Source of the DNA: Escherichia coli
Lineage (GTDB): Bacteria > Pseudomonadota > Gammaproteobacteria > Enterobacterales > Enterobacteriaceae
Direction: 5' to 3' (one strand)
Assembly (NCBI RefSeq): GCF_003019035.1
Contig: NZ_CP027447.1
DNA: 64,000 nt
The translations under genes were made by a program, and so were the position numbers. Numbering within the stretch: the first letter of the stretch is position 1; the number at the start of each line of letters is the position of its first letter. Below are positions 1 to 64,000 of this stretch, in pieces. The notes under the pieces were generated by a model. The model had not been told where the DNA came from, ran no database searches, and saw only the letters and a list, made by a program, of their open reading frames with translations.

Positions 1-123
1 CGTTAGACGTATTATTTTTCATTAAAAATGCTTAAGTATGCATTTCAATGCACCACGATAGTGCAACAAACCTGGCGTGCACCATGATGATCATTCCATC
101 AGGTACAGCTTCCCTGCGACGTA

Positions 124-906
124 TCAGTCACCGTAGACATTAAAGTCGAAATACTTTTTCGCCATCTTGTCGTAGGTGCCGTCCTGACGCAGCTCGTTAA
201 GCGCCTTATTGAAGGCCGCCGTCAGTTCAGCATCATCTTTACGCAGCCCTACACCGGTGCCGTCACCGAAGTATTTTTTGTCTTTCACTGATGGGCCTGC
301 AAAGGCGAAATCTTTACCGGCGGGTTGCTTAAGGAAACCTTCGCTGGCAGCAACTTCATCTTGTAACGCAGCATCCAGACGTCCTGCAGCCAGATCGGAA
401 TAGACTAAATCCTGGTTGGCATAGGCCACCACATCCACGCCTTTGCTACGCCAGGTCTCGTTAGCGTATGCTTCCTGGGTTGATCCCTGCAGCACACCAA
501 CATGTTTACCTTTCAGTGAATCCAGCGTTGGCTGAATCGGTGAACCTTTGGCGGCAATCAAACGAGAATCTGCGGCGTACAGCTTGTCGGAGAAAGCAAT
601 CTCCTGCTGACGTTTATCGGTAATGGAGAGCGACGAAATAATGGCGTCGATTTTTTTCGCTTTCAGTGAGGGGATCAGCGCGTCAAAGTCGCTGGCAACC
701 CAGGTACATTTCACCTGCATCCGTTTGCACATCTCGTTACCGAGATCGATATCAAAGCCAACAAAATCACCTTTAGCATCTTTCGACGAGAACGGCGCAT
801 AGGTGGTATCGGTTCCGATACGTACCGTCTCCGGTAGCGCCGCATAGCTGGAAGCCGCTGCGGAGAGACCGACTAACAAAGACAGAGCGAGAATCGACTT
901 CTTCAT
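124..906 (-). CDS. argT: Lysine/arginine/ornithine-binding periplasmic protein (ABC transporter substrate-binding)
   Basis: 260-aa ORF with signal peptide and periplasmic amino-acid-binding protein fold; matches remembered ArgT sequence; followed by ubiX-purF as in E. coli. Confidence 0.9.
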
Positions 907-974
907 ACATAACCCTCAAGTGAAAATGGCTTTTTTATGTTGTGTATTGTGTTGTGTGTTTGCAGGCTCTTTCA

Positions 975-990
975 TGCAGGTCTTATGCCA
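975..990 (-). promoter_or_regulatory. Candidate sigma54 -24/-12 promoter upstream of argT
   Basis: minus-strand TGGCAT-N5-CTGCA (GG-N10-GC spacing) about 60 nt upstream of argT start; argT is known to be nitrogen regulated. Confidence 0.45.
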
Positions 991-1171
991 TCTTGACGAC
1001 AGCAGTAACATTCAACGTTAAATATGTTAATAAGACGTTGCATTATTGTCCTGAAGTTGAAGATAGCAGGTATAGCGGTTGAATCGCAGCGTTTCGATTG
1101 AATGGCAGAAACAAAATGTCGAGGATTTGATCGCGGTTGCAAAATTGCCCTGAAACAGGGCAACAGCGGAG

Positions 1172-1741
1172 TTATGCGCCCTGCCAGCGGGCAAAGAGAT
1201 CTTCAGGAAGGGTTATTGCAAACTGGTCAAGAACACGATTAACCGTCTGATTTATCACATCATCAAGGGATTGCGGGCGATGATAAAACGCCGGAACGGG
1301 AGGCATAATCACCGCACCGATTTCTGCTGCCTGAGTCATTAAACGCAGATGGCCTAAGTGCAGTGGCGTTTCACGCACGCAGAGCACCAACGGGCGACGC
1401 TCTTTCAGCACAACATCTGCCGCACGGGTCAGTAAGCCATCAGTATAGCTATGGACAATGCCGGACAGGGTTTTGATTGAACAGGGTAAAATCACCATCC
1501 CCAGTGTCTGGAAAGAACCGGAAGAAATGCTGGCAGCAATATCGCGCGCATCGTGCGTCACATCGGCTAATGCCTGCACTTCGCGCAGGGAAAAATCCGT
1601 TTCGAGGGATAAGGTCTGGCGCGCTGCCTGGCTCATCACCAGATGCGTTTCGATATCTGTGACATCGCGCAGAACCTGTAATAAGCGCACGCCATAAATC
1701 GCACCGCTGGCACCGCTGATGCCTACAATGAGTCGTTTCAT
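1172..1741 (-). CDS. ubiX: Flavin prenyltransferase UbiX
   Basis: 189-aa ORF, N-terminal GISGASGA flavoprotein motif; position downstream of purF. Confidence 0.9.
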   Translation of the reverse strand: MKRLIVGISGASGAIYGVRLLQVLRDVTDIETHLVMSQAARQTLSLETDFSLREVQALADVTHDARDIAASISSGSFQTLGMVILPCSIKTLSGIVHSYTDGLLTRAADVVLKERRPLVLCVRETPLHLGHLRLMTQAAEIGAVIMPPVPAFYHRPQSLDDVINQTVNRVLDQFAITLPEDLFARWQGA

Positions 1742-1835
1742 AAATAGTTGCCCTGTCAGACTTGCAGGCAGACTTTGCAGGATTTCGGCGGGAGTTGCAA
1801 GTCAGGGTGCCAGAACGGCACCCTGAGCGAAGGCA

Positions 1836-3353
1836 TCATCCTTCGTTATGCATTTCGAGATTTTCCACTTCGTTCTGACGTTGCACTGCTTTGGCGTCGT
1901 CATTACGTAACGTATCGAGGAAATCGAGGTAGCCCTGATCAACATCTTTGGTGACGTAGACGCCGTTGAATACCGAGCATTCAAACTGCTGGATATCCGG
2001 GTTTTCAGCGCGAACGGCTTCGATCAGATCGTTCAGATCCTGGAAAATCAACCCGTCAGCACCGATGATCTGGCGAATTTCATCTACTTCGCGACCGTGA
2101 GCGATCAGTTCCGTGGCGCTCGGCATATCAATACCATAAACGTTCGGGAAGCGAATTTCCGGTGCCGCAGAAGCGAGGTACACTTTCTTCGCTCCGGCTT
2201 CGCGTGCCATCTCGATAATCTGCTCAGAAGTGGTGCCACGGACGATGGAGTCGTCGACCAGCAGGACGTTTTTATCGCGGAACTCGGCGCGGTTGGCGTT
2301 CAGTTTACGGCGCACGGACTTACGACGCAGCTGCTGACCCGGCATGATGAAGGTGCGGCCAACATAGCGGTTTTTAACGAAGCCCTGGCGGTACGGTTTG
2401 CCCAGAATACGCGCAATTTCCAGCGCGATATCACACGAGGTTTCCGGGATCGGGATCACCACGTCGATATCCAGATCTTCCCATTCGCGGGCAATTTTCT
2501 CGCCCAGTTTGGTGCCCATATTCACGCGCGCGCTGTAAACGGAAATTTTGTCGATGAACGAGTCCGGGCGAGCAAAGTATACATACTCAAACAGGCACGG
2601 ATTGCTGACCGGATTGTCAGCACATTGACGGGTAAACAACTGCCCTTCTTCAGTGATGTAAATCGCTTCGCCAGGCGCGACGTCACGCAGGAAATCAAAG
2701 CCCAGCGTATCGAGCGCAACGCTTTCGGAAGCGACCATATATTCTGTGCGGTTCTCGTCAATATCACGTTTTCCCAGTACCAGCGGACGAATCCCGTTAG
2801 GATCGCGGAAAGCAACCATACCGTGGCCGATAATCATCGCCACGCAGGCATACGCGCCGCGGATTAAGCGGTTTGTGGCAGCAATGGCAGCGAAAATATT
2901 GTCGGCTTCCAGCGGGTAGTGGCGGAAGTTGTCCAGCTCGCTGGCGAAGATATTAAGCAGAATCTCCGAGTCGGAAGTGGTGTTGATGTGGCGGCGTTTT
3001 TCTTCAAACAGTTTTTTACGCAACTCGTGAGCGTTGGTCAGATTGCCGTTGTGGGCAAGCGTAATGCCATACGGAGAGTTAACGTAAAACGGCTGCGCTT
3101 CAGAGGCGCTGGAGCTACCAGCCGTAGGGTAACGCACATGACCAATGCCCATATTGCCCTGCAAACGCTGCATATGGCGAGCTTCAAATACATCGCTCAC
3201 CAGCCCGTTCGCTTTACGCAAACGGAAGCAGTTATTGGCATCAATGGTGATGATGCCGGCGGCATCCTGACCGCGATGCTGAAGCACCGTTAAGGCATCA
3301 TAAATCGACTGGTTAACCGGCATAACACCGGCGATACCGACAATACCGCACAT
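1836..3353 (-). CDS. purF: Amidophosphoribosyltransferase
   Basis: 505-aa ORF starting MCGIVGI (N-terminal nucleophile Cys), PRTase motif. Confidence 0.95.
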
Positions 3354-3389
3354 ACGTCTTTTTCCTCGTTAAGCCACATCTCAGAGCAC

Positions 3390-3878
3390 TTACGCTCTGG
3401 GCAAGAAACTTGACGAGCTTTGCAGATAATCAAAAAACCATCTGATGATAAAACTGAACTGCGGGATCAGCTGTGATTTGCTCCAGTCTTCGCTTTTCGA
3501 CACCCCGGTAAAGGAGTCGAGAAAGAAGAGAATGGCAGCAACAATCAACACACCGCGCAACGCACCGAAACAGACGCCCAACACCCGATCGGTGCCTGAC
3601 AACCCCGTTTTCTCCACCAGCTGGCCTATCACGAAGTTCACGATAGCACCAACAATCAGGGTAGCGATAAACAGTACCGCGATGGCAATCCCATTTCGAA
3701 CCAGTTCGTCTTCAAAGCCCGTAAACCAGACTGACAGGTAAGTGTAGTAATGACTGGCAACAAAGAAAGCACAACCCCATGTCACCAGCGATAACGCTTC
3801 ACGAACAAAGCCGCGGATCAGGCTAACCAGAGAGGAAAAAGCAATCACCGCGATTATGGCGTAATCAATCCAGACCAT
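3390..3878 (-). CDS. cvpA: Colicin V production membrane protein
   Basis: 162-aa multi-TM ORF immediately upstream of purF. Confidence 0.9.
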   Translation of the reverse strand: MVWIDYAIIAVIAFSSLVSLIRGFVREALSLVTWGCAFFVASHYYTYLSVWFTGFEDELVRNGIAIAVLFIATLIVGAIVNFVIGQLVEKTGLSGTDRVLGVCFGALRGVLIVAAILFFLDSFTGVSKSEDWSKSQLIPQFSFIIRWFFDYLQSSSSFLPRA

Positions 3879-3934
3879 ATGTGTCCCACGATTTTACGCC
3901 CTGTCATCCTGTTCGGGGCGCATTCTAACAGAAA

Positions 3935-3950
3935 AAGAAAACGTTTGCGT
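3935..3950 (-). promoter_or_regulatory. PurR operator (pur box) of the cvpA-purF operon
   Basis: minus-strand reads ACGCAAACGTTTTCTT, a palindromic pur-box-like sequence about 60 nt upstream of cvpA. Confidence 0.6.
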
Positions 3951-4039
3951 AGGGATTTCCTTCCCACGCATCAATAAAAATGGCGCTGAAAAAATATTCA
4001 ACGCCATCGACTTTTTATGCCTTTGCGGCATCGTGCAAT

Positions 4040-4106
4040 GCGTGTCGGATGCGGCGTGAACGCCTTATCTGTACCAGATAAGACGCGTTAGTATCGCATC
4101 AGGCAA
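4040..4106. repeat. REP (repetitive extragenic palindromic) element cluster
   Basis: GTCGGATGCGGCGTGAACGCCTTATC ... AGATAAGACGCG...GCATCAGGC palindromic units between cvpA and dedD. Confidence 0.5.
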
Positions 4107-4113
4107 GACCGTA

Positions 4114-4776
4114 TTAATTCGGTGTATAACCCATTACCACGCCGCTTAAGCCAGAAAGTTGCTTCAACTCACCCAGCGAACCTTTCAGCTTATCTTTCGA
4201 GGCATCCGGCCCAACCAGAATACGGGTAATTTTACCCTGCACTGGCGTGGATGGCGACGTATAAACCCGATAACCGGCACCGCGCAGCTTACCGACAATC
4301 TCATTCACTTTATCGGCATTTTTCAGCGCCCCCAGTTGTACAACATAGGCTTTACCCGTTGGCGCTGCTTTTTCTTCCACGACCGGCTTCGGTTCTGGCT
4401 TCGGCGCAGGTGGTGCTTCAACCTTCGGTTTCGGCGGCTCCACCGGTTTCGGCTTCGGTGGGGCGACCGGTGCAGGTTCCGGTTCAAACTCGGTGTTATT
4501 GGCTGCAATAGTGGCCGGATCGAGCGACGGTGCTGCGGCATCACCTGCCCGCACCTCTTCCGCTGCGCCTTCCGGCGGCTGCGTCGGCAACGCCTGGGTG
4601 GCGGCTGGCATCATATCAGGCTCATCGCGATCGCCCGCTTTCGGCACCAGCGGGATAGCCGCGAACTCATCCTGATAATGTTTTTTCTGCCCGTCCAGCA
4701 GCCCTGGAAGTACTATCACCCCCAGCGCCACCAGCACGATCGTGCCCACTAACCGATTCTGAAACTTACTTGCCAC
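4114..4776 (-). CDS. dedD: Cell division protein DedD (SPOR domain)
   Basis: Pro/Glu/Lys-rich linker and C-terminal SPOR-like domain; start taken at internal MASKFQNRL. Confidence 0.85.
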   Translation of the reverse strand: MASKFQNRLVGTIVLVALGVIVLPGLLDGQKKHYQDEFAAIPLVPKAGDRDEPDMMPAATQALPTQPPEGAAEEVRAGDAAAPSLDPATIAANNTEFEPEPAPVAPPKPKPVEPPKPKVEAPPAPKPEPKPVVEEKAAPTGKAYVVQLGALKNADKVNEIVGKLRGAGYRVYTSPSTPVQGKITRILVGPDASKDKLKGSLGELKQLSGLSGVVMGYTPN

Positions 4777-6034
4777 CGCTTCTCCTCGCGTCAATCACTT
4801 CCATGACATGTGCGACCGTGTGGAACGAACCACACACCAGCACGGTATCTTCCGCTTTAGCGTCCGCCATTGCGGCATCCCATGCCTGCGCCACGCTATC
4901 AAATGATTTGCCGTTACCCAAATGCTCAAGCAGTTGTTCTGCCGTGGCACCGCGCGGCCCTTCCAGTGGCGCACAATACCAGTCATCAACCACGCTTTTC
5001 AACCAGGCCAGAGTTCCGGCAATATCTTTATCATGTAGCATACCGATAACCGCCAGCACGCGCCCGTTTTTCGGTAGCGCTTTCATACGCCCGGTGAGAT
5101 ATTCCGCCGCATGTGGATTATGCGCGACATCAAAAATAACGCGTGGCGACTCGCTCACAATCTGGAAACGTCCCGGCAAAATTGCGCTGGCAATCCCGTC
5201 GCGAACGGCATTTTCACTGACCTCCAGCCCGCTGGCACGCAGTGCCGCCAGCGCCGTTGCGGCATTCGGTTGCGGGACAAGCGGCAACGGCAGATTTTCC
5301 AGCGTGCCGTGAGCATCGCTAAACGTCCAGTCATGATCGGTGACGGAATAGTTCCACTCAACGCCCCGACGTTGTAACAGTGCACCTTTTTCCTGCGCCA
5401 CATCAGCAATGGTAGAAGGCATTTCCGGCTCACCGACAATTGCCGGTTTTTCGCTGCGGAAGATGCCTGCTTTCTCGCGACCAATACTTTCGCGATCTGG
5501 CCCCAGCCAGTCGGTATGATCCAGCGCAATGCTGGTTACTACCGCGACATCGGCATCGACAATATTGGTTGCGTCCAGACGACCGCCCAGCCCTACTTCC
5601 AGAATCACCACGTCAAGTTGTGCCTGTTTGAACAGCCACAACGCCGACAGCGTACCGTACTCGAAATAGGTCAGGGAAATATCACCGCGTGCCGATTCAA
5701 TCTCCGCAAAAGAGGCGGTGTGGGCCGATTCCGGCAATTCCTGGCCCTGCACACGAACGCGCTCGGTATAACGCACCAGATGCGGTGAACTGTAGACGCC
5801 CACTTTGTACCCTGCCGCCATCAGAATCGACTCCAGCGTACGGCAGGTGGTGCCTTTGCCATTCGTACCCGCAACGGTAAACACAAATGGCGCTGGTTTC
5901 AGAATGCCAAGACGCGCCGCGACCTGGCTCACGCGCTCAAGGCCGAGATCGATAGTTTTACTGTGCAGGTTTTCCAGATAAGAAAGCCACGAAGCCAGAG
6001 GCGACGCGGCTTGAGGAGTGCGTTTGATAATCAT
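4766..6034 (-). CDS. folC: Dihydrofolate synthase / folylpolyglutamate synthase
   Basis: 422-aa ORF, Mur ligase family P-loop (GTNGKGTT). Confidence 0.95.
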   Translation of the reverse strand: MIIKRTPQAASPLASWLSYLENLHSKTIDLGLERVSQVAARLGILKPAPFVFTVAGTNGKGTTCRTLESILMAAGYKVGVYSSPHLVRYTERVRVQGQELPESAHTASFAEIESARGDISLTYFEYGTLSALWLFKQAQLDVVILEVGLGGRLDATNIVDADVAVVTSIALDHTDWLGPDRESIGREKAGIFRSEKPAIVGEPEMPSTIADVAQEKGALLQRRGVEWNYSVTDHDWTFSDAHGTLENLPLPLVPQPNAATALAALRASGLEVSENAVRDGIASAILPGRFQIVSESPRVIFDVAHNPHAAEYLTGRMKALPKNGRVLAVIGMLHDKDIAGTLAWLKSVVDDWYCAPLEGPRGATAEQLLEHLGNGKSFDSVAQAWDAAMADAKAEDTVLVCGSFHTVAHVMEVIDARRSGGK

Positions 6035-6103
6035 GGTATCCGCTGATTCGTTACGGTGAGAATAGCAAAAGGGCAGAGCCAGTGGCCCTGCCCTTATCAG
6101 TTA

Positions 6104-7018
6104 TCAGGCCTCAGGTTCCTGATCTGGTACCGGTGGCACCACTACGCCTTCACGCGGCGCTTCAGGATTCGGCGCTGGCAGATTCATCAACTTCGCCAGA
6201 ATGCTCGCCAGTTTCAGGCGCATTTCCGGACGACGGACGATCATGTCGATCGCGCCTTTCTCGATCAGGAATTCACTGCGCTGGAATCCTGGCGGCAGTT
6301 TTTCGCGAACGGTCTGTTCGATAACACGCGGACCGGCAAAGCCGATTAACGCTTTCGGTTCAGCGATGTTGAGATCGCCCAGCATGGCGAAACTTGCAGA
6401 AACACCACCCATGGTCGGGTCGGTCAGCACGGAGATGTACGGCAAGCCGCGCTCCTGCATTTTTGCCAGCGCCGCAGAGGTTTTCGCCATCTGCATCAGC
6501 GACATCAGTGCTTCCTGCATACGTGCGCCACCAGAGGCGGAGAAGCAGATCAGTGGGCAGTTATCTTCCAGCGCCTGCTCAACGGCACGCACGAAACGTG
6601 CACCCACAACAGACCCCATTGAACCGCCCATAAAGGCGAACTCGAATGCCGCAGCGACAACCGGCATTCCATACAGAGTGCCTTTCATCACCACCAGCGC
6701 ATCTTTTTCGCCGGTTTCTTTCTGCGCAGATGCCAGACGGTCTTTATACTTCTTGGAGTCACGAAACTTCAGCACATCTTTCGGCTCAAGCTCGCTACCC
6801 AGCTCCACAAGGCTTCCTTCATCTAACAGGCTATGCAGGCGATTACGCGCTGTCATACGCATGTGATGGTCACACTTCGGACAGACCTCAAGATTACGTT
6901 CCAGCTCAGCGCGGTATAAAACCTGACCGCAGCTATCACACTTAGTCCACACCCCTTCAGGAATGCTCGCCTTGCGGGTGGGAGTAATGTTGCTTTTAAT
7001 TCGTTCAATCCAGCTCAT
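6104..7018 (-). CDS. accD: Acetyl-CoA carboxylase carboxyltransferase beta subunit
   Basis: N-terminal Cys4 zinc finger (CDSCGQ...CPKCDHH) and carboxyltransferase domain; start set at internal MSWIERIK rather than the extended ORF. Confidence 0.9.
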
Positions 7019-7173
7019 TAGGGACCTTTCTGTCTGAACCTGGTTCGATGCCAGTTTTATCTTTGGGGACGCATAATGCCATTTTTGCCCCCAACAGACC
7101 ATGAATGTTGCACATTAAAACATAACAGCCCGAAACTTTGGATAAAAAAGTGGTCGAACCGCGGAGTTACTTT

Positions 7174-7833
7174 TTATTTTGCGGCGCGTGCCGCAGCGCG
7201 TTTGTGGCGAATAAATTCGAAAACACCTGGCAATATTGAAACAAAAATAATGCCAACAATCATCAGTTTAAGGTTGCTCTGAATGAAGGGGAGCGTTCCG
7301 AAGAAATAACCCGCGTAGGTAAAAATCAGTACCCATAGCAACGCGCCGATGACGTTAAAAGCGGCGAAATGACGGTACGACATGTGGCCCATTCCCGCAA
7401 CAAACGGCGCGAACGTTCTGACGATCGGCACAAAACGGGCGAGAATAATCGTTTTGCCGCCATGTTTCTCATAAAACTGATGGGTTTTGTCGAGATAACT
7501 GCGACGAAAGATTTTCGAATCCGGATTACTGAACAGTTTGTCACCAAATAACCGTCCAATGGTGTAGTTCACCGCGTCACCCACAATCGCGGCGATCAGC
7601 ATCAGCACCACCATCATATGGACGTTGAGATCGTTGGTTTCCAGTGATGCCAACGCACCGGCAACAAACAGCAATGAATCACCCGGTAAAAACGGCGTTA
7701 CCACCAGACCGGTTTCACAGAACAAAATTAAGAACAAAATGGCATAAACCCAGACGCCATACTCCGCGACCAGTTCTGCCAGATGCACGTCAATGTGCAG
7801 GATAAAATCGATGAGGAAATAAATCAGGTCCAT
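7174..7833 (-). CDS. dedA: DedA family inner membrane protein
   Basis: 219-aa multi-TM ORF, conserved position between accD and truA. Confidence 0.9.
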
Positions 7834-7915
7834 ATTTGCCTATGCCTTGTACTCGTCATCTATCAGGCTGTAACTACGTTGGCTACAGCCTGAAATGTTC
7901 CGAGCATTATTCTCG

Positions 7916-8728
7916 TTAGTCCGCCAGAAATAGCGGGCCCATTGGCGGTTTTGGAAGATCATACCGGTCAGGGTAATCCACCGCGACCAGATACAGCCCT
8001 TCCGCTTTTGCCGTTGCTGCCGCCAGCGTTCTGTCCTTTGCCGCTAGCAACTCTGCTATCCAGCTCTCCGGCTGGTTGTGGGCACCGACTTCCATCAGGC
8101 TGCCGACAATATTCCTGACCATATGATGTACAAAGGCATTCGCTTTGATATCTACCACCACATAAGGACCGTGACGCGTGACATTAATATGCATAACGTT
8201 GCGCCACGGGGTCCGGGACTGACACTGCACCGCACGGAACGAGGTGAAATCATTCTCGCCCAGCAAGCATTGCGCAGCCCGATGCATCCGTTCAGCGTCC
8301 AGCGGTTCGTAAAAATGGGTTACCCCTTTACTCAGTACCGCCGGGCGCAGCCGATGATTGTAGATGATGTAGCGATAACGGCGAGCCGTGGCGCTAAATC
8401 GGGCATGAAAATCATCAGGTACAGCTTTAACCCAACGCACGGCGATGTCACCAGGTAAATTCGCATTTACGCCCAACGTCCACGCAGCGTCTTTGCGCTG
8501 CGCGGTCGTTTCGAAATGCACAACCTGCCCGGTGCCGTGTACACCTGCGTCAGTACGCCCGGCGCAGAAGACGGTGATGGGTTCGTTCGCCACCTGGGAG
8601 AGCGCCTTTTCCAGCTTCTCCTGCACACTGCGTACTTCATTCTGCCGTTGCCAGCCGTAATACTTACTGCCGTCGTACTCAATGCCCAGCGCAATTTTAT
8701 AAACTGGCGGTTGTTGCTGGTCGGACAT
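7916..8728 (-). CDS. truA: tRNA pseudouridine(38-40) synthase
   Basis: 270-aa ORF; RTDAGVH catalytic Asp motif. Confidence 0.95.
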
Positions 8729-9741
8729 TAGTACAGATACTCCTGCACCAGTTTCTCGGCGATTTTTACTGCCATCAGCGCGCCGCCAAAGCGAACGTTA
8801 TCGGCCACCGACCAGAACTGAACTTGCTCCGGCATACCGTAGTCATTACGTACGCAGCCAACGGAAAGATGCGGCGTACCAGAAGCATCCCCCACCTGAG
8901 TCGGGAATTCGTTCTCTTCAGAGAGCACAATATCTTCGCCCTGAGCAAACGCATCACGCGCTTCTTCTGCTGCCAGCGGACGCAGTGCTTCAAAGTTGAC
9001 CATCTGGGCATGACCGTAGAATACCGGTGCCTGGACGACGCTTGCCGAAATCATCAGCCCTTCGTCCTGCAGGATTTTGCGTACTTCGTCAACGATACGA
9101 CGTTCTTCACGCACGCTACCTTCGCTATCCGGCAGTAACGGCAGCATGTTGAACGCCAGCTGACGCCCGAAGAAATCTTCTTCATCAATCGGAATGCCGT
9201 TGAGCAATTTCGCACTCTGCCCCGCTAACGCATCGACCGCTTTTTTACCCTGGGCGGAGGCTGAAATCAGGCTGGTAACGCTGATACGTGATAAACCGCC
9301 CTGATCAATTAGCGGTTTCAGTGCCGCCAGCAGTTGGCTGGTCAGACTGTCCGGTACGGCGATGACATTCCGGTTGCGGTAATCGGTCAGTACAAACGGG
9401 TTTACTTCCGGCACCACCAGCGGTACGTCAGGTTCGAGAGCAAACAATCCGCTGCTATCGATCACCAGGCAACCTGAGTTGGTCGCTTCTTCAACCCAGG
9501 CAGCGGTAGCTTCTTTGCCTGCGACAAAAAATGCCAGCTGCGCCTGCGTCCAGTCGAATTCAGCGGCATCCTGCACGGTGATTGTCTTACCACCAAAGCG
9601 CAGTTGTTCGCCTGCGCTTTCGTTACGTGCCAGTGCATAAATTTCCCCAACCGGGAACTGACGTTCAGCCAGCGTTTCAAGCAGGGCTTCGCCCACAGCG
9701 CCAGTTGCGCCCAGGACGGCAATGTTCCAGCCTTCAGACAT
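8728..9741 (-). CDS. usg: USG-1 protein (aspartate-semialdehyde dehydrogenase homologue)
   Basis: 337-aa ORF with N-terminal Rossmann GATGAVG; translationally coupled to truA. Confidence 0.85.
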
Positions 9742-9806
9742 GGTGGTTTACTCCAGAAATAGCAAAGCTCCCTGCCAATATTACAGCAGAGAGCATGAAG
9801 AAGAGA

Positions 9807-10964
9807 TTAACGTGCCGGATGATGGACGGCGTTAAAACCCAGTTTACACAGCAATGATGCCGCACTGGCGTCATCACAAATTACATACAGAGATGACCAT
9901 TCACGGCGCTCAAGATAGTTTTTGCGCAGCTTATCGAACTCACCCGGTATTCCGGCGACTTTACGCAGCGGCGCGTCATCGCGGCGCACATCATACACCA
10001 AATGCACCAGCCTTTTCAGCGTCGGTTGATCGAGCGGGCCATGCAGCGTAATGCGACCAAACTCTGGCGCGGGCAGCAACGTATCCAGCGCAACGTGTTG
10101 TTCATGCCCAATAAACTTGCTATAAGCTTCAAACACTTGCGTAGTACCGCGTGCTTTACCTTCCAGGGTATAGCCTGCGATATGCGGCGTGCCGATATCC
10201 ACTTTTTTCAGCAATTCCACGTTAAGTTCCGGTTCGCCTTCCCAGACATCCAGCACTACGCTTAACTTCTGGCCTTCGTTCAGGCAGGTCAGCAGGGCGG
10301 TATTATCGACGACTGCGCCACGGCAGGCGTTAATCAGAATCGCTCCTGGTTTCAGGCTGCGGATCAGTTTTTCATCCGCCAGATGCAGCGTTTTGTACGG
10401 ACCATCTTTAAAGAGTGGCGTATGGAAAGTCAGAATATCCGCATGCTGAACTAATTCATCCAGCGAGCGGAAATCCCCCTCATCCCCACGGTCGGCGCGG
10501 GGCGGATCGCAAAGTAAGGTTTTGATCCCTAAAGCTTCCAGTCGCGCCTGTAAACGACGACCAACGTTACCAACGCCAACGATCCCCACGGTACGCTCGT
10601 GCAGTGAAAATCCATCGCGTTCGGCAAGCATCAGCAGGGAGGAGAAAACATATTCCACCACCGCAATCGCATTACAGCCAGGTGCCGCGGAAAAACCAAT
10701 TCCCGCCTGCTTTAACCACGCTTCATCGACATGGTCGGTCCCCGCGGTGGCAGTGCCAACAAATTTAATGGGTTTTCCTGCCAGCAAAGATTCATTCACT
10801 TTCGTGACCGAACGCACCATCAGCGCATCCGCGTCTGCCAGTTGAGCGACGGGGATTGGACGCCCGGGAACCGCGGTCACCTCACCCAAACGGCTAAATA
10901 AGTCGCGGGCATAAGGCATATTTTCATCAACAAGGATTTTTAACCCTTTTTCAGTCTCTGACAA
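9807..10964 (-). CDS. pdxB: Erythronate-4-phosphate dehydrogenase
   Basis: D-2-hydroxyacid dehydrogenase fold; matches remembered PdxB ([15 protein letters not shown]...). The codon at the canonical start position is TTA here, so the start is uncertain; the ORF track's TTG at 10964 is used. Confidence 0.9.
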
Positions 10965-11122
10965 TCTAAGGCTCCTTTATTAACAAACGCCCATTTGCAA
11001 ACTGCTGTTTAATCTGAAAAAACATTCATAATCATACAGATAACAACATAACCATTTAGACGGGCAATACTGAAAAATTGTTATTCAGTATCGCCCTTTA
11101 AGCCGTTTCAGGCTATATAAAA

Positions 11123-12142
11123 TTAATCCCCCGTGGACACTGCGTGGACACTCACGCCACCTTTCAGCGGATTAAGGGCCACCGCATCCTGCAGGTAATC
11201 CGGTGCAAAATGTGCATATGCCATTGTTTGCTGAATGGTTGCGTGGCCAAGAATCTTCTGAAGCGCAATAATGTTTCCTCCGTTCATCACAAAATGGCTG
11301 GCGAACGTATGCCGCAGCACATGTGCAGCTTGGCCTTTTGGCAAATCGGGCTTAACTCTTTTCAGCGCCAGGCAGAATTCCCGGTACTTCACCTCAAACA
11401 AGCCGCCTGTTTCTCTGGTTTTGATCGCCTCACAAACTGCCTGCGAAATTGGCACTGTTCTCTTTCGGCCATTTTTGGTTTCAAGAAACGTTACACGGTT
11501 ATGAACTATCTGTTCACCACGAAGCTTACAAGCTTCACTCCAGCGCGCCCCCGTGCTTAAACACAAAAGCGCAACACGCCAGTAATCGCCCTCCAGTGTA
11601 TCGAGCAATAGCGCCACTTCCTTCTGGGACAGGAAAGCCATTTCTCGTGGAGATACATAAAGAATAGAAATTCCCCTTACCGGATGTTCTGCATCCCAGA
11701 GGCCTATTTTCTTCAGTATGGTAAACATTCCGGATAACCGATTCATGTATCTGTTAGCAGATGACGGTTTCAATCCATCAGCTATCTTTTGAGAACGCCA
11801 CGCGATAATTTTTAGCTTATCAAGATCCACAGCCTGCATATCAGCGCCAAGCTCATTGATTATGTTGCGCAGTTGTTTTCGGTCTTCTTCCGCCTTACGC
11901 CTGTGCTGGCCGTGATACATCCACCACAACTCAAGCAAATCATTTAGCGTTCGACGATCACGGTAGCCCTGTATATATTCCCGCTTTTCAGCGTTCGCCA
12001 TGATGTAGCGTTCAGTGGCCACCGCTACCGATTTTTTGTCAAATACCTTACGCACGCGCTTTCCCTTGCGTCCGTTCGGCCTGATGTCCAGCAAATAACG
12101 ACCATCTTCGAGCTTCTTAATCGACATTGCGAAGCCCTCCAA
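11123..12142 (-). CDS. int: Phage integrase (tyrosine recombinase, P2 Int-like)
   Basis: 339 aa; C-terminal catalytic HxxR ... Y motif (HVLRHTFAS ... MAYAHF); adjacent to att core. Confidence 0.9.
   Translation of the reverse strand: MEGFAMSIKKLEDGRYLLDIRPNGRKGKRVRKVFDKKSVAVATERYIMANAEKREYIQGYRDRRTLNDLLELWWMYHGQHRRKAEEDRKQLRNIINELGADMQAVDLDKLKIIAWRSQKIADGLKPSSANRYMNRLSGMFTILKKIGLWDAEHPVRGISILYVSPREMAFLSQKEVALLLDTLEGDYWRVALLCLSTGARWSEACKLRGEQIVHNRVTFLETKNGRKRTVPISQAVCEAIKTRETGGLFEVKYREFCLALKRVKPDLPKGQAAHVLRHTFASHFVMNGGNIIALQKILGHATIQQTMAYAHFAPDYLQDAVALNPLKGGVSVHAVSTGD
11138..11150. repeat. attL core (CACTGCGTGGACA), inside the last codons of int
   Basis: exact 13-bp repeat (17/18 with flank) also at 46825-46837. 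Confidence 0.5.
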
Positions 12143-12223
12143 TGAACCGCTCTACAATTTCTCCAGCCTCTTTCCAGCAATAATCAGACCAGACAAAAAG
12201 CAGGTCTAACCAGTTTTCTGGCC

Positions 12224-12544
12224 TCAGCGGGATAATTTTTGGATTGTTTCGGTTGAAACACGATCTCCCTCCGAATTGCAGGAACCATCAAGAGAGAGAG
12301 CCGGAGAAATTTGCCCAACCTCCGGCATCGTTTCATCTGTTGATAACCAATAAGCATATTTCTTAAATTTAGGGTGTTTAGTAACCTTAAGTAAGGCACC
12401 CTCTGTTACTTGCTTCCCCCTCACCTCATAGTTAGTTACCGTCCCATAAGGCAGCCCAACACAATCCGCAAACTCCTGGCGGGTCATACCTTCTGCTTCA
12501 CGAATCAGGCGAAATTTTTCACCCATGCTTGACAAAGATGCCAT
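12224..12544 (-). CDS. P2 C-type immunity repressor (HTH)
   Basis: HTH MTRQEFADCVGLPYGTVTNYE and C-terminal KYAYWLSTDE...GQISPALS resemble P2 C; start taken at MASLSS (extended ORF runs to 12598). Confidence 0.8.
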   Translation of the reverse strand: MASLSSMGEKFRLIREAEGMTRQEFADCVGLPYGTVTNYEVRGKQVTEGALLKVTKHPKFKKYAYWLSTDETMPEVGQISPALSLDGSCNSEGDRVSTETIQKLSR

Positions 12545-12657
12545 ATCGGGCATATCCTCCATCGCAACATGCCACATCGGGCATAAACATAAAAACACTC
12601 AAATAAGCCGATATAAGCCATTTTGAGCCATTCGAACGAATTAGGGAGATTACCACA

Positions 12658-12945
12658 ATGAGCGAATCAGAGCTTGGGGGCTTCATTCAGGTAGCACCAT
12701 ATCCACTTGAAGCGGTGCCATATCAACTATTCGCCAAGATGATCGGCCGCAAGGAATCCACAGTCAGAACCATGATTGACGCAGCAAAGCTACCGACAAT
12801 TGACTTTGTGAAACCAGGTTCAGTAAAGACGCGTGCATCAGAAAACTGGGTATATCTGCCAGCATTTAACGAAGGCATGCGCAAAGCGTTTTTTGAGCAA
12901 CCGAAAGAACGCCGCGATGCATGGTTGTTGTGGCTGGGGCTTTAG
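12658..12945 (+). CDS. cox: Cox-like excisionase / transcriptional switch protein
   Basis: 95 aa, divergent from repressor; WVYLPAFN ... WLLWLGL resembles P2 Cox. Confidence 0.8.
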   Translation: MSESELGGFIQVAPYPLEAVPYQLFAKMIGRKESTVRTMIDAAKLPTIDFVKPGSVKTRASENWVYLPAFNEGMRKAFFEQPKERRDAWLLWLGL

Positions 12946-12951
12946 CCATAA

Positions 12952-13158
12952 ATGACCAGCCATATCATCAGCGCCATTCTGACCCTTGTTTTTATTGAGA
13001 CAGACGTAATAGCGATCTATTTGTTTCGTAAGTTAACGGGACATGAAGAACGCTTTATTGAACTCAGCATTAAATATATCGCCGCTTATACCAAAGGGCT
13101 TTTCCCGGCAGCTATTGGGGCGATGTTTATAGTGTTTGTTATCTGGTTTATCGGGTGA
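12952..13158 (+). CDS. Hypothetical small membrane protein (early region)
   Basis: 68-aa ORF with two hydrophobic segments; position after cox. Confidence 0.4.
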   Translation: MTSHIISAILTLVFIETDVIAIYLFRKLTGHEERFIELSIKYIAAYTKGLFPAAIGAMFIVFVIWFIG

Positions 13159-13410
13159 GAAACCTGATAAACCACAACTACTGCAATGAGGGTAATTATG
13201 TGTGGCATGGACAAATTGGACCTTATGTTAATTGTAATACTATCAATTAACTTCGGTTACCTCTTAAGCGGCGTAATTCTCATGTGCGGAGGCAAACGAA
13301 AATGAACCAGCAGTCCGCAAAACGTGAAAACAATGCGATGCGATTTAATCGCAAATATTTTGAGTTTGGCCGCTATGCCGGAATAATTAAATCTGTACAG
13401 AGTCTTTAAC

Positions 13411-13752
13411 ATGAAACAGCAACGTAATTCACGCTTTCGTAATGGTGCTGAACGTCACGCTAACCGTTTCGCTACCAGTGCATCACGCAACAACATTCGC
13501 TACAGCCTGAGTGATACACACGCAACGCCGGATGGCTACCCAGTAAAACAAATCGGCGAGCATGCCTGGCTAATTGAGAAAGCTGGAATCGTGGTCCACA
13601 AATGCCCACGCAATCCGTTTACTGGAAACCGCATTTTTGCTCTAAGCAGCGGCGACAATCAGTTCGGGCAGGATTTCACATTATACGAAGCACTACGCAC
13701 GGTTGATCGTCTGCTTCGCGGACAAAGTTTTATTAAACAGGCTGATTTATAA
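13411..13752 (+). CDS. Hypothetical protein (early region)
   Basis: 113-aa ORF in early operon, same strand. Confidence 0.45.
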   Translation: MKQQRNSRFRNGAERHANRFATSASRNNIRYSLSDTHATPDGYPVKQIGEHAWLIEKAGIVVHKCPRNPFTGNRIFALSSGDNQFGQDFTLYEALRTVDRLLRGQSFIKQADL

Positions 13753-13762
13753 CAGGTGCTTT

Positions 13763-14050
13763 ATGACCAAAGACCATGCACAAGGTGTATTTATCCGTTT
13801 TATTGATTTTCGCGGTGAACTGTTATTACGCGCATCCGCTATTGATGGAGTGGCTCCGGCGGGTAAAAACGGAGCCGACGAAGCCACTTACGTTTATCTG
13901 AACGGCACGCGACTGCTTGTGGAACTTCCGTACCAGACCGTACGAGAAATCATTAGCAAAGCTGAAAAAGCGCGCCAGGCTAATGGCAATGAACCCTATA
14001 TCGAAATTATTTGCATGGATTCAGAAGCTAAAATTCAGAAAGCAGATTAA
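13763..14050 (+). CDS. Hypothetical protein (early region)
   Basis: 95-aa ORF (MTKDHAQG...) with upstream AGGTG. Confidence 0.45.
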   Translation: MTKDHAQGVFIRFIDFRGELLLRASAIDGVAPAGKNGADEATYVYLNGTRLLVELPYQTVREIISKAEKARQANGNEPYIEIICMDSEAKIQKAD

Positions 14051-14061
14051 AGGGTGTTGCA

Positions 14062-14304
14062 ATGGACAAAGAATATAAAACACTCATCAACAAAGCACTT
14101 GAGCGTTTTTATTTTCGCTTAAGTGCATCAGGCGCTCATGCTGAACGTGCAGCCCGTGACTCATTGACCAGGGCAATCCGGAGTCTGTATGACGTGGCTT
14201 TTTACGCTGATGATCTGGATGCACTTAACGAACTTTCCGAGCTAATCTGTGCCGCAGAATGCGGGGAACATATTGAACCGTATAAGCTGGGGAATATCGC
14301 ATGA
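14062..14304 (+). CDS. Hypothetical protein (early region)
   Basis: 80-aa ORF, tight spacing with neighbours. Confidence 0.45.
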   Translation: MDKEYKTLINKALERFYFRLSASGAHAERAARDSLTRAIRSLYDVAFYADDLDALNELSELICAAECGEHIEPYKLGNIA

Positions 14305-14499
14305 GTATATTTATCTCATGGCTTGTTCTGATTATTTCTGTGGCCTGCGCCATTGGGATTATGCGAATTATTCATTCAGTAAAAAAGATTGAACGCTTTT
14401 CACTGGCGAATAACAGAGCAAATAAAACCACAGGTTAAATAAGAAAATGTAAAAACAATCCGCATTCGCGGAGGTATTCGCATACGCCAAGGAGGCGTA

Positions 14500-14703
14500 A
14501 TGGCAATTAAGCATTTTCCTGTCGTTCGTTTTACCTCCAGAGGACGTGAATACGAAGTCGACGAACGCCTGATTACCACAATCGACAAACACCGTTCAGA
14601 AAAGGATGCACATCACATCTATCTCACTGACGGCACTTACTTCTGCGCCACGAATGTGGTGCAGGTGAACCTTATCCGACAGGTACAGGAGTCACGCAGA
14701 TGA
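14500..14703 (+). CDS. Hypothetical protein (early region)
   Basis: 67-aa ORF with strong AGGAGG Shine-Dalgarno. Confidence 0.5.
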   Translation: MAIKHFPVVRFTSRGREYEVDERLITTIDKHRSEKDAHHIYLTDGTYFCATNVVQVNLIRQVQESRR

Positions 14704-14945
14704 CCATTCTGGATTATATCGCTGCCAATCCGGGGTGTAGCGGTGGAGAAATCGCCGCAGCACTGAATACCCCAACCACAGCCATTAATGCGGAGTTACG
14801 CCGACTCTGGCGCAGCGGTTCAGTCATAAGAAAAGAGCGCAAAACAGGCGGTCGCTTTTCTTACCAGATAAACCCGATGCCGTTCGGGTGCGGCAATCCA
14901 CTTACCAACATGTTTAACCAGCTACTGAAGGAAGCCAGAGCATGA
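14700..14945 (+). CDS. Hypothetical protein, possible winged-helix DNA-binding
   Basis: 81-aa ORF, start overlaps previous stop (ATGA); helix-turn-helix-like segment. Confidence 0.5.
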   Translation: MTILDYIAANPGCSGGEIAAALNTPTTAINAELRRLWRSGSVIRKERKTGGRFSYQINPMPFGCGNPLTNMFNQLLKEARA

Positions 14946-15241
14946 GCGCCATCAACCACCAGGAATTACGCGAACTGGCAACTGACCTTCAACGAATGGC
15001 AACGCATCAAAAATTACTGGCGTTTCGCGCAACGCTCTCGCCGTCTGCTGTGCTGGCACTGCTGGATGAGCTGGAGCACGCCAGAACCACGGCTCCTGCC
15101 ATTCGCCTGACACTCCATCATGAAATCGCCGATTTCTGCGCGACGTTGGAGGCACCAGGCGAACCGGAAACGCCGGAAGCAATACAGCAAGAGCTGCTGC
15201 AACGCATTGACAAGGTTTTTGATTTTTTTCTGAACCAGTAA
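14942..15241 (+). CDS. Hypothetical protein (early region)
   Basis: 99-aa ORF, start overlaps previous stop. Confidence 0.5.
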   Translation: MSAINHQELRELATDLQRMATHQKLLAFRATLSPSAVLALLDELEHARTTAPAIRLTLHHEIADFCATLEAPGEPETPEAIQQELLQRIDKVFDFFLNQ

Positions 15242-15563
15242 GAAACCAGAACATGCACACACAAAAAAACCGCTTGCCATGCCGCAATCAGTCAGGTTAC
15301 ATTTCCGCTGCACCTCACAAAACGGGTGCCGGGTTTCGCAGCCTGCTGACTACACAAGCGCACAACCGCGCCAGCGGTTTTTTTGTGCGTACTGTATTGC
15401 CACGTTTTTTTCGCGTCAGAATTATGGCGGGGCGTACGGGGCCGACTTCGGTCGGGCCGGGTTCTTGTGTAGCCGGTACTGCGAACCTCGTACGTCTCGC
15501 CACCCACAGTTTCGCAGCTCTGGATGGTGAGTTTTCACAACTTACTACACAAGGGGCCACACC

Positions 15564-15794
15564 ATGGCAAACCGCAAACCACACCGCGCTATCGCGGAGC
15601 GTCGTCACATCCAGACTGAAATCAACCGCAGACTTTCCCGCGCATCACGCGTCGCGCAAATCATGCACATCAATATGCTGCATGAGCGCAGCCACGCACT
15701 ATCAAACATTTATTCCGCCTCTGTTTTCAGCTATCTGGCGGATGATCTGCACGAGCTTCAACAGCTCATCCAGCAGCAAAACAAACTCCATTAA
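15564..15794 (+). CDS. Hypothetical protein (early region)
   Basis: 76-aa basic ORF. Confidence 0.4.
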   Translation: MANRKPHRAIAERRHIQTEINRRLSRASRVAQIMHINMLHERSHALSNIYSASVFSYLADDLHELQQLIQQQNKLH

Positions 15795-15866
15795 TTCCTG
15801 TTCCGGGCCTTTCCTGCACCTTGCGGCGGGAGGCCTTCGCACATCTGTAGTAAAGAGAATTGCAGC

Positions 15867-16256
15867 ATGATTGACGCTCATGACTTCACAAGATGGGTGC
15901 GCACACAGGACACCCGTCTGGCTCCCGTTCTTCAGGGATTATTTGATCTCTACATCCGTGGTCGTGACAACAGAGCACGCACCACAAAACCAGAGAATGC
16001 AGACACCCTTTATTTCACAGTAGACGACTGCTACCGCGTGGACTTCACACCACACGGGCTGGCGTTGCACTGCCTGACACCACACGGCGAATCACTACTG
16101 GCTTATTACGACTCCCCGGCCTCCGTATTTGCGGCAATGCTGGCGCATCGCACTGCTGGCGGGTGTGCCTCGCTGAGTGAATACACCGCTGAATTTAACC
16201 GCCTTTCCACCCTCTTCTCGCAGGAGTGGCAGCGCGTGACGGGATACCAGCCATGA
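15867..16256 (+). CDS. Hypothetical protein (early region)
   Basis: 129-aa ORF, stop overlaps gpA start. Confidence 0.5.
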   Translation: MIDAHDFTRWVRTQDTRLAPVLQGLFDLYIRGRDNRARTTKPENADTLYFTVDDCYRVDFTPHGLALHCLTPHGESLLAYYDSPASVFAAMLAHRTAGGCASLSEYTAEFNRLSTLFSQEWQRVTGYQP

Positions 16257-19093
16257 GTGAGTTTGCATGGAGCTGGAATGAACCACGGCCAGCCATTGAT
16301 CCAGCCAGATTTACGGAGCACAGGCAGGAAACTGAAACCGACCTGCAACGCGCCATCCGTTACTACCTTGAGGCGGACAAAAGGGCACAGAAAGAACAGG
16401 AAGCAAAGGAAGAAGCCTTTTTCGCACAATCCGCCATGGGTAAAAAACTCATGGCATCCCATGAGGAAGCCGGACAGCGTGAAAAGCTGGCACAGAGCAT
16501 CATCAGTAAGCGCCGGGCAACAGAACAAGACCCGGTAGCCCGTGCCTTTGCCACACTGAAGGCGCTTCCCGTTTATCTGCGAGAACCTCTGAGCCGCCAC
16601 CTCTCTTTCCTGCGCAAGAAGCAGGAAGCCGATCGTCAGAAAGGCAAAAAGAGCTGGCAGGCGGAACGCTATGCACGCGGAACCCTGCGCAAAATATTCG
16701 AACGTCTGGACCGCACCGACAGCCGCTGGCTGACACCGGGTTATCGCTCTCTTGCCGGACGCGAACGCCTGGACGATTTGCTTTACCTGCCGCAGCTCAA
16801 CAAACACCAGATACAGACGCTGGCCACCATGACGGCGGCGATGTTCAGCAGCACCTTCGAAAAACTCTGCGATGGCTTTGGCGCGACTGATGGCGAACTG
16901 ACCATGGATGTAACGCTGAAGGCGTATCAGATGCTGGCCCGCATGGCGTTACACCTGCACATCATGCCTCCACATTATGACGCACTGACAACAGATAAAG
17001 ACCGGAGGAACGAACCGGACACGGAGCTGCTGCCGGGCGCAATCCTTCGCCTGACCTGTGCGGAATGGTGGAAACGCAAACTGTGGCTGTTACGTTGCGA
17101 GTGGAGAGAAGAACAACTCCGCGCCGCCTGTCTGGTTTCCAGAAAAACATCACCCTATCTGAGCCAGGACGCGTTAAGCGAGTTTCGCGCACAGCGCGAG
17201 AAAACACGCGATTTCCTGAAAAGTTTCATGCTGGAAAATGAAGACGGGTTCACGATTGATCTCGAGACGGTGTATTACGCGGGAGTAAGTAACCCGGTTC
17301 ACCGTAAGGCAGAAATGATGGCCACCATGAAGGGACTGGAACTTCTGGCCGAAGCCCGTGGCGACAGAGCGGTGTTTCTGACTGTCACCTGCCCGTCAAA
17401 ATACCACGCAACAACGGAGAACGGTCATCCGAACCCCAAATGGAACGGGGCCACCATGCGCGACTCCAGCGATTACCTGGTTAACACGTTTTTTGCGGCG
17501 GTCCGCAAAAAACTGAACCGCGACGGCCTGCGCTGGTATGGCATCCGCACGGTGGAGCCTCACCATGACGGCACCGTGCACTGGCACATGATGGTCTTTG
17601 CTCATCCAGAAGAAATCGACAGCATCGTGGCCATCACCCGCGATATTGCCATTCAGGAAGACCGCCACGAGCTGGGCAATGATATTACTCCGCGCTTTAA
17701 GGTGGAGTATGTCGACGGCTCAAAAGGCACACCAACCAGCTACATCGCCACCTACATCGGAAAGAACCTGGACAGCCGCGCCGTGGATGGCATCGACCCG
17801 AAAACGGGCAAGCCACGCGTTGACCACGAAACCGGAAAATCAATGGCCGAGAGCGTGGAACGCGCCATCGGCTGGGCGCGCCTTCACCGGGTCCGCCAGT
17901 TCCAGTTCTTTGGTATCCCCTCCCGTCAGGTGTGGCGTGAACTGCGCCGCCTTGCCAGCCAGATGGCACGCAACCCGGAAGGCCCGCAACGGCTGAAGGA
18001 TGACGCAATGGACGCGGTACTCGCTGCCGCTGATGCCGGATGTTTTGCCACCTACATTGAGAAACAGGGTGGCGTACTTGTTCCACGCAAAGACTACCTG
18101 ATTCGCACCGCCTACGACCTCGCAGATGAGCTGAACGATTACGGCGAGCAGAGTGTACAGATTTACGGGATCTGGTCGCCGCTCATCGGGGAGTCTTCCC
18201 GCGTGTGCACGCACCCGGATAACTGGAAGCTGGTAAGACGTAAACCGGAAGCGGAAGACAGCGCCCGCGAAAATGGTTTTGACCTTCAGGGCGGCCCTGC
18301 CGCCCCTTGGACTCGTGGCAATAACTGTCCCCGTGTACAGGAAACGGACAACAACGGGACAGAACAGCCGGAAGAACGGCCAGCACCGTGGCCGCAGCTC
18401 CCTGACGGCGTTGAAGTGAACGAATGGATGCGCTCACTGAAACGGCACGAACGCCGGGCGCTGATGCGTTCGCTTCGTGACAAACAGGCAAAAAACAGCA
18501 GTGATGAAATGCAGAGCTGGACACAGAGCCGCAAACAGCAGCGGCCTTTGCCTGATAACCACGAATTACTCGCTAAAGAATGGCGGGAGTCTGCTGAATC
18601 TCTCGGCCTGCATATCGGTGAACAGCAGATGCAGCACCTGTTACGGGGCGGCAGTCTGTACGTTGACGGCAGCATCATTGCACCGCAGGGATTTGAAATT
18701 GTACGCAAACCGGATACCCGACCGGACAGCCGGATCACGCAGCTCTGGCAGCGCCTGAGCCGTAACCACGGCGTAAGCAGCACGGAGATCCGCCATAACC
18801 CGGTCGCCAGCTATCTGGAACAGCTGGCGGCATCAGACCCCGAAGCCGCCGCACGCCTGGCATCCACACTTCAGCAAGACCAGAACACCATGAAAACACC
18901 CGTTACCGTGCTTTCTGACATGCTGCGCGCCATCCGCGACGCAGAGCACGCACAGAGAATCAGTGAAACCACTGAACGCGCCCGCCGCAAAGCAGACCTG
19001 CTGCGGGGTGGCCTGACCATTGGAAACAAAAAACAGACAGAAACGGGATTCACAAATCCCGTAAATGAGCAAAAAACGCGCCGCGATATATGA
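16253..19093 (+). CDS. Replication initiation endonuclease (P2 gpA-like rolling-circle initiator)
   Basis: 946 aa from MSEFAWSW; conserved HHDGTVHWHMMVF region of the phage replication endonuclease family; longer than P2 gpA (C-terminal extension). Confidence 0.85.
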   Translation: MSEFAWSWNEPRPAIDPARFTEHRQETETDLQRAIRYYLEADKRAQKEQEAKEEAFFAQSAMGKKLMASHEEAGQREKLAQSIISKRRATEQDPVARAFATLKALPVYLREPLSRHLSFLRKKQEADRQKGKKSWQAERYARGTLRKIFERLDRTDSRWLTPGYRSLAGRERLDDLLYLPQLNKHQIQTLATMTAAMFSSTFEKLCDGFGATDGELTMDVTLKAYQMLARMALHLHIMPPHYDALTTDKDRRNEPDTELLPGAILRLTCAEWWKRKLWLLRCEWREEQLRAACLVSRKTSPYLSQDALSEFRAQREKTRDFLKSFMLENEDGFTIDLETVYYAGVSNPVHRKAEMMATMKGLELLAEARGDRAVFLTVTCPSKYHATTENGHPNPKWNGATMRDSSDYLVNTFFAAVRKKLNRDGLRWYGIRTVEPHHDGTVHWHMMVFAHPEEIDSIVAITRDIAIQEDRHELGNDITPRFKVEYVDGSKGTPTSYIATYIGKNLDSRAVDGIDPKTGKPRVDHETGKSMAESVERAIGWARLHRVRQFQFFGIPSRQVWRELRRLASQMARNPEGPQRLKDDAMDAVLAAADAGCFATYIEKQGGVLVPRKDYLIRTAYDLADELNDYGEQSVQIYGIWSPLIGESSRVCTHPDNWKLVRRKPEAEDSARENGFDLQGGPAAPWTRGNNCPRVQETDNNGTEQPEERPAPWPQLPDGVEVNEWMRSLKRHERRALMRSLRDKQAKNSSDEMQSWTQSRKQQRPLPDNHELLAKEWRESAESLGLHIGEQQMQHLLRGGSLYVDGSIIAPQGFEIVRKPDTRPDSRITQLWQRLSRNHGVSSTEIRHNPVASYLEQLAASDPEAAARLASTLQQDQNTMKTPVTVLSDMLRAIRDAEHAQRISETTERARRKADLLRGGLTIGNKKQTETGFTNPVNEQKTRRDI

Positions 19094-19138
19094 AGCGCGC
19101 ATAAAACAGGCAAAAACGGGATTTCAGAATCCCGTAAA
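19041..19138. repeat. Two copies of a 25-bp palindromic repeat (AAACGGGATTNNNNAATCCCGTAAA)
   Basis: copies at 19041-19065 (inside gpA 3' end) and 19114-19138 (just upstream of parM-like gene); each has a 7-bp perfect stem. Confidence 0.5.
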
Positions 19139-19169
19139 CGATTAATTAATCAACATAAGGAAAAGCGAC

Positions 19170-20129
19170 ATGAAAATTTGTATCGATGACGGCTCCACCA
19201 ACATCAAGCTGGCATGGACTGAGAACGGCGAACGCCGCAACGCCATCAGCCCGAACAGCTTCAAGTCGGAATGGTCTGCGCCGTTCGGTGGCACGCAGCC
19301 CGCGAACTACATGCTTGATGGCGTGCGCTATGGTTTTGATCCGGTCAGCGATCGCTTTGTCCAGACGACCGACACGCAATACCAGTACAGCGATGTGAAT
19401 GTCATTGCCATTCATCACGCGCTGGTCAAATCAGGCATCACACCACAGGAAGTGGATGTGGTTGTCACCCTGCCACTGAGCGAATATTTCGACACAAACG
19501 CACAGCCGGACATGGCCAACATCAACCGCAAAAAAGCAAACGTCATGCGCCCGGTGGCGTACCAGAACGGAAAAGCATTCACTATCCGTAACGTACGGGT
19601 TATGCCTGAATCCATTCCGGCTGGTTTTAAAGCACTGGCTGACATGAGTCCGTTTGAATCCCTGCTGATTGTGGATTTAGGCGGAACCACGCTGGATGTG
19701 GCAAAGGTTCAGGGACAACTGGCAGGTATCAGCCAGGTGTTTTGCGATCCACACGTAGGCGTTTCCCTGATGGCCGATGCCGTACTGTCGGTGATGGCCA
19801 CTAACGGTATGCGCACCAGTCACCACATCGCCAATACCATTATCGAACATCGCCATGATGAAGCCTGGCTGCGCCAGCACATCCACAATGACGCGCATTA
19901 CGCCAGCCTGATGGCGGTTATTCGTGAAAAGGAAGAAACACTGAAACAACGCGTGATCCGCGCGCTGGCGGTTTTTTCGGGTTACGGGCGGGTGATGGTT
20001 GTCGGTGGCGGGGCGGAGATTGTGGCACCCGCTATCCGCGAAGCCTGCGGAGTTAATGCGACTTTCATCGCGGACGGGGTGCCACAATTTGCTCTGGTTA
20101 ATGGGCTGTACGCAATGAACAAGGAGTAA
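19170..20129 (+). CDS. ParM/StbA-family actin-like segregation ATPase
   Basis: 319 aa; IDDGSTNIKL, ISPNSFK, YSDVNV.A.HHAL, VMPESIPAG, LIVDLGGTTLD, VMVVGGGAE closely parallel plasmid R1 ParM. Confidence 0.85.
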   Translation: MKICIDDGSTNIKLAWTENGERRNAISPNSFKSEWSAPFGGTQPANYMLDGVRYGFDPVSDRFVQTTDTQYQYSDVNVIAIHHALVKSGITPQEVDVVVTLPLSEYFDTNAQPDMANINRKKANVMRPVAYQNGKAFTIRNVRVMPESIPAGFKALADMSPFESLLIVDLGGTTLDVAKVQGQLAGISQVFCDPHVGVSLMADAVLSVMATNGMRTSHHIANTIIEHRHDEAWLRQHIHNDAHYASLMAVIREKEETLKQRVIRALAVFSGYGRVMVVGGGAEIVAPAIREACGVNATFIADGVPQFALVNGLYAMNKE

Positions 20130-20133
20130 ACCA

Positions 20134-20445
20134 ATGACGACACCAACCAGAAGAATAAGTTTCTATCTGAAGCCAGCTGCCGTCAAGAACGAAGGAGAAG
20201 CATGCGCCTGGCTGGACAGTCTTACACCAGAAGCCCGCAAAAGCGGCCAACGCGTGGCTTTTCTGGCCGGGCTGGCACTTCTGAAGACGAATCCGGCAGA
20301 GGCTTACCGACTGGCCGCATGGGCTGATGATGAGATGTTACCTGTGACACAAATCAGCTCAAAAAAGTTTGAAGCACAGTCTGCACCAGTGGCTAAGATA
20401 ACCAGCCAGATGGCTGGGAATATCCGGGCGTTATTTCCTGAGTAA
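20134..20445 (+). CDS. ParR/StbB-like small DNA-binding adaptor
   Basis: 103 aa directly downstream of the ParM-like gene; ISFYLKP and LDSLTPEARKSGQRVAFLAGLAL parallel R1 ParR N-terminus. Confidence 0.7.
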   Translation: MTTPTRRISFYLKPAAVKNEGEACAWLDSLTPEARKSGQRVAFLAGLALLKTNPAEAYRLAAWADDEMLPVTQISSKKFEAQSAPVAKITSQMAGNIRALFPE

Positions 20446-20573
20446 AAGCATCTGCGCGAAAAATGCTCACGTTTATAGAGACAGTATCATTCCATTTGGC
20501 ACACTTACTTCAATAATCGATCTGTTAAACAAATAGATTGTCTATTATCTATCGATTAAAACGATCAATTATC

Positions 20574-20601
20574 TTGACAGTAATGTGCCTTTTTGTAAGA
20601 T
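20574..20601 (+). promoter_or_regulatory. Sigma70-like promoter (TTGACA-16-TAAGAT) with GATC overlapping the -10
   Basis: near-consensus -35/-10; three GATC sites at 20519, 20563 and 20599. Confidence 0.45.
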
Positions 20602-20707
20602 CGTTCGCATTGTGAGCGACAAGATAATTGCGCGGCATTGTCCATGCAAAACGCCCCAATAGCAGCAACTATTGGGGCGTAAAACTCGGTCGGACTCACT
20701 TAACCTG

Positions 20708-20793
20708 ATATGCGTGCCTTCCGAAGTAAATCAAAATGTGCGTCGTATATTTTATTGCTTACACGCACCTCTGTAAAGGCACGCATATTTTTC
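20708..20793 (+). terminator. Long hairpin (13-bp perfect stem, nested 6-bp inner stem) followed by T-run; attenuator or terminator
   Basis: ATATGCGTGCCTT (20708-20720) pairs with AAGGCACGCATAT (20776-20788), then TTTTT; lies between the promoter and the GTG start at 20810. Confidence 0.4.
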
Positions 20794-20809
20794 CTATGAG
20801 GTAAATAAA

Positions 20810-21079
20810 GTGCGGGCTAAAACAGGTATTTGCAAGAACCCTCATCGTTATAATCCAACATTTCTGTCTCTCCCTGAATATCAAGGACAAGAAGGTCGGC
20901 ACAAATGCGCTGCCTGTGCTTTTGAGCTAGGCATAAAAGATGCGCTTGAAGGACGCGCTATGGCTCAGAATGATTTAGTTTTAGCTAACATTCCGTTTAG
21001 CCAGGCTGGAACTGTAAGGCACAGAGATGCCTATGAAGCATATGTTCGTGGTTGGCGATTAATACACAGCAACAATTGA
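20810..21079 (+). CDS. Hypothetical 89-aa Cys/His-containing protein (prophage cargo)
   Basis: GTG start with GAGG 8 nt upstream; CKNPHRY...HKCAACAF suggests metal binding; followed by a clean intrinsic terminator. Confidence 0.5.
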   Translation: MRAKTGICKNPHRYNPTFLSLPEYQGQEGRHKCAACAFELGIKDALEGRAMAQNDLVLANIPFSQAGTVRHRDAYEAYVRGWRLIHSNN

Positions 21080-21087
21080 TACTTTTG

Positions 21088-21112
21088 AAGCGCCGATAAG
21101 GCGCTTTTTTTG
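21088..21112 (+). terminator. Rho-independent terminator
   Basis: AAGCGCC-loop-GGCGCTT stem followed by TTTTTTT directly after stop at 21079. Confidence 0.6.
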
Positions 21113-21565
21113 TTTGCACGATAGTGCACAAGTTTGCACAATTTTTTTGAACGACTTTTTGTACTTCCGGCCCGCGTGGTGGCTGGATCCGTCAAGGATC
21201 CGTACGTGCACAAAAATACGCGTTTTTTCTGCGCGCAGGTGACGGGGGAACAGCCCGCGTTTCAGGGGGTAAATAGCATTCCCTTAACGATGTCGCAGCG
21301 ACATGACAGAATGGCCGTATTTCTCACGCTGAGCGTGAAAAATACGTGAGGGATTCTGCTTTGATGGGGTGAAAGGTAAGGCCGTCAAAATCGCACTGAG
21401 GCGGCGAGAACATGCAGTCAGCGCAGTGGGATTGCGTAAGAGTCTGACCGTCGATGATGGCAATAAGCAGGAAAGCGTCGTGAAATTATCTGACTGATAC
21501 AGGAGCTGGAGAGTCGGGGCATAAATTTTTTATGCCCCGGCGAAGCAGCAGACAAGCGAAGCGCG

Positions 21566-22612
21566 TCAGGATGTGGGCTGGGTATCTAACAGTGCGTAAG
21601 GGTTAAAGCGGATCACCTCTTCGCCAAGCCAGTCATTGATGTGCTTCATGGCCTCCATGACGGGCATCAGCTCGTTAATTGCGTAAACCCGCGCGGCCTT
21701 CTCCACATCACCAAACGCACTTTTTTCGCCCGGCATCGCCCCCATCAGTTGCGGCGGAACGCGGTGCGCAGCCAGCACATCATCACGGGATGCCGCCTTA
21801 ACATTCATGAACTCATCTTTTGCGGTGATCTGCTGGAACGGCAAAATTTGCACCCCCTCTTTGCCCCCGTTGGGCGCATGAATGAGCACGTTTTTAAACG
21901 CACCACCACCACGTGCCCCCTGTAGCGTTTCTTTCAGGGAGTCCATGCTTTCGCGGTTTACCTGCGCTGCACCGATGTAGATGATGCACCCGGCGTGGGA
22001 TCCGTTGTCGTAGTACAGTTTTCTGAACATGTCCGCTGAATGAGAAAGGCTGGCCGAGAGTAATGCGCCAAGATATTCCGGCATGCCGTAGATTTCCTGG
22101 TTAATATCCGGATTCATCAGGTGGCACACTTTGCCAGGACGAAACTGGAACGCGTCCTTGCCATCCTGCACATACCACCATGATTCAAGATCGCTTCCGC
22201 GTCGCATGTATTTCGCCAGGGCGTGCCGTAATTTAAGCGGTTCGCCGAGCATATTGCTTCGAAGCTCAAGGAATGCGTTACCGAACACAAACCAGTCCAG
22301 CGCCAGCGCCGAGAAATCCTGCCGGGAAAGCAGCGGGTGCGGGATGTAGCAACCGAGTAATACATTGCGCTTAAAGTAAAGCGCAGACTGATGCCAGGAC
22401 GTTTGCCGGGCAGCTCTTGCCAGACCGTACCAGTCCACCGGGGTTTCATACCACCGCCCGTTATCAGCACAGTACATATTGTCCAGCAGGTCATGCCCGG
22501 TCAGGCGATAAGGACCATCAAATGTGAATGCACTGAGCGATGATTCTTTCCTGAGCGCATCAGCGAGATCAATGCGTGAACTCATGCGCACTTTTTTATT
22601 TTTTCTGCTCAT
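21566..22612 (-). CDS. Portal protein (P2 gpQ-like)
   Basis: 348 aa; position and size as P2 Q, co-oriented and coupled with terminase gene. Confidence 0.9.
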   Translation of the reverse strand: MSRKNKKVRMSSRIDLADALRKESSLSAFTFDGPYRLTGHDLLDNMYCADNGRWYETPVDWYGLARAARQTSWHQSALYFKRNVLLGCYIPHPLLSRQDFSALALDWFVFGNAFLELRSNMLGEPLKLRHALAKYMRRGSDLESWWYVQDGKDAFQFRPGKVCHLMNPDINQEIYGMPEYLGALLSASLSHSADMFRKLYYDNGSHAGCIIYIGAAQVNRESMDSLKETLQGARGGGAFKNVLIHAPNGGKEGVQILPFQQITAKDEFMNVKAASRDDVLAAHRVPPQLMGAMPGEKSAFGDVEKAARVYAINELMPVMEAMKHINDWLGEEVIRFNPYALLDTQPTS

Positions 22613-24363
22613 CAGAACTCCATAACCGTGAAACGCTCGTTTTCTCCTTCGCCGCCAATCGGTTCGTTAATGACAGCAAGCATGGTTGCCCACGCAAGGT
22701 CGCCGTGGCTGATCCCCCTCGCTCGGTCCGTTTCGTAAGTGATAAAGCCGCCCGGTGTTTTCACCTTACGCACGGCGTTAAAGGCCGCGACCAGCTCGCG
22801 TTCGGCGCGATCGTATTCCCACCGCCCGGCACGCATTATTTGCAGCATTTTCAGTACCAGCGACCGTTTTGATGACAGCGTGAAGGTGTACGGAATAGCA
22901 GCAGGGAAAAACCGCTTCACTATCTGATAAACAGCCTCCCCGTTCCCGCCCGTCACATCAATGCCGATGTGTTCCACGTTGTAGCGATACGTGAACTCTT
23001 CAATGACTCTGGCCTGTTCTTCAAACTCCAGCCCCTGAACGCGTCGCGTCTCCACCGTTCGAAAACGGCCACCAGGAACAGCCGGAGGAACCACCACGGA
23101 CACAGCGCCGCTGTCGCCGTTGCCACTACTGCCGTTTGCGTCATACCCAATCCATACCGGACGATTCCCCATCGGGCGGGGAGCAAAAGGTTTCCAGTCT
23201 TTCCAGTCGTCGTATCCGTCAACACCACAGCCAATCAGGATATTCAGGTTAAATGCCGATTCCCCTTCGCGGACAAACTCACACATATAGAGATTGAGGA
23301 ACTCGTCTTCGGTGTTTTCATCACGAATTTCATCAATATCGGTGTGTTTCCAGCCGTGATTAACCACATCTTCCAGCGTGACAATTTGCCGCCACGTCCG
23401 GTCAGGGCAGATAAGCCCGTTATGCAGCGTTTTCCAGTCCACAGAAAAACGCTGGCGTTTATGCGTGGCCTTTTTCTCGTTCCAGCGGTCGCCGTTCCAG
23501 TAGGCGTATGCCTCGTGCGTTTCGGTGGATGGCGTGGAGAAGTAGGTGCGCCGCAGTCCGCTGAGGGTTGCCATAGCGCCAGCCACCTTGCGCAGTTCAG
23601 CAAAGCGACTGACCCAGAAAAATTCATCAAAATAAAAATTGCCCGTATAGGACTGTGCCGACGCAGCAGAAGTGCCGAGAAAATGCAGCTCTGCGCCGTT
23701 GGAGAGGATGATTTTATCACCCCCTTTCAGCTCCACATCAACTTCAGCCGCGGCCTTCTGAATAATGCTTTTAAACTGGAACGCCTGACGACGCGACGCA
23801 GACAAAAAAATCTGGTTACGCTGGTAAGGTTGCGCCACATCGTCACGCAGCGCCATCAGCAGCGCTTCCTGTGCAAAATACCAGGTCGCCCCAATCTGTC
23901 GGGATTTCAGGATCATCCTGTTACGTATCCCGGCTTCCCTGCAAAGGGTCAGGGAGTCAAACCAGCCCCGCTGATGCCACTCCAGCCTGCTGATGATTTT
24001 TTCCCGCAGTGCGGCAATCTGTTCCGGCGTGAAATGATTTTTGAGTTTTTTCGCCCGGCCTTTCTTTCCTGCGGCCATCACATCCGGCTGGCCATCATGC
24101 AGCTTTTTAAGCTGCCGGGTCAGCAGGTCTATTTCCTTAAAGTCACCGCCTGTTTTATTCTGTTTTTCAGTAAGCTGGATGAGGCGCGCATCGATGGACT
24201 GCGTGACACGCTGCACGGGTGGCGTTTCATCCCACTGGTCACGTTTTTTCCACGCATAAATCGTGTTCGGGTTTATTCCCATCAGACGTGATATTTCTGC
24301 GGGCGGATAACCCTGCCAGTAAAGTTGCCGCGCACGCTGGCGCACAAAAGCGTCCTGAATCAT
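22612..24363 (-). CDS. Terminase large (ATPase) subunit (P2 gpP-like)
   Basis: 583 aa; P-Q leftward operon divergent from capsid operon as in P2. Confidence 0.9.
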   Translation of the reverse strand: MIQDAFVRQRARQLYWQGYPPAEISRLMGINPNTIYAWKKRDQWDETPPVQRVTQSIDARLIQLTEKQNKTGGDFKEIDLLTRQLKKLHDGQPDVMAAGKKGRAKKLKNHFTPEQIAALREKIISRLEWHQRGWFDSLTLCREAGIRNRMILKSRQIGATWYFAQEALLMALRDDVAQPYQRNQIFLSASRRQAFQFKSIIQKAAAEVDVELKGGDKIILSNGAELHFLGTSAASAQSYTGNFYFDEFFWVSRFAELRKVAGAMATLSGLRRTYFSTPSTETHEAYAYWNGDRWNEKKATHKRQRFSVDWKTLHNGLICPDRTWRQIVTLEDVVNHGWKHTDIDEIRDENTEDEFLNLYMCEFVREGESAFNLNILIGCGVDGYDDWKDWKPFAPRPMGNRPVWIGYDANGSSGNGDSGAVSVVVPPAVPGGRFRTVETRRVQGLEFEEQARVIEEFTYRYNVEHIGIDVTGGNGEAVYQIVKRFFPAAIPYTFTLSSKRSLVLKMLQIMRAGRWEYDRAERELVAAFNAVRKVKTPGGFITYETDRARGISHGDLAWATMLAVINEPIGGEGENERFTVMEF

Positions 24364-24517
24364 TGCTCCCCCTGAGTAATTACAGGAAGATTACCCGCGC
24401 GCGAAACTGTTCTCCTTAACCCCCTGTTCTGGCCGTTTTCTTACAACAAAAGCCCTTTGTATCAGCCTGTTACGCTTTGCCATCATGACTGAAGAACCAG
24501 TCAGAGGGGCAAAAACT

Positions 24518-25354
24518 ATGGCTAATGAAAAAAAGACATCCCGCAAAAAGTTTCGCGTGGCTGTCTCCGGATCAACTGTTGATGGCCGTGAAATCAGTCC
24601 GGTGCATCTGCGTGAAGCCGCCGAGAACTTCAACCCGGATGTTTACGCTGCCCGCGTGAACGTTGAGCACTATCTCTCGCCATGCCCGTCAAGCGAATTT
24701 TCCGCAATGGGCGATGTCACCGCACTGAGTACGGAAGACATTACGGAAGGTCCGCTGGCCGGACGTACTGCGCTGTATGCAGAAATCGAACCGACCGAGC
24801 GCATGAAGCAGCTTGTCGCGGACGGCAAGAAAATCTATTCCAGTATCGAACTGCACCCGCAGTTCTCCGTTAACGGGCGCGCCTATCTGGTCGGGCTGGC
24901 GATGACCGACACCCCGGCAAGCCTGGGCACTGAGCGCCTGAAATTCACGGCACAGCAACGTCAGGCGGTAATGACGTTCAACAGTATCCAGGGTGAAGCG
25001 CCGCTTATTTCCGAAGCCATCGAGTCTGAAATCATCGAAATGGCAGAACAACGCCAGGAAGAAGGCACCCAGTGGTTTAACCGCGTAATGGGGATTATTG
25101 GCCGTGGCCGCAAAGCGGATGACGCCAGTTTTTCCCGTATTCAGGAAGCGGTGGAAGGCGTCGCAACGTCACAGGCCGACATTATCGACCGTTTTAATGT
25201 GCTGGAAACCCGCCATCAGCAGGACAGCCAGAAAATTACGTCACTGACCACAGAGCTGGCAGCACTGAAGGAAAAACTGCGCACGCAGGACGGCGATCCG
25301 CAGAACCGGTTCACCGCAACAGGTGCAGCCTCCGACCAGCTGGCTGACTTCTGA
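24518..25354 (+). CDS. Capsid scaffolding protein (P2 gpO-like)
   Basis: start at MANEKK with upstream GAGGGG; first gene of rightward capsid operon. Confidence 0.85.
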   Translation: MANEKKTSRKKFRVAVSGSTVDGREISPVHLREAAENFNPDVYAARVNVEHYLSPCPSSEFSAMGDVTALSTEDITEGPLAGRTALYAEIEPTERMKQLVADGKKIYSSIELHPQFSVNGRAYLVGLAMTDTPASLGTERLKFTAQQRQAVMTFNSIQGEAPLISEAIESEIIEMAEQRQEEGTQWFNRVMGIIGRGRKADDASFSRIQEAVEGVATSQADIIDRFNVLETRHQQDSQKITSLTTELAALKEKLRTQDGDPQNRFTATGAASDQLADF

Positions 25355-25377
25355 TAAGACAAAGGAGCAAATTTTTT

Positions 25378-26430
25378 ATGAATCTGGTGATGTCAGATAT
25401 TACCCGCAACAAGCTGGGTTGCTATATGGCGCAGCAGGCGTCGCTTAATAATATTCCGGTTTCCGCACTGGTATCGCGATTTACCGTGGAACCCTCGGTG
25501 CAGCAGCGTTTTGAAAACGCCTCAAAGGAAAGCACCGAATTTACAAAAAGAATTAACGTGATCGGCGTGACCGACCAGAAAGGCGAAAAAATCCTCCCGG
25601 ACACCACCGGGCCAATTGCACGCACGAATACCAGTTATGACGGCACAAAACGCCGTAACCCGAATAACGTGGTTGATCTGAAAAACCGCAAATACCAGTG
25701 CGAACAGGTGAACTACGACACGTTTATTTCATATCCGCAGCTTGATGCCTGGGCGGCACATCCTGATTTTCAGTCCCGCATCAGCGCACAGATTGCCCGA
25801 CAGGTGGCGCTTGACCGCATCATGATCGGTTTCAACGGCACGTCTCACGCGGATGAGTCCAACTTCAGCACCAACAAGCTGCTTCAGGACGTTAACGTGG
25901 GATGGCTGGAGCACATCAGAACCGACGCCAGCGAACGCGTTATGAATGACGTGACGCTGACCTCCCGCAACATGGACAACACCGTGGCGCACGCGGGTAA
26001 GTATGCGAACGCTGATGCACTGGTACAGGACGCGCGTTCATCCCTGCTGGATGAATGGCACAAGGAAGCTGACGACCTTGTGGTGATTATGGGGCGCAAC
26101 CTGTTTAACTCGCTGCGTCTGCCCGTGCTGAACAGCATCAGCGGCCAGAATCCCAATGCGGAATTACTTGCCGGGCAGCTCATCCTGTCATCGCGCACCA
26201 TTGGCGGGCTGGGCGTGTTCCTTGCGCCGTTCTTCCCGGATGCAACGATGCTGATCACCTCGTTCAACAACCTGTCGATTTACTGGCAGAAAGGTTCAAT
26301 GCGTCGCCTGATGAAAGACGAGCCGGAATACAACCGCATCGCCACCTACCAGTCCATCAATGACGCTAATGTCGTTGAAGACTATGGCAAGTGCGCGATG
26401 GTCACTGGCCTGAAGTTCGCCGACAGCTAA
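25378..26430 (+). CDS. Major capsid protein (P2 gpN-like)
   Basis: 350-aa ORF (true start may be an internal Met); RFTVEPSV...RINV motifs as in P2 N. Confidence 0.9.
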   Translation: MNLVMSDITRNKLGCYMAQQASLNNIPVSALVSRFTVEPSVQQRFENASKESTEFTKRINVIGVTDQKGEKILPDTTGPIARTNTSYDGTKRRNPNNVVDLKNRKYQCEQVNYDTFISYPQLDAWAAHPDFQSRISAQIARQVALDRIMIGFNGTSHADESNFSTNKLLQDVNVGWLEHIRTDASERVMNDVTLTSRNMDNTVAHAGKYANADALVQDARSSLLDEWHKEADDLVVIMGRNLFNSLRLPVLNSISGQNPNAELLAGQLILSSRTIGGLGVFLAPFFPDATMLITSFNNLSIYWQKGSMRRLMKDEPEYNRIATYQSINDANVVEDYGKCAMVTGLKFADS

Positions 26431-26475
26431 TCAACTCACGGCGGGCATCATGCCCGCCAGTAACGGAGAGAACAA

Positions 26476-27276
26476 ATGATTACTCCTGCACAGCAACACT
26501 GGCAGAACGTGATGGCACAGCGCGCAGGCCGGGCGAATGAAGGCGTGGACCACGCCGCGCGTACCGCGCATGAAGAGGTGCTGTATCGTCTGCGTCTGGC
26601 ACAGGCCCGGCTTAAGGGCGTACAGGCCAGAAGCGCGAAAGCCGCCATCAAAAAAGAGTTGTTGCCGGATTTTTCCGGCTGGATTGAGGGAACGCTGGAG
26701 GCTGACGGCGGGCAGCAGGATGAAGTGATTGCCACGCTGATGGTGTGGGCGATTGACTGTGGCGATCTTCCGCTTGCGCTGCGTATCGGCGCGTATGTGG
26801 TCCGTCACAACCTCATCATGCCGGATAACTTTGGCCGTACTGCTGCCACGGTACTGACCGAAGAAATCTGTAATCCGGTACTGACGCAGGCCGGGACGGA
26901 TGCCGACGCGGATTTGTCCGCCTTTATCGAACCACTGGACACCCTCCGGGAGATTGTCACCGACCAGGACATGCCGGACGAAGTGCGCGCCAAATTATGC
27001 AAAGCGTGCGCCTTTGCCCGCCGTGGCCTGAGTGATGCGGACAGCATGGCCCTGTCACTGAAGCTGCTGCGCGAAGCAATGCACCTGAACCCGAACGCAG
27101 GTGTGAAACGCGAGATTGCAACCCTTTCCCGCGCCCTGAAAAAAGCCGATTCCGCAGCCGCACCAGAAGACGCCAGCGCACAGCAGGCGCAGGACGAAAG
27201 CAGCAAAAGTAAAAAGACAACGCGGAAGCCTGCAACACGAAAAACCACCGCGACGCAGAAGGCGAAGCGCGGTTAA
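26476..27276 (+). CDS. Terminase endonuclease (small) subunit (P2 gpM-like)
   Basis: 266 aa; ELLP.F..W......L...GG.QD and DMPDEVRAKL resemble P2 M; basic C-terminal tail. Confidence 0.85.
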   Translation: MITPAQQHWQNVMAQRAGRANEGVDHAARTAHEEVLYRLRLAQARLKGVQARSAKAAIKKELLPDFSGWIEGTLEADGGQQDEVIATLMVWAIDCGDLPLALRIGAYVVRHNLIMPDNFGRTAATVLTEEICNPVLTQAGTDADADLSAFIEPLDTLREIVTDQDMPDEVRAKLCKACAFARRGLSDADSMALSLKLLREAMHLNPNAGVKREIATLSRALKKADSAAAPEDASAQQAQDESSKSKKTTRKPATRKTTATQKAKRG

Positions 27277-27368
27277 CGACTGACCCCGTCAGCGGGCGGC
27301 GTGCGCGGTGTTCCGGTTTGACTCCGTGACCGTTTACACCGCGCACCCACCGCCCGATTTTTTCAGGA

Positions 27369-27872
27369 GTGAACCCCATGAGTATGGTTGCCAGAACCAA
27401 CCCCGGACCCGCAGAGGACGACATCACCGATACCGATGATGGTGATACCCGTATTTCAGCGGGTGCATTCTGGCCGGATATTGTGCTGCGTGAACTGCGT
27501 CTGGCGGTACGACTGCCGGGGCGCGTGACCACCTCCCGCCTGCTGCATACCGCCACCGGAGCTGTGGCACACGTTACCCGCGAGCTGGAAGCATGGCAGC
27601 AGGAACAGCAGGCGGCTGGCCATCAGACGCTGGCCGATGTTCCGGCACCCGTAATTAACGGAGAAAGCGTCAATCTCTGGCACTGGCGCAATGCTGTTTA
27701 TACCGCCACACGCGCCCTGATTCTGGAGCGTTACCGCGATGCGGACACAACGGACAAGGGCGACCGCCGGGCGGACGCACTGGATATACAGACATCGGAT
27801 TTGTGGCGCGATGTGAGCTGGGCCATCTCTGACATTCTGTGCCGCCCGCGAATCTTTGCGGAGTTGTGCTGA
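27369..27872 (+). CDS. Head completion/stabilisation protein (P2 gpL-like)
   Basis: 167 aa, position after gpM. Confidence 0.8.
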   Translation: MNPMSMVARTNPGPAEDDITDTDDGDTRISAGAFWPDIVLRELRLAVRLPGRVTTSRLLHTATGAVAHVTRELEAWQQEQQAAGHQTLADVPAPVINGESVNLWHWRNAVYTATRALILERYRDADTTDKGDRRADALDIQTSDLWRDVSWAISDILCRPRIFAELC

Positions 27873-28072
27873 TGAAAGTGAAGGCACTGGAAGGCGACAC
27901 CGTGGATTCGCTCTGTTTCCGGTACTACGGCACGACGCAGGGCGTCACCGAAAAGGTGCTGGATGCCAACCCCGGACTCTGTCAGCAGGTATTTCTGGAC
28001 GCCGGGCAGGAAGTGGAGATGCCGGAGCCGGAGAAGAAGAAACGAGAAATGATTCAGTTGTGGGGGGAGTAG
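27872..28072 (+). CDS. Tail protein X (P2 gpX-like)
   Basis: 66 aa from MKVKALEGDTVDSLCFRYYG, resembles P2 X; ATG overlaps gpL stop. Confidence 0.7.
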   Translation: MKVKALEGDTVDSLCFRYYGTTQGVTEKVLDANPGLCQQVFLDAGQEVEMPEPEKKKREMIQLWGE

Positions 28073-28074
28073 CA

Positions 28075-28398
28075 GTGAGCACCATTCAAACAGGGATCAC
28101 AGAGCAGGTTATTGCGTGGCTCTTTGACCACCTGCCAACGGTGTATGCAGTAGGCGCGGCGGTCAGCATTTCCGCGCTGATGAGTCTTTATGACGGACGA
28201 ACACTGGTTCAGACCGTAACGGGATCGCTGGCGTGCGGCGTTCTTGCCATGGCCGTGGCCGGGTCGTTGCGCTTCTTCGGTTTTCCTGAAGATGCCGTGA
28301 CGTTTATTGGCGCATCAATCGGTTTTATGGGCGCAGAGAAAGCACGCGACAAGGTTATTGCAGCCTTTAATCGCAGGGTGAAGGAGAAGGACGAATGA
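28075..28398 (+). CDS. Holin (P2 gpY-like)
   Basis: about 107 aa from GTG, two or three TM segments, charged C-terminus; precedes endolysin. Confidence 0.55.
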   Translation: MSTIQTGITEQVIAWLFDHLPTVYAVGAAVSISALMSLYDGRTLVQTVTGSLACGVLAMAVAGSLRFFGFPEDAVTFIGASIGFMGAEKARDKVIAAFNRRVKEKDE

Positions 28399-28787
28399 GC
28401 AACACATTTAAATTCAGCAGCCGGAGCGAAAAGAATTTGCAGGGCGTAAATCCTGATCTGGTGAAAGTGACCCGACGGGCACTGGAAATTTCGGAAGTGG
28501 ATTTTGGTATCACCGAAGGGTTGCGCAGCCGTTACCGCCAGAAGCAACTTGTGGCCACAGGTAAGAGCCAGACCATGAACAGCCGCCACCTTACGGGGCA
28601 TGCCGTGGATGTTGTGGCTTATATCGGCAGCCAGGTGTCATGGGAATGGCCGCTGTACGAAAAAATCGCAGCAGCATTCAGACAGGCCAGCCGGGAGCTG
28701 AATATTCCGGTGGAATGGGGCGGCGACTGGAAGACCCTGAAAGACGGACCGCATTTTCAGTTGCCACACGGAGCCTATCCGGCATGA
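28395..28787 (+). CDS. Endolysin, peptidase M15-type (L-alanyl-D-glutamate peptidase-like)
   Basis: 130 aa with SRH...D...H zinc-peptidase arrangement; replaces the lysozyme K of P2. Confidence 0.8.
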   Translation: MSNTFKFSSRSEKNLQGVNPDLVKVTRRALEISEVDFGITEGLRSRYRQKQLVATGKSQTMNSRHLTGHAVDVVAYIGSQVSWEWPLYEKIAAAFRQASRELNIPVEWGGDWKTLKDGPHFQLPHGAYPA

Positions 28788-29311
28788 AGCTCTGGCCCAC
28801 GCTTGGCGTCGCTTTCCTTCTGATTGCCGGATGGGGAACATCCATGCGTCTGTCGTGGTCACTGGGCCGGGAGAACGCCAGAAACGAAGCGCAGGCCAGC
28901 GCCCTGAAAAGCACCGTCGACACCCTGAATATCATCAGCGCCGGGGTACAGGATATGCAGCAGGTGCTGGCGCAACTCCGCGTGGAAAATCAACAGAGAA
29001 ATCAGGACGGAGAGGCCAGACGTGAACAGCTACGCAACGATATTGCAAAAGATGAATGCGCCCACGCTTTGCCTGACGCTCGTTTTACTGACAGGTTGCG
29101 CAGGCACGCAGAACGCGCCACTGCCAGCGCCGTCAGTCCGGCTTATACCGCAGACGCTGACCATACCGGTAACGCCTCCCCCCCTTCCCTGACACTCCCA
29201 CATGGGGAAATCTCGGTATATGGGGCGACCGCCTTCTGGATGCACTGGAAACCTGTAACGCTGATAAACGGGCCATTGAATTACTGGAACAGCGCAGGCT
29301 GCAACGACTGA
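28784..29311 (+). CDS. Rz-like i-spanin
   Basis: start MKLWPTLGVAFLLIAG (N-terminal TM), coiled-coil-rich; ATG overlaps endolysin stop. Confidence 0.6.
   Translation: MKLWPTLGVAFLLIAGWGTSMRLSWSLGRENARNEAQASALKSTVDTLNIISAGVQDMQQVLAQLRVENQQRNQDGEARREQLRNDIAKDECAHALPDARFTDRLRRHAERATASAVSPAYTADADHTGNASPPSLTLPHGEISVYGATAFWMHWKPVTLINGPLNYWNSAGCND
29051..29191 (+). CDS. Rz1-like o-spanin lipoprotein, embedded in +1 frame of the i-spanin gene
   Basis: 46 aa, lipobox LLTGC, Pro-rich mature part; not in ORF track because under 60 aa. Confidence 0.45.
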
Positions 29312-29329
29312 ACAACGAGGATAACAACC

Positions 29330-29797
29330 ATGCTGAAAACTGATTCCCTGCGTGAAGCCATGACCCGTTCATGCCGATGGTGTCAGGCCAACCCGGAAAA
29401 ATTCACCATTTTCGTGGAGAGCGGCAACATTGAAACGACCGGAGAAACCCCATCGTTTGTTTACCACTATCAGATGGTGATGTTTGTCATGGATTACGCC
29501 GGAGAGCTGGACGACCTCACGCTGCCGCTGCTGGCGTGGTTATCCGAAAATCAGCCACAGTTGTTGCTCAATCCGGAGCGTAATCAGGACATCAAATTTT
29601 CTGCCGTTATCAATGACGATGACAGCGCCGATCTCCTGTTTACGCTCCCCCTGCGGGAACGCGTTCGCATCACGCGCAGCAGTCAGGGTACACCGCAGGC
29701 AGAACACCTGCCGGAGCCAAAACCCCGCCTGCCCTCTTCCGAAGGCGACTGGTCGCATGTATTCCAGGATGTGACGTGGAGTGAAAGCGATGGATAA
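29330..29797 (+). CDS. Tail completion protein R (P2 gpR-like)
   Basis: 155 aa, same length and position as P2 R. Confidence 0.8.
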   Translation: MLKTDSLREAMTRSCRWCQANPEKFTIFVESGNIETTGETPSFVYHYQMVMFVMDYAGELDDLTLPLLAWLSENQPQLLLNPERNQDIKFSAVINDDDSADLLFTLPLRERVRITRSSQGTPQAEHLPEPKPRLPSSEGDWSHVFQDVTWSESDG

Positions 29798-30425
29798 GGC
29801 ATTCATCCGCGTGGATAAAACCTTTGAGGCCATCCGCGACAGCCTGAATCAGCAGGCCATCAATAACATCGCCAGAAAGCTGGCACAGGATTTACGCCGC
29901 GCCCAGCAGGCGCGCATCCGGTCACAGAAAGCGCCAGACGGGACCGCATGGACACCACGCAGACGCCGCGCAACCCGGATACAGGAACGCATTCGCTTTA
30001 TCTGGAATAACGAAGCACGCACGCTGAAAAACTGGCATCACGACACGGGGAAATACGGGCGAACCATTACCGGGTGGGATGAGGATAAAAACAATATCCG
30101 CACGTTTTATCGGGATGACATCGACCGTTTTCTGGAAATACGCACCCGGCGCATCAACCAGGACAGCACAAAGCGCGTCCCCATGTTCGTAAAACTGCGC
30201 ACCGCCCGCTACCTGAAAGCCCGTGCAGATGCTTCCGGTGTGACGGTGGGTTACAGCGGCGTAGCCGCACGTATTGCCCGCGTTCATCAGTACGGTGAGC
30301 GCGATCAGGTTGCGCCGGGCATTTTCACCGATTACCCGGTACGTGAGCTGCTGGGTATCAGCCAGGCAGATGAGCGCCTGATTTATAACACGGTGCTGGG
30401 CCGGATTGCGGAGGCTGTACGGTGA
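29781..30425 (+). CDS. Tail completion / virion morphogenesis protein S (P2 gpS-like)
   Basis: position between R and V; basic N-terminal region. Confidence 0.75.
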   Translation: MKAMDKAFIRVDKTFEAIRDSLNQQAINNIARKLAQDLRRAQQARIRSQKAPDGTAWTPRRRRATRIQERIRFIWNNEARTLKNWHHDTGKYGRTITGWDEDKNNIRTFYRDDIDRFLEIRTRRINQDSTKRVPMFVKLRTARYLKARADASGVTVGYSGVAARIARVHQYGERDQVAPGIFTDYPVRELLGISQADERLIYNTVLGRIAEAVR

Positions 30426-31003
30426 GCGCAGAACTCATGCGACTGCTGAGCAATATCATCCGCACCGGGATCATCTCTGAAGTTGATGAGAAGTCCTGGC
30501 GCGTGCGCGTTCGCAGCGGCGAACTGGAAACAGGCTGGTTGCGCTGGAACACCACGCGCGCGGGAGCCTTCAATGTGTGGCTGCCGCCATCAGTGGGCGA
30601 ACAGGTGGTAATTGCCTGCATTGGCGGCAACCCGGAAACCGCCATGATAATTGGCAGCCTGTGGAGTGATGCCAATCCGGCCCCCGGCAAAAGCCTGAAA
30701 GAAATCGTGGTCAGCGCGCCGGATGGCGCGGTGTTCCGCTACGACGCGGACGCAGGCGCACTGAGCGCCAGCGGCATGAAAACGGCCACCCTGCAGGCAT
30801 CCGTCAGTGTGACACTGGACACACCTGTCGTGGAATGCACAGACCTTCTGAGAACAGCGACGCTTGACGTCACAAAAGGAGGAAAGATGAGCGGCAATAT
30901 CACGCACAGCGGCGGCAACTTCACCTCAAACGGCATTACCGTGCATACGCATAAACACGGTGGCGTGAAAGGCGGCAGCGATTCGACAGGAGGCCCGCAG
31001 TGA
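30422..31003 (+). CDS. Baseplate assembly protein V (spike)
   Basis: 193 aa; gpV-type OB-fold region; order V-W-J-I as in P2. Confidence 0.85.
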   Translation: MSAELMRLLSNIIRTGIISEVDEKSWRVRVRSGELETGWLRWNTTRAGAFNVWLPPSVGEQVVIACIGGNPETAMIIGSLWSDANPAPGKSLKEIVVSAPDGAVFRYDADAGALSASGMKTATLQASVSVTLDTPVVECTDLLRTATLDVTKGGKMSGNITHSGGNFTSNGITVHTHKHGGVKGGSDSTGGPQ

Positions 31004-31350
31004 CAACCCGCTACACAGGAATGAATCCGGACGGGACGGGAAACCTGAACGATATGGAGCACCTGAAACAGTCAGTCAGGGATATCCTGACCACCCCGCT
31101 GGCAAGCCGGGTTATGCGACGGGAATATGGCAGCCTTGTGCCTGATTTGATTGACGAACCCATGAATAACACCACGCGTCTGCAATGCATGAGTGCTGCC
31201 GTGATTGCGCTGACACGATGGGAACCCCGCATTGCCCTGGATGCCATCGACGTTGTCTGGAAAGCGGGAGGCCGCGCCGGGGTGACGCTGTCGGGCACTG
31301 TCATGCAGACCATGCAGAATGTTGAGTTAACCATCACGCTGAGGGAGTAA
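31000..31350 (+). CDS. Baseplate protein W (gpW/gp25 family)
   Basis: 116 aa, size and position match P2 W. Confidence 0.85.
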   Translation: MTTRYTGMNPDGTGNLNDMEHLKQSVRDILTTPLASRVMRREYGSLVPDLIDEPMNNTTRLQCMSAAVIALTRWEPRIALDAIDVVWKAGGRAGVTLSGTVMQTMQNVELTITLRE

Positions 31351-31353
31351 ATC

Positions 31354-32250
31354 ATGCCCGCCGTTGACCTTTCCCAGTTACCGGAACCCGCCATCATCGC
31401 GGAGCCTGACTTTGAGGCAATTCTGGCTGACACAAAGGCCATGATGATTGCGGCTTATCCCGCCGAACAGCGTGAAGCCGTCTCCGCCGCGCTGGAGCTG
31501 GAATCGGAACCCCTGAACGTTATCGCCCAGACAACAGCGTTTCGTGAAATGCTGTTACGCCAGCGGGTCAATGAGGGGGCACGCGCCTGCATGTTAAGCC
31601 ACAGCGCCGGGACAGACCTGGACAACCTCGCGGGCAATATGAACACAAAGCGCCTGACCATCACTCCGGCAACGGATACCACCGACGCAGTGATGGAAAG
31701 TGACACCTCGCTGAGACTGCGGGCGCAGCGGGCGTACGATGGCCTGAGTGTTGCTGGCCCGTCAGGTGCATACGAGTATTTTGCCCGCAGCGCCAGCGGT
31801 CTGGTGCGTGATGCGCGGGCTATCAGTCCGTCTCCGGCAAATGTGACGGTTTCCATCCTGTCCACTGAAGGCGACGGCACAGCAACGGAGGCGTTGCTTA
31901 ATACCGTTCGCGCCGTTCTGAATGCAGAGGATACCCGCCCGGTGGCCGACCGCCTTACTGTACAGAGCGCCAGCATCGTGACATGGCGGCTGAATGCAAA
32001 ACTGTACTTTTACCCCGGCCCGGAATCCGAACCTATTCTGGCCGCGGCTGAATCGTCGTTCAGGAAGTGGCTGGCTGAGCAGGGGCTTATCGGTCAGGAC
32101 GTGGCGTTGTCCGCCATTGCTGCCGCACTGCATGTGCACGGTGTGCAACGCGTGGAGATAATCGAACCCACACAGAATATGGCCATCAGCGACATACAGG
32201 CGGCGCGCTGTGAGTCATTCACCATCAGCGAAGGTGGGCGCAATGAGTAA
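31354..32250 (+). CDS. Baseplate protein J
   Basis: 298 aa, size and position match P2 J. Confidence 0.85.
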   Translation: MPAVDLSQLPEPAIIAEPDFEAILADTKAMMIAAYPAEQREAVSAALELESEPLNVIAQTTAFREMLLRQRVNEGARACMLSHSAGTDLDNLAGNMNTKRLTITPATDTTDAVMESDTSLRLRAQRAYDGLSVAGPSGAYEYFARSASGLVRDARAISPSPANVTVSILSTEGDGTATEALLNTVRAVLNAEDTRPVADRLTVQSASIVTWRLNAKLYFYPGPESEPILAAAESSFRKWLAEQGLIGQDVALSAIAAALHVHGVQRVEIIEPTQNMAISDIQAARCESFTISEGGRNE

Positions 32251-32851
32251 TTCGTTGTTACCACCATCAGCCAGCAATTTCATGCGTTGTGCCGAAGCCG
32301 TCGGAACACGCATTACAGACATTCCGGTAGACCTCAACACGCTGTGGTCGCCGGACACCTGCCCGGTGCATCTGCTGCCTTATCTCGCCTGGGCGTTTTC
32401 CGTTGACCGCTGGGATCGCAACTGGCCGGAAGAGACAAAGCGACAGGTGATTCGTGATGCATGGCTGATACACCGACACAAAGGGACCATCAGCGCACTG
32501 CGAAGAGCCGTGGAGCCTCTCGGCTACCTGATTGAAGTAAAGGAGTGGTGGCAACTCAACGAGGAGCCGGGAACATTTCGCATTGTTGTCGGAGTACTTG
32601 ATCAGGGCATCACCGATGAAATGTATCAGGAACTTGAGCGCCTTATTGCGGATGCAAAACCAGTAAGTCGCCATCTGACAGGGCTGGCGATCAGCCTGAG
32701 TGTGAACGGAAAGATTTTCGTTGGTACGGGATGCTATCACGGCGATGCCCTGACGGTTTATCCCTACACCCCGGAGTCCATTATTGTCGAAGGGGATTAT
32801 TTCCCTGCCCCGGCCATTCATTTAATTGATAATCTGAGAGTAAACGCATGA
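32243..32851 (+). CDS. Baseplate/tail protein I
   Basis: start at MSNSLLPP overlapping gpJ stop; position matches P2 I. Confidence 0.8.
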   Translation: MSNSLLPPSASNFMRCAEAVGTRITDIPVDLNTLWSPDTCPVHLLPYLAWAFSVDRWDRNWPEETKRQVIRDAWLIHRHKGTISALRRAVEPLGYLIEVKEWWQLNEEPGTFRIVVGVLDQGITDEMYQELERLIADAKPVSRHLTGLAISLSVNGKIFVGTGCYHGDALTVYPYTPESIIVEGDYFPAPAIHLIDNLRVNA

Positions 32852-34353
32852 CAGTGAAATACTACGCCATTCTGACTAATCAGGGCGCGGCACGACTGGC
32901 TAACGCGACGATGCTCGGCAGTAAGCTGAATCTGACGCAAATGGCCGTTGGTGATGCAAATGGTGTGTTACCAACACCAGACCCTGCACAAACAAAACTG
33001 ATTAACCAGAAACGCATTGCACCGCTGAATCTTCTGAGTGTTGACCCTAACAATCAGAGCCAGATTATTGCGGAACAAATCATCCCTGAAAACGAGGGAG
33101 GATTCTGGATCCGTGAGATTGGTCTTTATGATGATGAAGGCGTACTTATTGCGGTGGCAAACTGCCCGGAAACGTACAAACCGCAGTTGCAGGAAGGCAG
33201 TGGACGCACCCAGACTATCCGCATGATTCTGGTTGTCACGAACACCGAAGCCATCACGCTGAAAATCGACCCGTCAGTGGTTCTGGCAACCCGCAAATAT
33301 GTGGATGATAAAATCTCAGAGCACGAACAGTCACGACGTCACCCGGACGCCTCGCTGACCGTAAAAGGTTTTACTCAGTTAAGCAGTGCAATTAACAGTG
33401 AATCAGAAACACTGGCCGCAACACCGAAAGCGGTTAAGGCTGCATATGACCTGGCTAACAGGAAATATACCGCCCAGAACGCCACCACTACACAAAAAGG
33501 GATTGTTCAGCTCAGTAGCGCCACGAACAGCACGTCTGAAACGCTGGCAGCGACACCAAAAGCTGTTAAGGCGGTAATGGATGAAACGAACAAGAAAGCA
33601 CCATTAAACAGCCCGGCACTGACCGGAACGCCAACAACACCAACAGCGCCACAGGGGACTAATAATACCCAGATCGCAAGCACGGCTTTCGTTATGGCTG
33701 CGATTGCCGCACTTGTAGATTCGTCCCCTGATGCACTGAACACGCTGAACGAACTGGCTGCGGCGCTGGGCAATGACCCGAACTTTGCGACTACCATGAC
33801 TAACGCGCTTGCGGGTAAGCAATCGAAGGATGCCACCCTGACGGCGCTGGCGGAGCTTGCTACATCAGCAGATAAACTCCCATATTTTACAGGGGCAGAT
33901 CGTGCCGCGTTAACCGCGTTGACAAGTGTTGGACGTGCCATTCTTGGTAAAACCAGCACTCAGGGAGTTCTTGATTACCTTGGTTTGGGGGAAGGCTCTG
34001 CGCTGCCCGTTGGTGTACCTGTTCCATGGCCCTCAGCCACACCGCCAACGGGGTGGCTAAAATGTAACGGAGCAGCATTTTCTTCTGAAAAATACCCCAA
34101 ACTGGCAAAGGCTTACCCAACGTTAAAATTACCGGATTTACGGGGTGAGTTTATCCGTGGCTGGGATGATGGGCGCGGGATTGATGCGGGACGTACCCTG
34201 CTTTCTGGGCAGGATGGTACAAGTTTTTCTCATTACGGAGGTAATTTCGACATTGGGTCTGGTCATTCAATCAATAACTATGACCAAATTGTTTCTAACC
34301 AACCAGGCTTTTCCCGTTTTTCATTTGCGGGCCTTCACGAGGTGATGGGTTAA
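32848..34353 (+). CDS. Tail fibre protein H, constant region fused to a C-terminal cassette that carries a frameshift
   Basis: 501 aa; contains crossover site at 33968-33993 and the conserved GEGSALPVGVPVPWP...RGEFIRGWDDGRG block; ORF ends before the conserved cassette terminus, which is out of frame at 34364-34411. Confidence 0.85.
   Translation: MTVKYYAILTNQGAARLANATMLGSKLNLTQMAVGDANGVLPTPDPAQTKLINQKRIAPLNLLSVDPNNQSQIIAEQIIPENEGGFWIREIGLYDDEGVLIAVANCPETYKPQLQEGSGRTQTIRMILVVTNTEAITLKIDPSVVLATRKYVDDKISEHEQSRRHPDASLTVKGFTQLSSAINSESETLAATPKAVKAAYDLANRKYTAQNATTTQKGIVQLSSATNSTSETLAATPKAVKAVMDETNKKAPLNSPALTGTPTTPTAPQGTNNTQIASTAFVMAAIAALVDSSPDALNTLNELAAALGNDPNFATTMTNALAGKQSKDATLTALAELATSADKLPYFTGADRAALTALTSVGRAILGKTSTQGVLDYLGLGEGSALPVGVPVPWPSATPPTGWLKCNGAAFSSEKYPKLAKAYPTLKLPDLRGEFIRGWDDGRGIDAGRTLLSGQDGTSFSHYGGNFDIGSGHSINNYDQIVSNQPGFSRFSFAGLHEVMG
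33968..33993 (+). repeat. Invertase crossover site 1 (hix/gix-like 26 bp), inside H
   Basis: TTCTTGATTACC-TT-GGTTTGGGGGAA; left half resembles hix TTCTTGAAAACC; right half shared with five other sites. Confidence 0.7.
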
Positions 34354-34404
34354 TTATGTAACCATTCGTCCTCGTAATATTGCGTTTAATTACATCGTAA
34401 GGGC

Positions 34405-34430
34405 AGCATAAAAACGTTGGTTTGGGGAAG
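34405..34430 (+). repeat. Invertase crossover site 2
   Basis: AGCATAAAAACG-TT-GGTTTGGGGAAG, same orientation as site 1. Confidence 0.65.
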
Positions 34431-34897
34431 GCTCTGCGCTGCCCGTTGGTGTACCTGTTCCATGGCCCTTAGAAACACCGCCAACGGGGTGGCTAAAATG
34501 TAACGGAGCAGCATTTTCTTCTGAAAAGTACCCCAAGCTGGCAAAAGCCTACCCCACCAATAAATTACCGGATTTACGGGGTGAATTTATTCGTGGCTGG
34601 GATGATGGGCGAGGAATTGATGCAGCACGCGCTTTATTGAGCATTCAAACCGGGATGTTGGAAAAACACCGCCATATTGTTGTAGCTAACGATGGATATG
34701 ACACAAAGGATGAATGGGAGTTGGCCACGATTTTCAAAAAAACATATACACAAGGCAGGGGGCTTGATGCCACAAATACAGGAGGGAGTTTGATTCCATC
34801 ACCAACGCTTCATTCACGAGGAAGTATTGGTAACACAGGTGGTAGTGAAACCCGCCCCCGCAATATTGCATTTAACTATATCGTGAGGGCGGCTTAG
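34431..34897 (+). other. Promoterless alternative tail-fibre C-terminal cassette (cB)
   Basis: begins with conserved GEGSALPVGVPVPWP... block right after site 2, ends with conserved ...ETRPRNIAFNYIVRAA; no start codon of its own. Confidence 0.6.
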
Positions 34898-34903
34898 TTA
34901 TAT

Positions 34904-35515
34904 TCAACTGGCTGCTGCCAGTGGTATTTCCGGCCAGTTGATATCTGATGCCATGTTTATATCCATTGCGTTCAGTGCGTCTATATAATCCAGCACGGCG
35001 TTAAGCCGGGTGGTTTCTGCCTGCGTCAACTTCCGCCCGGCCCGCAACTTCAACTGAATCAGACTAATGGAAGCCATTGCAGTATCAATCAGCGACTGGC
35101 GCTGTGTTTCTGCCGCTTCTACTGCGGCGCTATGCTGTGCCTCGGTATCCGTCACCCATTTTTCACCATCCCATTTATCGTATGGTGTTAACGGGGCGAT
35201 AGTGGTTGTATTTTTCGGGTAGTCACCCAGCGTCGTGATTTCTTCGGTGTTTCCCGTATCAGTGCTATAGACGGTTTCACCACGATGATCTGGCGTATAC
35301 TCCCATGAATTTAAATTCTCCGAACGGCGGATAGCATAGCCCGCTTTATGTGCGCCCGGGGCATCTAAACAGGAATTTGCCGGAATACCGACACCCGCAG
35401 CAAGATATTCAGTTGATTCGGAAATATATTCCCGTGTCTCACCATCATAGTTATAAACGACGATGTTTCCTGCCTGTACGGCAATAAGGTCATCATTTAA
35501 TATCGCGTTATTCAT
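34904..35515 (-). CDS. Tail fibre assembly protein (Tfa; P2 gpG / Mu U family)
   Basis: 203 aa; typical Tfa size and composition; directly follows cassette c1 on the minus strand. Confidence 0.85.
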   Translation of the reverse strand: MNNAILNDDLIAVQAGNIVVYNYDGETREYISESTEYLAAGVGIPANSCLDAPGAHKAGYAIRRSENLNSWEYTPDHRGETVYSTDTGNTEEITTLGDYPKNTTTIAPLTPYDKWDGEKWVTDTEAQHSAAVEAAETQRQSLIDTAMASISLIQLKLRAGRKLTQAETTRLNAVLDYIDALNAMDINMASDINWPEIPLAAAS

Positions 35516-35964
35516 TATGCGGTTCTCACAATATAATTGAAGGCAATATTGCGTGGGCGGGTTTCATTCCCCTCTGAGGATTCCGTTCTGTATTGACTGG
35601 TAAATCTACCGTTAATTGCACCTTGCCGGACGGCGTTATCTGTCGACAACAGACTATCCCCTCCTTTGTCATTTGGCACCAGTACCGTGTTATCCCACGC
35701 ATCCCATGACCGAATATTATGATAATGACTTCCTGTTAACCACCCCTGCATGCTTAAGATGCCCCTTCCGGCATCCACCCCGCGCCCATCATCCCAGCCA
35801 CGAATAAATTCACCCCGTAAATCCGGTAATTTTAACGTTGGGTAAGCCTTTGCCAGTTTTGGATACTTTTCAGAAGAAAATGCTGCTCCGTTACATTTTA
35901 GCCACCCAGTTGGCGGCGTGGCTGAGGGCCATGGAACGGGCACACCAACGGGCAGCGCAGAGCC
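35515..35964 (-). other. Alternative tail-fibre C-terminal cassette c1 (minus strand)
   Basis: GEGSALPVGVPVPWP...RGEFIRGWDDGRGVDAGR..., variable middle, ends ...ETRPRNIAFNYIVRTA. Confidence 0.65.
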
Positions 35965-35990
35965 TTCCCCCAAACCAACGTTTTCATGCT
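35965..35990 (-). repeat. Invertase crossover site 3
   Basis: minus strand AGCATGAAAACG-TT-GGTTTGGGGGAA. Confidence 0.65.
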
Positions 35991-36442
35991 GCCCTTACGA
36001 TGTAATTAAACGCAATGTTATGGGGGCGTGTTTCAGATGCTGTGCGAACTGAGCGAGAGGCGTCGAATGTCCATACAGAAGCACCATATCCTTCAATGAT
36101 CTCAGTTGGTTGTAAGCCTACTGATAATATAGAGTCAGTTTGACTAAATGGTCCTGAATTAAACGCATCTTTAAAAAGCTGAGTACGCCCAAAAGTGCCA
36201 ACTATATTCTGAATAGCGTCAGACTGTGCAGACAGTAGGTTGCGCCCATTATCAACGCCCCGTCCGTCATCCCAGCCGCGAATAAATTCGCCCCGTAAAT
36301 CCGGTAATTTATTGGTGGAGTAGGCCTTTGCCAGATTGGGGTACATTTCAGAAGAAAATGCTGCGCCGTTACATTTCAGCCACCCCGTTGGCGGCGTGGC
36401 TGAGGGCCATGGAACGGGCACACCAACGGGCAGCGCAGAGCC
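35984..36442 (-). other. Alternative tail-fibre C-terminal cassette c2
   Basis: same conserved 5' block, distinct variable region, ends ...RPHNIAFNYIVRAA. Confidence 0.65.
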
Positions 36443-36468
36443 TTCCCCCAAACCAACGTTTTTATGCC
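36443..36468 (-). repeat. Invertase crossover site 4
   Basis: minus strand GGCATAAAAACG-TT-GGTTTGGGGGAA. Confidence 0.65.
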
Positions 36469-36881
36469 GCCCTTACGATGTAATTAAATGCGATATTTCG
36501 CGGCCTGACAGCAACAAAATTTATACCATCACCTACAGAGTTACTGGTGAAATTAAATCGTGAAAATCCTGGCTGATTTCCGACGATGCCATCATGAAAA
36601 TTAATTGCGTGCCCCGCACCATCACCTATATTTCCGGCACGCTGAGAAAAATTTGTAGCCTCTTGGCTGCTTAATAATGCTCGCCCATTGTCCACACCTC
36701 GTCCATCATCCCAACCTCGAATAAATTCGCCCCGTAGATCCGGCAATTTATTGGTGGGGTAAACCTTTGCCAGATTTGGGTACTTTTCAGAAGAAAATGC
36801 TGCTCCGTTACATTTCAGCCACCCCGTTGGCGGTGTGGCTGAGGGCCATGGAACAGGTACACCAACGGGCAGCGCAGAGCC
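36462..36881 (-). other. Alternative tail-fibre C-terminal cassette c3
   Basis: same conserved 5' block, distinct variable region, ends ...VRPRNIAFNYIVRAA; the cassette currently fused to H looks like a frameshifted relative of this one. Confidence 0.65.
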
Positions 36882-36907
36882 TTCCCCCAAACCAACGTTT
36901 TCATGCG
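36882..36907 (-). repeat. Invertase crossover site 5
   Basis: minus strand CGCATGAAAACG-TT-GGTTTGGGGGAA. Confidence 0.65.
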
Positions 36908-37398
36908 GCTCTTACGATGTAATTAAACGCAATGTTACGAGGACGGTTTTCGTTTGCAGTTGGAACAATTCTTGAAGCATCAAGGCCAATCACTTTTGGG
37001 TAAACAGCGCCATCTGTTCTTTCTGTCACCATACTTCTGACTAAGGAGAAATAACTATTGTTCGTTGAGGGGCTCAAAGGCACTACTGCCCCCTTAAACG
37101 AACCTACTGATTCCCATATTGAATAATTTTCGGTGTTTACAGTCTTGAACTCACCATAGATATTACGTATGGCATCGCCCTGAGCGGATAATATTGCCCT
37201 CCCCGTATCCATACCACGTCCGTCATCCCAGCCACGAATAAATTCACCCCGTAAATCCGGTAATTTTAACGTTGGGTAAGCCTTTGCCAGTTTTGGATAC
37301 TTTTCAGAAGAAAATGCTGCTCCGTTACATTTTAGCCACCCAGTTGGCGGCGTGGCTGAGGGCCACGGAACGGGCACACCAACGGGCAGTGCAGAGCC
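36901..37398 (-). other. Alternative tail-fibre C-terminal cassette c4
   Basis: same conserved 5' block, longest variable region, ends ...NRPRNIAFNYIVRAA. Confidence 0.65.
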
Positions 37399-37424
37399 TT
37401 CCCCCAAACCAACGTTTTCGTTTT
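37399..37424 (-). repeat. Invertase crossover site 6
   Basis: minus strand AAAACGAAAACG-TT-GGTTTGGGGGAA. Confidence 0.6.
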
Positions 37425-37478
37425 TATCCCTACCTATACCAACTATGTATTTTTCACGAAACAAAGAGGATGTTTTTT

Positions 37479-38078
37479 ATGCAAATTGGCTATATTCGTG
37501 TGTCAACAAATGACCAGAACACGGATTTACAACGCAATGCACTGAACTGCGCAGGATGTGAACTGATTTTTGAAGATAAAATCAGCGGAACGAAATCAGC
37601 CAGACCGGGATTGAAAAAACTGCTCAGAACGCTATCAGAAGGAGATACGCTGGTTGTCTGGAAGCTGGACAGACTGGGCAGAAGTATGAAACACCTGATT
37701 ACGCTTATTGAGGAATTGCGGGAAAAAGGTGTTAATTTCCGTAGTCTGACGGACAGCATTGACACATCAACACCCATGGGGCGTTTCTTTTTTCACGTCA
37801 TGGGGGCTTTAGCCGAAATGGAACGTGAATTAATTGTAGAGCGTACACTGGCCGGACTGGCAGCAGCACGCGCACAAGGACGCATTGGCGGACGTCGCCC
37901 GAAGTTGACAAAAGAACAACACGAGCAAATAGCGAGGCTGATTAAAAACGGTCATGACAGGAAACAACTGGCGATCATTTACGACATCGGCATATCGACG
38001 ATTTATCGTTATCACCCTGTAGGCGATATACAGGCTGAAGAAACAACCAGGCAGACTCAGGAAAATGAAAACCGCTAA
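37479..38078 (+). CDS. Serine DNA invertase (Hin/Gin/Cin/Pin family)
   Basis: 199 aa; N-terminal GYIRVSTNDQ catalytic Ser motif, resolvase core, C-terminal HTH; AGAGGA Shine-Dalgarno. Confidence 0.9.
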   Translation: MQIGYIRVSTNDQNTDLQRNALNCAGCELIFEDKISGTKSARPGLKKLLRTLSEGDTLVVWKLDRLGRSMKHLITLIEELREKGVNFRSLTDSIDTSTPMGRFFFHVMGALAEMERELIVERTLAGLAAARAQGRIGGRRPKLTKEQHEQIARLIKNGHDRKQLAIIYDIGISTIYRYHPVGDIQAEETTRQTQENENR

Positions 38079-38098
38079 TCTGACCATTAGCGGTTTTG
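38066..38098. terminator. Bidirectional hairpin terminator between convergent invertase and gpU genes
   Basis: AAACCGCTAAT-loop-ATTAGCGGTTT with flanking T/A runs. Confidence 0.5.
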
Positions 38099-38104
38099 CG
38101 TTAA

Positions 38105-38599
38105 TCAAAACAGCCCTTTAACGGAGCTGGCCGCGCTGTTAAGGGATGATGTGACCTTATCTTTGAAGCCGGACAGCATATCACTGAACGATGAGGATTG
38201 CAGGCGCTCCCGCAAATCCTCATCACAGCGTTCAAGAGTCAGTGAAAATTCTATCTTTTTCGCCTTACCGTAGCGATCAAACTCGGAGCGGGTCGTATTC
38301 GTTTCAGTCAGTACATACATGCCGTAAATCTGCCCGACACCATCAATCAGAGGCCAGGGGCGTCCTGTATATGCCTGCGTGGTCAGCAGCGAAAGCGACA
38401 CTTCGCCACCTGTAATTTCAGGATAAAGCACGCCAGAAAGCACGATGCGATCATCACCTGCACCGATATACTGCCAGCTTGCTGAGCGGTTTACGCGCTC
38501 ATTTTTCACATGCCGCCAGCTTTTGTTTTGCTGTAACTGCTGATGCGGCAGTGTGCGCAGCTCAAAAACAAACATGCCGTAGATCATCATCATGACCAT
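38105..38599 (-). CDS. Tail protein U (P2 gpU-like)
   Basis: 164 aa; FVFELRTLPHQQLQ N-terminus resembles P2 gpU. Confidence 0.8.
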   Translation of the reverse strand: MVMMMIYGMFVFELRTLPHQQLQQNKSWRHVKNERVNRSASWQYIGAGDDRIVLSGVLYPEITGGEVSLSLLTTQAYTGRPWPLIDGVGQIYGMYVLTETNTTRSEFDRYGKAKKIEFSLTLERCDEDLRERLQSSSFSDMLSGFKDKVTSSLNSAASSVKGLF

Positions 38600-38605
38600 G
38601 ACTCC

Positions 38606-49441: not shown

Positions 49442-50662
49442 TTAATCTTTCAGCTTACGCATTACCAGCGTGGCGTTGGTGCCGCCGAAGCCGAAGCTGT
49501 TAGACATAACGGTAGTCAGTTCGCGATCGGTCGTTTCGGTCACAATGTTCAGACCCGCAGCCTGCTCGTCCAGCTCTTCAATGTTGATGCTCGGTGCGAT
49601 AAAGCCGTGTTCCAGCATCAGCAGAGAGTAGATAGCTTCCTGTACGCCAGCAGCGCCCAGAGAGTGACCGGTCATTGCTTTGGTTGCAGAAATCGCCGGG
49701 CTCTTATCGCCGAACACTTCACGGATAGCCGCCAGCTCTTTCACGTCGCCAACCGGAGTCGAAGTACCGTGGGAGTTCAGGTAGTCGATTGGGGTATCAA
49801 CACCGTGCATCGCCATCTTCATGCAGCGCACTGCACCTTCGCCAGACGGAGCAACCATGTCTGCGCCATCAGAGGTTGCGCCGTAGCCAACGATTTCAGC
49901 ATAGATGTGAGCACCACGCGCCAGCGCGTGTTCCAGCTCTTCAACCACTACCATACCGCCACCGCCAGCGATAACGAAACCGTCACGGTGAGCGTCGTAA
50001 GTACGGGAGGCTTTTTCCGGGGTGTCGTTGTATTTAGTAGACAGCGCACCCATCGCGTCGAATTCACAAGCCATTTCCCAGCACAATTCTTCGCCGCCAC
50101 CAGCAAACACGATGTCCTGTTTGCCCAGTTGGATCTGCTCTACTGCGTTACCGATACAGTGTGCGGAAGTCGCACACGCGGAGCTGATGGAGTAGTTAAC
50201 GCCGTGAATTTTAAACGGCGTGGCGAGGCAGGCAGAAACGCCGGATGCCATCGCTTTGGTGACCACATACGGGCCAACCGCTTTCAGGCCGCGCGGGCCG
50301 CGCATTGCGTCAGCGCCGAAAACCTGGAAACGCGGGGAGCCGCCGCCGGAACCTGCAATCAGGCCAACGCGCGGGTTATTCTGGTAAGCTTCCGGGGAGA
50401 GGCCAGCATCTGCAATTGCCTGCTCCATAGAAAGGAATGCATAAATGGATGCGTCGCTCATAAAGCGCACAACTTTGCGGTCAATGAGGCCAGTGGTATC
50501 CAGTTTTACGTTGCCCCAGACGTGGCTACGCATGCCGGAATCCTTCAGCTCCTGAGAGAAAGTGATCCCTGAACGTCCTTCACGCAGAGATGCCAGGACT
50601 TCCTGCTGGTTATTACCGATGCTGGAAACAATGCCCAGGCCAGTAATCACTGCACGTTTCAT
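49442..50662 (-). CDS. fabB: 3-oxoacyl-ACP synthase I
   Basis: 406 aa, condensing-enzyme Cys-His-His architecture; matches remembered FabB. Confidence 0.95.
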
Positions 50663-50754
50663 TCAATACCTCTGTAAGTCGCACATAGAGTAAGTTTCGC
50701 ATGCACAATAGCGTACACTTGTACGCCGAACAAGTCCGATCAGCCAATTAATAG

Positions 50755-52827
<2,073 letters not shown>

Positions 52828-52845
52828 TCTGCTCTGGCATTGCTT

Positions 52846-52875
52846 GCCGGATATGGCGTGAACGCCGCATCCGGC
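52846..52875. repeat. REP-like palindrome
   Basis: GCCGGATATGGCGTGAACGCCGCATCCGGC. Confidence 0.4.
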
Positions 52876-52882
52876 ACATTAC

Positions 52883-53161
52883 TTACTGCTGTGACGCCTG
52901 CTGAAACAGGTGTTCCCACATATCGGTCACCAGCGCCTGGTCACGCGGCGACAATTCACCGGCACCAATGGCTTTTTCCAGACTCTGGCTAACGGTTGTA
53001 TGTACCGCCTGAGCGGAGTGGTCGTCACCACTTTCCAGTTCTGCGATGGCTAATGTCAGGTGGCCACGCAAATACCCACTGGCAAACAACTCATCATCAC
53101 TGGCATGGTCAACCATACCGTCGATTAATGCCAGAATGCGTGATTCAAACTCCGCGATCAT
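52883..53161 (-). CDS. yfcL: YfcL (DUF1493-type small protein)
   Basis: 92-aa ORF at conserved position. Confidence 0.8.
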
Positions 53162-53194
53162 CTTCTTTCCTCATTGTAAAACGTGGCGCTGGCT

Positions 53195-53743
53195 TCAGTT
53201 GAGCGCTTCCGGCCACGGGAACTGTTCCGCCGTAAGTTCCGGCGTGTGATAATAATTTTGTAGTGCTTTAATGAAGCGTGCCGGACGTTCGGGAATGCCG
53301 TTTGCCAGATAATCCATCACCTGCGCATGTACCCGCCGTTGAAATACCACGCGGTCCGGTTCGAAATCCCCTTCCAGATTGTCGCAGCTAACATTAAACG
53401 GATATCCCGCCGCCACGCAGAACAACCAGTCCAGCGCCTGCGGCTTCACTTCAACATCTTCAAACTGGCTTTGCGTTTGGGCATCGCGTCCGTCGGGACA
53501 ATACCAGTAGCCGAAATCAACCAGCTCACGGCGCGCTTTCCCGGCAATACACCAGTGCGAAATCTCATGAATTGCGCTGGCATAAAAGCCATGAGCAAAG
53601 ACGATTCGGTTATACGGTACTTCCGCATCAGCAGGAAGATAGATCGGTTCGTCGTCGCCTTTAATCAGACGGGTATTAAAATCATCGGCAAAGCAGCTAT
53701 TAAAAATTTCAATCAACTGCTCATAGTGGTGTGTACTGTTCAT
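53195..53743 (-). CDS. epmC: Elongation factor P hydroxylase
   Basis: 182-aa ORF with His-rich metal-binding motifs (HGFYASAIHEISHW); conserved position. Confidence 0.85.
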   Translation of the reverse strand: MNSTHHYEQLIEIFNSCFADDFNTRLIKGDDEPIYLPADAEVPYNRIVFAHGFYASAIHEISHWCIAGKARRELVDFGYWYCPDGRDAQTQSQFEDVEVKPQALDWLFCVAAGYPFNVSCDNLEGDFEPDRVVFQRRVHAQVMDYLANGIPERPARFIKALQNYYHTPELTAEQFPWPEALN

Positions 53744-54552
53744 TAGTTCATCCCCAACCAGTGGAGGATCTCCTGTCCATGGCTATCGTAAAGTAATTTG
53801 GCACTCATCACCGCCGAGACGATAACGATCATCGGGCGGATCAGCTTTTGTCCTTTGCTCAACACCAGTCTTGACCCCATGCGCGCGCCGAGGAACTGCC
53901 CCACCAGCATCACAAATCCTGTCGCCCAAATCACTTTGCCGCCGAGAATAAACAGCAGCAAACCACCGATGTTTGACGTTGCGTTGAGTAATTTGGCGTG
54001 GGCCGTGGCTTTGGCGAGGTTGAATCCGCACAGCGTAACAAAGGCCAGCGCGTAAAACGACCCAGCAGCCGGGCCAAAGAATCCATCGTAAAAACCGACG
54101 CAGCCCCCCGCCACCAGCGCAAATGGCAGTCCATACATCCGGCGCTGGCGATCTTCTTCTCCCAGTTTTGGCATCAGCAAAAAATAGAGGCCGATACAAA
54201 TCACCAGGATCGGTAAAATCTGCCGTAAGACATCGGCCTGAACATACTGCACCAACAGCGCGCCGCTCATTGAGCCGACAAAGGTCATGGCGATATTGAG
54301 TTTCTGATCGCTTAAGCTAACCACTTTGCGCCGAATAAAGTAGATAGTGGCGGAAATAGAGCCGCCGCAGGCTTGCAGTTTATTAGTTGCCAGCGCGTTA
54401 GCCGGAGACATCCCCGCCGCCATCAATGCCGGAATGGTGAGTAACCCACCGCCACCGGCAATCGAGTCGATAAATCCCGCCAGCATGGCGACAAAAAAGA
54501 GAACTCCCAGCAACAGCGGGGAAACCATAAACAGGCTATTAAACGTTTCCAT
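53743..54552 (-). CDS. yfcA: TauE/SafE-family membrane protein YfcA
   Basis: 269 aa, multi-TM, Gly-rich. Confidence 0.85.
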   Translation of the reverse strand: METFNSLFMVSPLLLGVLFFVAMLAGFIDSIAGGGGLLTIPALMAAGMSPANALATNKLQACGGSISATIYFIRRKVVSLSDQKLNIAMTFVGSMSGALLVQYVQADVLRQILPILVICIGLYFLLMPKLGEEDRQRRMYGLPFALVAGGCVGFYDGFFGPAAGSFYALAFVTLCGFNLAKATAHAKLLNATSNIGGLLLFILGGKVIWATGFVMLVGQFLGARMGSRLVLSKGQKLIRPMIVIVSAVMSAKLLYDSHGQEILHWLGMN

Positions 54553-55376
54553 TAGATCACGTGCTCATCCAGTAGCGCCTGGCAGGAAGGCGGCAACGGA
54601 GGCGGTGTCTTCTTCTCAGGCTTTGTTGTTCCCGGTTTTGGTGGTTCAAACCAGCTTTGCAGTTCTGCCCCGCAACCATCGCCTGGTGGTGGTAAAGGTT
54701 GATCTTCACACTCCAGACTATCGGCAGGACAACGTAATCGTACATGCATATGCGCGCGATGCTGGAACCAGGGTCGCACTTTACGTAACCAGTCGCGATC
54801 GGTGCCCGCATCAAGGCAAAGTTGTTGTTTAATCGCCGGATTAACAAAAATGCGCGTGACGTCTTTGTCCTGGGCGGCGAGTTTGATCAAGCTGAAAATT
54901 TCTGGCTTCCACAGCGCGGGGACAACGTGTTTACCGTCGCGGGATACTAAGTCCAGTGCTTGCGGGCGCAAGAGTTGCGCGGAGGTCCAGCGTGTTTTCG
55001 GCAGTTGCAGGAAGATATCGACATCCAGCCCGGTCTGGTGGCTGGCGTGACCGCCGTTGAAACGACCACCAGCGGGCATCCCCATATCGCCAATCAGCAC
55101 CGTACCCATGCCCAGATTGCCCACCTGGCGACTCAGACGCTGGATAAACATCACCAGATCCGGGTGCCCGAAATAGCGACGCTGATCGGTACGCATGACC
55201 TGATAATGCTCGGACTGTATCGGCAGCGTGTCAGCGCCGACGATACAACCATTGGAAAAGCTGCCTATCGATTGTGCGCTACCCGGCACAGGTTGGGTTA
55301 TTTTTTGCCACGGCGTCGCTGCCAGGCTGGCACTACTGGCAAGCAGGGCCAGCAGCGCAATCGCGGTTTTGTTCAT
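54552..55376 (-). CDS. mepA: Penicillin-insensitive murein DD-endopeptidase
   Basis: 274 aa, signal peptide, His/Asp zinc-peptidase motifs. Confidence 0.9.
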
Positions 55377-55379
55377 TTT

Positions 55380-56465
55380 TTACCAGCGTGGAATATCAGT
55401 CTTCACATCGGCATTTTGCGCCCGTTGCCGTAACAGGTGATCCATTAAAACGATCGCTAGCATCGCTTCCGCGATCGGCACCGCGCGGATCCCAACACAA
55501 GGATCGTGACGACCTTTGGTGATCATCTCAACTTCTTCGCCAAAGCGGTTAATGGTGCGCCCCGGCACGGTAATACTGGAGGTTGGCTTCAGCGCCATAT
55601 GGGCAATGATTTGCTGCCCGCTGCTGATACCGCCAAGAATGCCGCCCGCATGGTTGCTCTGGAATCCGTCTTTGGTGATTTCGTCGCGGTTCTGGCTGCC
55701 ACGCAGCGCTACCACGTCAAAACCATCACCAATTTCTACGCCTTTCACCGCGTTGATGCTCATCAGCGCATGGGCGATGTCGGCATCCAGGCGATCAAAG
55801 ACCGGCTCGCCAAGTCCGGCGGGGACGCCACTGGCAACAACGGTGACTTTCGCGCCGATGGAGTCGCCCTCTTTTTTCAGCGCGCGCATCAGTTCATCTA
55901 ACGCGTCGATTTTGTCCGGGTCCGGGCAGAAAAACGGATTTTGCTCGACCTGCGACCAGTCTTTGATTTCCAGCGGAATGTCACCCATCTGGGTCAGGCA
56001 GCCGCGGATTTCAATACCAAATTTCTCGGCGAGATATTTTTTGGCAATCGCCCCTGCCGCCACGCGCATGGCGGTTTCTCGGGCGGAAGAGCGCCCGCCG
56101 CCGCGATAATCGCGCAGGCCGTATTTTTGTTCGTAAGTGTAATCGGCATGACCTGGACGGAAAACGTCCTTAATCGCACTATAATCCTGAGAACGCTGGT
56201 CGGTATTTTCGATCAACAAACCGATGCTGGTGCCGGTAGTAACACCTTCAAAAACACCGGAGAGAATTTTGACCTGATCCGGCTCACGGCGCTGGGTGGT
56301 ATAGCGCGATGTCCCAGGGCGACGACGATCAAGGTCATGTTGCAGGTCCGCTTCCGTCAGCGGAATGCCTGGCGGAACACCATCGACGATGCAGCCGAGC
56401 GCCAGCCCGTGCGATTCGCCGAAGGTGGTTACGCGAAAGAGTTGTCCAATTGTGTTTCCAGCCAT
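55380..56465 (-). CDS. aroC: Chorismate synthase
   Basis: start [20 protein letters not shown], canonical chorismate synthase N-terminus. Confidence 0.95.
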
Positions 56466-56499
56466 CACGGCTCCGTTATTGTTGTGTTTGCGTGTTTAC

Positions 56500-57432
56500 T
56501 TAATCTTTATAAATCGCGAAATGTTCACGGGCCGCCAGCAGCTGCTCTTTGGTGAGCATAAACACACCATCGCCGCCGTTATCAAACTCCAGCCAGGTGA
56601 ACGGAACATTCGGATATTGTTCCATAAGATGTACCATGCTGTTGCCCACTTCACAAATCAGTACGCCGTCATCCGCAAGGTAATCAGCCGCATTACCGAG
56701 AATGCGACGCGTCAGTTTCAGGCCGTCGGTGCCAGACGCCAGACCCAGTTCCGGCTCGTGGCGGTATTCGTTTGGCAGGTCGGACATATCTTCCGCATCG
56801 ACATACGGCGGGTTAGTGACAATCAGGTCGTACTGCACTTTCGGCAAGTCGCGGAACAGATCGGACCGAATAGGAATGACGTTGTGGATCAGACCGTGTT
56901 CTTCGATATTCTGTTCGGCAACCGCCAGCGCGTCGGGAGAGATATCTACCGCGTCGACTTCTGCATCCGGGAAGGCATAAGCACAGGCAATCGCAATGCA
57001 GCCGCTACCGGTACACATATCTAAAATATGCTGCGGTTGCTTGCTGATGAGTCCGGCAAATTTATTGTTGATCAGTTCACCAATCGGCGAGCGCGGCACC
57101 AGCACGCGTTCATCGACGTAAAATTCATGGCCGCAGAACCAGGCTTTGTTGGTCAGGTAAGCCACCGGAATGCGTTCGTTGACGCGGCGGATCACGCGCT
57201 CAACAATACGGTGTTTTTCGCTGGAGGTCAGACGCGCGGTGCGCATGTCTTCTGGGATATCCAGCGGCAGGTAGAGCGAAGGCAACACCAGTTGCACGGC
57301 TTCATCCCACGGATTATCGGTGCCGTGACCATACCAGATATTTGCCGCGCTGAAGCGGCTCACCGACCAGCGCAACATGTCCTGAATGGTTTGCAGCTCA
57401 TTTACTGCTTCATCAACGAAAATTTTATCCAC
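56500..57432 (-). CDS. prmB: Ribosomal protein uL3 glutamine methyltransferase
   Basis: NPPY motif (VTNPPYV); GTG start at 57432 ([13 protein letters not shown]) rather than the extended ORF. Confidence 0.9.
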
Positions 57433-57597
57433 GTATTCCTCCAGGGCATGATCGCAATAATTTCGGCGGCTAGTTTGCCATGAAGATGACGATAAATCAG
57501 CATTCACACGCGGTGAGTGAGGAAAAATACGTTTTAAGCGATCGATTGTACGGTGAGTCGGGTAAACTGTAGGAAAATTAGAAATAGAGACAGTTAA

Positions 57598-58149
57598 ATG
57601 AAAAAGAAAACAACACTTAGCGAGGAGGACCAGGCGCTGTTTCGCCAGTTGATGGCGGGGACTCGCAAGATTAAGCAGGACACGATTGTCCACCGACCGC
57701 AGCGTAAAAAAATCAGCGAAGTGCCGGTCAAGCGGTTGATTCAGGAGCAGGCCGATGCCAGCCATTATTTCTCTGACGAGTTTCAACCATTATTAAATAC
57801 CGAAGGTCCGGTGAAATATGTTCGCCCGGATGTCAGCCATTTTGAAGCGAAGAAACTGCGGCGCGGTGATTATTCACCGGAGCTGTTTTTGGATTTGCAC
57901 GGTTTGACGCAGCTGCAAGCCAAGCAGGAGTTAGGCGCATTGATTGCCGCCTGCCGCCGCGAACATGTGTTTTGCGCCTGTGTGATGCATGGTCATGGTA
58001 AGCATATTTTGAAGCAGCAAACGCCGCTGTGGCTGGCGCAACATCCCCATGTAATGGCATTTCATCAGGCACCGAAAGAGTACGGTGGTGATGCGGCATT
58101 GCTGGTGTTGATTGAAGTGGATGAATGGCTGCCGCCGGAATTGCCCTGA
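57598..58149 (+). CDS. smrB: Ribosome rescue endonuclease SmrB (Smr domain)
   Basis: 183 aa, C-terminal Smr domain ([15 protein letters not shown]). Confidence 0.9.
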
Positions 58150-58234
58150 CATCATGACGGGCATACGCTTTCACTGACAGACGTCGACGGTTAAGTGTAA
58201 GATTATCCAAACAGAACTCAACGCAGGGCACTCA

Positions 58235-59593
58235 ATGATGAATATCCGCACGCTTAAGCTCACTAATCTGGGGCGGTTTGAAGAACTTGACGTTCATCTG
58301 GCTCCAGTGGAGGAGTTCAAGAGCAATGTGACCGTTTTTATTGGTAATAATGGTGCAGGTAAAACATCAATATTAAAATCGTTGGCAACCAGCCTGAGTT
58401 GGTTCGTTGCCCGAGTTCGTACTGAAAAAGGTAACGGTAGCCCTATTCCTGAAGACGCTATTCTGAACGGTAGGAGTTCGGCGACAATTGAACTTCAGGT
58501 ACTGAATACGCATCCAGCGACGGAGGTCGCTACGCCCTACCGTTGGTTGCTTGCCAGAACGGCCAGTGGGAAAAAATCGACCACCGCCTCCAGCCTGCAA
58601 GAGGCCAGCCAATTGGCTGCGTTTTATCGAGATCAATACACCCAGAATAGCGGGGCATCCTTCCCGCTTATCGCCTTCTATCCCGTAGAACGTGTCGTGC
58701 TGGATGTGCCGTTGAAAATAAAAGAACGTCATAATTTTTTGCAACTGGATGGCTACGATAACGCCCTGAATCAGGGTATTGATTTCCGCCGTTTCTTTGA
58801 GTGGTTTCGCAATCGCGAAGATGCAGAAAATGAATCGGGCTTACCGCAAGACGTTCTGGATAAGCTCAGTACCAGGATAGATCTCGATAACGCCGTCTTA
58901 AATGCATTAACGGCAATCATGGCCTCGTCCCGGGATCGCCAGTTGACCGCCGTCAGAACGGCCATTAGTCGCTTTATGCCAGGGTTCAGCAACTTACGCG
59001 TCAGGCGTAAACCTCGCCTGCATATGTCGATAGATAAAAATGGCCAGACACTGAATGTGCTGCAATTATCGCAGGGTGAAAAATCACTGATGGCGTTAGT
59101 CGGCGATATTGCTCGCCGCCTGGCAATGATGAACCCGATGTTAGAAAACCCGCTAAACGGCGAGGGAATTGTATTAATTGATGAAGTGGACATGCACCTG
59201 CATCCAACATGGCAGCGTACAATCATCCAGCGTCTGACGACAACATTCCCACATTGCCAGTTTGTCTTAACAACCCACTCTCCTTTAGTGATCAGTGATT
59301 GCAAAGATGTGCTGGTTTATTCTCTGGATGATGGCGAATTAACGCAGCTCCCGTCTCTGTATGGGCAAGATGCGAATACTGTGCTTTTGAATGTGATGGA
59401 TACGGATATTCGCAATGCGACAGTGGCAGAAAAACTTAACGATCTTTTGGATCTGATTCAGAAAAACGACTTTATCAACGCTAACGCTCTTCTGAATACG
59501 CTAAGCCTGGAACTTCCTGAAAACCATCTTGAACTGGTGAAAGCCAGAATGCTTCTGCGCAAACAGGAAATTAAACATGCGCGAAATAACTAA
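58235..59593 (+). CDS. ABC-type (AAA_15/21-like) ATPase, PtuA-like
   Basis: Walker A GNNGAGKTS near N-terminus; Walker B LIDEVDMHLHP and H-loop TTHSP near C-terminus. Confidence 0.7.
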   Translation: MMNIRTLKLTNLGRFEELDVHLAPVEEFKSNVTVFIGNNGAGKTSILKSLATSLSWFVARVRTEKGNGSPIPEDAILNGRSSATIELQVLNTHPATEVATPYRWLLARTASGKKSTTASSLQEASQLAAFYRDQYTQNSGASFPLIAFYPVERVVLDVPLKIKERHNFLQLDGYDNALNQGIDFRRFFEWFRNREDAENESGLPQDVLDKLSTRIDLDNAVLNALTAIMASSRDRQLTAVRTAISRFMPGFSNLRVRRKPRLHMSIDKNGQTLNVLQLSQGEKSLMALVGDIARRLAMMNPMLENPLNGEGIVLIDEVDMHLHPTWQRTIIQRLTTTFPHCQFVLTTHSPLVISDCKDVLVYSLDDGELTQLPSLYGQDANTVLLNVMDTDIRNATVAEKLNDLLDLIQKNDFINANALLNTLSLELPENHLELVKARMLLRKQEIKHARNN

Positions 59594-60236
59594 AGGGCAA
59601 CCGCCGGCCAGTTTGCAACAGTGGGTGAGAGCAAAACCACGGGATAAAAATGCCAATCAGTGGTTTCAGGAACTTTATGCGCAAAAAAAATGGGATATCG
59701 TTGGCGATCTCAGCCAGCAGTGCGCTCAGGAGCAATTTTATCTCTGTGCTTATTGCTGCGATCGCGTGACAGGTACAAACCGCGATACCGTTAATGAACA
59801 TGTCGAAGCCAGGGATTTAGCCCCTGCTCGCAGTCTGGAATTCACCAATATCGTTGCAAGCTGCAAAACAAAAGGCCAGTGTGACGACTCGCATAAGAAC
59901 CAGCCATTGCTGTTAACGCCGCTTATGCCGGAATGTGAAACCGAGTTTATCTTCAAGATCAGTGGTCGAATTGAAGGGACGACGCCGAAAGCTATCGATG
60001 CGATTAAGGTACTCAACCTTGGCGATAGTGAACGTAATAATCGGGCATTGATTGAAAAACGTAAGCAGCTTTCCGACAGCCTTCTGTGGGCTAATGGCAT
60101 TGACCCTTCAGAGGGGCTTGAGGATGACGACCTGCTGCAAGCGGTTATCGACGAATTACTCACCCCCGTCGACGGTTATCTGGCACCTTTCGCTCCCGTG
60201 GTGGCGAATATTCTAAAAAACTGGATGACCGCATGA
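59577..60236 (+). CDS. HNH-family nuclease, PtuB-like
   Basis: CAYCCDR ... NEHVEA ... ASCKTKGQCDDSHKN fits the HNH Cys/His/Asn signature; overlaps the ATPase gene by 17 nt. Confidence 0.7.
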   Translation: MREITKGQPPASLQQWVRAKPRDKNANQWFQELYAQKKWDIVGDLSQQCAQEQFYLCAYCCDRVTGTNRDTVNEHVEARDLAPARSLEFTNIVASCKTKGQCDDSHKNQPLLLTPLMPECETEFIFKISGRIEGTTPKAIDAIKVLNLGDSERNNRALIEKRKQLSDSLLWANGIDPSEGLEDDDLLQAVIDELLTPVDGYLAPFAPVVANILKNWMTA

Positions 60237-60247
60237 CATAACGGACA

Positions 60248-60265
60248 ACGGGGCCAGATGGCCCC
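60248..60265. terminator. Hairpin between convergent HNH gene and yfcO
   Basis: CGGGGCC-AGAT-GGCCCCG GC-rich stem. Confidence 0.45.
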
Positions 60266-60284
60266 GCGTCGTGTGGTGTATGCG

Positions 60285-61130
60285 CTACAGTTCGTTGAGC
60301 GTGTACTGGAAGCGGCAAGTAGAATCAATCGGCTGCCTGCTGCTGGTATCCACCTGCACCACCATGTCGTGCAGTTGTTTGTCCGTAATGGGGTGCCGGT
60401 TGGGCGTAACCGTAACGCTTGAACTGTCGCAGCCGGAGGTGGAGAACGTGATCATCTCTGCCACAAAGCGGCAGTACGCACCGCGTTCATCCATCTGGCT
60501 GCCGTCGCAAAGCCTGCCGTTTTCCATCAGGAAGGTCGGGAGCGTTTTCTCAATTATGCCGCCCGTCGACTGTAATGACAGCACCTTCGTATACGAAATG
60601 TAATCCTCACTCCACGAAATATCATAGGTGGCCACTGAGACCGGGCAGGTCGAGTTACGCGCCTGCGGGCCGATATAGGGGCCCATTGTTTTTTCTAACG
60701 GCGCAGAACTCTCATTATACGTTGTGACCAGCCATGGGCAGCCATGCACGTCGGCATCATAATAAACGTCGATAGGCATATCGTAACAATCCCACTTGGT
60801 TTTATCCGATTGTTGATCATACTCAGCAAGCCCAGGACAGTTTGACAACGATGTTAAAACAAAATAATTCGAATATAAACTGGGCGGGGTATCACTCCCT
60901 GTCCAGCTAATATTTTCCAGATAACCCACTTGCAACGTGGTGGTGGAGTTCTTATACACACCATGCATAACACCGTCGGGGGTAAGAATATCAAGGTGGT
61001 ATCTGATTTGCGTATTGTAACTGGAAATGCCCGAAATCGTATGCAACGTGGCAATCTTTTTCGCCGCCTGCGCGCCCTCCCCCGCAAACATCAGCAGTAA
61101 CAAACAGGTTATCAAACGGAATATTTTCAT
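60285..61130 (-). CDS. yfcO: YfcO (DUF2544 fimbrial-cluster protein)
   Basis: signal peptide; last gene of the yfc fimbrial operon; start taken at MKIFRL. Confidence 0.7.
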   Translation of the reverse strand: MKIFRLITCLLLLMFAGEGAQAAKKIATLHTISGISSYNTQIRYHLDILTPDGVMHGVYKNSTTTLQVGYLENISWTGSDTPPSLYSNYFVLTSLSNCPGLAEYDQQSDKTKWDCYDMPIDVYYDADVHGCPWLVTTYNESSAPLEKTMGPYIGPQARNSTCPVSVATYDISWSEDYISYTKVLSLQSTGGIIEKTLPTFLMENGRLCDGSQMDERGAYCRFVAEMITFSTSGCDSSSVTVTPNRHPITDKQLHDMVVQVDTSSRQPIDSTCRFQYTLNEL

Positions 61131-61131
61131 A

Positions 61132-61662
61132 TCAAAGGTACTCAAACGTTGCGGTTAAAGAAGCGGTAAACTCACCCATCGTCACTTCCCGGCCGCTTTT
61201 CGCCTGGAGCCAGGCATTAAAATTCAGATTGTTATCACCGTTACTCAGCACAAAGGTCGCGCCGCTGGTGTTGTTAATCGGCACCGCCGTTCCGTCGGTT
61301 TTTTCCATCCCAATCCCCACGCCCTGCGCCCCAGAGGAGGCATCCAGCGCCAGAAAACCGGGCTGCTCGCTGTCTTCCGTACCGGTCAGCGTCACCCGGA
61401 CCTGATACTCGGCTGGCCCTTTACAATCTTTCAGCTGAAACACCACCGGCACCCGCGCCGACTGCCCGGTCACCATCAGGTCTTTACGGCTGATGGTGGG
61501 GAAATGCACCTCCGCCAGCGTTTCGCCCTGAATCACCAGCGTGCAGGACTTACTGAGTAAATTGCCGTAGAAATGCAGGTTGTCAGCCGCCTGTGTCGTG
61601 CCGCCGTACGCCAGCAGCGCCGCCAGCGCCGCGTAGCGGTAATGTGTGCGAGTCAGATTCAT
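61132..61662 (-). CDS. yfcP: Fimbrial-like protein YfcP
   Basis: 176 aa, signal peptide, pilin-like size, C-terminal beta-strand ending in aromatic residue. Confidence 0.75.
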   Translation of the reverse strand: MNLTRTHYRYAALAALLAYGGTTQAADNLHFYGNLLSKSCTLVIQGETLAEVHFPTISRKDLMVTGQSARVPVVFQLKDCKGPAEYQVRVTLTGTEDSEQPGFLALDASSGAQGVGIGMEKTDGTAVPINNTSGATFVLSNGDNNLNFNAWLQAKSGREVTMGEFTASLTATFEYL

Positions 61663-62138
61663 TGGTAATCCACCGTTAAGGTTGCCCAGGCAGAGAAGTT
61701 CCCTTCACTGAGCGCCGCGTCGCTGGCTTTTACCGGCACCGCGGTCAGCGTCGGCGGGCTCGCCGGGTCTATTTTCAACTGTTCGCCCACTTTAAACGGC
61801 TGGCCGTTTTGCTGAAGCTCAATCCCCAGGCCAGCGACGTCGGTTTCAATGGCGGCGTCATCGTAACTGGTCTGGTGACCCGTCCAGGTCAGGCTCATCT
61901 CCCAGGCGTCGTCGCGCACATCAGGATCGCAGGTGATGGTGTAAGGCACGTCCTGGCGGAAGTTGTCGCCGTTGATGTTGTCGATGATCACGTTGCTGAA
62001 CGCCACTTCAATGCTCTTACCGTCGCTGATGGTACAGGCGGGCGGCGAAACCAGCGTGCCGTGAAAAGTAACGTCGTTAACCGCGGCCTGCGACAGGCCA
62101 GCAAAACCGTAAAGTAAGCACCACGCGAGTCGTTTCAT
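61659..62138 (-). CDS. yfcQ: Fimbrial-like protein YfcQ
   Basis: 159 aa pilin-like with signal peptide. Confidence 0.75.
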   Translation of the reverse strand: MKRLAWCLLYGFAGLSQAAVNDVTFHGTLVSPPACTISDGKSIEVAFSNVIIDNINGDNFRQDVPYTITCDPDVRDDAWEMSLTWTGHQTSYDDAAIETDVAGLGIELQQNGQPFKVGEQLKIDPASPPTLTAVPVKASDAALSEGNFSAWATLTVDYQ

Positions 62139-62638
62139 TGGTAGTCCACCACCATGGTCATGGTCGCGTTAAACTCCGATGCCATCAGTTCCACACCGCT
62201 CTGCTTCACCGGAACAGCTTCGAAGTCTGGCTGAGTACTGGTTTTGAACGGCAGCCAGCTGCTGTTGCCCACGGCCACCAGCGAATGGTCGGTGGCATTC
62301 TGAATGCGAATGCCGAAGCCATCGATCCCGGTACTCAGTACCGTTTCACCATTAATTGTGGTGGTGGTGGCCTGAAGCTGCATTCGCAGGTCGTCGCTGA
62401 CGCTGTTTGAACAGTTCATGGTGTAGCCCACCGGCTGACGGTAGTTAGTGCCATTAATGCCTTTAATGACCACACTGCCGAACTCCACCGCGCTTCCCTG
62501 TATCGAGCAGGGCGGTGGCCCATCCACCAGCACGCGCAGCGTCAGGTTGACGATTTTGCCGCCCGCCATTGCCGGGGAAACGGTCGCGCCACAGGCCAGC
62601 AGTAGCGCGGCAGACCCGGCCAGAAAGAACGCTTTCAT
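62135..62638 (-). CDS. yfcR: Fimbrial-like protein YfcR
   Basis: pilin-like; start taken at MKAFFLAGSAALL. Confidence 0.75.
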   Translation of the reverse strand: MKAFFLAGSAALLLACGATVSPAMAGGKIVNLTLRVLVDGPPPCSIQGSAVEFGSVVIKGINGTNYRQPVGYTMNCSNSVSDDLRMQLQATTTTINGETVLSTGIDGFGIRIQNATDHSLVAVGNSSWLPFKTSTQPDFEAVPVKQSGVELMASEFNATMTMVVDYQ

Positions 62639-62654
62639 GTTGCTTCTCCCGTTA

Positions 62655-63407
62655 TCAGCCTTTGCTGCTTTGATCTTCATCCACCTTGCAGGTGTCCCCT
62701 TCACAGCGGAAGATCAGCGGCAGGCGCGCGCCGTAGTCGTTGATGTAGGTCAGCACCGGGGCGCTGTCCATTTTTGCCTTTAACGGCTGTGACGTTTTCG
62801 GCGACATCACCAGCGGTTTAAACCCGGCGGCGGTCGGCCCTTTCTTCTGTGTGCTGGCATCGCTGATGATGACGTGGTATGGCGTCGGGTTATTGACGGT
62901 ATAGTCCTGGCCGCTGCGCGTGAGCGTCACCTTAAACTGCCACGGTTTTCTCATGTCGATCTTCTCCAGCGCCTTTGGTCGCCAGAACAGCTTGATGCGC
63001 GTTTGCAGGGCAATTTGCAGAGTGTTGGCTTTCCCGGTCTTTGGCGGGATCTCACGCACGTTGTAGTAGAACAGGCTTTCGCGGTCAGACGGCAGCGTGT
63101 GAATGTCCGGCAGCGCCTGAATCTTCACCTGGCCGTTCATCATGGCGTCAATACGCTGCACCGGCGGCAGTACCGCCAGCGGCGAGGTGATTTTGTTGCC
63201 CTTCTCGTCTTCCAGCCAGCTTTGCGCCAGGTAAGGCAGCTTTTCGTTGTTGTTACGCAACGTCACGCTGATCGATTTATCGCCTTCGTTAAACACCAGA
63301 CGGGTGCGGTCCGGGGTGACCGAGGCGTGCGCCGCCAGGCTGACGGTGGAAAGCAGTGCCGCCAGCGCCGTGCTGACGACCATTGAACTGGATAATTTAT
63401 AAGACAT
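62655..63407 (-). CDS. yfcS: Periplasmic pilus chaperone (PapD-like)
   Basis: 250 aa from MSYKLSSS; immunoglobulin-like chaperone fold signatures. Confidence 0.8.
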   Translation of the reverse strand: MSYKLSSSMVVSTALAALLSTVSLAAHASVTPDRTRLVFNEGDKSISVTLRNNNEKLPYLAQSWLEDEKGNKITSPLAVLPPVQRIDAMMNGQVKIQALPDIHTLPSDRESLFYYNVREIPPKTGKANTLQIALQTRIKLFWRPKALEKIDMRKPWQFKVTLTRSGQDYTVNNPTPYHVIISDASTQKKGPTAAGFKPLVMSPKTSQPLKAKMDSAPVLTYINDYGARLPLIFRCEGDTCKVDEDQSSKG

Positions 63408-63426
63408 TGATCGTTCCTTAATCAGA

Positions 63427-64000
63427 TTATTGAGTAGCTGAAATTGACGTCGGCGCTTCCGTTGGTGTGACTTGCCGCGTCTGGTCCTGAATAACAGGTT
63501 TAATTTCTGGCGCTGAAGAATCAGGGGCTGCCGTTCCCTTTTGTTCACACGGCAACAACAGGCCGCTGAACAGATCGGCAGGTAGCGGCTTCGGCAATAC
63601 GATCTCGCATTGTGCGCTGCCTTCCCAGAATACCGTCATATGCTCACCCGCATTGACTCCCGCCAGATAGACATTGCCTTCATCATCCACAATGCCAACC
63701 TGCTGCTGCTCGTCGTTTTTCACTTCCGCGCCAAACGGCGGGTAGCTGCCGTCACGCAACCGCAGTACCGCCATCGCTTTTTGCCCGCTGATCACTTTGA
63801 ATTTGCGATAGCCAATTGCACCTTCCGTCAGGGTTGCCTGTACCACCGACTGGGTGGCTTCCGCATCTTCCGGCAGGTTGTTTAAATCGATATACGCCTG
63901 ATTGCGATAGTAGTTGTTAATATCGGCGACCACCGCCTTGCCAAACATATTGGTGTACACCGGCGCGCCGTTGCTTTCGACCGGCACGTCAGCAATCCCG
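63427..64000 (-). CDS. yfcU: Fimbrial usher, C-terminal part (gene continues beyond window end)
   Basis: usher C-terminal domain directly upstream of the chaperone gene; truncated by the window. Confidence 0.7.
   Translation of the reverse strand, partial: GIADVPVESNGAPVYTNMFGKAVVADINNYYRNQAYIDLNNLPEDAEATQSVVQATLTEGAIGYRKFKVISGQKAMAVLRLRDGSYPPFGAEVKNDEQQQVGIVDDEGNVYLAGVNAGEHMTVFWEGSAQCEIVLPKPLPADLFSGLLLPCEQKGTAAPDSSAPEIKPVIQDQTRQVTPTEAPTSISATQ

Follow-up and report, generated by a model that had tools for sequence, protein, structure and literature searches.

What is the function of a small, unassigned gene that stands alone in the variable cargo slot of a P2-like prophage of Escherichia coli? 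The gene encodes a protein of 89 amino acids and lies in a window of 64,000 nucleotides, by which we mean the whole stretch of DNA that was analyzed. From its position and apparently tight regulation, a preliminary description had proposed that the protein is an antirepressor, an anti-defense protein or a small defense effector.

Results

A stand-alone cargo gene between partition and portal genes

The 89-amino acid open reading frame (ORF) begins with GTG, and its RefSeq equivalent in E. coli O157:H7 is WP_001594304.1, annotated as a ‘hypothetical protein’. The cassette that contains it and the neighboring genes of the P2-like prophage are arranged as follows.

16226-19093: replication gene A, before the partition genes
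19170-20129: parM, of the ParM/ParR partition pair
20134-20445: parR, of the same pair, ending directly before the cassette
20446-21114, plus strand: cargo cassette of 669 bp (leader, ORF and terminator), flanked by the parR stop codon and by conserved P2 DNA
20797-20800, plus strand: Shine-Dalgarno sequence GAGG, 9 nt 5' of the GTG
20810-21079, plus strand: ORF of 89 amino acids, with repeat 1 at about residues 8-46 (C8, H12, Q25, R30-H31, C33, C36) and a cysteine-free repeat 2 at about residues 55-89 (S64-Q65, R70-H71)
21087-21112, plus strand: intrinsic terminator of the cassette, with a stem at 21087-21107 (8 pairs, 5 of them G-C) followed by a T-run
21566-22612, minus strand: portal gene, beyond the cassette
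21566-24363, minus strand: portal and terminase genes together

The site between the partition pair and the portal gene is a variable cargo hotspot of P2-like phages. A partition system is present at this hotspot in about a quarter of P2-like phages (Rousset et al., PMC9122126). Among 5426 complete E. coli genomes, parMR was found in 1302, whereas just 165 have the ORF together with its leader. Similarity to E. coli prophages that carry parMR alone ends at position 20445, and similarity to the parMR prophage L210, whose slot is filled by a DUF3800 gene instead of the cassette, restarts at 21115. The possibility that the cassette is part of the partition system was ruled out, given that parMR is eight times commoner without the cassette and that the edges are sharp. 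A viral scan with the single protein yielded little besides identical P2-like copies, and all near-identical copies on viral contigs (31 of 31) were in the same P2-like context. The coordinates, the RefSeq annotation and the cassette edges confirm the initial view of a self-terminated, stand-alone gene with a GTG start and a Shine-Dalgarno sequence in the variable P2 cargo slot. No methylase gene lies within the cassette (20446-21114).

A widespread family built of two repeats

The protein matched PHROG 3941, a family of unknown function, at E = 6.3e-49, with residues 4-89 aligned to positions 1-86 of the 86-position profile. An exhaustive HMMER search recovered 172 representative relatives at E ≤ 1e-3; two near-identical clusters were all that a word-indexed protein search gave. 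The exact 89-amino acid sequence is present on at least 1000 contigs, and all sources label the protein hypothetical. Because of the PHROG 3941 match, the 172 relatives and the abundance of identical copies, we consider the ORF to be more than a chance reading frame. Pfam gave only a chance match, and NCBIfam, PADLOC (E ≤ 1) and PDB sequences, the last queried with both the single sequence and a profile, gave none. As had been supposed, the protein shows no relation to Old, Tin or Tum, PHROG 3941 being the only match. A relationship to P2 Ogr was likewise ruled out, as BLASTP against Ogr gave no alignment.

Alignment of the family revealed an internal duplication consisting of two repeats of the pattern C-x3-H…SQxGxxRH-x-C-x2-C. 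Repeat 1 reads C8-x3-H12 ... L-P-x-x-Q25-G-x-x-G-R30-H31-K-C33-x-x-C36-A-Y/F, and repeat 2 retains S64-Q65-A-G-x-V-R70-H71 with its cysteines gone. Among 55 family members, conservation is complete or at least 90% at C8, H12, Q25, R30, H31, C33, C36, S64, Q65, R70 and H71. The CxxxH...HxCxxC arrangement noticed in the preliminary description is therefore real: it corresponds to C8-x3-H12 ... H31-x-C33-x2-C36, each residue of which is at least 90% conserved in these 55 members. Since the cysteines are kept in repeat 1 and lost in repeat 2, C8, H12, C33 and C36 are likely zinc ligands. The Arg-His pairs are kept even in the repeat that lacks cysteines and are thus likely to be functional residues.

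Profile searches and structure prediction, both of which had been suggested for this protein, yielded PHROG 3941 only and a confident model with no structural neighbor. The AlphaFold model (pLDDT 91.4) predicts a compact, soluble, helical zinc domain, and by residue count the protein is basic, with 12 Lys/Arg compared to 8 Asp/Glu. Foldseek returned nothing from BFVD and only uncharacterized members of the same family from AFDB. Neither an HNH profile match nor the beta-beta-alpha-metal fold of His-Me finger nucleases was found in the protein, and searches of Pfam, PADLOC, NCBIfam and structures detected no catalytic domain of a Type II restriction endonuclease. One family member carries the UniProt label ‘HNH endonuclease’. 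Literature on phrog_3941, PDC-S36 and DpnII with DUF3883 contained no description of the domain. The two-repeat zinc family of PHROG 3941 is widespread, and its domain is previously undescribed, lying outside any named family except PHROG 3941 itself.

Longer relatives carry the module on nucleases

In longer relatives, the repeat module is doubled, with both sets of cysteines intact, and is positioned at the N-terminus of nucleases. The partners among 57 long relatives were NOV_C/DUF3883 in 25, HNH in 8-10 and HNH_2 in 5-7. Fusions to DGQHR/DndB-type domains accounted for three of the 57; in these and in fusions to WYL or HEPN domains, the module is C-terminal to its partner. A fusion of the module to GmrSD-N was seen in AFDB. 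The NOV_C fusion relatives match PADLOC PDC-S36 (E = 1e-22 to 1e-50), the match being confined to the C-terminal nuclease part. The module is repeatedly fused to nuclease domains that have no other DNA-binding domain, and it is therefore most simply interpreted as the target-recognition domain of the fused nucleases.

The fusions also neighbor methylation genes. One HNH_2 fusion adjoins a MutH-family gene, and one NOV_C fusion adjoins a MethyltransfD12 gene. For the NOV_C fusions with a doubled module, we collected 84 metagenome loci, and the fetched DNA contained a Dam-family or N6_N4 methylase in 50 of them. Of the 23 loci that extend 1 kb or more to each side, 19 had an adjacent methylase of one of these types. 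The gene order [M.Dam][module x2-NOV_C][R.DpnII][M] was found in four metagenome loci.

Stand-alone homologues in restriction-modification operons

We fetched 80 genomic loci of stand-alone homologues and clustered the neighboring genes. A Dam-family adenine methylase (TIGR00571, 284 bits compared to a cutoff of 115) neighbors the homologue in 30 loci, R.DpnII (PF04556, E = 3e-106) in 20, and a DpnA/CcrM-like N6_N4 methylase in 19. Intergenic gaps in these restriction-modification operons are 0-20 nt, as in the arrangement [M.Dam][small gene][R.DpnII][M], and in several systems the homologue lies between M and R. DpnII-family enzymes and MutH act on GATC, which ties the family to Dam-type GATC methylation; some Dam-family methylases have specificities other than GATC. 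The family is linked to Dam/DpnII (GATC) restriction-modification across phyla. Some homologues also adjoin small PD-(D/E)xK-like genes (c5).

Linked copies and orphan copies

We compared the phyletic distribution of loci with at least 2.5 kb of flanking sequence, counting Enterobacterales, Orbales, Vibrionales and Alteromonadales as Dam-positive orders. This status, especially for Orbales, is one that we assume for the four orders. Linkage to restriction-modification genes was found in 0 of 17 loci in the Dam-positive gammaproteobacterial orders compared to 23 of 27 loci elsewhere (Fisher p = 9e-9, computed on loci that are phylogenetically non-independent), and the split is confounded by shared ancestry. 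Plasmids repeat it. A Lactiplantibacillus plasmid has the order [adenine methylase][429-amino acid protein][homologue], and plasmids of Escherichia marmotae and Aeromonas carry orphan copies amid toxin-antitoxin, TIR and macro-domain genes. Given this split between linked and orphan copies, the genomic behavior of the gene is that of a component dependent on a Dam-type methylase, whether linked or supplied by the host. Such dependence would be expected of something harmful to DNA with unmethylated GATC.

The enteric copies are orphan cargo of prophages and plasmids. In a P22-like Salmonella phage and in prophages of Rahnella and Gilliamella, the gene is downstream of cI, in the slot of rexAB or bstA. 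In Providencia phages, it is flanked by the Q antiterminator gene and the lysis genes and has the opposite orientation. Other orphan copies are in toxin-antitoxin islands. In Gilliamella, the gene sometimes directly precedes a homologue of BstA (PADLOC E = 1e-118), and apart from this occasional adjacency no conserved protein partner was found in the enteric loci. These slots suit accessory or defense genes expressed in the lysogen, not anti-restriction genes of the early lytic phase or of leading regions.

Leader, promoters and a predicted antisense RNA

The leader of the cassette has the following features.

20519: third GATC of the leader, found in the sequence
20563-20566: GATC just 5' to the -35 hexamer, present in all 13 aligned leaders
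20566-20630: perfect 11-bp inverted repeat, CAATTATCTTG / CAAGATAATTG, that brackets the sense promoter; a possible operator, not obviously conserved in other leaders
20574-20601, plus strand: predicted sense promoter TTGACA-16-TAAGAT (score 10/12), with a predicted start at about 20608, about 200 nt before the start codon
20599-20602: GATC overlapping the -10 hexamer; from direct reading of the alignment, GATC is in or just after the -10 in 8 of 13 related leaders
20608-20809, plus strand: structured 5' leader of the mRNA (fold energy z = -3.9)
20645-20742, minus strand: predicted antisense RNA, encoded in cis, about 98 nt long and complementary to the mRNA leader (fold energy z = -4.5)
20680-20651, minus strand: GC-rich hairpin that would end the antisense RNA, followed by UUUU
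20708-20720 / 20776-20788, plus strand: 13-bp long-range stem just before the Shine-Dalgarno sequence
20749-20777, minus strand: predicted antisense promoter TTTACA-17-TAAAAT, with a predicted start at about 20742

An equivalent sense promoter was found in 11 of 15 scanned leaders of the closest clade, which places the transcription start 165-200 nt before the initiation codon. GATC is present in the leader at 8.2 per kb compared to 3.2 per kb in the window. Thirteen leaders, taken from genes for proteins that are 50-62% identical, have a common architecture and diverged sequences. In all 13, the antisense -35 (TGTAAAG on the plus strand) and a TAnnnT -10 are conserved 17 nt apart, and further common elements are the hairpin, an A-rich tract and, in many cases, the palindrome GAGATCTC where the antisense RNA is predicted to start. 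The hairpin covaries: compensatory changes were found in seven of nine pairs, and 85.5% of the alignment cells pair, compared to 69% in shuffles (none of 500 reached the observed value). The U-G wobbles number 20 cells on the minus strand versus 4 would-be wobbles on the plus strand, a bias indicating that the selected structure belongs to the antisense transcript.

The corresponding position carries TTTACA-17/18-CACAAT or TACAAT in a second enteric clade (45-49% identity; Klebsiella, Enterobacter, Buttiauxella and Serratia), whose leaders lack GATC and whose minus strand has a canonical terminator consisting of a stem followed by U6. The conserved antisense promoter and the covarying hairpin point to a cis-antisense RNA with a predicted length of about 98 nt, which would not overlap the ribosome-binding site. 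Judged from sequence, the predicted layout matches either a type I toxin-antitoxin pair or control of the P22 sar/ant type. The tight regulation proposed at the outset thus has a counterpart in a leader of about 200 nt with a conserved cis-antisense promoter and hairpin, which are predicted to act in this way. Rfam gave only sub-threshold matches to the bare hairpin in the interval 20300-21700. A conserved peptide encoded by a 44-amino acid minus-strand ORF (20565-20699) was ruled out, as the variation is base-pair covariation with a non-coding pattern.

Copies of the homologue inside restriction-modification operons do not have the leader of the orphans, so the antisense control appears to be specific to orphan copies. 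The promoters of the restriction-modification operons linked to homologues contain no GATC, and no C-box was found in them. Because these promoters and the leaders of the second enteric clade do not contain GATC, the GATC sequences at the promoter may reflect clade-specific regulation rather than sites bound by the protein.

Discussion

Among the roles proposed initially, only that of a small defense effector is still plausible. We found nothing in support of an antirepressor. An anti-defense role is not favored: the protein is basic, the orphan slots are those expected to be expressed in lysogens, and the relatives are components of restriction-modification systems. No match to the anti-restriction proteins ArdA, Ocr, Ral, ArdB or KlcA was found in PHROG, Pfam, PDB or BFVD, and the protein does not have the acidic character of a DNA mimic. 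The earlier interpretation is therefore partly supported, and the tie to GATC restriction-modification lay beyond its view.

Our preferred reading, which we hold tentatively and with somewhat less than even confidence, is that the orphan zinc module reads unmethylated GATC, depends on the Dam methylase of the host for modification, is limited by an antisense RNA and would act by restriction-like exclusion. We infer the GATC specificity of the module from its gene neighborhood. This dependence on neighborhood weakens the reading, as does the absence of GATC from the operon promoters and from the leaders of the second enteric clade. The two pseudo-symmetric repeats would each present a Ser/Gln loop and an Arg-His pair, which would suit the half-sites of a palindrome, and the module would read the palindrome GATC only when its adenines are unmethylated. 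We speculate that N6-methylation would break the contact, since adenine is read by Gln and guanine by Arg in the usual recognition code. SeqA, MutH and Sau3AI are known readers of the methylation state of GATC. The ligand proposed here would be the same sequence read by adenine methylation, as suggested by the neighboring genes; unlike a member of any of these families, the 89-amino acid protein showed no homology to them.

In other lineages, the doubled module would serve as the targeting end of NOV_C or HNH nucleases, and single copies are members of DpnII-type operons. Enteric temperate phages and plasmids carry the module as an orphan and would use the housekeeping Dam of the host as the mark of ‘self’. 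In the P2-like prophage, it forms a self-contained cassette with a promoter bracketed by GATC, in which the cis-antisense RNA may limit expression in the manner of type I toxin-antitoxin systems. The protein would then occupy unmethylated GATC on incoming or over-replicating foreign DNA and thereby cause restriction-like exclusion, and it might harm the host if over-made or if Dam fails. In a Dam-positive host, only unmethylated or under-methylated DNA would offer targets, which would result in restriction-like exclusion and could explain why the level of the protein is so tightly limited. DNA could be disabled without a nuclease either by simple occupation of the sites or by recruitment of a nuclease such as c5. 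The stronger claim that phages and plasmids carry a nuclease-free immunity module, in which a new zinc fold reads unmethylated GATC, Dam provides the mark of ‘self’ and antisense RNA acts as a check, seems doubtful to us.

Other explanations account for parts of this evidence. The protein might be a restriction moderator or modification enhancer that occupies unmethylated GATC, or recruits or stimulates a Dam-type methylase, so that methylation occurs before cutting. It would then be an establishment or safety factor in DpnII operons, and in phages it would secure Dam methylation or shield the DNA, like lambda Ral or Rac Lar. This alternative, which we judge unlikely, draws on the position of the operon gene between M and R in several systems, on the constant co-occurrence of a Dam-type methylase, linked or host-supplied, and on the precedent of Rac Lar/RalR, a small prophage protein under antisense RNA control. 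It does not readily explain why the lambdoid gene is upstream of PL in the cI/rex slot and the Providencia copy is oriented against late transcription, both of which are unsuited to lytic expression, or why copies on conjugative plasmids are in accessory and toxin-antitoxin islands rather than leading regions. Enteric hosts, moreover, have no R partner to restrain, and recognition fits better than protection with a module that also forms the targeting end of nucleases. An epigenetic transcription regulator, akin to the controller (C) proteins of restriction-modification systems, would instead bind operators, possibly containing GATC and including its own promoter, and switch genes by methylation state. 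The GATC present at the -35 of all aligned leaders of the closest clade, and often at their -10, the 11-bp inverted repeat around the promoter in the window, and the fusions of the module to WYL and DndB-type regulator domains point in this direction. The small gene shares with C proteins its embedding between M and R in many homologous operons. However, GATC is missing from the linked operon promoters and from the leaders of the second enteric clade, and most fusions are to nucleases rather than regulators. The protein also differs from C proteins in that it has no helix-turn-helix (no Pfam HTH family and no structural neighbor) and matches no known regulator fold, and we regard a regulatory role as decidedly unlikely. 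A controller that binds GATC operators in the restriction-modification operons was not supported, as those promoters contain no GATC.

The similarity to type I toxin-antitoxin systems could alternatively be taken at face value. In this case, the protein would be an addiction toxin with a target unrelated to GATC, and the restriction-modification neighborhood would reflect shared residence in defense islands. A predicted cis-antisense RNA that overlaps the long leader, with a conserved promoter and terminator hairpin, would be appropriate for such a system, and toxin-antitoxin genes are often neighbors. As in type I systems, an antisense RNA complementary to the mRNA is predicted in silico, with a conserved minus-strand promoter and covarying hairpin, but the soluble, basic protein of 89 residues is unlike the typical small, hydrophobic, membrane-active toxins. 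In addition, placement inside operons with gaps of 0-20 nt and fusion to nucleases exceed what co-residence would produce, and the split by Dam-positive order is strong; we consider this explanation very unlikely. It is yet more improbable, in our estimation, that the protein is an adaptor that binds a methylase or nuclease, or a minimal metal-dependent nickase that uses the Arg-His pairs. The invariance of these pairs even in the cysteine-less repeat would be in keeping with such a role, as would the UniProt label of one family member and the proximity of homologues to the c5 genes. Yet Pfam gave no HNH match, the many solved His-Me finger nucleases include no structural neighbor, and a second nuclease would be redundant because the module is already fused to a dedicated one.

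If orphan modules do read unmethylated GATC, as we prefer to think, lysogens could act selectively against DNA of Dam-negative origin or against phage DNA whose replication outpaces Dam, without a methylase or nuclease of their own. Mobile elements would in this way exploit a housekeeping methylase of the host as the modification arm of their immunity. The fold would represent a new portable GATC-recognition domain shared by a whole class of unrecognized restriction enzymes, and several ‘hypothetical’ families in Bacteroidota, Firmicutes and Spirochaetes would become restriction enzymes or components of restriction-modification systems. A DNA-recognition fold specific for the Dam site could possibly be used as a tool to read GATC methylation. 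A cargo gene of about 3% of complete E. coli genomes and of many Salmonella would gain a testable role, and the antisense-controlled cassette would be a rare type I-like module with a soluble, DNA-directed protein.

The function proposed here most resembles that of the recognition domains of modular restriction enzymes. Modular Type II and Type IV enzymes use domains such as the winged helix of DpnI, or the SRA and sulfur-binding domains that are fused to HNH in ScoMcrA-type enzymes. Similarly, the family has a small N-terminal module that is fused to HNH or PD-(D/E)xK (NOV_C) nucleases and paired with methylases, and by this analogy, recognition that depends on methylation state is a natural inference. 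PADLOC PDC-S36 differs from the orphan protein, which has no match to its profile (PADLOC, E ≤ 1) and no nuclease. An N-terminal domain of DpnII/MboI, about 100 residues long, has been described in DpnII-type systems and in fusions to DUF4145-type HEPN domains and nucleases (Anantharaman et al. 2013, PMC3710099). Identity of our module with that domain was ruled out by profile-profile comparison with R.DpnII proteins (probability 0.06%).

The regulation most resembles that of SymE/SymR or RalR/RalA, which are non-membrane type I toxin-antitoxin pairs of E. coli. Our protein has no similarity to these in sequence or fold, and its predicted antisense RNA overlaps the leader rather than the ribosome-binding site. 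What it would share with them is a small, soluble protein that probably acts on nucleic acid, an antisense RNA encoded in cis or close by, and a location near restriction-modification genes or in prophages.

Partition genes and DNA flanking the cassette promoter

The cassette that encodes the 89-aa Cys/His protein lies between a partition gene pair and the portal gene of the P2-like prophage.

Features around the cassette (window positions)
19170-20445: partition pair encoding a ParM-like protein (319 aa) and a ParR-like protein (103 aa), directly 3' of gene A of the P2-like prophage
20446-20560: AT-rich stretch from the parR stop codon to the cassette promoter
20566-20576 and 20620-20630: arms of a perfect 11-bp inverted repeat, CAATTATCTTG / CAAGATAATTG, on either side of the cassette sense promoter
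21316-21346: 15-nt near-perfect hairpin in conserved P2 DNA adjoining the portal gene
21507-21560: second hairpin (21515-21539) in conserved P2 DNA adjoining the portal gene

Among complete E. coli genomes, the parM-parR pair was found in 1302 of 5426, in agreement with the report of a partition system in about a quarter of P2-like phages (Rousset et al., PMC9122126). The interval preceding parM spans just 76 nt and shows no obvious parC centromere. Motifs of the ATCGAT/TCGATC type occur in the AT-rich stretch downstream of parR, together with a GATC at position 20519; this stretch could be a parC-like centromere or contain upstream promoter elements. One arm of the inverted repeat overlaps the -35 element and the other lies 13-23 nt past the predicted transcription start, an arrangement that could constitute an operator; the repeat showed no obvious conservation in related leaders.

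An interrupted copy and a truncated copy were also observed. In E. coli CH4793 (NZ_CM166350.1, match H34), an IS1 element interrupts a 100%-identical copy of the parM-parR-cassette region. Two places in the record of Escherichia phage 503458 (NC_049341.1, matches H3/H4) match the 89-aa protein; a truncated, unannotated copy at 24996-25169 (residues 9-66, 86% identity) is possibly a decayed cassette.

Portal-gene side of the prophage

The second hairpin is probably the terminator region of the portal operon; its match to the Rfam 'gyrA RNA' family is below threshold (22 bits, compared to a gathering score of 45). Comparison of window 21569-21591 with ten loci (L005, L009, L012, L013, L015, L016, L018, L021, L028, and L030) revealed an additional insertion of ~635 bp, immediately 3' of the portal stop codon, in many P2-like prophages that are near-identical elsewhere; the window lacks this insertion.

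Neighbors of homologues of the putative zinc module

In Gilliamella, a BstA abortive-infection gene (PADLOC E = 1e-118) is directly 3' of a homologue of the putative zinc-binding module, and in a P22-like Salmonella phage a homologue occupies the slot that holds bstA in BTP1. These placements (loci L037, 3096-4028, and L038) could represent either a functional pairing or chance co-residence in a hotspot.

DpnII-type operons of Bacteroidota, Firmicutes, and Spirochaetes hold additional uncharacterised accessory genes, which fall into three neighbor clusters.

Accessory proteins (loci)
c5: 178 aa, weak PDDEXK_11 match (L039, L072, L078, L095, L120, L122)
c13: 185 aa (L080, L103, L112)
c8: 160 aa, hydrophobic (L057, L104, L112, L117)

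In P0067, a c13-type protein is fused to the zinc module. At six loci (L104, L107, L109-L111, and L212), the place of R.DpnII beside a Dam-family methylase and a zinc-module gene is taken by a 425-aa protein matching Pfam DUF6996/DUF6997 and PADLOC REase_II (E = 4e-151), probably a further restriction enzyme family serving the same methylase.

Follow-up and report, generated by a model that had tools for sequence, protein, structure and literature searches.

The gap that precedes the portal gene of a P88-like prophage in Escherichia coli very probably contains the cos site of this P2-family element, at ~21114–21271 with a cohesive end at ~21238–21256, together with a terminator-like RNA hairpin at 21515–21539. 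All positions refer to the window, the whole 64,000-nt stretch of contig NZ_CP027447.1 that was analysed. On sequence comparison, the site is a P2-family cos by its position, its architecture, its associated proteins and its sharing with satellites. A preliminary description of the window had expected cos within 21113–21565, and comparison with P2, 186 and P4 places the site at ~21114–21271, inside that interval. The same description had reported cos as not identified and had proposed a comparison with the cos regions of related phages; this comparison, made with P2, 186 and P4, locates the site and a homologue of the cohesive end at 21238–21256.

The prophage belongs to the P88-like group (Xuanwuvirus, Peduoviridae), with 92–97% identity to P88-like phages, and 1,181 of 5,426 complete E. 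coli genomes (~22%) carry the region. As judged from its sequence it is a distant relative of P2, so a diverged cos is to be expected. The gap extends from a cargo terminator (21087–21107 plus a T-run) to the portal stop codon (21566–21568, − strand), the terminator forming the left edge of the conserved gap, since conservation among relatives begins only 3′ of it. A P2-type terminase and a gpQ-like portal, the proteins expected beside a P2-family cos, are encoded next to the site (Table 1), and the large terminase subunit combines an N-terminal gpP-type HTH, an ATPase and an RNaseH-like nuclease domain by Pfam (Terminase_5/6N/6C). The gene order replication/cargo–cos–portal is the same as in P2 (old-cos-Q) and 186 (orf97-cos-W), and the G-rich cohesive-end strand reads toward the portal, as in P2. 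P2-like phages carry a cargo hotspot next to cos (PMC9122126), and the cargo hotspot of the window sits upstream of the site. An Rfam scan returned no family within the gap and only sub-threshold matches upstream, at 20645–20792.

Table 1 Features of the gap and of the neighbouring packaging genes in the window
Feature	Position	Strand	Remarks
Intrinsic terminator of cargo ORF 20810–21079	21087..21111	+	8-bp stem, 5-nt loop, T-run; dG −13.8, z −3.6
Distal repeats R1–R3, TGCAC at 21115, 21125 and 21135 (10-nt spacing)	21112..21142	+	contain GTTTGCAC; near-invariant in 28 dereplicated relatives
T-tracts (TTTTTTGA...CTTTTTG) and CCGGCCC block after R3	21143..21173	+	kept in the satellite and in other genera
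Variable GC-rich spacer with GGATCC-GTCAA-GGATCC	21174..21204	+	diverged counterpart of the GGCGCGGTCTGAG block
Proximal repeat R4 GTGCACAAAAAT, TGCAC at 21207 (−31)	21205..21217	+	counterpart of the P2/P4 TGCAT at −29
GCGCGCA	21231..21237	+	directly 5′ of the predicted top-strand nick; conserved
Predicted 19-nt cohesive end GGTGACGGGGGAACAGCCC, cosN equivalent	21238..21256	+	inferred nicks, uncertain by ~2–3 nt
G-rich right flank GCGTTTCAGGGGGTAAAT	21257..21275	+	end of the satellite-shared block
Second hairpin, 15-nt arms, outside cos	21316..21346	−	better as − strand RNA, dG −25.2, z −6.0
42-codon ORF, 5′ remnant of a 236-aa gene	21369..21497	+	junction 21493/21503; 60% identity to the N-terminus of the 236-aa product
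Hairpin module: outer GCTG/CAGC stem, 11+3+11 hairpin 21515–21539, invariant 26-nt tail to the portal stop	21503..21565	.	terminator-like 3′ hairpin between convergent units
Portal gene, gpQ homologue	21566..22612	−	47% identical to P2 Q; Pfam Phage_portal
Terminase large subunit, gpP homologue	22612..24363	−	44% identical to P2 P
Terminase small subunit, gpM homologue	26476..27276	+	36% identical to P2 M; Pfam Phage_term_smal

To obtain reference layouts, the circular cos junctions of P2, 186 and P4 were rebuilt from records that end at the annotated cohesive ends. In all three, TGCAT occurs at −123/−124, −111, −101 and −29 from the annotated left nick, and the window has TGCAC at −123, −113, −103 and −31 from position 21238, so that the proximal and the three distal TGCAT-type repeats all have a counterpart, as TGCAC. 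When both strands of the 64-kb window were searched for TGCAY motifs in sets of four at these distances (±2 nt), the layout turned up only at 21236–21239 on the + strand, and none of 200 shuffled windows contained it. Two of these repeats had been noted in the preliminary description as a GTTTGCAC direct repeat, which is present at 21112–21119 and 21132–21139, a third copy (GTGCAC, 21124–21129) and a fourth (21206–21211) having been missed. Because its copies fall within the four-repeat layout, the GTTTGCAC repeat is the distal part of cos.

The sequences between and around the repeats also have counterparts elsewhere. The GGCGCGGTCTGAG block is present in P4 and in many relatives, GCGCGCA also precedes the P2-like 19-mers (GGCGAGGCGGGGG...) of four other loci (L135, L147, L151 and L171), and the CNCGC...GGGG pattern of the right flank is kept in other genera to about +33. 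Between P2 and P4, a block of ~55 bp is near-identical, running from the proximal TGCAT to 7 nt beyond the 19-mer, which we infer to be the "55-bp core" of the P2-family cos (Ziermann & Calendar 1990, in the form in which PMC3931495 and PMC5694545 cite it). In P2/P4 cosmids, a longer packaging-signal fragment with more of the DNA flanking cos gave a >10^4-fold higher transduction (PMC9594776), consistent with functional elements outside the 55-bp core.

Partition genes lie a short distance upstream of the site. The stretch 19170–20445, between the replication gene and the cargo hotspot, encodes an actin-like partition ATPase of the ParM/StbA type (319 aa) and a 103-aa Plasmid_stab_B protein, which is unusual for a P2-like phage that integrates. 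Centromeres of the parC type typically have short iterated repeats, and with these genes just upstream of the hotspot the TGCAC repeats could be read as a centromere for ParM/StbB, or else as an operator or promoter for the cargo hotspot, rather than as packaging elements. We consider this very unlikely, given that the same layout and the same distances to the nick recur in P2, 186 and P4, near whose cos sites no partition genes were noticed, short of a scan of these genomes. The layout recurs as well in the satellite-like element L004, which has no partition genes among its scanned proteins, and the repeats keep their place relative to the 19-mer even though the cargo upstream differs completely.

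Between the partition genes and the cargo ORF, ~365 nt (20445–20810) are without genes and dense in perfect inverted repeats (20651–20662/20669–20680, 20708–20720/20776–20788 and 20566–20576/20620–20630). This stretch has promoter-like sites on both strands and sub-threshold Rfam matches to antisense RNAs (ctRNA/sar) on the − strand at 20651–20680, and it may serve the 89-aa cargo ORF at 20810–21079, for which no Pfam match was found, as a regulatory or small-RNA region.

Conservation outlines the same site. In a set of 28 dereplicated relatives, <85% identical to each other, conservation starts exactly at R1, is high over R1–R3 with the T-tract, over R4 and over GCGCGCA with the 19-mer, and is lost ~33–35 nt past the start of the 19-mer. 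Within the P88-like prophages, the variable cargo stops and conservation begins at 21115. When loci were retrieved with the three distal repeats alone, the 19-mer not being used, the same 19-mer stood at offset 123 in 90 of 113 unique sequences, and the portal gene lay 250–1000 nt downstream in 140 of the 156 loci carrying the 17-mer. The repeat-retrieved loci also included intermediate ends, such as GGCGAGGCGGGGGAGCAAG directly after GCGCGCA, GGCGCGGCGGGGCTACCAC and GGCGCCGGGGGGACAGCGC, which link the 19-mer of the window to the P2 type. Four loci from IMG/VR (L135, L147, L151 and L171) combine TGCAC-type repeats with the P2-like end GGCGAGGCGGGGGAGCAAG and P2-like spacing (R4 at −29); this mixing of repeat and end types indicates that the recognition repeats and the nicking site vary independently.

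The predicted cohesive end GGTGACGGGGGAACAGCCC is identical to those of P2, 186 and phiRSA1 at 13/19, 11/19 and 11/18 positions, respectively, and the preliminary suspicion that the packaging site is divergent from P2 and 186 thus proved right. The accompanying statement that no P2- or 186-type 19-mer occurs is correct insofar as a search of the window with the P2 19-mer at up to three mismatches gave no match, so that this cos is not found by sequence identity alone, but it overlooked the ungapped 13/19 match at 21238–21256. Identity of at least 13/19 to the P2 end is reached at only 13 of the ~128,000 window positions and is not significant on its own; among the four positions that the repeat layout permits, 21238 is the best P2 match. 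Against the family type GGCG(A/T)GGCGGGGAAAGCA(C/T), the best match in the window is again 13/19 at 21238, within the spread of the published members. The published P2-family ends GGCGAGGCGGGGAAAGCAC, GGTGAGGCGGGGTCCAAC and GGCGTGGCGGGGAGACGAG, experimentally determined or deduced (PMC3931495; PMC5694545), differ to a comparable degree, so a divergence of the kind seen in the window is normal for the family. A literature search found no published mention of the cohesive-end sequence GGTGACGGGGGAACAGCCC, of a P88 cos or of an earlier description of the site, and no record of the phage collection or of IMG/VR starts or ends at GGTGACGGGGGAACAGCCC.

Within this cos, the cut might fall outside the register given by P2 homology, either with a top-strand nick at 21236 (CAGGTGACGGGGGAACAGC) or with an overhang longer or shifted by up to ~3 nt, a possibility that we regard as real yet unlikely. 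A nick at 21236 would put the repeats at −121, −111, −101 and −29, three of the four positions being those of P2, 186 and P4, and it would bring the CGGGGG core of the window into line with those of the bridging 19-mers; a shift would also suit one 32.5-kb metagenome contig that starts 3 nt past the 19-mer. However, identity to P2 falls to 10/19 in this register, as opposed to 13/19 at 21238, and the contig end is the end of a 146-nt block that is 94–98% shared by many phages and may be an assembly-graph break. Moreover, GCGCGCA stands directly 5′ of GG(C/T)GA both in the window type and in the P2-like bridging forms, and the 186 end reads GCA/GG (the slash marking the nick); together these junctions favour 21238 over 21236, and the nicks are placed accordingly at 21238 and 21256 in what follows.

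Two metagenome contigs terminate close to the predicted end, L214 (1–25; PPYF01370356.1, 32,523 nt) at 3 nt and L218 (1–45; ERZ1643251 NODE-1134, 31,753 nt) at 22 nt past the 19-mer. Each terminus falls on the edge of a block common to several elements; these termini could be physical, or the assembly graph could have broken where the shared cos block stops. The start of the P88_4B11 record LR595891, at window position 21159/21160, was considered as a mapped terminus and rejected, the junction being a clean permutation; nucleotide 1 of this record was set relative to reference genomes after end repeats had been trimmed (PMC6969025).

The site is also shared with satellite-like elements. One of these, L004 (1–11400 in E. 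coli NZ_CP051609.1, beside hpt), is 11.5 kb long and encodes an integrase, AlpA, an Icd-like protein, a Toprim primase, a second integrase, Ogr/Delta and a P2-family capsid protein, and it looks like a P4-like satellite with its own capsid gene. Its second integrase has 82% amino acid identity to the integrase of the window prophage, its capsid protein, 423 aa long, is a major capsid protein of the P2 family extended by ~120 aa at the N-terminus, and the element, which carries a P88-type cos, also encodes a 236-aa protein of unassigned function. The non-coding homology of L004 and of two further elements (L018 and L089) to the window is limited to 21115–21280, and between L004 and the window the two groups of repeats are almost invariant, as are 44 nt around the 19-mer. 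In P2 and P4, cos is the sole shared region (PMC9122126), and the sharing of the cos block alone by L004 and the window parallels this relationship, suggesting from sequence that such satellites may be packaged by P88-like helpers.

The cohesive ends of P2 are 19-nt 5′ overhangs. By homology, we propose that the TGCAC repeats at 21115, 21125, 21135 and 21207 are probable terminase recognition elements, which would be read by the gpM-like small subunit, by the N-terminal HTH of the gpP-like large subunit, or by both; all four repeats carry the same T-to-C change, suggesting a single co-evolved reader. The A/T tracts and the variable GC-rich spacer lie between the distal and the proximal repeats, and the bound repeats would position the nuclease of the large subunit to make staggered nicks around 21238 and 21256, leaving 19-nt 5′ cohesive ends whose length is assumed from P2. 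The portal–terminase genes would then be found on the left end, with the repeats and the cargo hotspot on the right. The 11+3+11 hairpin, situated between the convergent portal operon and the slot next to cos, would terminate or stabilise transcripts.

All of this presupposes a working site. Many prophages are defective, and this one might be so too, or might use headful packaging, with no functional cos and only a vestigial similarity to P2, but this is extremely improbable. P88 and P88_4B11 were recovered as infectious phages upon induction (PMC5285337; PMC6969025), the terminase is of P2 type, and the block, which a satellite has kept, is strongly conserved across genera and in >1,100 E. 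coli genomes.

A second element of the gap lies nearer to the portal gene. The preliminary description had reported a 25-bp perfect palindrome and, by implication, offered it as a packaging candidate. The palindrome is present, one base off at 21515–21539, as an inverted repeat of the form 11+3+11 rather than as a strict palindrome, its perfectly complementary 11-nt arms CGGGGCATAAA and TTTATGCCCCG flanking a TTT centre. Its role as a packaging candidate did not survive, given that it lies outside the block common to the satellite and to other genera and behaves as a hairpin at the 3′ end of the portal operon. The hairpin lies 26 nt past the portal stop and forms the stable GC-rich stem-loop expected of an intrinsic terminator, folding better than shuffled sequences on both strands (z = −4.4 on the − strand and −5.9 on the + strand). 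No U-tract follows it on either strand (ACUCUCC on the − strand, GCGAAGC on the + strand), and we therefore term it a terminator-equivalent and not a canonical intrinsic terminator; a terminator scan did not report it. Its A/T run lies inside the stem-loop.

The hairpin is near-invariant in 1,182 E. coli genomes, and 658 E. coli genomes have the surrounding 73-nt module at 99% identity or more. Among relatives, 4 of 21 pairs are altered on both sides, in five sequences, with none or one in slid controls. In another P2-like prophage, the module stands between convergent MarR-family and ogr genes and has a compensatory T-A to A-T change. Copies of the module with its 26-nt tail also occur at 80–84% identity in SPI-7-type ICEs (L181 5994–6070, L184 1488–1570 and L185 1472–1556), after + strand genes and upstream of an STY4528-family replication gene, with a stem of up to 21 bp. 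The stems of these ICE copies hold further compensatory and G-U changes, and the compensatory and G-U changes together indicate that pairing, not sequence, is maintained. The module appears to be a portable structured element common to unrelated mobile elements.

The perfect dyad symmetry, the A/T-rich centre and the GC clamps would equally suit a protein-binding DNA site, such as a recombinase (Xer-like) site or an operator, or an accessory element of cos, in place of an RNA hairpin. The missing U-tract and the invariance of the 26 nt after the palindrome point in the same direction, as do the inner halves GCATAA...TTATGC, which by our own reading by eye resemble the inner arms of dif/cer. 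Nevertheless, we hold such a DNA site to be distinctly unlikely, because the compensatory changes, including those of G-U type, preserve pairing and not sequence, the satellite and other genera have the cos block without the palindrome, and the palindrome always stands at the 3′ ends of genes. An Xer/dif-like site in particular was rejected by eye, with a spacer of 5 nt and not 6–8 and with mismatched outer arms.

As an RNA hairpin, the element at 21515–21539 is probably the equivalent of the terminators tQ of P2 and tW of 186, or a 3′-stabilising structure, being terminator-like by position and not a packaging element. As in the window, annotated tQ and tW are GC-clamped hairpins that separate the portal operon from cos, at a distance of a few to 26 nt from the portal stop, but tQ is followed by a T-run, which the window hairpin lacks. 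In other genera with this cos type, a GC-rich hairpin occupies the corresponding position, and the stretch after it is partly U-rich.

The hairpin is the fixed right border of a slot for insertions and deletions, and tQ and tW likewise bound a slot in which foreign DNA is found. The title of Dodd & Egan 1996, as cited in PMC5694545, tells of DNA replaced between cos and a terminator, and foreign genes have been noted between cos and the portal gene or its terminator (PMC5694545). About 21 of 140 related loci have ~600–700 extra nt between cos and the hairpin. In the window, the stretch had been described as non-coding, and the gap is real, but positions 21369–21497 are what is left of the 5′ part of a gene that a relative, E. 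coli NZ_CM148325.1, has in full (L182 561–1271); the 236-aa product of the intact gene has no Pfam match. Given this remnant, the stretch between cos and the hairpin at 21276–21502 is a small, second cargo slot that holds a gene remnant and a hairpin. The ORF at 21369–21497 is annotated as hypothetical in P88; we rejected it as a gene in its own right, with stops or frameshifts in ~10 of 82 alleles and with third codon positions that vary least. The second hairpin (21316–21346) is conserved within the P88-like phages, with a G-U pair on the − strand RNA, and one compensated variant was seen in a relative.

Taken as a whole, the site is a sequence variant of the known P2-family cos and does not overturn the understanding of these sites. 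It is like the cos of P2, 186 and P4 in its place between the replication/cargo module and the portal gene, in its four TGCAY repeats at nearly equal distances, in its GC-rich end starting GG(C/T)GA with the nick after GC(A/G), in its sharing with satellites and in the cargo hotspot beside it. By contrast, 6 of the 19 cohesive-end positions differ from P2, the repeats are all TGCAC where P2, 186 and P4 have TGCAT, and their distance to the 19-mer is 2 nt greater than in P2. The right flank GCGTTTC... weakly resembles TGCGCGC of P2, and the terminase proteins are 36–44% identical to those of P2.

Likewise diverged ends are found in phiRSA1 and phiRSY1 (Ralstonia) and in Smp131 (Stenotrophomonas), phiRSA1 having GGTGAGG where the window has GGTGACG. 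Unlike that of phiRSA1, the ends of phiRSY1 and Smp131 were assigned by analogy to P2 (PMC5694545; PMC3931495). All three keep a GGCGGGG core in the P2 register, whereas the core of the window is shifted and altered (GACGGGGGAAC); this comparison concerns the ends.

The logic is also that of lambda, whose cos consists of cosQ, cosN and cosB, with R elements bound by gpNu1, the small terminase subunit, an IHF bend and 12-nt ends. Both sites have short iterated repeats on one side of the nicking site and bendable A/T-rich DNA between, although the sequences and proteins are unrelated and the lambda repeats lie on the side packaged first.

The comparison places the packaging site of a very common group of E. 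coli prophages, which serves to define genome ends, to build cosmids or transducing particles for P88-like helpers and to recognise the satellites of these phages. We tentatively suggest, at somewhat less than even chance, that the switch from TGCAT to TGCAC together with the changed end marks a separate packaging-specificity class within the P2 family, with satellites of its own. Such a class would not cross-package with P2, 186 and P4 and would have dedicated satellites, including the 11.5-kb element that encodes its own P2-family capsid protein; it would also be abundant, with ~22% of complete E. coli genomes and many other P2-like loci in IMG/VR and metagenome contigs. If so, the cos sequence would partition helper–satellite networks, and the repeats would act as a specificity code of the terminase. 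The four-repeat TGCAY architecture is common to P2, 186, P4 and the P88-like group and reaches beyond the usually quoted 55-bp core, and it provides a simple hypothesis, testable by mutation, for how P2-family terminases recognise their DNA.

Follow-up and report, generated by a model that had tools for sequence, protein, structure and literature searches.

Kongari et al. (2018) define embedded, overlapped and separated architectures for phage spanin genes, take P2 as the paradigm of the overlapped arrangement, and report no family in which embedded pairs are mixed with other architectures (PMC6139136). In the P2 record, lysB occupies 7922–8347, lysC occupies 8202–8492 and gene R begins at 8455, and the annotation gives both spanin genes as non-essential, with an effect on the timing of lysis. 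In lambda, lysis is blocked when either of the two spanin subunits is defective, and spherical cells remain (PMC5295617). Escherichia phage P88 and P88-like prophages carry a lysis cassette with the gene order X, holin, M15 endolysin, DUF2570 i-spanin, LysC and R. The window analysed here, a 64,000-nt stretch of an Escherichia coli chromosome (NZ_CP027447.1), holds a cassette with this same order, and its DNA identity to P88 and to the P88-like prophages is 97.8–99.4% over the whole cassette. The initial annotation, made from the sequence of the window, had described an o-spanin gene embedded within the i-spanin gene. We found that the embedded arrangement is traced best to a single extra base in a cassette whose spanin genes are natively overlapped.

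This part of the E. coli chromosome is best explained as a P88-like prophage (Xuanwuvirus, Peduoviridae), seen here at the lysis cassette of its late operon. Identity is 97.6–98.7% to Escherichia phages P88, PhiR44_2, 520873 and others and reaches 99.4% to prophages; of the 5426 complete E. coli genomes, 1099 carry a relative of the cassette. The late genes of the window run in the P2-like order L, X, holin, endolysin, spanins, R, S, V, which bears out the initial annotation's description of a conserved operon. From the ORF listing and the sequence, the cassette is a compact run of + strand genes whose stops and starts overlap; all coordinates below are counted from the first nucleotide of the window and refer to that strand. 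Immediately 5′ of the cassette lies the gene for tail protein X (gpX; 66 aa, 27872–28072; PF05489, 8e-21), and the spanin genes are followed by the gene for tail completion protein R (gpR; 155 aa, 29330–29797; PF06891, 1e-39). The holin gene (28075–28398) has a GTG start and encodes a 107-aa protein of the lambda-S family and class I type. The protein passes the Pfam threshold for that family (PF05106; 71.1 bits, cut-off 23.8) and matches the phrog_126 ‘holin/anti-holin’ group at 1.7e-35, while its score against the NCBIfam equivalog TIGR01594 holin_lambda falls slightly under the cut-off (54.5 against 55.05). Hydrophobic windows were found in a Kyte-Doolittle scan of the holin.

The endolysin gene runs from an ATG at 28395 to a stop ending at 28787. 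The initial annotation had called its product a 130-aa M15-family peptidase, to be checked by profile search, and that call holds up: the protein passes the threshold of PF13539 (Peptidase_M15_4; 46 bits, cut-off 25) and matches phrog_465 ‘endolysin’ at E=5e-77, and the same Kyte-Doolittle scan found no hydrophobic segment, in keeping with a cytoplasmic endolysin of the canonical type that depends on a holin. NCBIfam gave nothing useful for this protein. Among PDB sequences the matches include 23ri (2e-48), ChiX (5OPZ; 2.5e-48 over 126 aa), 8Q2G, named ‘peptidoglycan L-alanyl-D-glutamate endopeptidase’ (3e-46), and the T5 endolysin 2MXZ (9e-23). Residues H65, D72, H120 and D117 align with ChiX His68, Asp75, His123 and the catalytic Asp120, whose roles as Zn ligands and catalytic residue are described for ChiX (PMC5778951). 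The motifs SRHLTGHAVD and DGPHFQL are identical in the two proteins, so that the Zn ligands and the catalytic Asp of the endolysin are conserved. The assignment to the soluble M15C/LAS Zn metallopeptidases is thus solid, and the fold of the protein is settled by its sequence matches to solved structures. Since the matches near 1e-48 are to enzymes of measured activity, the protein is a probable L-alanyl-D-glutamate endopeptidase. Being intact and close to structurally solved enzymes, this M15C endolysin is also relevant to phage-derived reagents.

The initial annotation had further proposed that this endolysin stands in place of the P2 lysozyme, as a modular replacement within the operon. In agreement with that proposal, the endolysin is unrelated to P2 gpK (BLASTP E=0.5, with P2 gpK in phrog_90 rather than phrog_465), a result that comes from PHROGs and BLASTP, Pfam having returned no match for P2 gpK or lysA. 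Modular replacement is a fair description, as the holin family has also been swapped (PF04550 for P2 holin Y, PF05106 in the window) and the lysA gene of P2 is absent.

An i-spanin following the endolysin had been noted in the initial annotation, and we recovered it as an ORF of 175 codons at 28784–29311, whose ATG overlaps the endolysin stop as ATGA. The product matches phrog_214 ‘Rz-like spanin’ at 1e-41, with the match covering only aa 2–138 of the 175. Its score against PF10828 (DUF2570) lies under the cut-off (15.9 bits against 26.6), as does its score against the NCBIfam LysB model (13.7 bits against 92.75), and similarity to P2 LysB was not detectable by BLASTP (E=2.2). The PHROGs of the window and P2 i-spanins cross-match weakly (~2e-4), and the i-spanin is related to LysB only at a distance. 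No 19-residue Kyte-Doolittle window reached the cut-off of 1.6 at the N-terminus, where the hydrophobic stretch at aa 3–21 has a mean of ~1.3 by hand calculation; an N-terminal membrane anchor is predicted from family membership and visual inspection. In relatives the i-spanin is 135 aa long and ends in NASPLP. In the window, residues 1–133 are native and residues 134–175, encoded from ~29183, form an out-of-frame tail made by an extra C.

Within the i-spanin ORF and in its +1 frame, 268 nt from the i-spanin start, lies a 46-aa ORF that begins at an ATG at 29052 and ends with a stop at 29192 (MNAPTLCLTLVLLTGC...). It encodes an N-terminal fragment of a LysC-family o-spanin, with the lipobox LLTGC at aa 12–16 and a predicted lipidated Cys16. 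The initial annotation had placed this ORF at 29051–29191, so that the ORF and its lipobox are present as described and the span is off by one. The predicted lipoprotein signal is supported, in that LTGC fits the lipobox consensus [LVI][ASTVI][GAS]C quoted in PMC6139136. A stricter lipoprotein pattern, one that requires K/R, matches only when translation begins in frame at GTG 29022 or TTG 29043; the n-region of the signal peptide that starts at ATG 29052 has no K/R. GGAGAGG lies 6 nt before the GTG, which as an alternative start gives a 56-aa product with MNSYATILQK added. Gene callers report o-spanin forms of 106 aa (P0122) and, in PGAP, 89 aa (P0123), and the o-spanin is annotated inconsistently across identical RefSeq sequences.

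A permissive lipoprotein pattern matches 10 of the 2233 start-defined ORFs of at least 40 aa in the window, so the lipobox alone is non-specific and counts as weak rather than primary evidence; it is synteny and family matches that lift this ORF above chance. The family matches are themselves incomplete, as the 46-aa ORF misses the PF23793 threshold (15.3 bits, cut-off 27, positions 2–33 of the 69 in the profile) and matches phrog_456 at E=0.013, covering 12–53 of 102. The profile searches for spanin families that the initial annotation had called for thus support its i-spanin through phrog_214 but not through PF10828, and leave its o-spanin ORF under the PF23793 cut-off. NCBIfam gave no usable match for the 46-aa ORF or for the repaired LysC described below.

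Both spanin ORFs change character at the same short tract, a C homopolymer at 29178–29184. The window has seven bases there (C7), whereas P88, PhiR44_2 and all listed E. coli relatives have six. The 1271-nt query aligns to 1270 nt in every match listed, and a four-way alignment of the window, S87, FDN-11 and P88 has a single gap, located in the C tract. Among IMG/VR relatives, all 32 have a six-base tract, which reads C6 in 30 and CCCCCA in the other 2. When one C was deleted in silico, the window yielded a 135-aa i-spanin ending in NASPLP and a 96-aa LysC that extends to 29343. The repaired LysC passes PF23793 (48.6 bits against the cut-off of 27, profile positions 2–64), matches phrog_3001 at 3e-25, and matches phrog_456 at 2.6e-15 nearly end to end (aa 2–91 against 12–99 of 102). 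Without the deletion, the C-terminal half of the o-spanin is stranded in the third frame at 29185–29343, where translation is uninterrupted (FPDTPTWGNLGIWGDRLLDALETCNADKRAIELLEQRRLQRLNNEDNNHAEN and then the stop) and where the conserved ETCNADK segment now lies out of frame and is no longer read from the LysC start.

The repaired layout is the one that relatives carry. RefSeq relatives have a 135-aa DUF2570 protein, and many also have an overlapping ‘Rz1-like lysis system protein LysC’; LysC in the relatives ends 14 nt inside gene R. In one such relative (L001), the i-spanin gene lies at 2210–2617 and lysC continues to 2768, giving an overlapped layout that holds in the window only after removal of one C. 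Embedding was absent from all intact (C6) relatives examined, and the only loci sharing it (L040, L041 and L039) all carry the same +1 shift. On this comparison of sequences, the embedded 46-aa o-spanin is best read as the product of a 1-nt insertion (C6 to C7), not as a native design. The initial annotation was therefore right that the spanin pair includes a lipobox ORF in the +1 frame, and its embedded architecture gives way to the overlapped one seen in C6 relatives.

Substitutions on the 3′ side of the tract tell the same story about reading frame. Across 30 distinct spanin-region sequences there were 17 substitutions 3′ of the tract, a small sample in which 11 were synonymous and 6 nonsynonymous when read in the LysC frame, against 2 synonymous and 15 nonsynonymous in the frame of the 175-aa tail. 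Restricting the count to 29193–29311 gave 8 S : 5 N for LysC and 2 S : 11 N for the tail. The direction of the contrast is clear, indicating that the DNA 3′ of the tract evolved as LysC and not as an extension of the i-spanin.

Taken at face value, the window could encode a natively embedded cassette resembling lambda Rz/Rz1, in which a functional 175-aa i-spanin gene contains a functional 46-aa lipoprotein o-spanin gene. The two ORFs do exist, and signal peptide, lipobox and a proline-rich stretch are all retained in the fragment; lambda Rz1 in its mature form is also short (40 aa) and proline-rich (PMC6139136), and the C7 allele persists on at least 58 contigs. We nonetheless regard native embedding as very improbable, given that all intact relatives are C6 with an overlapped pair and that the 46-aa ORF scores under the LysC gathering threshold while the C-terminal half remains intact and conserved in another frame. 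The 42-residue i-spanin tail, moreover, has a substitution pattern that lacks purifying selection and lies beyond the reach of the phrog_214 match, the fragment has no Cys after Cys16 and so none in the periplasm, and the Pfam scan found no match to the lambda Rz1 family for the window ORFs. If the pair is natively overlapped, the extra C might instead be a homopolymer sequencing or assembly error, with the real phage carrying an intact C6 pair. No error is commoner in long-read assemblies than a one-base indel in a homopolymer, and the exact C7 61-mer and 101-mer each occur in 0 of 5426 complete RefSeq E. coli genomes. Yet the exact 175-aa product (P0074) has several NCBI accessions in the public collection and is recorded on at least 58 public contigs and, across NCBI and Logan, in 81 index blocks. 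Over 562 nt that include C7, the window is matched base for base by two loci of independent assembly, Logan SRR27539014 and GCA_031883055.1. When 11.5 kb of structural genes were compared with P88, PhiR44_2 and FDN-11, a single uncompensated indel was seen in coding sequence, the C-tract indel at 29178, and there is none in the 14 kb of host flank, where window and strain SCU-301 are 100% identical. As 29178 is the sole such indel, widespread homopolymer error in the prophage was rejected. The other uncompensated single-base indel, T6 versus T5 at 25372, is shared with FDN-11 and lies just 5′ of an ATG that we read as the likely start of the capsid gene. With P0074 on many contigs, identical independent loci and no further coding indels, an error in the read would be a most unlikely source of the extra base, and C7 is, on the sequences compared, a real and lineage-specific allele. 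We therefore hold it to be highly likely that the locus is a P88-like cassette with natively overlapped spanins, a real C7 frameshift allele and a resulting spanin defect.

The C7 allele is not alone at this site. P0074 is identical over aa 1–131 to the wild-type 135-aa variant P0110 and differs by at least two residues from other +1 alleles, and the P0002 group and P0003 carry +1 alleles on quite different haplotypes. A C4-like −2 allele at the tract yields a 174-aa product, C5 alleles fuse the i-spanin to the LysC C-terminus to give 185 aa, and a G insertion in the tract is found in L039. The tract is, from these alleles, a recurrent indel site, a soft spot in the spanin pair, and frameshifts in the spanin genes of these prophages are no rarity. 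A long-lived frameshift lineage was considered on the basis of a 477-member cluster that includes the 155-aa P0004; it was rejected on finding that the cluster is mixed and consists mostly of 135-aa wild-type proteins and partials, and that P0004 itself stems from a separate G insertion in the tract. Recurrence of +1, −1 and −2 alleles across haplotypes, together with the control of both genes by one tract, raises the idea of a functional switch, whether phase variation among C5, C6 and C7 or programmed +1 slippage that yields full-length LysC. Runs of proline codons are +1-prone sites, which also speaks for a switch. Contingency loci in E. coli with proficient mismatch repair would, however, call for a tract longer than six, the predominance of C6 in IMG/VR and the absence of the C7 61-mer from complete genomes fit poorly with switching, and frameshifts occur elsewhere in the pair as well, such as the G4 to G3 change 5′ of the tract in L025, which fits relaxed selection in prophages. 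A switch therefore seems highly unlikely. The tract appears to be a place where inactivating indels recur in P88-like prophages, which fits spanins being only weakly selected while the phage is a prophage. A bolder proposal would be that a one-base slip in the shared C6 tract repeatedly converts an overlapped pair into a formally embedded one, with the C7 pair still lytic or the tract acting as a reversible switch. This we consider barely credible; were a C7 pair with a mature o-spanin of ~31 aa lytic, or the tract a switch, it would be the first natural family to span the embedded and overlapped architectures.

From the families to which the proteins belong, lysis by the intact cassette would begin with the holin permeabilising the inner membrane at a set time, after which the endolysin would cross and cut the L-Ala-D-Glu bond of peptidoglycan stem peptides, and the spanin complex would then fuse the inner and outer membranes. 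The extra C strikes both overlapping spanin genes together. The o-spanin shrinks from 96 aa to 46 and retains its signal peptide, lipobox and ~30 proline-rich residues, with ~30 of 81 mature residues left; among the 51 lost residues are its sole periplasmic Cys and its conserved WGD...CNADK...helical half. Read-through lengthens the i-spanin from 135 aa to 175, so that 133 native residues are followed by 42 unrelated ones. By analogy with lambda Rz/Rz1, the C7 spanin pair is probably non-functional: nonsense mutations in lambda Rz1 as far along as W46 of 60 cause a lysis defect, and lambda Rz tolerates loss of its last residue only (PMC5295617). The holin and the endolysin would still work and disruption of the outer membrane would be impaired; cells would be expected to turn spherical and be stabilised by Mg2+, and phage release to be late or inefficient.

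The severity of this defect could be less than the lambda comparison implies. Kongari et al. argue that extra residues at the i-spanin C-terminus need not abolish interaction (PMC6139136), and on that argument the i-spanin half may still be competent. Short proline-rich o-spanins exist, an observation that counts against loss of function. Because lysB and lysC are non-essential in P2, the phenotypic cost of C7 may be small, and a prophage that can stay viable without spanins, as the P2 analogy suggests, would explain why the allele persists. The presence of the C7 allele on dozens of contigs indicates that it has not been rapidly purged. Some full-length LysC could also be made if ribosomes slipped +1 at a low level on CCC-CCC-C, an idea based on the tendency of proline codons to +1 slippage. 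A polar effect of the frameshift on gene R is not expected, as R retains its own GAGGA ribosome-binding site 7 nt 5′ of its ATG, and outside the spanin pair the prophage looks intact.

This kind of cassette is already known, annotated in RefSeq and widely distributed, and C7 is an ordinary frameshift allele of it. The main value of the analysis is accordingly one of correction, in that the seemingly embedded spanins belong to a common cassette, present here in a frameshifted copy. An indel in a region of overlap alters two gene models at once, and a broken overlapped pair can thereby mimic an embedded one.

Set beside known systems, the window differs from P88 at the tract itself, with P88 having C6, a 135-aa i-spanin and a 96-aa LysC where the window has C7, 175 aa and 46 aa. 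The intact relatives share the P2 lysB/lysC arrangement, in which the o-spanin gene, read in the +1 frame, opens within the 3′ portion of the i-spanin gene and runs past its stop, and P2 LysC, like the LysC of intact relatives, overlaps the start of gene R. P2 LysC and the repaired window LysC both match PF23793 and phrog_456. Where P2 is overlapped, the frameshift in the window turns the overlap into a formal embedding. The endolysin belongs to a prophage late operon, whereas its close match ChiX serves chitinase secretion in Serratia marcescens from a bacterial operon. The likeness to lambda Rz/Rz1 is formal and consists of a short proline-rich lipoprotein ORF that the i-spanin ORF contains in full, in the +1 frame; the embedding of the window pair is not conserved in its relatives, and while lambda needs either Rz1 Cys29 or Rz Cys152 (PMC6139136), the window fragment has no periplasmic Cys. 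The window resembles a mixture of embedded and overlapped architectures in form, and does so only through a frameshift of an inactivating type.

Annotation of the o-spanin in RefSeq was uneven among prophages whose LysC frame is intact, as is evident from the lists of cassette matches and from the loci of two relatives, L001 versus L002. The lysC coding sequence is annotated in E. coli strain S87 and absent from the annotation of strain FDN-11, the LysC frame being intact, and the o-spanin product is at times labelled ‘hypothetical protein’. Where PGAP did annotate lysC, its start was placed at an internal codon that yields 89 aa, rather than at the ATG (96 aa) or the GTG (106 aa).

Independent spanin frameshifts were also observed in other relatives, namely at loci L025 and L039 and in the proteins P0006, P0013 and P0118. 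At L025, a run of four Gs within the i-spanin gene is shortened to three at the equivalent of window position 28943, while L039 bears an extra G in the equivalent of the window’s C tract. C5-type alleles encode fusion proteins of 182–185 aa, with the N-terminus of the i-spanin and the C-terminus of LysC; such i-spanin/LysC fusions appear to be included in the tail of the ‘Rz-like spanin’ profile phrog_214.

Elsewhere in the prophage, position 25372 lies in a stretch of six Ts in the window, versus five in the related phages P88 and PhiR44_2, a short way 5′ of an ATG that we read as the start of the capsid gene (GGAGCAAATTTTTTATG). The longer run is common to the window and FDN-11, and the difference shifts the distance from the Shine-Dalgarno sequence to the start codon by 1 base.

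The prophage, whose integrase lies at 11123–12142, occupies approximately 10941–45700, and the best matches of the two host flanks differ (window 1–12000 versus 50000–64000). On the right, the side of mnmC, aroC, prmB and yfcO, 14 kb are 100% identical to E. coli SCU-301; on the left, the side of purF, folC, accD and pdxB, the best identity among complete genomes is 99.0%, and SCU-301 was absent among the 8 left-flank matches and the 30 cassette matches listed. The segment that separates the P2-like prophage from the conserved host flank (45984–49175) contains an ORF for an N6/N4 DNA methylase (45984–46775) and one with a GemA-like match below threshold (47005–48000); it may represent a small island of its own or the remnant of a phage.

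The stretch at 32848–38078 has the appearance of an invertible tail-fibre region with several cassettes. It comprises a single full tail-fibre gene on the plus strand (32848–34353; Phage_tail_fib, fibre repeats and Collar domain), followed on the minus strand by a tail-fibre assembly gene (34904–35515) and four promoterless-looking Collar-domain cassettes (35515–37464). The end of a resolvase-family invertase ORF is at 38078. Compared with P88, FDN-11 and PhiR44_2, the region aligns only partially, with patchy matches of 81–87% as far as 33895, and from 37485 on it aligns with P88 alone of the three.

Follow-up and report, generated by a model that had tools for sequence, protein, structure and literature searches.

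Evidence for a Min-type multiple DNA inversion system in the tail-fibre gene of an Escherichia coli P2-like prophage

Results

Organization of the tail-fibre locus

The window analyzed in this work, a continuous stretch of 64 kb of E. coli DNA, carries a P2-like prophage whose integrase, gpA-like, sheath, gpU and gpD genes are recognizable by PHROG and Pfam. Its tail genes follow the V-W-J-I-H order and its H product has the gpH-like N-terminal and shaft region of a P2-type (Peduoviridae) tail fibre; with respect to the P2 gene order, FI-FII-E-T-U are here on the opposite strand. P2 gpH is 74% identical to H over about residues 26-383, and this homology stops at a crossover site located inside H. 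An array of six sites, six tip cassettes, a tail-fibre assembly gene (tfa) and a DNA invertase gene extends from there (Table 1).

Table 1. Coordinates of the elements of the inversion module in the 64-kb window. Sites are written in the sense of the cassettes; siblings are further assemblies carrying the same module.
Feature	Position	Strand	Remarks
H constant part, aa 1-378	32848..33981	+	Ends at TT core of s1; Pfam Phage_tail_fib and 2x Phage_fiber_2
Site s1	33968-33993	+	TTCTTGATTACC TT GGTTTGGGGGAA; inside H
Cassette c1	33982..34411	+	Currently fused to H; ORF stop 34353; ancestral stop 34409-34411
Site s2	34405-34429	+	AGCATAAAAACG TT GGTTTGGGG-AA; one G short
Cassette c2	34419..34897	+	Open, but in +2 frame relative to H; variable part 100% identical to sibling cassettes
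tfa, tail-fibre assembly gene, 203 aa	34904..35515	-	Pfam Caudo_TAP 1.8e-33; PHROG 105 tail fiber assembly
Cassette c3	35515..35976	-	One unit with tfa
Site s3	35965-35990	-	AGCATGAAAACG TT GGTTTGGGGGAA
Cassette c4	35984..36454	-	Fused to H in siblings L082, L083
Site s4	36443-36468	-	GGCATAAAAACG TT GGTTTGGGGGAA
Cassette c5	36462..36893	-	Fused to H in siblings L078, L080, L085, L087
Site s5	36882-36907	-	CGCATGAAAACG TT GGTTTGGGGGAA
Cassette c6	36901..37410	-	Fused to H in sibling L081
Site s6	37399-37424	-	AAAACGAAAACG TT GGTTTGGGGGAA; adjoins invertase gene
Serine DNA invertase, Gin/Cin/Pin/Min type, 199 aa	37479..38078	+	Pfam, PDB, E2348/69 comparison
Putative recombinational enhancer segment	37497..37564	+	Homology to enhancer annotated inside P7 cin
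Hairpin, 12-bp stem	38068..38097	.	Between convergent invertase and gpU genes

Five exact copies of the 12-mer GGTTTGGGGGAA are present (33982 on the plus strand; 35965, 36443, 36882 and 37399 on the minus strand), with all copies falling within 3.4 kb and none elsewhere in the window, against a chance expectation of about 0.008 matches for an exact 12-mer in 128 kb. A sixth copy of this half-site, at 34419 on the plus strand, is one G shorter (GGTTTGGGG-AA). The form common to the six sites is a 26-bp sequence in which a left and a right half-site flank a TT dinucleotide (N12-TT-GGTTTGGGGGAA), the two-half-site design with a common 2-bp core that characterizes the Din family, and all six agree in form and consensus with published functional sites, such as that of EC958 Phi2, GAGAGATAAACG TT GGTTTGGGGGAA (Forde et al. 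2014). The sites are ordered + + - - - - within 3.5 kb and the invertase gene starts 55 bp past s6. A repeat finder locates inverted and direct repeats of 207-239 nt, 83-93% identical, that start at the sites, and on the upstream side homology breaks off abruptly at the TT core.

All six cassettes are open and start with GLGEGSALPVGVPVPWP...RGEFIRGWDDGRG. They share an N-terminal block of about 64 aa, with 57-62 of the first 62 residues identical in every pair, followed by variable cores that present only 18-38% aa identity among cassettes, and converge again on the C-terminal tail RPRNIAFNYIVRAA. Each tip is thus formed by a tail-collar domain cassette whose variable core is unrelated to the others. 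The predicted H::c3, H::c4, H::c5 and H::c6 fusions are in frame and translate through to a stop; H::c3-tfa is colinear in 35 E. coli genomes, the second assembly of strain E2348/69 among them, and H::c6 is also colinear in other E. coli genomes.

The gene that closes the array encodes a small serine recombinase of the Din family (Gin/Cin/Pin/Hin/Min), with a resolvase catalytic domain (Pfam Resolvase, residues 3-135, 2.7e-51), a nucleophilic serine and a C-terminal helix-turn-helix (HTH_7, residues 138-180, 3.4e-12). The Gin structure 4m6f matches it at E = 3e-91, aligned over residues 1-185, and the serine of the invertase's YIRVSTNDQ motif falls on Gin Ser9 in the alignments with 4m6f and 3uj3 (E about 1e-91). 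A preliminary description of the locus had placed six crossover sites here, two in plus and four in minus orientation, each preceding a tip cassette, and a Hin/Gin-family invertase gene at the end. The 12-mer search and the site alignment agree with it on the sites and their coordinates, a cassette with the common start follows each of the six, and the Resolvase and HTH_7 domains with the catalytic serine uphold the family of the invertase. The coordinates given for the invertase gene and for tfa are likewise correct. The common N-terminal block, on the other hand, had been put at about 45 aa and is longer as measured here.

The mechanism of this recombinase family calls for host Fis, bound at an enhancer that lies within the invertase's own gene, near its 5' end. 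The homologous segment of the present gene is identical to the annotated P7 enhancer in 54 of 68 positions and to the active E2348/69 gene in all 68, and inversion here may likewise depend on Fis and the enhancer. The hairpin that follows the gene is a likely two-way terminator.

Natural isomers and their junctions

A homologous locus has been studied experimentally in E. coli O127:H6 E2348/69, where a P2-like prophage carries a three-site invertible tail-fibre locus, inversions 1891695-1893703 and 1892127-1893703 were detected by sequencing and four coexisting variants were confirmed by PCR (Goldberg et al. 2014, Genome Med 6:112). The inversion coordinates are exactly those of its sites, of which the leftmost, middle and rightmost are identical to s1, s3 and s6, respectively. 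Two deposited E2348/69 assemblies are related by a reciprocal inversion between s1 and s3, whose exchange can be placed within <=38 bp around the site. Both loci share the prophage type and the arrangement V W J I H, array, invertase and then U-T on the opposite strand; their DNA is 96% identical, the three E2348/69 cassettes correspond to c1, c2 and c3-tfa, and the invertases differ in one of 199 residues (199 of 200 aligned positions match, stop codon included; 597 of 600 nt). Unlike E2348/69, the module described here has three additional cassettes (c4, c5 and c6) and three additional sites between c3 and the invertase, which allow 240 arrangements instead of four.

The same six-cassette module is present in seven NCBI assemblies, one of them a closed chromosome, in seven further arrangements, with the caveat that, when short reads come from a mixed population, an assembly may link genuine junctions in an overall order not present in any one molecule. 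In these siblings the constant part of H, c2-c6, tfa and the invertase are 100% identical to those in the window, H is joined to c4, c5 or c6, and tfa occurs in either orientation. The site orientations set four simple segments (c1, c4, c5 and c6) and one double-ended segment (c2 / tfa-c3); enumeration of the reachable arrangements from these orientations, whose grammar all the siblings obey, yields six alternative H C-termini and two tfa orientations. The proposal that inversion swaps the C-terminus of H is thus borne out by the in-frame predicted fusions, by the experiments on the three-site homologue and by the seven natural isomers.

In each of the 42 junctions of the seven siblings, the upstream 30 nt agree in full (30/30) with a single left flank and the 215-nt block is identical in 214-215 of 215 positions to that of its own cassette, with no mosaics. 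These unmixed blocks point to exchange at the sites and not to general homologous recombination, which might otherwise make the rearrangements through RecA-dependent exchange between the inverted repeats of 207-239 nt, the invertase and its sites being incidental. Such repeats are indeed long and similar enough to invite this explanation, and invertase dependence lay outside what Goldberg et al. (2014) tested. Nonetheless, crossovers internal to the repeats would have been exposed by the 11-30 polymorphisms that distinguish each pair, the exchange between the E2348/69 assemblies is confined to the immediate surroundings of a site and homology ends sharply on the upstream side of the TT core. 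Variant fractions of 10-50% within a colony are also far above those expected from recombination between short diverged repeats. Furthermore, work on the related system of an Enterobacter phage included, for comparison, the sequencing of a strain constructed to lack gin (PMC13418256). We consider RecA-driven rearrangement very improbable and favor site-specific inversion by the invertase.

The number of cassettes might itself be questioned, since contigs of alternative alleles can give rise to artefactual duplications in phage tail regions (Forde et al. 2014), and the array could in principle consist of alleles of a smaller invertible region stitched in tandem by the assembler. The six variable cores, however, are all different and none duplicates another, seven independent assemblies, the closed chromosome among them, contain the identical six cassettes, and arrays of 6-8 sites are common elsewhere. 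Hence, we attach practically no weight to an assembly artefact and take the six cassettes as genuine.

Frameshifts in c1 and c2

Three 1-bp deletions in G runs, none of them compensated, are seen at 34328 and 34346, within c1, and at 34423, within s2. The first two cause the early stop of c1, leaving its conserved tail out of frame, and the missing G of s2 puts c2 out of frame relative to H. These frameshifts of the present assembly had been overlooked in the preliminary description. In the sibling assemblies c1 is intact, ending ...GDGVNYVTIRPRNIAFNYIVRAA, the s2 position has G5 in all seven modules and both c1 and c2 are in frame. The three deletions are probably consensus errors private to this assembly. 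Should they be real, two of the six tips would be dead and the right half-site of s2 would be altered.

Taken at face value, the three uncompensated deletions, together with a tfa gene that is antisense to H in the present arrangement, would fit a decaying relic, with a truncated H, c2 out of frame and no functional fibres made, whether or not flipping persists. Against this, all three lesions are contractions of G runs, clustered within 96 bp and devoid of accompanying substitutions, and none of them is shared by the seven sibling modules, as would be the case for consensus errors where the sequenced culture was heterogeneous for the junction. Other G4 sites come from L005, L008, L031 and L071, the first two being visibly error-rich records. 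Moreover, cassettes c3-c6 are intact, as are tfa, the invertase gene and the rest of the tail genes, and a single inversion would swap c1 for an intact tip. A relic therefore seems unlikely to us, and we retain the view of an active array whose sequence here probably contains consensus errors.

A single tfa gene in two orientations

The start codon of tfa overlaps the stop codon of c3 (TAATG), and no second tfa was found in the window by tblastn. That one Tfa should serve all the cassettes, as previously suggested, is consistent with this single gene, but tfa lies on the strand opposite to H in the present isomer and in 120 of the 240 enumerated, and none of these 240 lets c2 and tfa be expressed from one strand. 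The two orientations split 4:4 across the eight isomers seen so far, so that neither of them is avoided in lysogens. No promoter was found for tfa, promoter-like matches being at chance level. It is conceivable, if rather doubtful, that the double-ended segment (c2 / tfa-c3) constitutes a second, independent switch, whose flipping would place tfa within the H operon in one state and antisense to H in the other. The module would then specify six tips in two chaperone states and c2 would be made only with tfa antisense, implying that some collar-type tips fold without Tfa, that another prophage supplies a chaperone in trans or that tfa is transcribed from a promoter working in either orientation.

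Discussion

The invertase domains, the anatomy of the sites, the predicted fusions, the E2348/69 homologue and the natural isomers agree in supporting the earlier proposal of a Min-like multi-site module in a P2-type tail-fibre gene. With more than two sites in both orientations, overlapping invertible segments, one invertase gene and alternative arrangements of both the identical module (in seven assemblies) and its E2348/69 homologue, the locus is very probably an active system of multiple DNA inversion of the Min type, housed in the tail-fibre gene of an E. coli P2-like prophage. Inversion should also take place in this particular lysogen.

In the mechanism proposed here, the Gin-like serine invertase would pair any two oppositely oriented 26-bp sites and cut at their common TT core, leading to inversion of the intervening DNA. 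The right half-site and the next 215-nt block make up the start of a cassette, and the left half-site the end of the preceding element; by virtue of this division, each inversion would give H, after its 378 constant codons, a different tip in the correct reading frame. As in Mu, P1 and p15B, the different tips presumably bind different receptors and a population of lysogens might thus release virions of mixed host ranges. The host-range reading is supported by the tail-fibre "shufflon" of the Enterobacter prophage FRphi, where long reads of prophage and virion DNA reveal three C-terminal isoforms under a gin-type recombinase, and only one isoform infects the tested host, via FhuA (Nat Microbiol 2026, PMC13418256). 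Set beside FRphi by its description, the present module has six tips instead of three and a different phage backbone.

More generally, the module represents a well-known type of host-range switch of phages in an enlarged version. It shares with Mu Gin/G, P1 and P7 Cin/C and e14 Pin/P the recombinase family, the 26-bp sites with a 2-bp core and the swap of the fibre C-terminus, and the enhancer lodged in the invertase gene of these two-state systems, near its 5' end, has a putative counterpart at the same place. Unlike the module, they rely on two sites, one segment and an assembly gene per tip (S-U / S'-U'), as opposed to six tips and one tfa. In the R64 shufflon, the Rci tyrosine recombinase acts on sfx sites and the target is the PilV pilus adhesin. 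As in R64-type shufflons, clustered multi-site inversions swap the C-terminus of one protein, and the label "shufflon-like" given to the locus in the preliminary description can be kept as an analogy only. A true R64-type shufflon is ruled out, as the module encodes no recombinase other than its serine invertase.

In the Min system of plasmid p15B, a Din-family serine invertase is combined with six sites and with invertible segments that overlap one another and provide the tail-fibre gene with alternative 3' ends; the system reportedly forms 240 isomers (Sandmeier, Iida and Arber 1990 and 1992; Iida 1990). Set beside this description, the present module has the same number of sites, the same type of invertase and, by enumeration, the same number of isomers. 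It differs from p15B in residing in a chromosomal P2-type prophage and in a constant part that is P2 gpH-like, not P1 S-like. The module had been portrayed as more elaborate than Mu, P1 and e14, which is true with respect to those three, but it is not unusual, since public phage contigs and P1-like plasmids often carry arrays of 6-8 sites. Homologous modules on E. coli P1-like plasmids have seven sites, with an invertase 97%, cassettes 76-100% and a tfa product 83% identical in amino acid sequence.

A Min-type tail-fibre switch in a P2-like prophage

The preliminary description of this region had read it as a six-site tail-fibre inversion module resembling Min, the multiple inversion system of plasmid p15B. 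Our analysis upholds that reading in substance: the module is a six-site, Min-type switch of tail-fibre tips in a P2-like prophage and, with 240 predicted isomers (alternative arrangements of its invertible segments), it is almost certainly active. The six 26-bp crossover sites (s1-s6) share one form when read in cassette sense, with a 12-nt left half that varies, TT as the core and a right half that is constant, and this design is that of the gix, cix, pix, hix and mix sites. Five exact copies of the 12-mer GGTTTGGGGGAA are present in the 64 kb, all within 33982-37410, and a sixth, at 34419, lacks one G. In E. coli EC958, a nearly identical site (GAGAGATAAACG TT GGTTTGGGGGAA) bounds one side of a segment found in either orientation. 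Repeats reach 207-239 nt past each site at 83-93% identity and encode a common block of about 64 amino acids at the start of all six tip cassettes (c1-c6, named after the sites they follow); beyond this block the cassettes share 18-38% identity, and then reconverge on the tail RPRNIAFNYIVRAA.

The fibre gene H combines P2-type N-terminal and shaft domains with a tail-collar domain at the cassette start, and resembles P2 gpH (74%) up to s1 and no further; in the comparison with P2, the P2 tip and gene G bore no relation to the cassettes and tail-fibre assembly gene (tfa) of the window. The latter (Caudo_TAP) is the only copy in the window and overlaps the stop codon of c3. The recombinase ORF encodes Resolvase and HTH_7 domains, and residues 1-185 of its product, in which the catalytic serine motif is present, align to crystal structures of Mu Gin (E = 3e-91). 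In an NCBIfam search all recombinase hits fell below the cutoff, and the fibre parts yielded no matches. Since the recombinase is a serine invertase, a true (Rci) shufflon is ruled out.

Coordinates of the switch and its prophage setting
Feature	Coordinates	Strand	Remark
P2-like prophage			about 36 kb, between pdxB and flk
pdxB	9807-10964		
Integrase	11123-12142	-	P2-like prophage
gpA-like replication protein	16226-19093		P2-like prophage
Partition-like genes	19170-20445		
Putative portal and terminase genes	21566-24363	-	assigned by position and size
V-W-J-I-H	30422-34353	+	array and invertase next
H constant part	32848-33981	+	
Crossover site s1	33968	+	
Crossover site s2	34405	+	
tfa	34904-35515	-	
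Crossover site s3	35965	-	
Crossover site s4	36443	-	
Crossover site s5	36882	-	
Crossover site s6	37399	-	
TGT-N12-ACA dyad	37446-37463		between s6 and invertase
Invertase	37479-38078		
Sheath, tube, E, tape measure, U	38105-43690	-	
gpD	43716-44957	+	
ogr-like gene	45000-45260		
Com-like ORF	45833-46039		
DNA methyltransferase	45984-46775		near prophage right end
flk	47005-48000		

The closest complete genome for the flanks, SCU-301, has identical flanks and no prophage at the corresponding place, and the integration point is therefore expected between pdxB and flk (window 10964-47005). The window derives from the E. coli chromosome; over positions 47000-53000, identity is 100% to SCU-301 and 98.8% to the remaining E. 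coli genomes among the best matches listed. Relative to V-W-J-I-H and gpD, the block from sheath to U is encoded on the other strand, an inversion with respect to classical P2 that E2348/69 and further E. coli relatives share. Two adjacent genes of this integrated prophage, located between the replication and putative portal genes, match partition-protein PHROG families (319 aa, PHROG 691; 103 aa, PHROG 2515). Finally, a small zinc-ribbon ORF that matches the translational regulator Com of Mu (PHROG 13819, 2e-17) overlaps the start of a DNA methyltransferase gene with a DPPY motif; the layout resembles com-mom, but the cargo is a methyltransferase.

Relation to the three-site system of E2348/69

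The closest complete genome to the module is that of E. coli E2348/69 (96% identity), whose P2-like prophage has the same gene order as that of the window, but three sites and three cassettes. Goldberg et al. (2014) reported two overlapping inversions in E2348/69 (NC_011601.1 1891695-1893703 and 1892127-1893703), confirmed four coexisting variants by PCR and named the locus a shufflon; their inversion coordinates correspond to the three sites that we located in the E2348/69 record. These three sites are identical to s1, s3 and s6; over the 68-nt counterpart of the annotated P7 cin enhancer, the window and E2348/69 agree at every position; and their invertases differ by a single amino acid close to the C-terminus. 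Two deposited assemblies of E2348/69 represent distinct states, one with H fused to cA and tfa antisense, the other with H, cC and tfa colinear, and the pair displays a clean reciprocal exchange confined to at most 38 bp around the site. The six-site switch is a larger relative of this published system, and the understanding of how such switches work is unchanged by it.

Predicted and natural arrangements

If every site is taken to join a left end to a cassette start, the array resolves into four simple segments (c1, c4, c5 and c6) and a double-ended one, with c2 at one end and, oppositely directed, tfa plus c3 at the other. When inversions between sites of opposite orientation were enumerated breadth-first, 240 arrangements were reached, and every cassette can be placed next to H. 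The tfa gene flips with c3, lying on the strand of H in 120 of the 240 arrangements and antisense to it in the other half; c2 is expressible only with tfa antisense, and tfa never shares a strand with H when c2 is the expressed tip. The fusions of H to c3, c4, c5 and c6 are all in frame, and both H::c3-tfa and H::c6 are present in further E. coli genomes, each as one colinear match.

Public assemblies with the identical tfa account for 257 index blocks. An exact look-up of the Tfa protein returned ten NCBI assemblies, seven of which carry the same module. DNA identity of these siblings to the window is 100% for the end of the H constant part, c2-c6, tfa and the invertase, and 99% for c1. The seven present seven other arrangements, with H fused to c4 (two), c5 (four) or c6 (one) and tfa on either strand. 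Their phage backbones vary (the U-T region is either 94% or 100% identical), and hence they are not one clone. All eight arrangements, window included, obey the predicted grammar. At each of the 42 junctions the 30 nt upstream are a perfect match to one of the six left flanks, and the 215-nt conserved block that follows agrees at 214-215 positions with the block proper to the cassette downstream. These blocks differ pairwise at 11-30 positions and remain unmixed, from which it follows that exchange takes place at the sites rather than within the repeats; this argues for the invertase over general recombination. An assembly-duplication artefact was likewise considered, and rejected because all cassettes are different.

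Two further loci, L084 (GCA_042862725.1) and L086 (GCA_020949535.1), hold cassettes 100% identical to those of the window, but only four and three of the six, respectively, which suggests occasional deletion by recombination between same-orientation sites or blocks.

Biological interest centres on the single tfa gene, and whether its chaperone is needed by all tips is a testable question. Regarding a promoter for tfa in its antisense state, sigma-70-like matches were at chance level (7 versus 6.6 expected). Of the P2 late-promoter dyad, TGT-N12-ACA, there is a single copy, situated between s6 and the invertase; across the window the motif shows no enrichment (12 versus 14.8 expected), and the known late operons are not marked by it. 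This dyad is a lead only: its form is that of the activator site of P2 late promoters, and its placement could drive leftward transcription from c6 through c3 to tfa.

G-run deletions in two cassettes

In the present arrangement H::c1 terminates prematurely by 19 codons, and the reading frame of c2 is not that of H. Over some 12 kb, comparison with E2348/69 and the seven siblings yields no uncompensated indels other than three 1-bp deletions (34328, 34346 and 34423). All three shorten G-runs and have no substitutions nearby; they fall inside 96 bp that span the c1-s2-c2 joint, and none is present in the seven sibling modules. Other G4 sites among the loci examined are those of L005, L008, L031 and L071, the first two being visibly error-rich records. 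We consider it fairly probable that the three deletions are consensus errors, introduced at a joint carried by only part of the sequenced population; otherwise, they represent private decay of two tips, c1 and c2. An exact look-up of the truncated 501-aa H found no record in other assemblies, a result that fits a private lesion as well as an error and proves neither. Error or decay alike, four tips are intact and c1 is replaceable by a single inversion. For genome assembly, the implication is that each assembly freezes one of 240 isomers, and consensus errors appear to cluster at heterogeneous junctions; for annotation, that the cassettes are routinely labelled as separate "phage tail proteins".

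Distribution of the module

The exact internal-site pattern matched 67 stretches of IMG/VR contigs, and a relaxed count gave up to eight sites per locus, with at least six in nine loci. Two of the matched contigs are P2-like: their gpJ, gpI and H-constant proteins are 97-100% identical to those of the window, their invertases are 100% identical, and each has six sites by the relaxed count. A homologous module, with seven sites and one tfa, resides in P1-like plasmids of E. coli, which we take to be the situation of p15B Min, and c1, c2 and c5 are among the cassettes common to P2-like prophages and P1-like plasmids (95-100% amino acid identity). The six-variant Min design has long counted as an oddity of plasmid p15B; among the chromosomal P2-like prophages of E. 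coli it is a module both common and mobile. To phage biologists and engineers it offers a compact natural set of six exchangeable, putative receptor-binding tips that share a shaft, together with only one chaperone gene. Among individual loci, L009 (pJMK02, NZ_CP180395.1 8061-12153) is a P1-like plasmid with the seven-site, one-tfa module, and the IMG/VR contigs L035 and L065 have eight sites each.

Follow-up and report, generated by a model that had tools for sequence, protein, structure and literature searches.

Three private single-G deletions around one cassette junction of a P2-family tail-fibre inversion switch in Escherichia coli

The tail-fibre gene H of a P2-family prophage in E. coli, as recorded in the window (the whole stretch of 64,000 nucleotides that was analysed), carries a premature stop, and its full reading frame returns when two single G residues are put back into the cassette that is joined to it. 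A third G is missing from the neighbouring crossover site, and none of the three deletions is found in any other record examined. We infer that they share one local cause and, by a modest balance of probability, favour an error of consensus or assembly at this junction over one clustered mutation in the strain itself.

Anatomy of the switch and its prophage

The locus is a multiple-inversion tail-fibre switch of P2 gene H with six sites, of the Gin/Cin type and of an already known kind: an invertase gene lies adjacent, the crossover sites are inverted, and a constant 5' part is accompanied by alternative 3' parts for which isomers exist in relatives. Its features, with the prophage that contains them, are as follows.

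10921-46903, no strand assigned: P2-family prophage, with a 20-bp direct repeat at either end
32848-34353, plus strand: tail-fibre gene H as written, 501 aa with a premature stop; constant part to about 33979
33968-33993, plus strand: crossover site A within H, TTCTTGATTACC TT GGTTTGGGGGAA, 12-2-12, undamaged
33982-34411, plus strand: cassette c0, now joined to H, orthologue of a widespread 142-aa cassette
34329-34331, plus strand: first deletion, GGG, where orthologues have GGGG (or AGGG)
34347-34349, plus strand: second deletion, GGG, where all orthologues have GGGG
34349-34411, plus strand: conserved C-terminus VNYVTIRPRNIAFNYIVRAA with its stop, out of frame as written
34405-34430, plus strand: crossover site B, AGCATAAAAACG TT GGTTTGGGGAAG, right half-site short of one G (run 34424-34427)
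34419-34897, plus strand: cassette c1, silent, of the 158/159-aa type, interior intact, off-frame relative to the codons of its own site; orthologues are 1 nt longer
34904-35515, minus strand: tail-fibre assembly protein, same orientation as c2; Pfam Caudo_TAP on identical products
35515-35990, minus strand: cassette c2, 152 aa, intact; crossover site 35965-35990
35984-36468, minus strand: 155-aa cassette, intact; crossover site 36443-36468
36462-36907, minus strand: cassette c3, 142 aa, intact, paralogue of c0; crossover site 36882-36907
36901-37424, minus strand: cassette of the 168-aa type, intact, with an ORF that reaches upstream to 37464 (168/187 aa); crossover site 37399-37424
37479-38078, plus strand: serine DNA invertase, 199 aa, full length, gapless against that of strain F163

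The six crossover sites of 26 bp follow a 12-2-12 layout with the core TT in all of them, two on the plus and four on the minus strand, and the right half GGTTTGGGGGAA is identical in five of the six, site B being the exception. The site within H presumably resembles hixL. Every cassette begins at such a 26-bp site and consists of a conserved start of 77 residues, a variable middle and the invariant end RPRNIAFNYIVRAA; the invariant P-N-AFNYIVR-A of these ends is the most conserved part across all cassette types. An intact relative of H (521 aa) contains the Pfam domains Phage_tail_fib, Phage_fiber_2 (twice) and Collar (PF07484). The invertase aligns with the Gin structures 4M6F and 3UJ3 over residues 2-184 (E about 1e-90), and its identity to P1 Cin is 73.9%; in an NCBIfam scan the protein scored below the curated cut-off of every family, and the fibre and assembly proteins gave zero matches. 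Note that in the cassette nearest to the invertase (36901-37464, minus strand) the ORF runs 19 codons upstream of the crossover site (MFREKYIVGIGRDKNENVGLGEGS...); this cassette could in principle be translated alone, without being joined to H.

In relatives with the same set of cassettes, differing cassettes are found on H, in many different orders. The P2-like prophage of the EPEC strain E2348/69, among the nearest relatives in complete genomes and 96-98% identical over the late region (late genes 96-97%), possesses a tail-fibre shufflon of which four isomers co-exist within single clones (Goldberg et al. 2014, PMC4272514). There, too, this H has the c0-type cassette on it, followed by c1, the inverted assembly-protein gene with c2, and the invertase, but its three sites and four isomers compare with six sites and six cassettes in the window, and its H-c0 is intact (1566 nt) whereas that of the window has two 1-nt deletions. 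A Gin/Cin-like recombinase, 26-bp sites of the 12-2-12 type and a constant 5' part with exchangeable 3' parts are also common to the window and the systems Min of p15B, Cin of P1 and Gin of Mu. Min comprises six sites. Cassettes of the c0 type, about 92-97% identical, are further carried by P1-like plasmids whose size is about 93-102 kb. Unlike these three systems, the window has the P2 gene H as its constant gene and a P2-family chromosomal prophage as the host element, and only one of its cassettes has a co-inverting assembly-protein gene.

The 20-bp direct repeat TTTTCATCAACAAGGATTTT marks the two ends of the prophage (10921-10940 and 46884-46903), and the host DNA around the prophage is E. 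coli chromosome: both flanks (window 1-10940 and 46885-64000) match E. coli SCU-301 at 100.0% and without a gap over ~28 kb, and in that strain the site is empty. With 0 differences between these flanks over 28 kb, the prophage was gained or lost very recently relative to the divergence of the chromosomes. In the prophage of E2348/69 a pair of genes for an AAA ATPase and an S8 peptidase lies between the partition genes and the portal gene (locus L005, 11825-15108). The pair is evidently absent from the window (~20445-21566), where the alignment to that locus ends at 20445 and resumes at 21115, and its slot looks like one for variable cargo.

Position and effect of the deletions

As written, the H ORF terminates at 34353 with ...NQPGFSRFSFAGLHEVMG and a stop, and both the ORF list and direct reading bear out the early end, at 501 aa, that a sequence-only reading of this DNA had reported. 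That reading had also placed the conserved cassette terminus out of frame behind an in-frame stop, and rightly so, with a TGA at 34343-34345 in that frame; its start coordinate needs correction, however, as VNYVTIRPRNIAFNYIVRAA with its stop occupies 34349-34411 and 34364 is the start of IRPRN.... Its description of c0 as a relative of c3 with a small indel stands with respect to paralogy, but in place of a single indel there are two 1-nt deletions, and a third in the adjoining site. As c3 is only a paralogue (78% amino acid identity), the alignment with it that had been proposed was extended, and the indels were placed against the orthologous cassette in other E. coli: c0 (33982-34411) was aligned with the silent copy of F163, with the copy of CFS3292 that is on H and intact (521 aa), and with c3 of the window. 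Against the F163 copy c0 is identical except for two single-base gaps.

At the first of these, GCGGGGCC or GCAGGGCC has become GCGGGCC (G run 34329-34331, aligned as TTGC-GGGCC against GCGGGG or GCAGGG), and at the second GATGGGGTT has become GATGGGTT (G run 34347-34349, GAT-GGGTT against GATGGGG). A blastn comparison with three relatives revealed the third single-G deletion as a 1-nt gap at 34423-34426 (G run 34424-34427), 75 bp downstream, in the right half of site B, where GGTTTGGGGGAA is changed to GGTTTGGGGAAG at 34419-34430. Restoring both G residues of c0 in silico yields an intact H of 521 aa, while restoring only one, whichever it is, still leaves a stop at codon 504. H joined to c1 as written would stop at codon 395, and with the G restored it gives a protein of 537 aa. 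Two of the six alternative endings, c0 and c1, are thus unusable in this record.

The deletions lie -88, -70 and +7 bp from the core of site B, all within 98 bp, and they affect three of the four runs of at least four G found within about 90 bp of that core. From 21115 to 39308, over the late region and the remainder of the switch, comparison with relatives disclosed no other uncompensated private indel, save for the C run at 29178. With three of four nearby runs hit and no such indel elsewhere in that region, the clustering is not random.

The H product as written lacks the last 26 residues, including the conserved strand RPRNIAFNYIVRAA. In phmmer searches the cassette start and the last 13 residues align to the tip of T4 gp37 (PDB 2XGF; residues 5-119 and the last 13), and the conserved C-terminus of H falls on the C-terminal VKNIAFNYIVRLA of that tip. 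According to a published description (PMC12609058), the chain of the gp37 tip doubles back to the collar domain, which would account for a C-terminal strand that is conserved across all cassette types, and the lost segment is probably a structural part of the collar. In line with this likeness, intact H contains the Pfam Collar domain; in contrast to gp37, the cassettes are much shorter (142-169 aa), and c0 has no evident needle of repeated HxH motifs. An AlphaFold2 model of the cassette, computed from a 10-sequence alignment, reached a pLDDT of 37, too low for use. Judged from these alignments, the fibre encoded here would most likely not function.

A truncation that is tolerated or compensated, be it by translational frameshifting or as a shorter working fibre, is the least probable of all the explanations considered here, and we found no observation in its support. 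Compensation would call for two successive shifts in the same direction across GGG runs that have no recognisable slippery site, the 521-aa form has been kept in every relative examined, and the lost segment is both the most conserved part of all cassette types and the part that matches the C-terminal end of gp37. Programmed ribosomal frameshifting was rejected on similar grounds, as the relatives have one uninterrupted frame of 521 aa and two shifts would be needed here.

Intact copies in other genomes

Sister prophages were found by way of a distinctive LysB of 175 aa that is treated below. The one in GCA_012647285.1 equals the window from 18784 as far as crossover site A in H. Its switch is complete and differently arranged: c0 is silent and has both G residues, and the c1 site has five G. 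Apart from the two missing G residues, c0 is 100% identical to the copies in this sister and in F163, with zero substitutions. Over 12.8-15.2 kb the window is matched at 100.000% by three sister assemblies from short reads, which reach as far as the H crossover site, where the contigs of all three samples end.

About 100 other copies of c0 were checked, base by base or by length, and all proved intact; 181 collection blocks with the exact intact product of 142 aa add to these. The c0 stretch is 2 nt longer than in the window in 60 of the 60 listed complete E. coli genomes that have the cassette, and no 100% match to the window form exists among 546 matching records. All 16 copies within 24 fetched loci are intact. 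Scans with a flexible pattern did not retrieve the deleted form from IMG/VR (12 of 12 matches intact) or from metagenomes (9 of 9 intact), a 38-mer spanning the double deletion had 0 matches among GTDB species representatives, and exact look-ups of the truncated 501-aa H and of the 122-aa silent form found neither on record. Searches with the truncated c1 products (86 and 80 aa) returned only contig-end fragments, a contig containing N and unrelated junctions, none of them with a G4 site, and this G4 form was met in 0 of 99 crossover sites in the 24 related loci.

Of those 99 sites, 98 are canonical. The sole odd one, near 3498 on the minus strand of locus L024 (ENA metagenome contig ERZ27278914 k141_11636), has lost one core T and reads AAAACG T GGTTTGGGGGAA; about 2.4 kb beside it are without called genes. 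A further irregularity was seen in F163 (NZ_OY754349.1, locus L001, 8525-9041), where the cassette beside the assembly-protein gene is annotated as frameshifted. The cause is a tandem duplication of 58 bp in the conserved 5' part and not a loss within a G run, and we did not accept it as backing for a recurrent process at such runs. Other kinds of cassette lesion, real or made by assembly, do occur in related switches.

These comparisons bear on the view, taken in the sequence-only reading, of a truncated fibre from a module parked on a decayed cassette. Truncation holds for the ORF as written, but neither decay nor parking does. A pseudogene would combine its lesions with substitutions and have them in common with related lineages; c0 has zero substitutions relative to the intact copies of F163 and of the same-lineage sister prophage, and its lesion is in no other record examined. 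That c0 and c1 are old pseudogene cassettes, which gathered independent frameshifts while silent, we regard as largely refuted already and as very improbable. Silent cassettes are unexpressed, so lesions can persist in them, and the relative F163 with its duplication has a frameshifted cassette as well. On the other hand, no substitution separates c0 from intact orthologues in 440 nt, the sister prophage is intact in spite of its identity from 18784 to the H crossover site, none of the three lesions recurs in any other record examined, and it would take a large coincidence for three independent events to fall within 98 bp in cassettes that only this isomer brings together.

Nor does the module appear parked, as the site in H and its four inverted partners are present together with a full-length invertase and four intact cassettes, relatives show many arrangements, and isomers are documented for E2348/69 (PMC4272514). 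Real lesions would not lock the switch either: with the H site and the four inverted sites intact, a single inversion would be enough to bring an undamaged cassette onto H. At site B, the altered half-site might lower recombination.

Origin of the deletions

As the deletions are private, come without substitutions and affect cassettes that are neighbours only in this isomer, they must have arisen together in this configuration. Independent neutral events are not credible, and one local event is required.

The reading that we favour, with a probability somewhat above one half, is a local error of consensus or assembly. In this switch a Gin/Cin-type invertase exchanges six alternative C-terminal cassettes at the 26-bp site in which the constant part of H ends. 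The recorded isomer has c0 on H and the three single-G deletions around the c0|c1 junction at site B, two of them truncating H-c0 and the third disabling c1 and altering one half-site. According to this proposal, the sequenced culture would have been a mixture of inversion isomers at this junction, where the error would have arisen. In long-read consensus sequences, loss of a single base in runs of G is a typical residual error. The missing G residues are the only differences from intact orthologues, and the lesions are private, with all three G residues present in a sister prophage that equals the window from 18784 to the H site. Isomer heterogeneity is documented at such loci (E2348/69, PMC4272514), and the sister short-read contigs stop at the H site. 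The caveat of sequencing error or heterogeneity that accompanied the sequence-only reading is thus the explanation now favoured. Against it stands the quality of the record elsewhere, which is exact over 15.2 kb at 100.000% against independent short-read assemblies and gapless over the 28 kb of flanks against SCU-301. Moreover, two of the three deletions fall in the unique variable part of c0, where short reads should polish correctly, and the C7 run at 29178-29184 has proved to be real, so that genuine homopolymer frameshifts do occur in this lineage.

This C run lies in the overlap of lysB and lysC (28784-29343) and is C7 in the window where four aligned relatives have C6. The stretch is 1 nt shorter in each of the 40 listed matches, out of 1040 matching complete E. 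coli records, among which no record reaches at least 99% identity. The additional C cuts the Rz1-like outer-membrane spanin LysC (start ATG at 29052, lipobox LLTGC) to 46 aa instead of about 96, and it also removes the stop of LysB, which extends to 29311 (175 aa). We considered C7 as a fourth sequence error and rejected this, as the exact 175-aa LysB is found in 81 blocks, short-read assemblies among them. C7 is therefore a genuine allele of this prophage lineage and not usable as a sign of poor sequence quality. In this lineage the final step of lysis may be impaired.

A possible alternative of distinctly lower probability is that the deletions are real and that this strain acquired all three in one clustered event at a time when c0 lay next to c1. 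It agrees with the accuracy of the assembly elsewhere and with the two lesions in unique sequence; the lesions lie on both sides of the site-B core, all three are -1 changes in G runs and three of the four runs of at least four bases near the site are hit. The lineage carries a real spanin frameshift besides, and may be drifting towards defectiveness. A candidate for such an event is a patch of error-prone repair synthesis after aborted cleavage by the invertase at site B, with -1 losses of the kind made by DNA polymerase IV. Losses of one base in G runs are typical of this polymerase, and DNA breaks are associated with mutagenesis. The allele is, however, in no independent record, related crossover sites give no direct sign of scars left by serine invertases (98 of 99 have the canonical form, and the odd one, on a metagenome contig, lacks a core T), and a consensus artefact accounts for the same pattern more simply. 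The specific proposition that the deletions are the real scar of a failed serine-invertase reaction, in which a double-strand break at the core was followed by error-prone repair, for instance by polymerase IV, with clustered frameshifts inside 100 bp as the outcome, we consider improbable, if slightly less so than gradual decay.

The record serves mainly as a warning: in any culture a multi-cassette inversion locus exists as a mixture of isomers, one assembled isomer is a snapshot, and small indels at inversion junctions call for a look at the reads before they are taken as biology. If the lesions are real, two of the six cassettes are dead, and with them two host-range options are lost, one crossover site is weakened, and the lysogen would release a fraction of fibre-defective particles, as this isomer would be tail-fibre-defective; the consequence would be minor and specific to the strain. 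Only the reading as an invertase scar would be of wider interest, for it would mean that programmed inversion is locally mutagenic and wears away the cassettes and sites of the switch itself.

What the first reader, a model, noticed from the sequence alone, without database searches (positions are those of the whole stretch)
34364..34430. Cassette boundaries are composite repeats: conserved 14-aa C-terminus, stop, crossover site, conserved N-terminal block
Every cassette ends with RP(R/H)NIAFNYIVR(A/T)A, followed within a few bases by the next crossover site and then the conserved 5' block of the next cassette. The homology shared between junctions is therefore over 200 bp, not just the 26-bp site. 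The conserved C-terminal peptide could be a docking or intramolecular-chaperone element that lets one Tfa serve all cassettes. The long homology could also allow RecA-dependent cassette exchange in addition to invertase action.
Basis: partly seen in the sequence, partly recalled or inferred. Interest (0 to 1): 0.4.

Follow-up and report, generated by a model that had tools for sequence, protein, structure and literature searches.

The report
Tail-fibre tip cassettes with shared ends
A prophage in E. coli carries six swappable tail-fibre tips that a DNA invertase shuffles, and their conserved ends are the two halves of one small protein domain already known from phage T4, so this is a well-understood type of host-range switch rather than something new.

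Summary
All six cassettes start with a roughly 200-nt conserved block and end with RP(R/H)NIAFNYIVR(A/T)A. In four of them the stop codon lies inside the left half of the next 26-bp Gin-type crossover site. This gives a 299-nt composite repeat in four copies at 78-85% identity. The other two cassettes (c2, c3) abut the tfa gene instead.

The Tfa-docking or intramolecular-chaperone reading is not supported. The N-block is the Pfam Collar domain. The C-terminal peptide aligns with the very C-terminus of T4 gp37 (…NIAFNYIVRLA, PDB 2XGF) and with gp12. In that fold the chain runs out to the receptor-binding tip and returns to the collar. Each cassette therefore has to carry both halves of the collar. 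Variation in the peptide's codons is almost entirely synonymous.

The idea of homologous exchange is partly supported on evolutionary time. N-blocks are mosaic, more alike within an array than between arrays, and 10% diverged where the adjoining cores are 99-100% identical. In a related prophage, however, deleting gin abolished switching.

The same junction occurs in E. coli P2-like prophages, P1-like phage-plasmids and viral contigs, in arrays of up to eight cassettes. This is a new member of a known kind (Min/Gin multiple inversion), of low interest.

The parts
32848..33979 (+). Constant 5' part (Sc) of the tail-fibre gene, up to the crossover dinucleotide of site A
   Evidence: ORF 32848-34353. 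Pfam Phage_tail_fib 1.9e-62 and Phage_fiber_2 1.7e-42.
33968..33993 (+). Crossover site A (left half from Sc, central TT 33980-33981, right half GGTTTGGGGGAA)
   Evidence: Matches the EC958 Phi2 sites in Table 3 of PMC4134206.
33982..34411 (+). Cassette c1, currently fused to Sc. Two 1-nt deletions (34328/9 and the G-run 34347-34349) truncate the ORF at 34353 and put the C-terminal peptide (34367-34408) out of frame.
   Evidence: Intact homologues in L002, L003, L005, L008 and L042.
34367..34429 (+). The junction of the finding: c1 C-terminal 14 codons, TAA stop (34409-34411) and site B (34405-34429, central TT 34417-34418, right half one G short)
34419..34897 (+). Cassette c2 (collar N-block, HRH-containing core, ...SETRPRNIAFNYIVRAA). 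Its 3' end faces the 3' end of tfa with no site after it.
34904..35515 (-). Single tail-fibre assembly gene tfa. Its start overlaps the c3 stop (TAATG).
   Evidence: Pfam Caudo_TAP 1.1e-33
35515..35976 (-). Cassette c3 (collar N-block, HYH core, ...NETRPRNIAFNYIVRTA), followed by tfa rather than a site
35965..35990 (-). Crossover site C. Its left half contains the c4 stop codon (35984-35986).
35984..36454 (-). Cassette c4 (...SETRPHNIAFNYIVRAA)
36443..36468 (-). Crossover site D. Its left half contains the c5 stop codon (36462-36464).
36462..36893 (-). Cassette c5 (...VAVRPRNIAFNYIVRAA), a paralogue of c1
36882..36907 (-). Crossover site E. Its left half contains the c6 stop codon (36901-36903).
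36901..37410 (-). Cassette c6 (...NENRPRNIAFNYIVRAA)
37399..37424 (-). Crossover site F, the outermost site. Its left half is non-coding DNA next to the invertase gene.
37479..38078 (+). Gin-family serine DNA invertase
   Evidence: Pfam Resolvase 1.5e-51 and HTH_7 1.4e-12. PDB chains named 'DNA-invertase', 3UJ3/4M6F, E about 1e-90.

Best explanation
This is a Min/Gin-type multiple-inversion host-range switch in a P2-like E. coli prophage.

**The switch.** A Gin-family serine invertase recombines six 26-bp sites at a central TT. Two sites now lie in one orientation and four in the other. Each inversion fuses the constant fibre gene in frame to a different cassette.

**Why both cassette ends are conserved.** Each cassette encodes a complete T4 gp37/gp12-type receptor-binding tip. 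The chain enters a small collar domain (the conserved N-block), runs out into a variable needle/head core, and returns so that its last roughly 14 residues complete the collar. Both ends are therefore conserved for a structural reason. Because cassettes are packed head to tail with no spacer, the collar-closing strand of one cassette, its stop codon (inside the left half-site), the crossover site and the collar N-half of the next cassette form one composite repeat.

**Secondary effect.** The repeats are long enough for homologous recombination and gene conversion. Over evolutionary time this homogenises N-blocks within arrays, reassorts cores onto different N-blocks, and probably adds or removes cassettes.

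**Status of each step.**
- Shown: the repeat anatomy, the family assignments, the synonymous-only variation, and the mosaic and boundary patterns.
- Inferred: invertase activity at this locus, packing of the C-terminal strand against the N-block, and the recombination pathway.
For: **Anatomy.**

**Invertase and sites.**
- Invertase.
- The sites match published Gin/Cin/Min-type sites, and the crossover site was already reported as part of a 227-bp imperfect inverted repeat with the Collar domain in the invertible part (PMC4134206).

**Collar fold.**
- All six N-blocks hit Pfam Collar PF07484 at 1e-15 to 1e-16, above the cut-off.
- phmmer against the PDB aligns c3 residues 5-69 with 2XGF chain residues 27-91, and c3 residues 131-152 with chain residues 220-242, the last residues of gp37 (...VKNIAFNYIVRLA). 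gp12 (...ETRPWNISLNYIIK) and the 9CUY short tail fibre also match.
- AF2 gives high confidence only for the N-block (pLDDT 78-93) and the C-terminal strand (82-86), both in the full cassette and in a core-deleted construct.
- Foldseek's top hits are 2XGF and gp12.
- Published description of the fold: the chain doubles back at the head and returns to the collar (PMC12609058).

**Selection on the peptide.** Variation among 27 distinct C-terminal coding sequences falls almost only at third codon positions.

**Generality.**
- The identical junction occurs in E. coli prophages with 2-5 cassettes, including flipped isomers.
- It occurs in IncY P1-like plasmids and in 39 viral-contig stretches.
- 114 of 182 cassettes are followed by stop-AAACG-TT-GGTTT.

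**Homologous exchange.**
- 59 of 120 site pairs in the six N-blocks fail the four-gamete test.
- Orthologous c2 and c3 cassettes show 14-20 mismatches in 186 nt of N-block against 1-5 in the remaining 264-282 nt (p from 1.5e-7 to 3e-3).
- N-blocks of different core families are more alike within a locus (0.886 against 0.861, permutation p 0.0005).
- L042 has an exact tandem duplicate of one 514-nt unit.
Against: - No reads or isomers were examined for this locus itself, so activity here is inferred from relatives.
- The currently fused cassette c1 and site B carry 1-nt deletions. Part of the switch may therefore be decaying, or the sequence may be locally wrong.
- No atomic contacts between the C-terminal strand and the N-block could be measured.
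- The N-block against core contrast is absent for c4 and c6 orthologues.
- The permutation test ignores relatedness among loci.
- In a related system, a gin deletion showed no recombination (PMC13418256). Homologous exchange is therefore rare.
Confidence: 0.8

Rival explanations
1. One reading: the conserved C-terminal peptide is a docking or chaperone element through which the single Tfa (or the fibre itself) folds every cassette.
For: - There is only one tfa for six cassettes, and one for up to nine in P1-like arrays.
- gp38/Tfa-type chaperones accompany gp37-type tips, and lambda Tfa can replace T4 gp38 (PMC9659904).
Against: - The same motif ends T4 gp12, which needs gp57A rather than gp38.
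- The peptide is 14 aa and has no Peptidase_S74 or other chaperone domain.
- Known Tfa proteins bind the distal variable moiety through a variable N-domain (PMC9608196).
- tfa is always translationally coupled to one cassette type, and Tfa diverges when that core differs (L009).
- The c2-type cassette is always convergent with tfa and cannot be co-transcribed with it.
Confidence: 0.1
2. The conservation upstream of the 26-bp site is a DNA-level requirement, that is, an extended recombination or accessory site for the invertase, rather than a protein constraint.
For: - In 19 distinct site-adjacent C-termini the stretch TTTAATTA(C/T)ATCGTAAG is nearly invariant. Val is always GTA, against 1 of 8 in tfa-adjacent copies.
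- The stop codon sits at a fixed position within the left half-site.
Against: - The peptide is equally conserved in c2- and c3-type cassettes, which have no site downstream and differ by synonymous changes. It is also conserved in T4 gp37 and gp12, which have no inversion system.
- Sites A and F work in two-site relatives with unrelated left flanks.
- Gin-family sites are 26 bp (PMC4134206).
- The extra nucleotide uniformity is explained as well by conversion tracts that start in the N-block homology.
Confidence: 0.07
3. The long repeats are only the residue of recent cassette duplication. They have no selective constraint and no ongoing recombination.
For: Arrays clearly grow by duplication of units. 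L042 has two identical 514-nt units.
Against: - The cores are unrelated in sequence while the ends are conserved. Differences in the ends are overwhelmingly synonymous.
- N-blocks are mosaic and more diverged than the adjoining cores in orthologues.
Confidence: 0.03

Closest known systems
Min multiple-inversion system of plasmid p15B and P1-like IncY phage-plasmids (Sandmeier, Iida, Arber 1990-1992; cited from my own knowledge, as the papers could not be opened)
   Same: Both have a Gin-family invertase, six or more 26-bp sites, and one constant fibre gene fused to alternative 3' cassettes. IncY plasmid pF16EC0267-1 (L004) and P1-like phage vB_EcoM-673R5 (L001) carry the same junction, and their cassette cores are 96-97.5% identical to c6 and c5.
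   Different: Here the array sits in a chromosomal P2-like prophage of about 36 kb, not in a P1-like plasmid prophage. I could not compare it with the original p15B sequence.
Two-site fibre switches of E. coli prophages (EC958 Phi1/Phi2/Phi4; PMC4134206) and the Mu G / P1 C segments
   Same: The site consensus and the central dinucleotide logic are the same. The crossover site is embedded in a 227-bp imperfect inverted repeat, and the Collar domain lies in the invertible part. L006 is such a two-cassette relative of this locus.
   Different: Those have two cassettes rather than six, so they have no cassette-cassette junctions with the C-terminus, stop and site overlapping. Mu and P1 carry one tfa-like gene per cassette.
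Gin-dependent tail-fibre 'shufflon' of Enterobacter prophage FR-phi (PMC13418256)
   Same: Three alternative C-terminal fibre isoforms are swapped by a downstream gin. Related loci with up to six paralogues are reported. Deleting gin locks the state.
   Different: I did not establish sequence relatedness to this locus. That work does not analyse junction anatomy.
T4 gp37 long-tail-fibre tip (PDB 2XGF) and gp12 short fibre (1OCY/5LYE)
   Same: Both have the collar N-half and the same C-terminal motif (NIAFNYIVR-LA; NISLNYIIK). c2 and c3 carry HxH motifs like the gp37 needle.
   Different: The cores are much shorter (about 60-90 aa) and differ between cassettes. T4 has no inversion system.
R64-type shufflon (Rci)
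   Same: It is also a multiple-inversion array that swaps C-terminal segments of an adhesin.
   Different: Rci is a tyrosine recombinase acting on sfx sites and the target is a pilus adhesin. Here the recombinase is a serine invertase.

Membership tests
Gin/Cin/Pin/Min (Din) invertase-driven tail-fibre inversion system | An adjacent serine invertase of the Gin family | tested here: met
   Pfam Resolvase plus HTH_7. E about 1e-90 to PDB 'DNA-invertase' chains 3UJ3/4M6F over residues 2-186.
Gin/Cin/Pin/Min (Din) invertase-driven tail-fibre inversion system | 26-bp imperfectly symmetric crossover sites that share one central dinucleotide and occur in both orientations | tested here: met
   Six sites...AAACG/TTACC-TT-GGTTTGGGGGAA, two on + and four on -. 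They agree with the published consensus and with EC958 Phi2 (PMC4134206). Site B lacks one G.
Gin/Cin/Pin/Min (Din) invertase-driven tail-fibre inversion system | Sites placed so that inversion fuses alternative 3' ends in frame to a constant 5' gene | tested here: met
   The reading frame through site A continues as GLGEGSALPVG. The same frame follows sites C-F. c2 would be out of frame because of the missing G.
Gin/Cin/Pin/Min (Din) invertase-driven tail-fibre inversion system | Inversion isomers actually occur | tested here: inconclusive
   Related prophages show the tfa segment in both orientations and the same core families on either side. Nothing could be tested for this locus without reads.
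Gin/Cin/Pin/Min (Din) invertase-driven tail-fibre inversion system | A Fis-dependent recombinational enhancer | not tested
   From knowledge of the family it would be expected in the 5' part of the invertase gene. I did not search for it.
T4 gp37/gp12-type collar-needle-head receptor-binding tip | Collar domain (Pfam PF07484) above the gathering score | tested here: met
   54.9-57.9 bits against a cut-off of 24 for all six cassettes.
T4 gp37/gp12-type collar-needle-head receptor-binding tip | The chain returns to the collar, with the conserved C-terminal motif at the very end of the protein | tested here: met
   The motif aligns to the last residues of gp37 and gp12. The C-terminal strand is confidently modelled together with the N-block. 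The return of the chain is described in PMC12609058. Direct contacts were not measured.
T4 gp37/gp12-type collar-needle-head receptor-binding tip | HxH metal-binding repeats in the needle | tested here: inconclusive
   One HxH in c2 (HRH) and one in c3 (HYH). None is evident in c4 or c6.
C-terminal intramolecular chaperone domain (Peptidase_S74 type; T5 pb1, K1F endosialidase) | A self-cleaving C-terminal domain of about 100-150 aa | tested here: not met
   No such Pfam hit in any cassette. The conserved element is 14 aa and ends the protein.
R64-type shufflon | An Rci tyrosine recombinase acting on sfx repeats | tested here: not met
   The recombinase is a serine resolvase/invertase.

The most novel reading that the evidence does not exclude
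The split collar acts as a pair of universal homology arms. Because every cassette carries the same collar N-half and C-terminal strand, receptor-binding cores move by homologous recombination between arrays and between unrelated phage types (P2-like prophages and P1-like phage-plasmids), with a recombination boundary at the 3' edge of the N-block. The same homology expands and contracts arrays by unequal exchange. The invertase supplies fast switching, and the homology supplies the evolving cassette repertoire.
Probability: 0.5. Interest if true: 0.35.

Novelty: new member of a known kind. Interest (0 to 1): 0.2.

Why it matters
The result explains why the ends of invertible tail-fibre cassettes are conserved: they are two halves of one structural domain. 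This corrects a tempting chaperone-docking interpretation. For phage engineering, it implies that receptor-binding cores of this family can be exchanged at the collar boundaries. For genome annotation, it shows that 'partial phage tail protein' ORFs in such arrays are complete tip modules. The comparative signal of homologous exchange at the collar block is a modest addition to the known picture of mosaic tail fibres. It does not open a new question.

Tried and rejected
- **AF2 of a whole cassette as a monomer**. The core came out below pLDDT 50, as expected for an intertwined trimer. The model is usable only for the collar parts. A core-deleted 'mini-collar' gave the same picture but still a mean pLDDT of only 67. 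I could not extract contacts from either model.
- **Primary literature.** I tried to open the p15B Min papers and Bartual 2010 on 2XGF. None is held, so those comparisons rest on my own knowledge and on secondary descriptions.
- **R64-type shufflon** considered and rejected, because the recombinase is of the serine class.
- **Peptidase_S74 intramolecular chaperone** considered and rejected, because there is no such domain.
- **First within-locus homogenisation test**, on 9 loci, was only borderline (p 0.05). It became clear only with 50 loci (p 0.0005).
- **N-block against core divergence contrast** is not seen for c4 and c6 orthologues, so it is not universal.
- **Not attempted:** a Tfa-cassette complex prediction, because only single chains can be modelled here.

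Full report
**What is in the window.** Bases 32848-38078 hold the distal tail-fibre module of a P2-like prophage. Baseplate genes V, W, J and I lie upstream, and the tape-measure, tube and U genes converge from downstream. The flanks of the window are 100% identical to the chromosome of E. coli SCU-301, which lacks about 36 kb between them. The host is therefore E. coli and the prophage is an insertion. The elements are:
- The fibre gene starts at 32848 (Pfam Phage_tail_fib, Phage_fiber_2, Collar).
- Cassettes c1 (33982-34411) and c2 (34419-34897) lie on the + strand.
- A single tfa gene lies at 34904-35515 on the - strand.
- Cassettes c3 (35515-35976), c4 (35984-36454), c5 (36462-36893) and c6 (36901-37410) lie on the - strand.
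- A serine invertase gene follows at 37479-38078. It hits Pfam Resolvase plus HTH_7 and matches the PDB 'DNA-invertase' chains 3UJ3/4M6F at E about 1e-90. I take these to be Mu Gin, from my own knowledge.

**Checking the observation.**
- All six cassettes begin with GLGEGSALPVGVPVPWP...LRGEFIRGWDDGRG and end with RP(R/H)NIAFNYIVR(A/T)A. Twelve of the 14 C-terminal positions are invariant.
- The repeat finder reports a 299-nt direct repeat in four copies at 78-85% identity, and inverted arms of 207-239 nt at 83-93%.
- A junction-centred alignment shows about 215-230 conserved nucleotides 3' of the crossover in all six junctions. It shows about 45 conserved nucleotides 5' of it in the four cassette-cassette junctions.
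- The site core occurs five times within three mismatches, against none in 100 shuffles.

Three refinements are needed.
1. The stop codon of the upstream cassette is not merely near the site. It lies inside the left half-site at a fixed position: stop-AAACG-TT-GGTTTGGGGGAA.
2. c2 and c3 are not followed by a site. They flank tfa: c2 is convergent with it, and the c3 stop overlaps the tfa start.
3. It has GGGG where the others have GGGGG. Cassette c1 carries two further 1-nt deletions relative to intact homologues. These stop the expressed ORF at 34353 and leave the C-terminal peptide out of frame.

**What the conserved ends are.** The N-block is the Pfam Collar domain in every cassette. Searching c3 against PDB sequences gave these matches:
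- The N-block aligns with the T4 gp37 tip (2XGF).
- The C-terminal peptide aligns with the last residues of that chain (...VKNIAFNYIVRLA).
- T4 gp12 (...ETRPWNISLNYIIK) also matches.
- A short tail fibre, 9CUY (...ENRPKNIAVMYIIKT), also matches.

In this fold the chain leaves the collar, forms the needle and head, doubles back and returns to the collar (PMC12609058).

AF2 modelled only two parts with confidence, the N-block (pLDDT 78-93) and the final strand (82-86). This held both in a whole cassette and in a construct with the core deleted. Foldseek ranked 2XGF and gp12 first.

The simplest reading is that the 14-residue peptide is the closing strand of the collar. A cassette must then encode both halves of the collar, because the variable core is an excursion inserted between them. 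The codon pattern agrees. Among 27 distinct C-terminal coding sequences from related arrays, variation falls almost entirely at third positions. This includes the c2- and c3-type copies, which have no recombination site downstream.

**The Tfa idea.** I found no support for a docking or intramolecular-chaperone role.
- The motif is present in gp12, which uses gp57A rather than gp38 (PMC3004832).
- No Peptidase_S74-type domain is present.
- Known Tfa proteins bind the distal, variable part of the fibre through their variable N-domain (PMC9608196).
- In all related loci, tfa is translationally coupled to one cassette type. Where that core differs, as in L009, Tfa differs too.

The idea is not excluded in a weaker form. 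A shared collar framework might let one Tfa assist several cassettes, and lambda Tfa can replace T4 gp38 (PMC9659904).

**The recombination idea.** Serine invertases exchange strands at the central dinucleotide, so the N-block should stay linked to its core. It does not.
- In the six N-blocks of the window, 59 of 120 pairs of informative sites show all four combinations.
- Orthologous c2 and c3 cassettes in other E. coli prophages have cores that are 98.6-100% identical but N-blocks only 89-92% identical. The boundary is sharp, at about nt 162-195: 14-20 mismatches in 186 nt against 1-5 in 264-282 nt, with p from 1.5e-7 to 3e-3.
- In 182 cassettes from 50 loci, N-blocks of different core families are more alike within a locus than between loci (0.886 against 0.861, permutation p 0.0005).
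- One viral contig (L042) has five different cores that all carry the same 'PLE' N-block variant, plus an exact tandem duplicate of one 514-nt unit.
- Site-adjacent C-termini share codon choices that tfa-adjacent ones lack. This is as expected if conversion tracts spread from the long N-block homology across the site.

Together these results argue that homologous recombination and gene conversion act on the composite repeats over evolutionary time. The pathway (RecA or a phage recombinase) is untested. As a switching mechanism it appears negligible: in a related Gin-dependent fibre shufflon, long reads of a gin deletion showed no recombination (PMC13418256).

**Comparison with what is known.** It is widespread.
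- The same junction occurs in E. coli P2-like prophages with two to five cassettes, including flipped isomers.
- 273 plasmid records match the invertible region, mostly P1-like plasmids of about 95 kb. One of them has at least nine cassettes and a single tfa.
- The junction occurs in 39 viral-contig stretches, in arrays of up to eight cassettes.
- Cores are shared at 96-97.5% identity between this prophage and P1-like elements.
- The EC958 genome paper already recorded that the 26-bp site sits within a 227-bp imperfect inverted repeat, and that the invertible part encodes the Collar domain (PMC4134206).
- Arrays of up to six fibre paralogues with a gin gene were reported in 2026 (PMC13418256).

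**Verdict.** The locus is a new member of a known kind. Interest is low.

Noticed in passing
window 34328-34427: Three single-base deletions cluster within 100 nt: between 34328 and 34329, in the G-run 34347-34349, and in the G-run 34424-27 of site B. They truncate the expressed fibre (ORF stops at 34353), put the c1 C-terminus out of frame, and would put c2 out of frame after fusion. Homologues elsewhere are intact. The window flanks are 100% identical to a finished genome. The deletions are therefore either real decay or a local consensus error in a mixed-isomer repeat.
   Followed up: partly
window 34904-35515 (tfa) and cassettes c2, c3: tfa currently points against the fibre gene. In every related locus it is coupled to a c3-type cassette and convergent with a c2-type cassette, so the c2 type can never be co-transcribed with tfa. 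Flipped isomers exist (L008, L009). Whether c2, c1, c4, c5 and c6 need Tfa at all is open.
   Followed up: partly
window about 6000-58000: E. coli SCU-301 matches both window ends at 100% but has 35,963 bp less between them. The P2-like prophage is therefore an insertion that is absent from that otherwise near-identical chromosome. No complete E. coli genome in the collection holds this exact prophage; the best match is 95-96% identical.
   Followed up: partly
L005 (NZ_CP142924.1, 2,021 bp): A record deposited as a linear 2-kb 'plasmid' consists only of three fibre cassettes and tfa. It is most likely an alternative-inversion contig of the kind described for EC958, not a replicon.
   Followed up: no
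L042 10852-11879 (IMGVR_UViG_2724679172_000005): Two 100% identical 514-nt [site + cassette] units lie in tandem within an array of at least eight cassettes, all in one orientation. This is either an unequal-exchange duplication or an assembly artefact.
   Followed up: partly
window 35515-37410 versus L001, L004: The c5 and c6 cores are 97.5% and 96% identical to cassettes of a P1-like phage and an IncY phage-plasmid. Unrelated temperate phage types thus share one cassette pool.
   Followed up: partly
window 34000-37600: The cassette region has a lower G+C content (0.46-0.51) than the baseplate genes upstream (0.55-0.62).
   Followed up: no
window 36901-37464 (- strand): In the present orientation c6 is preceded by an in-frame TTG, giving a free-standing 187-aa ORF (MFREKYIVGIGRDKNENVGLGEGS...). 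It is probably not meaningful, and I did not examine it.
   Followed up: no
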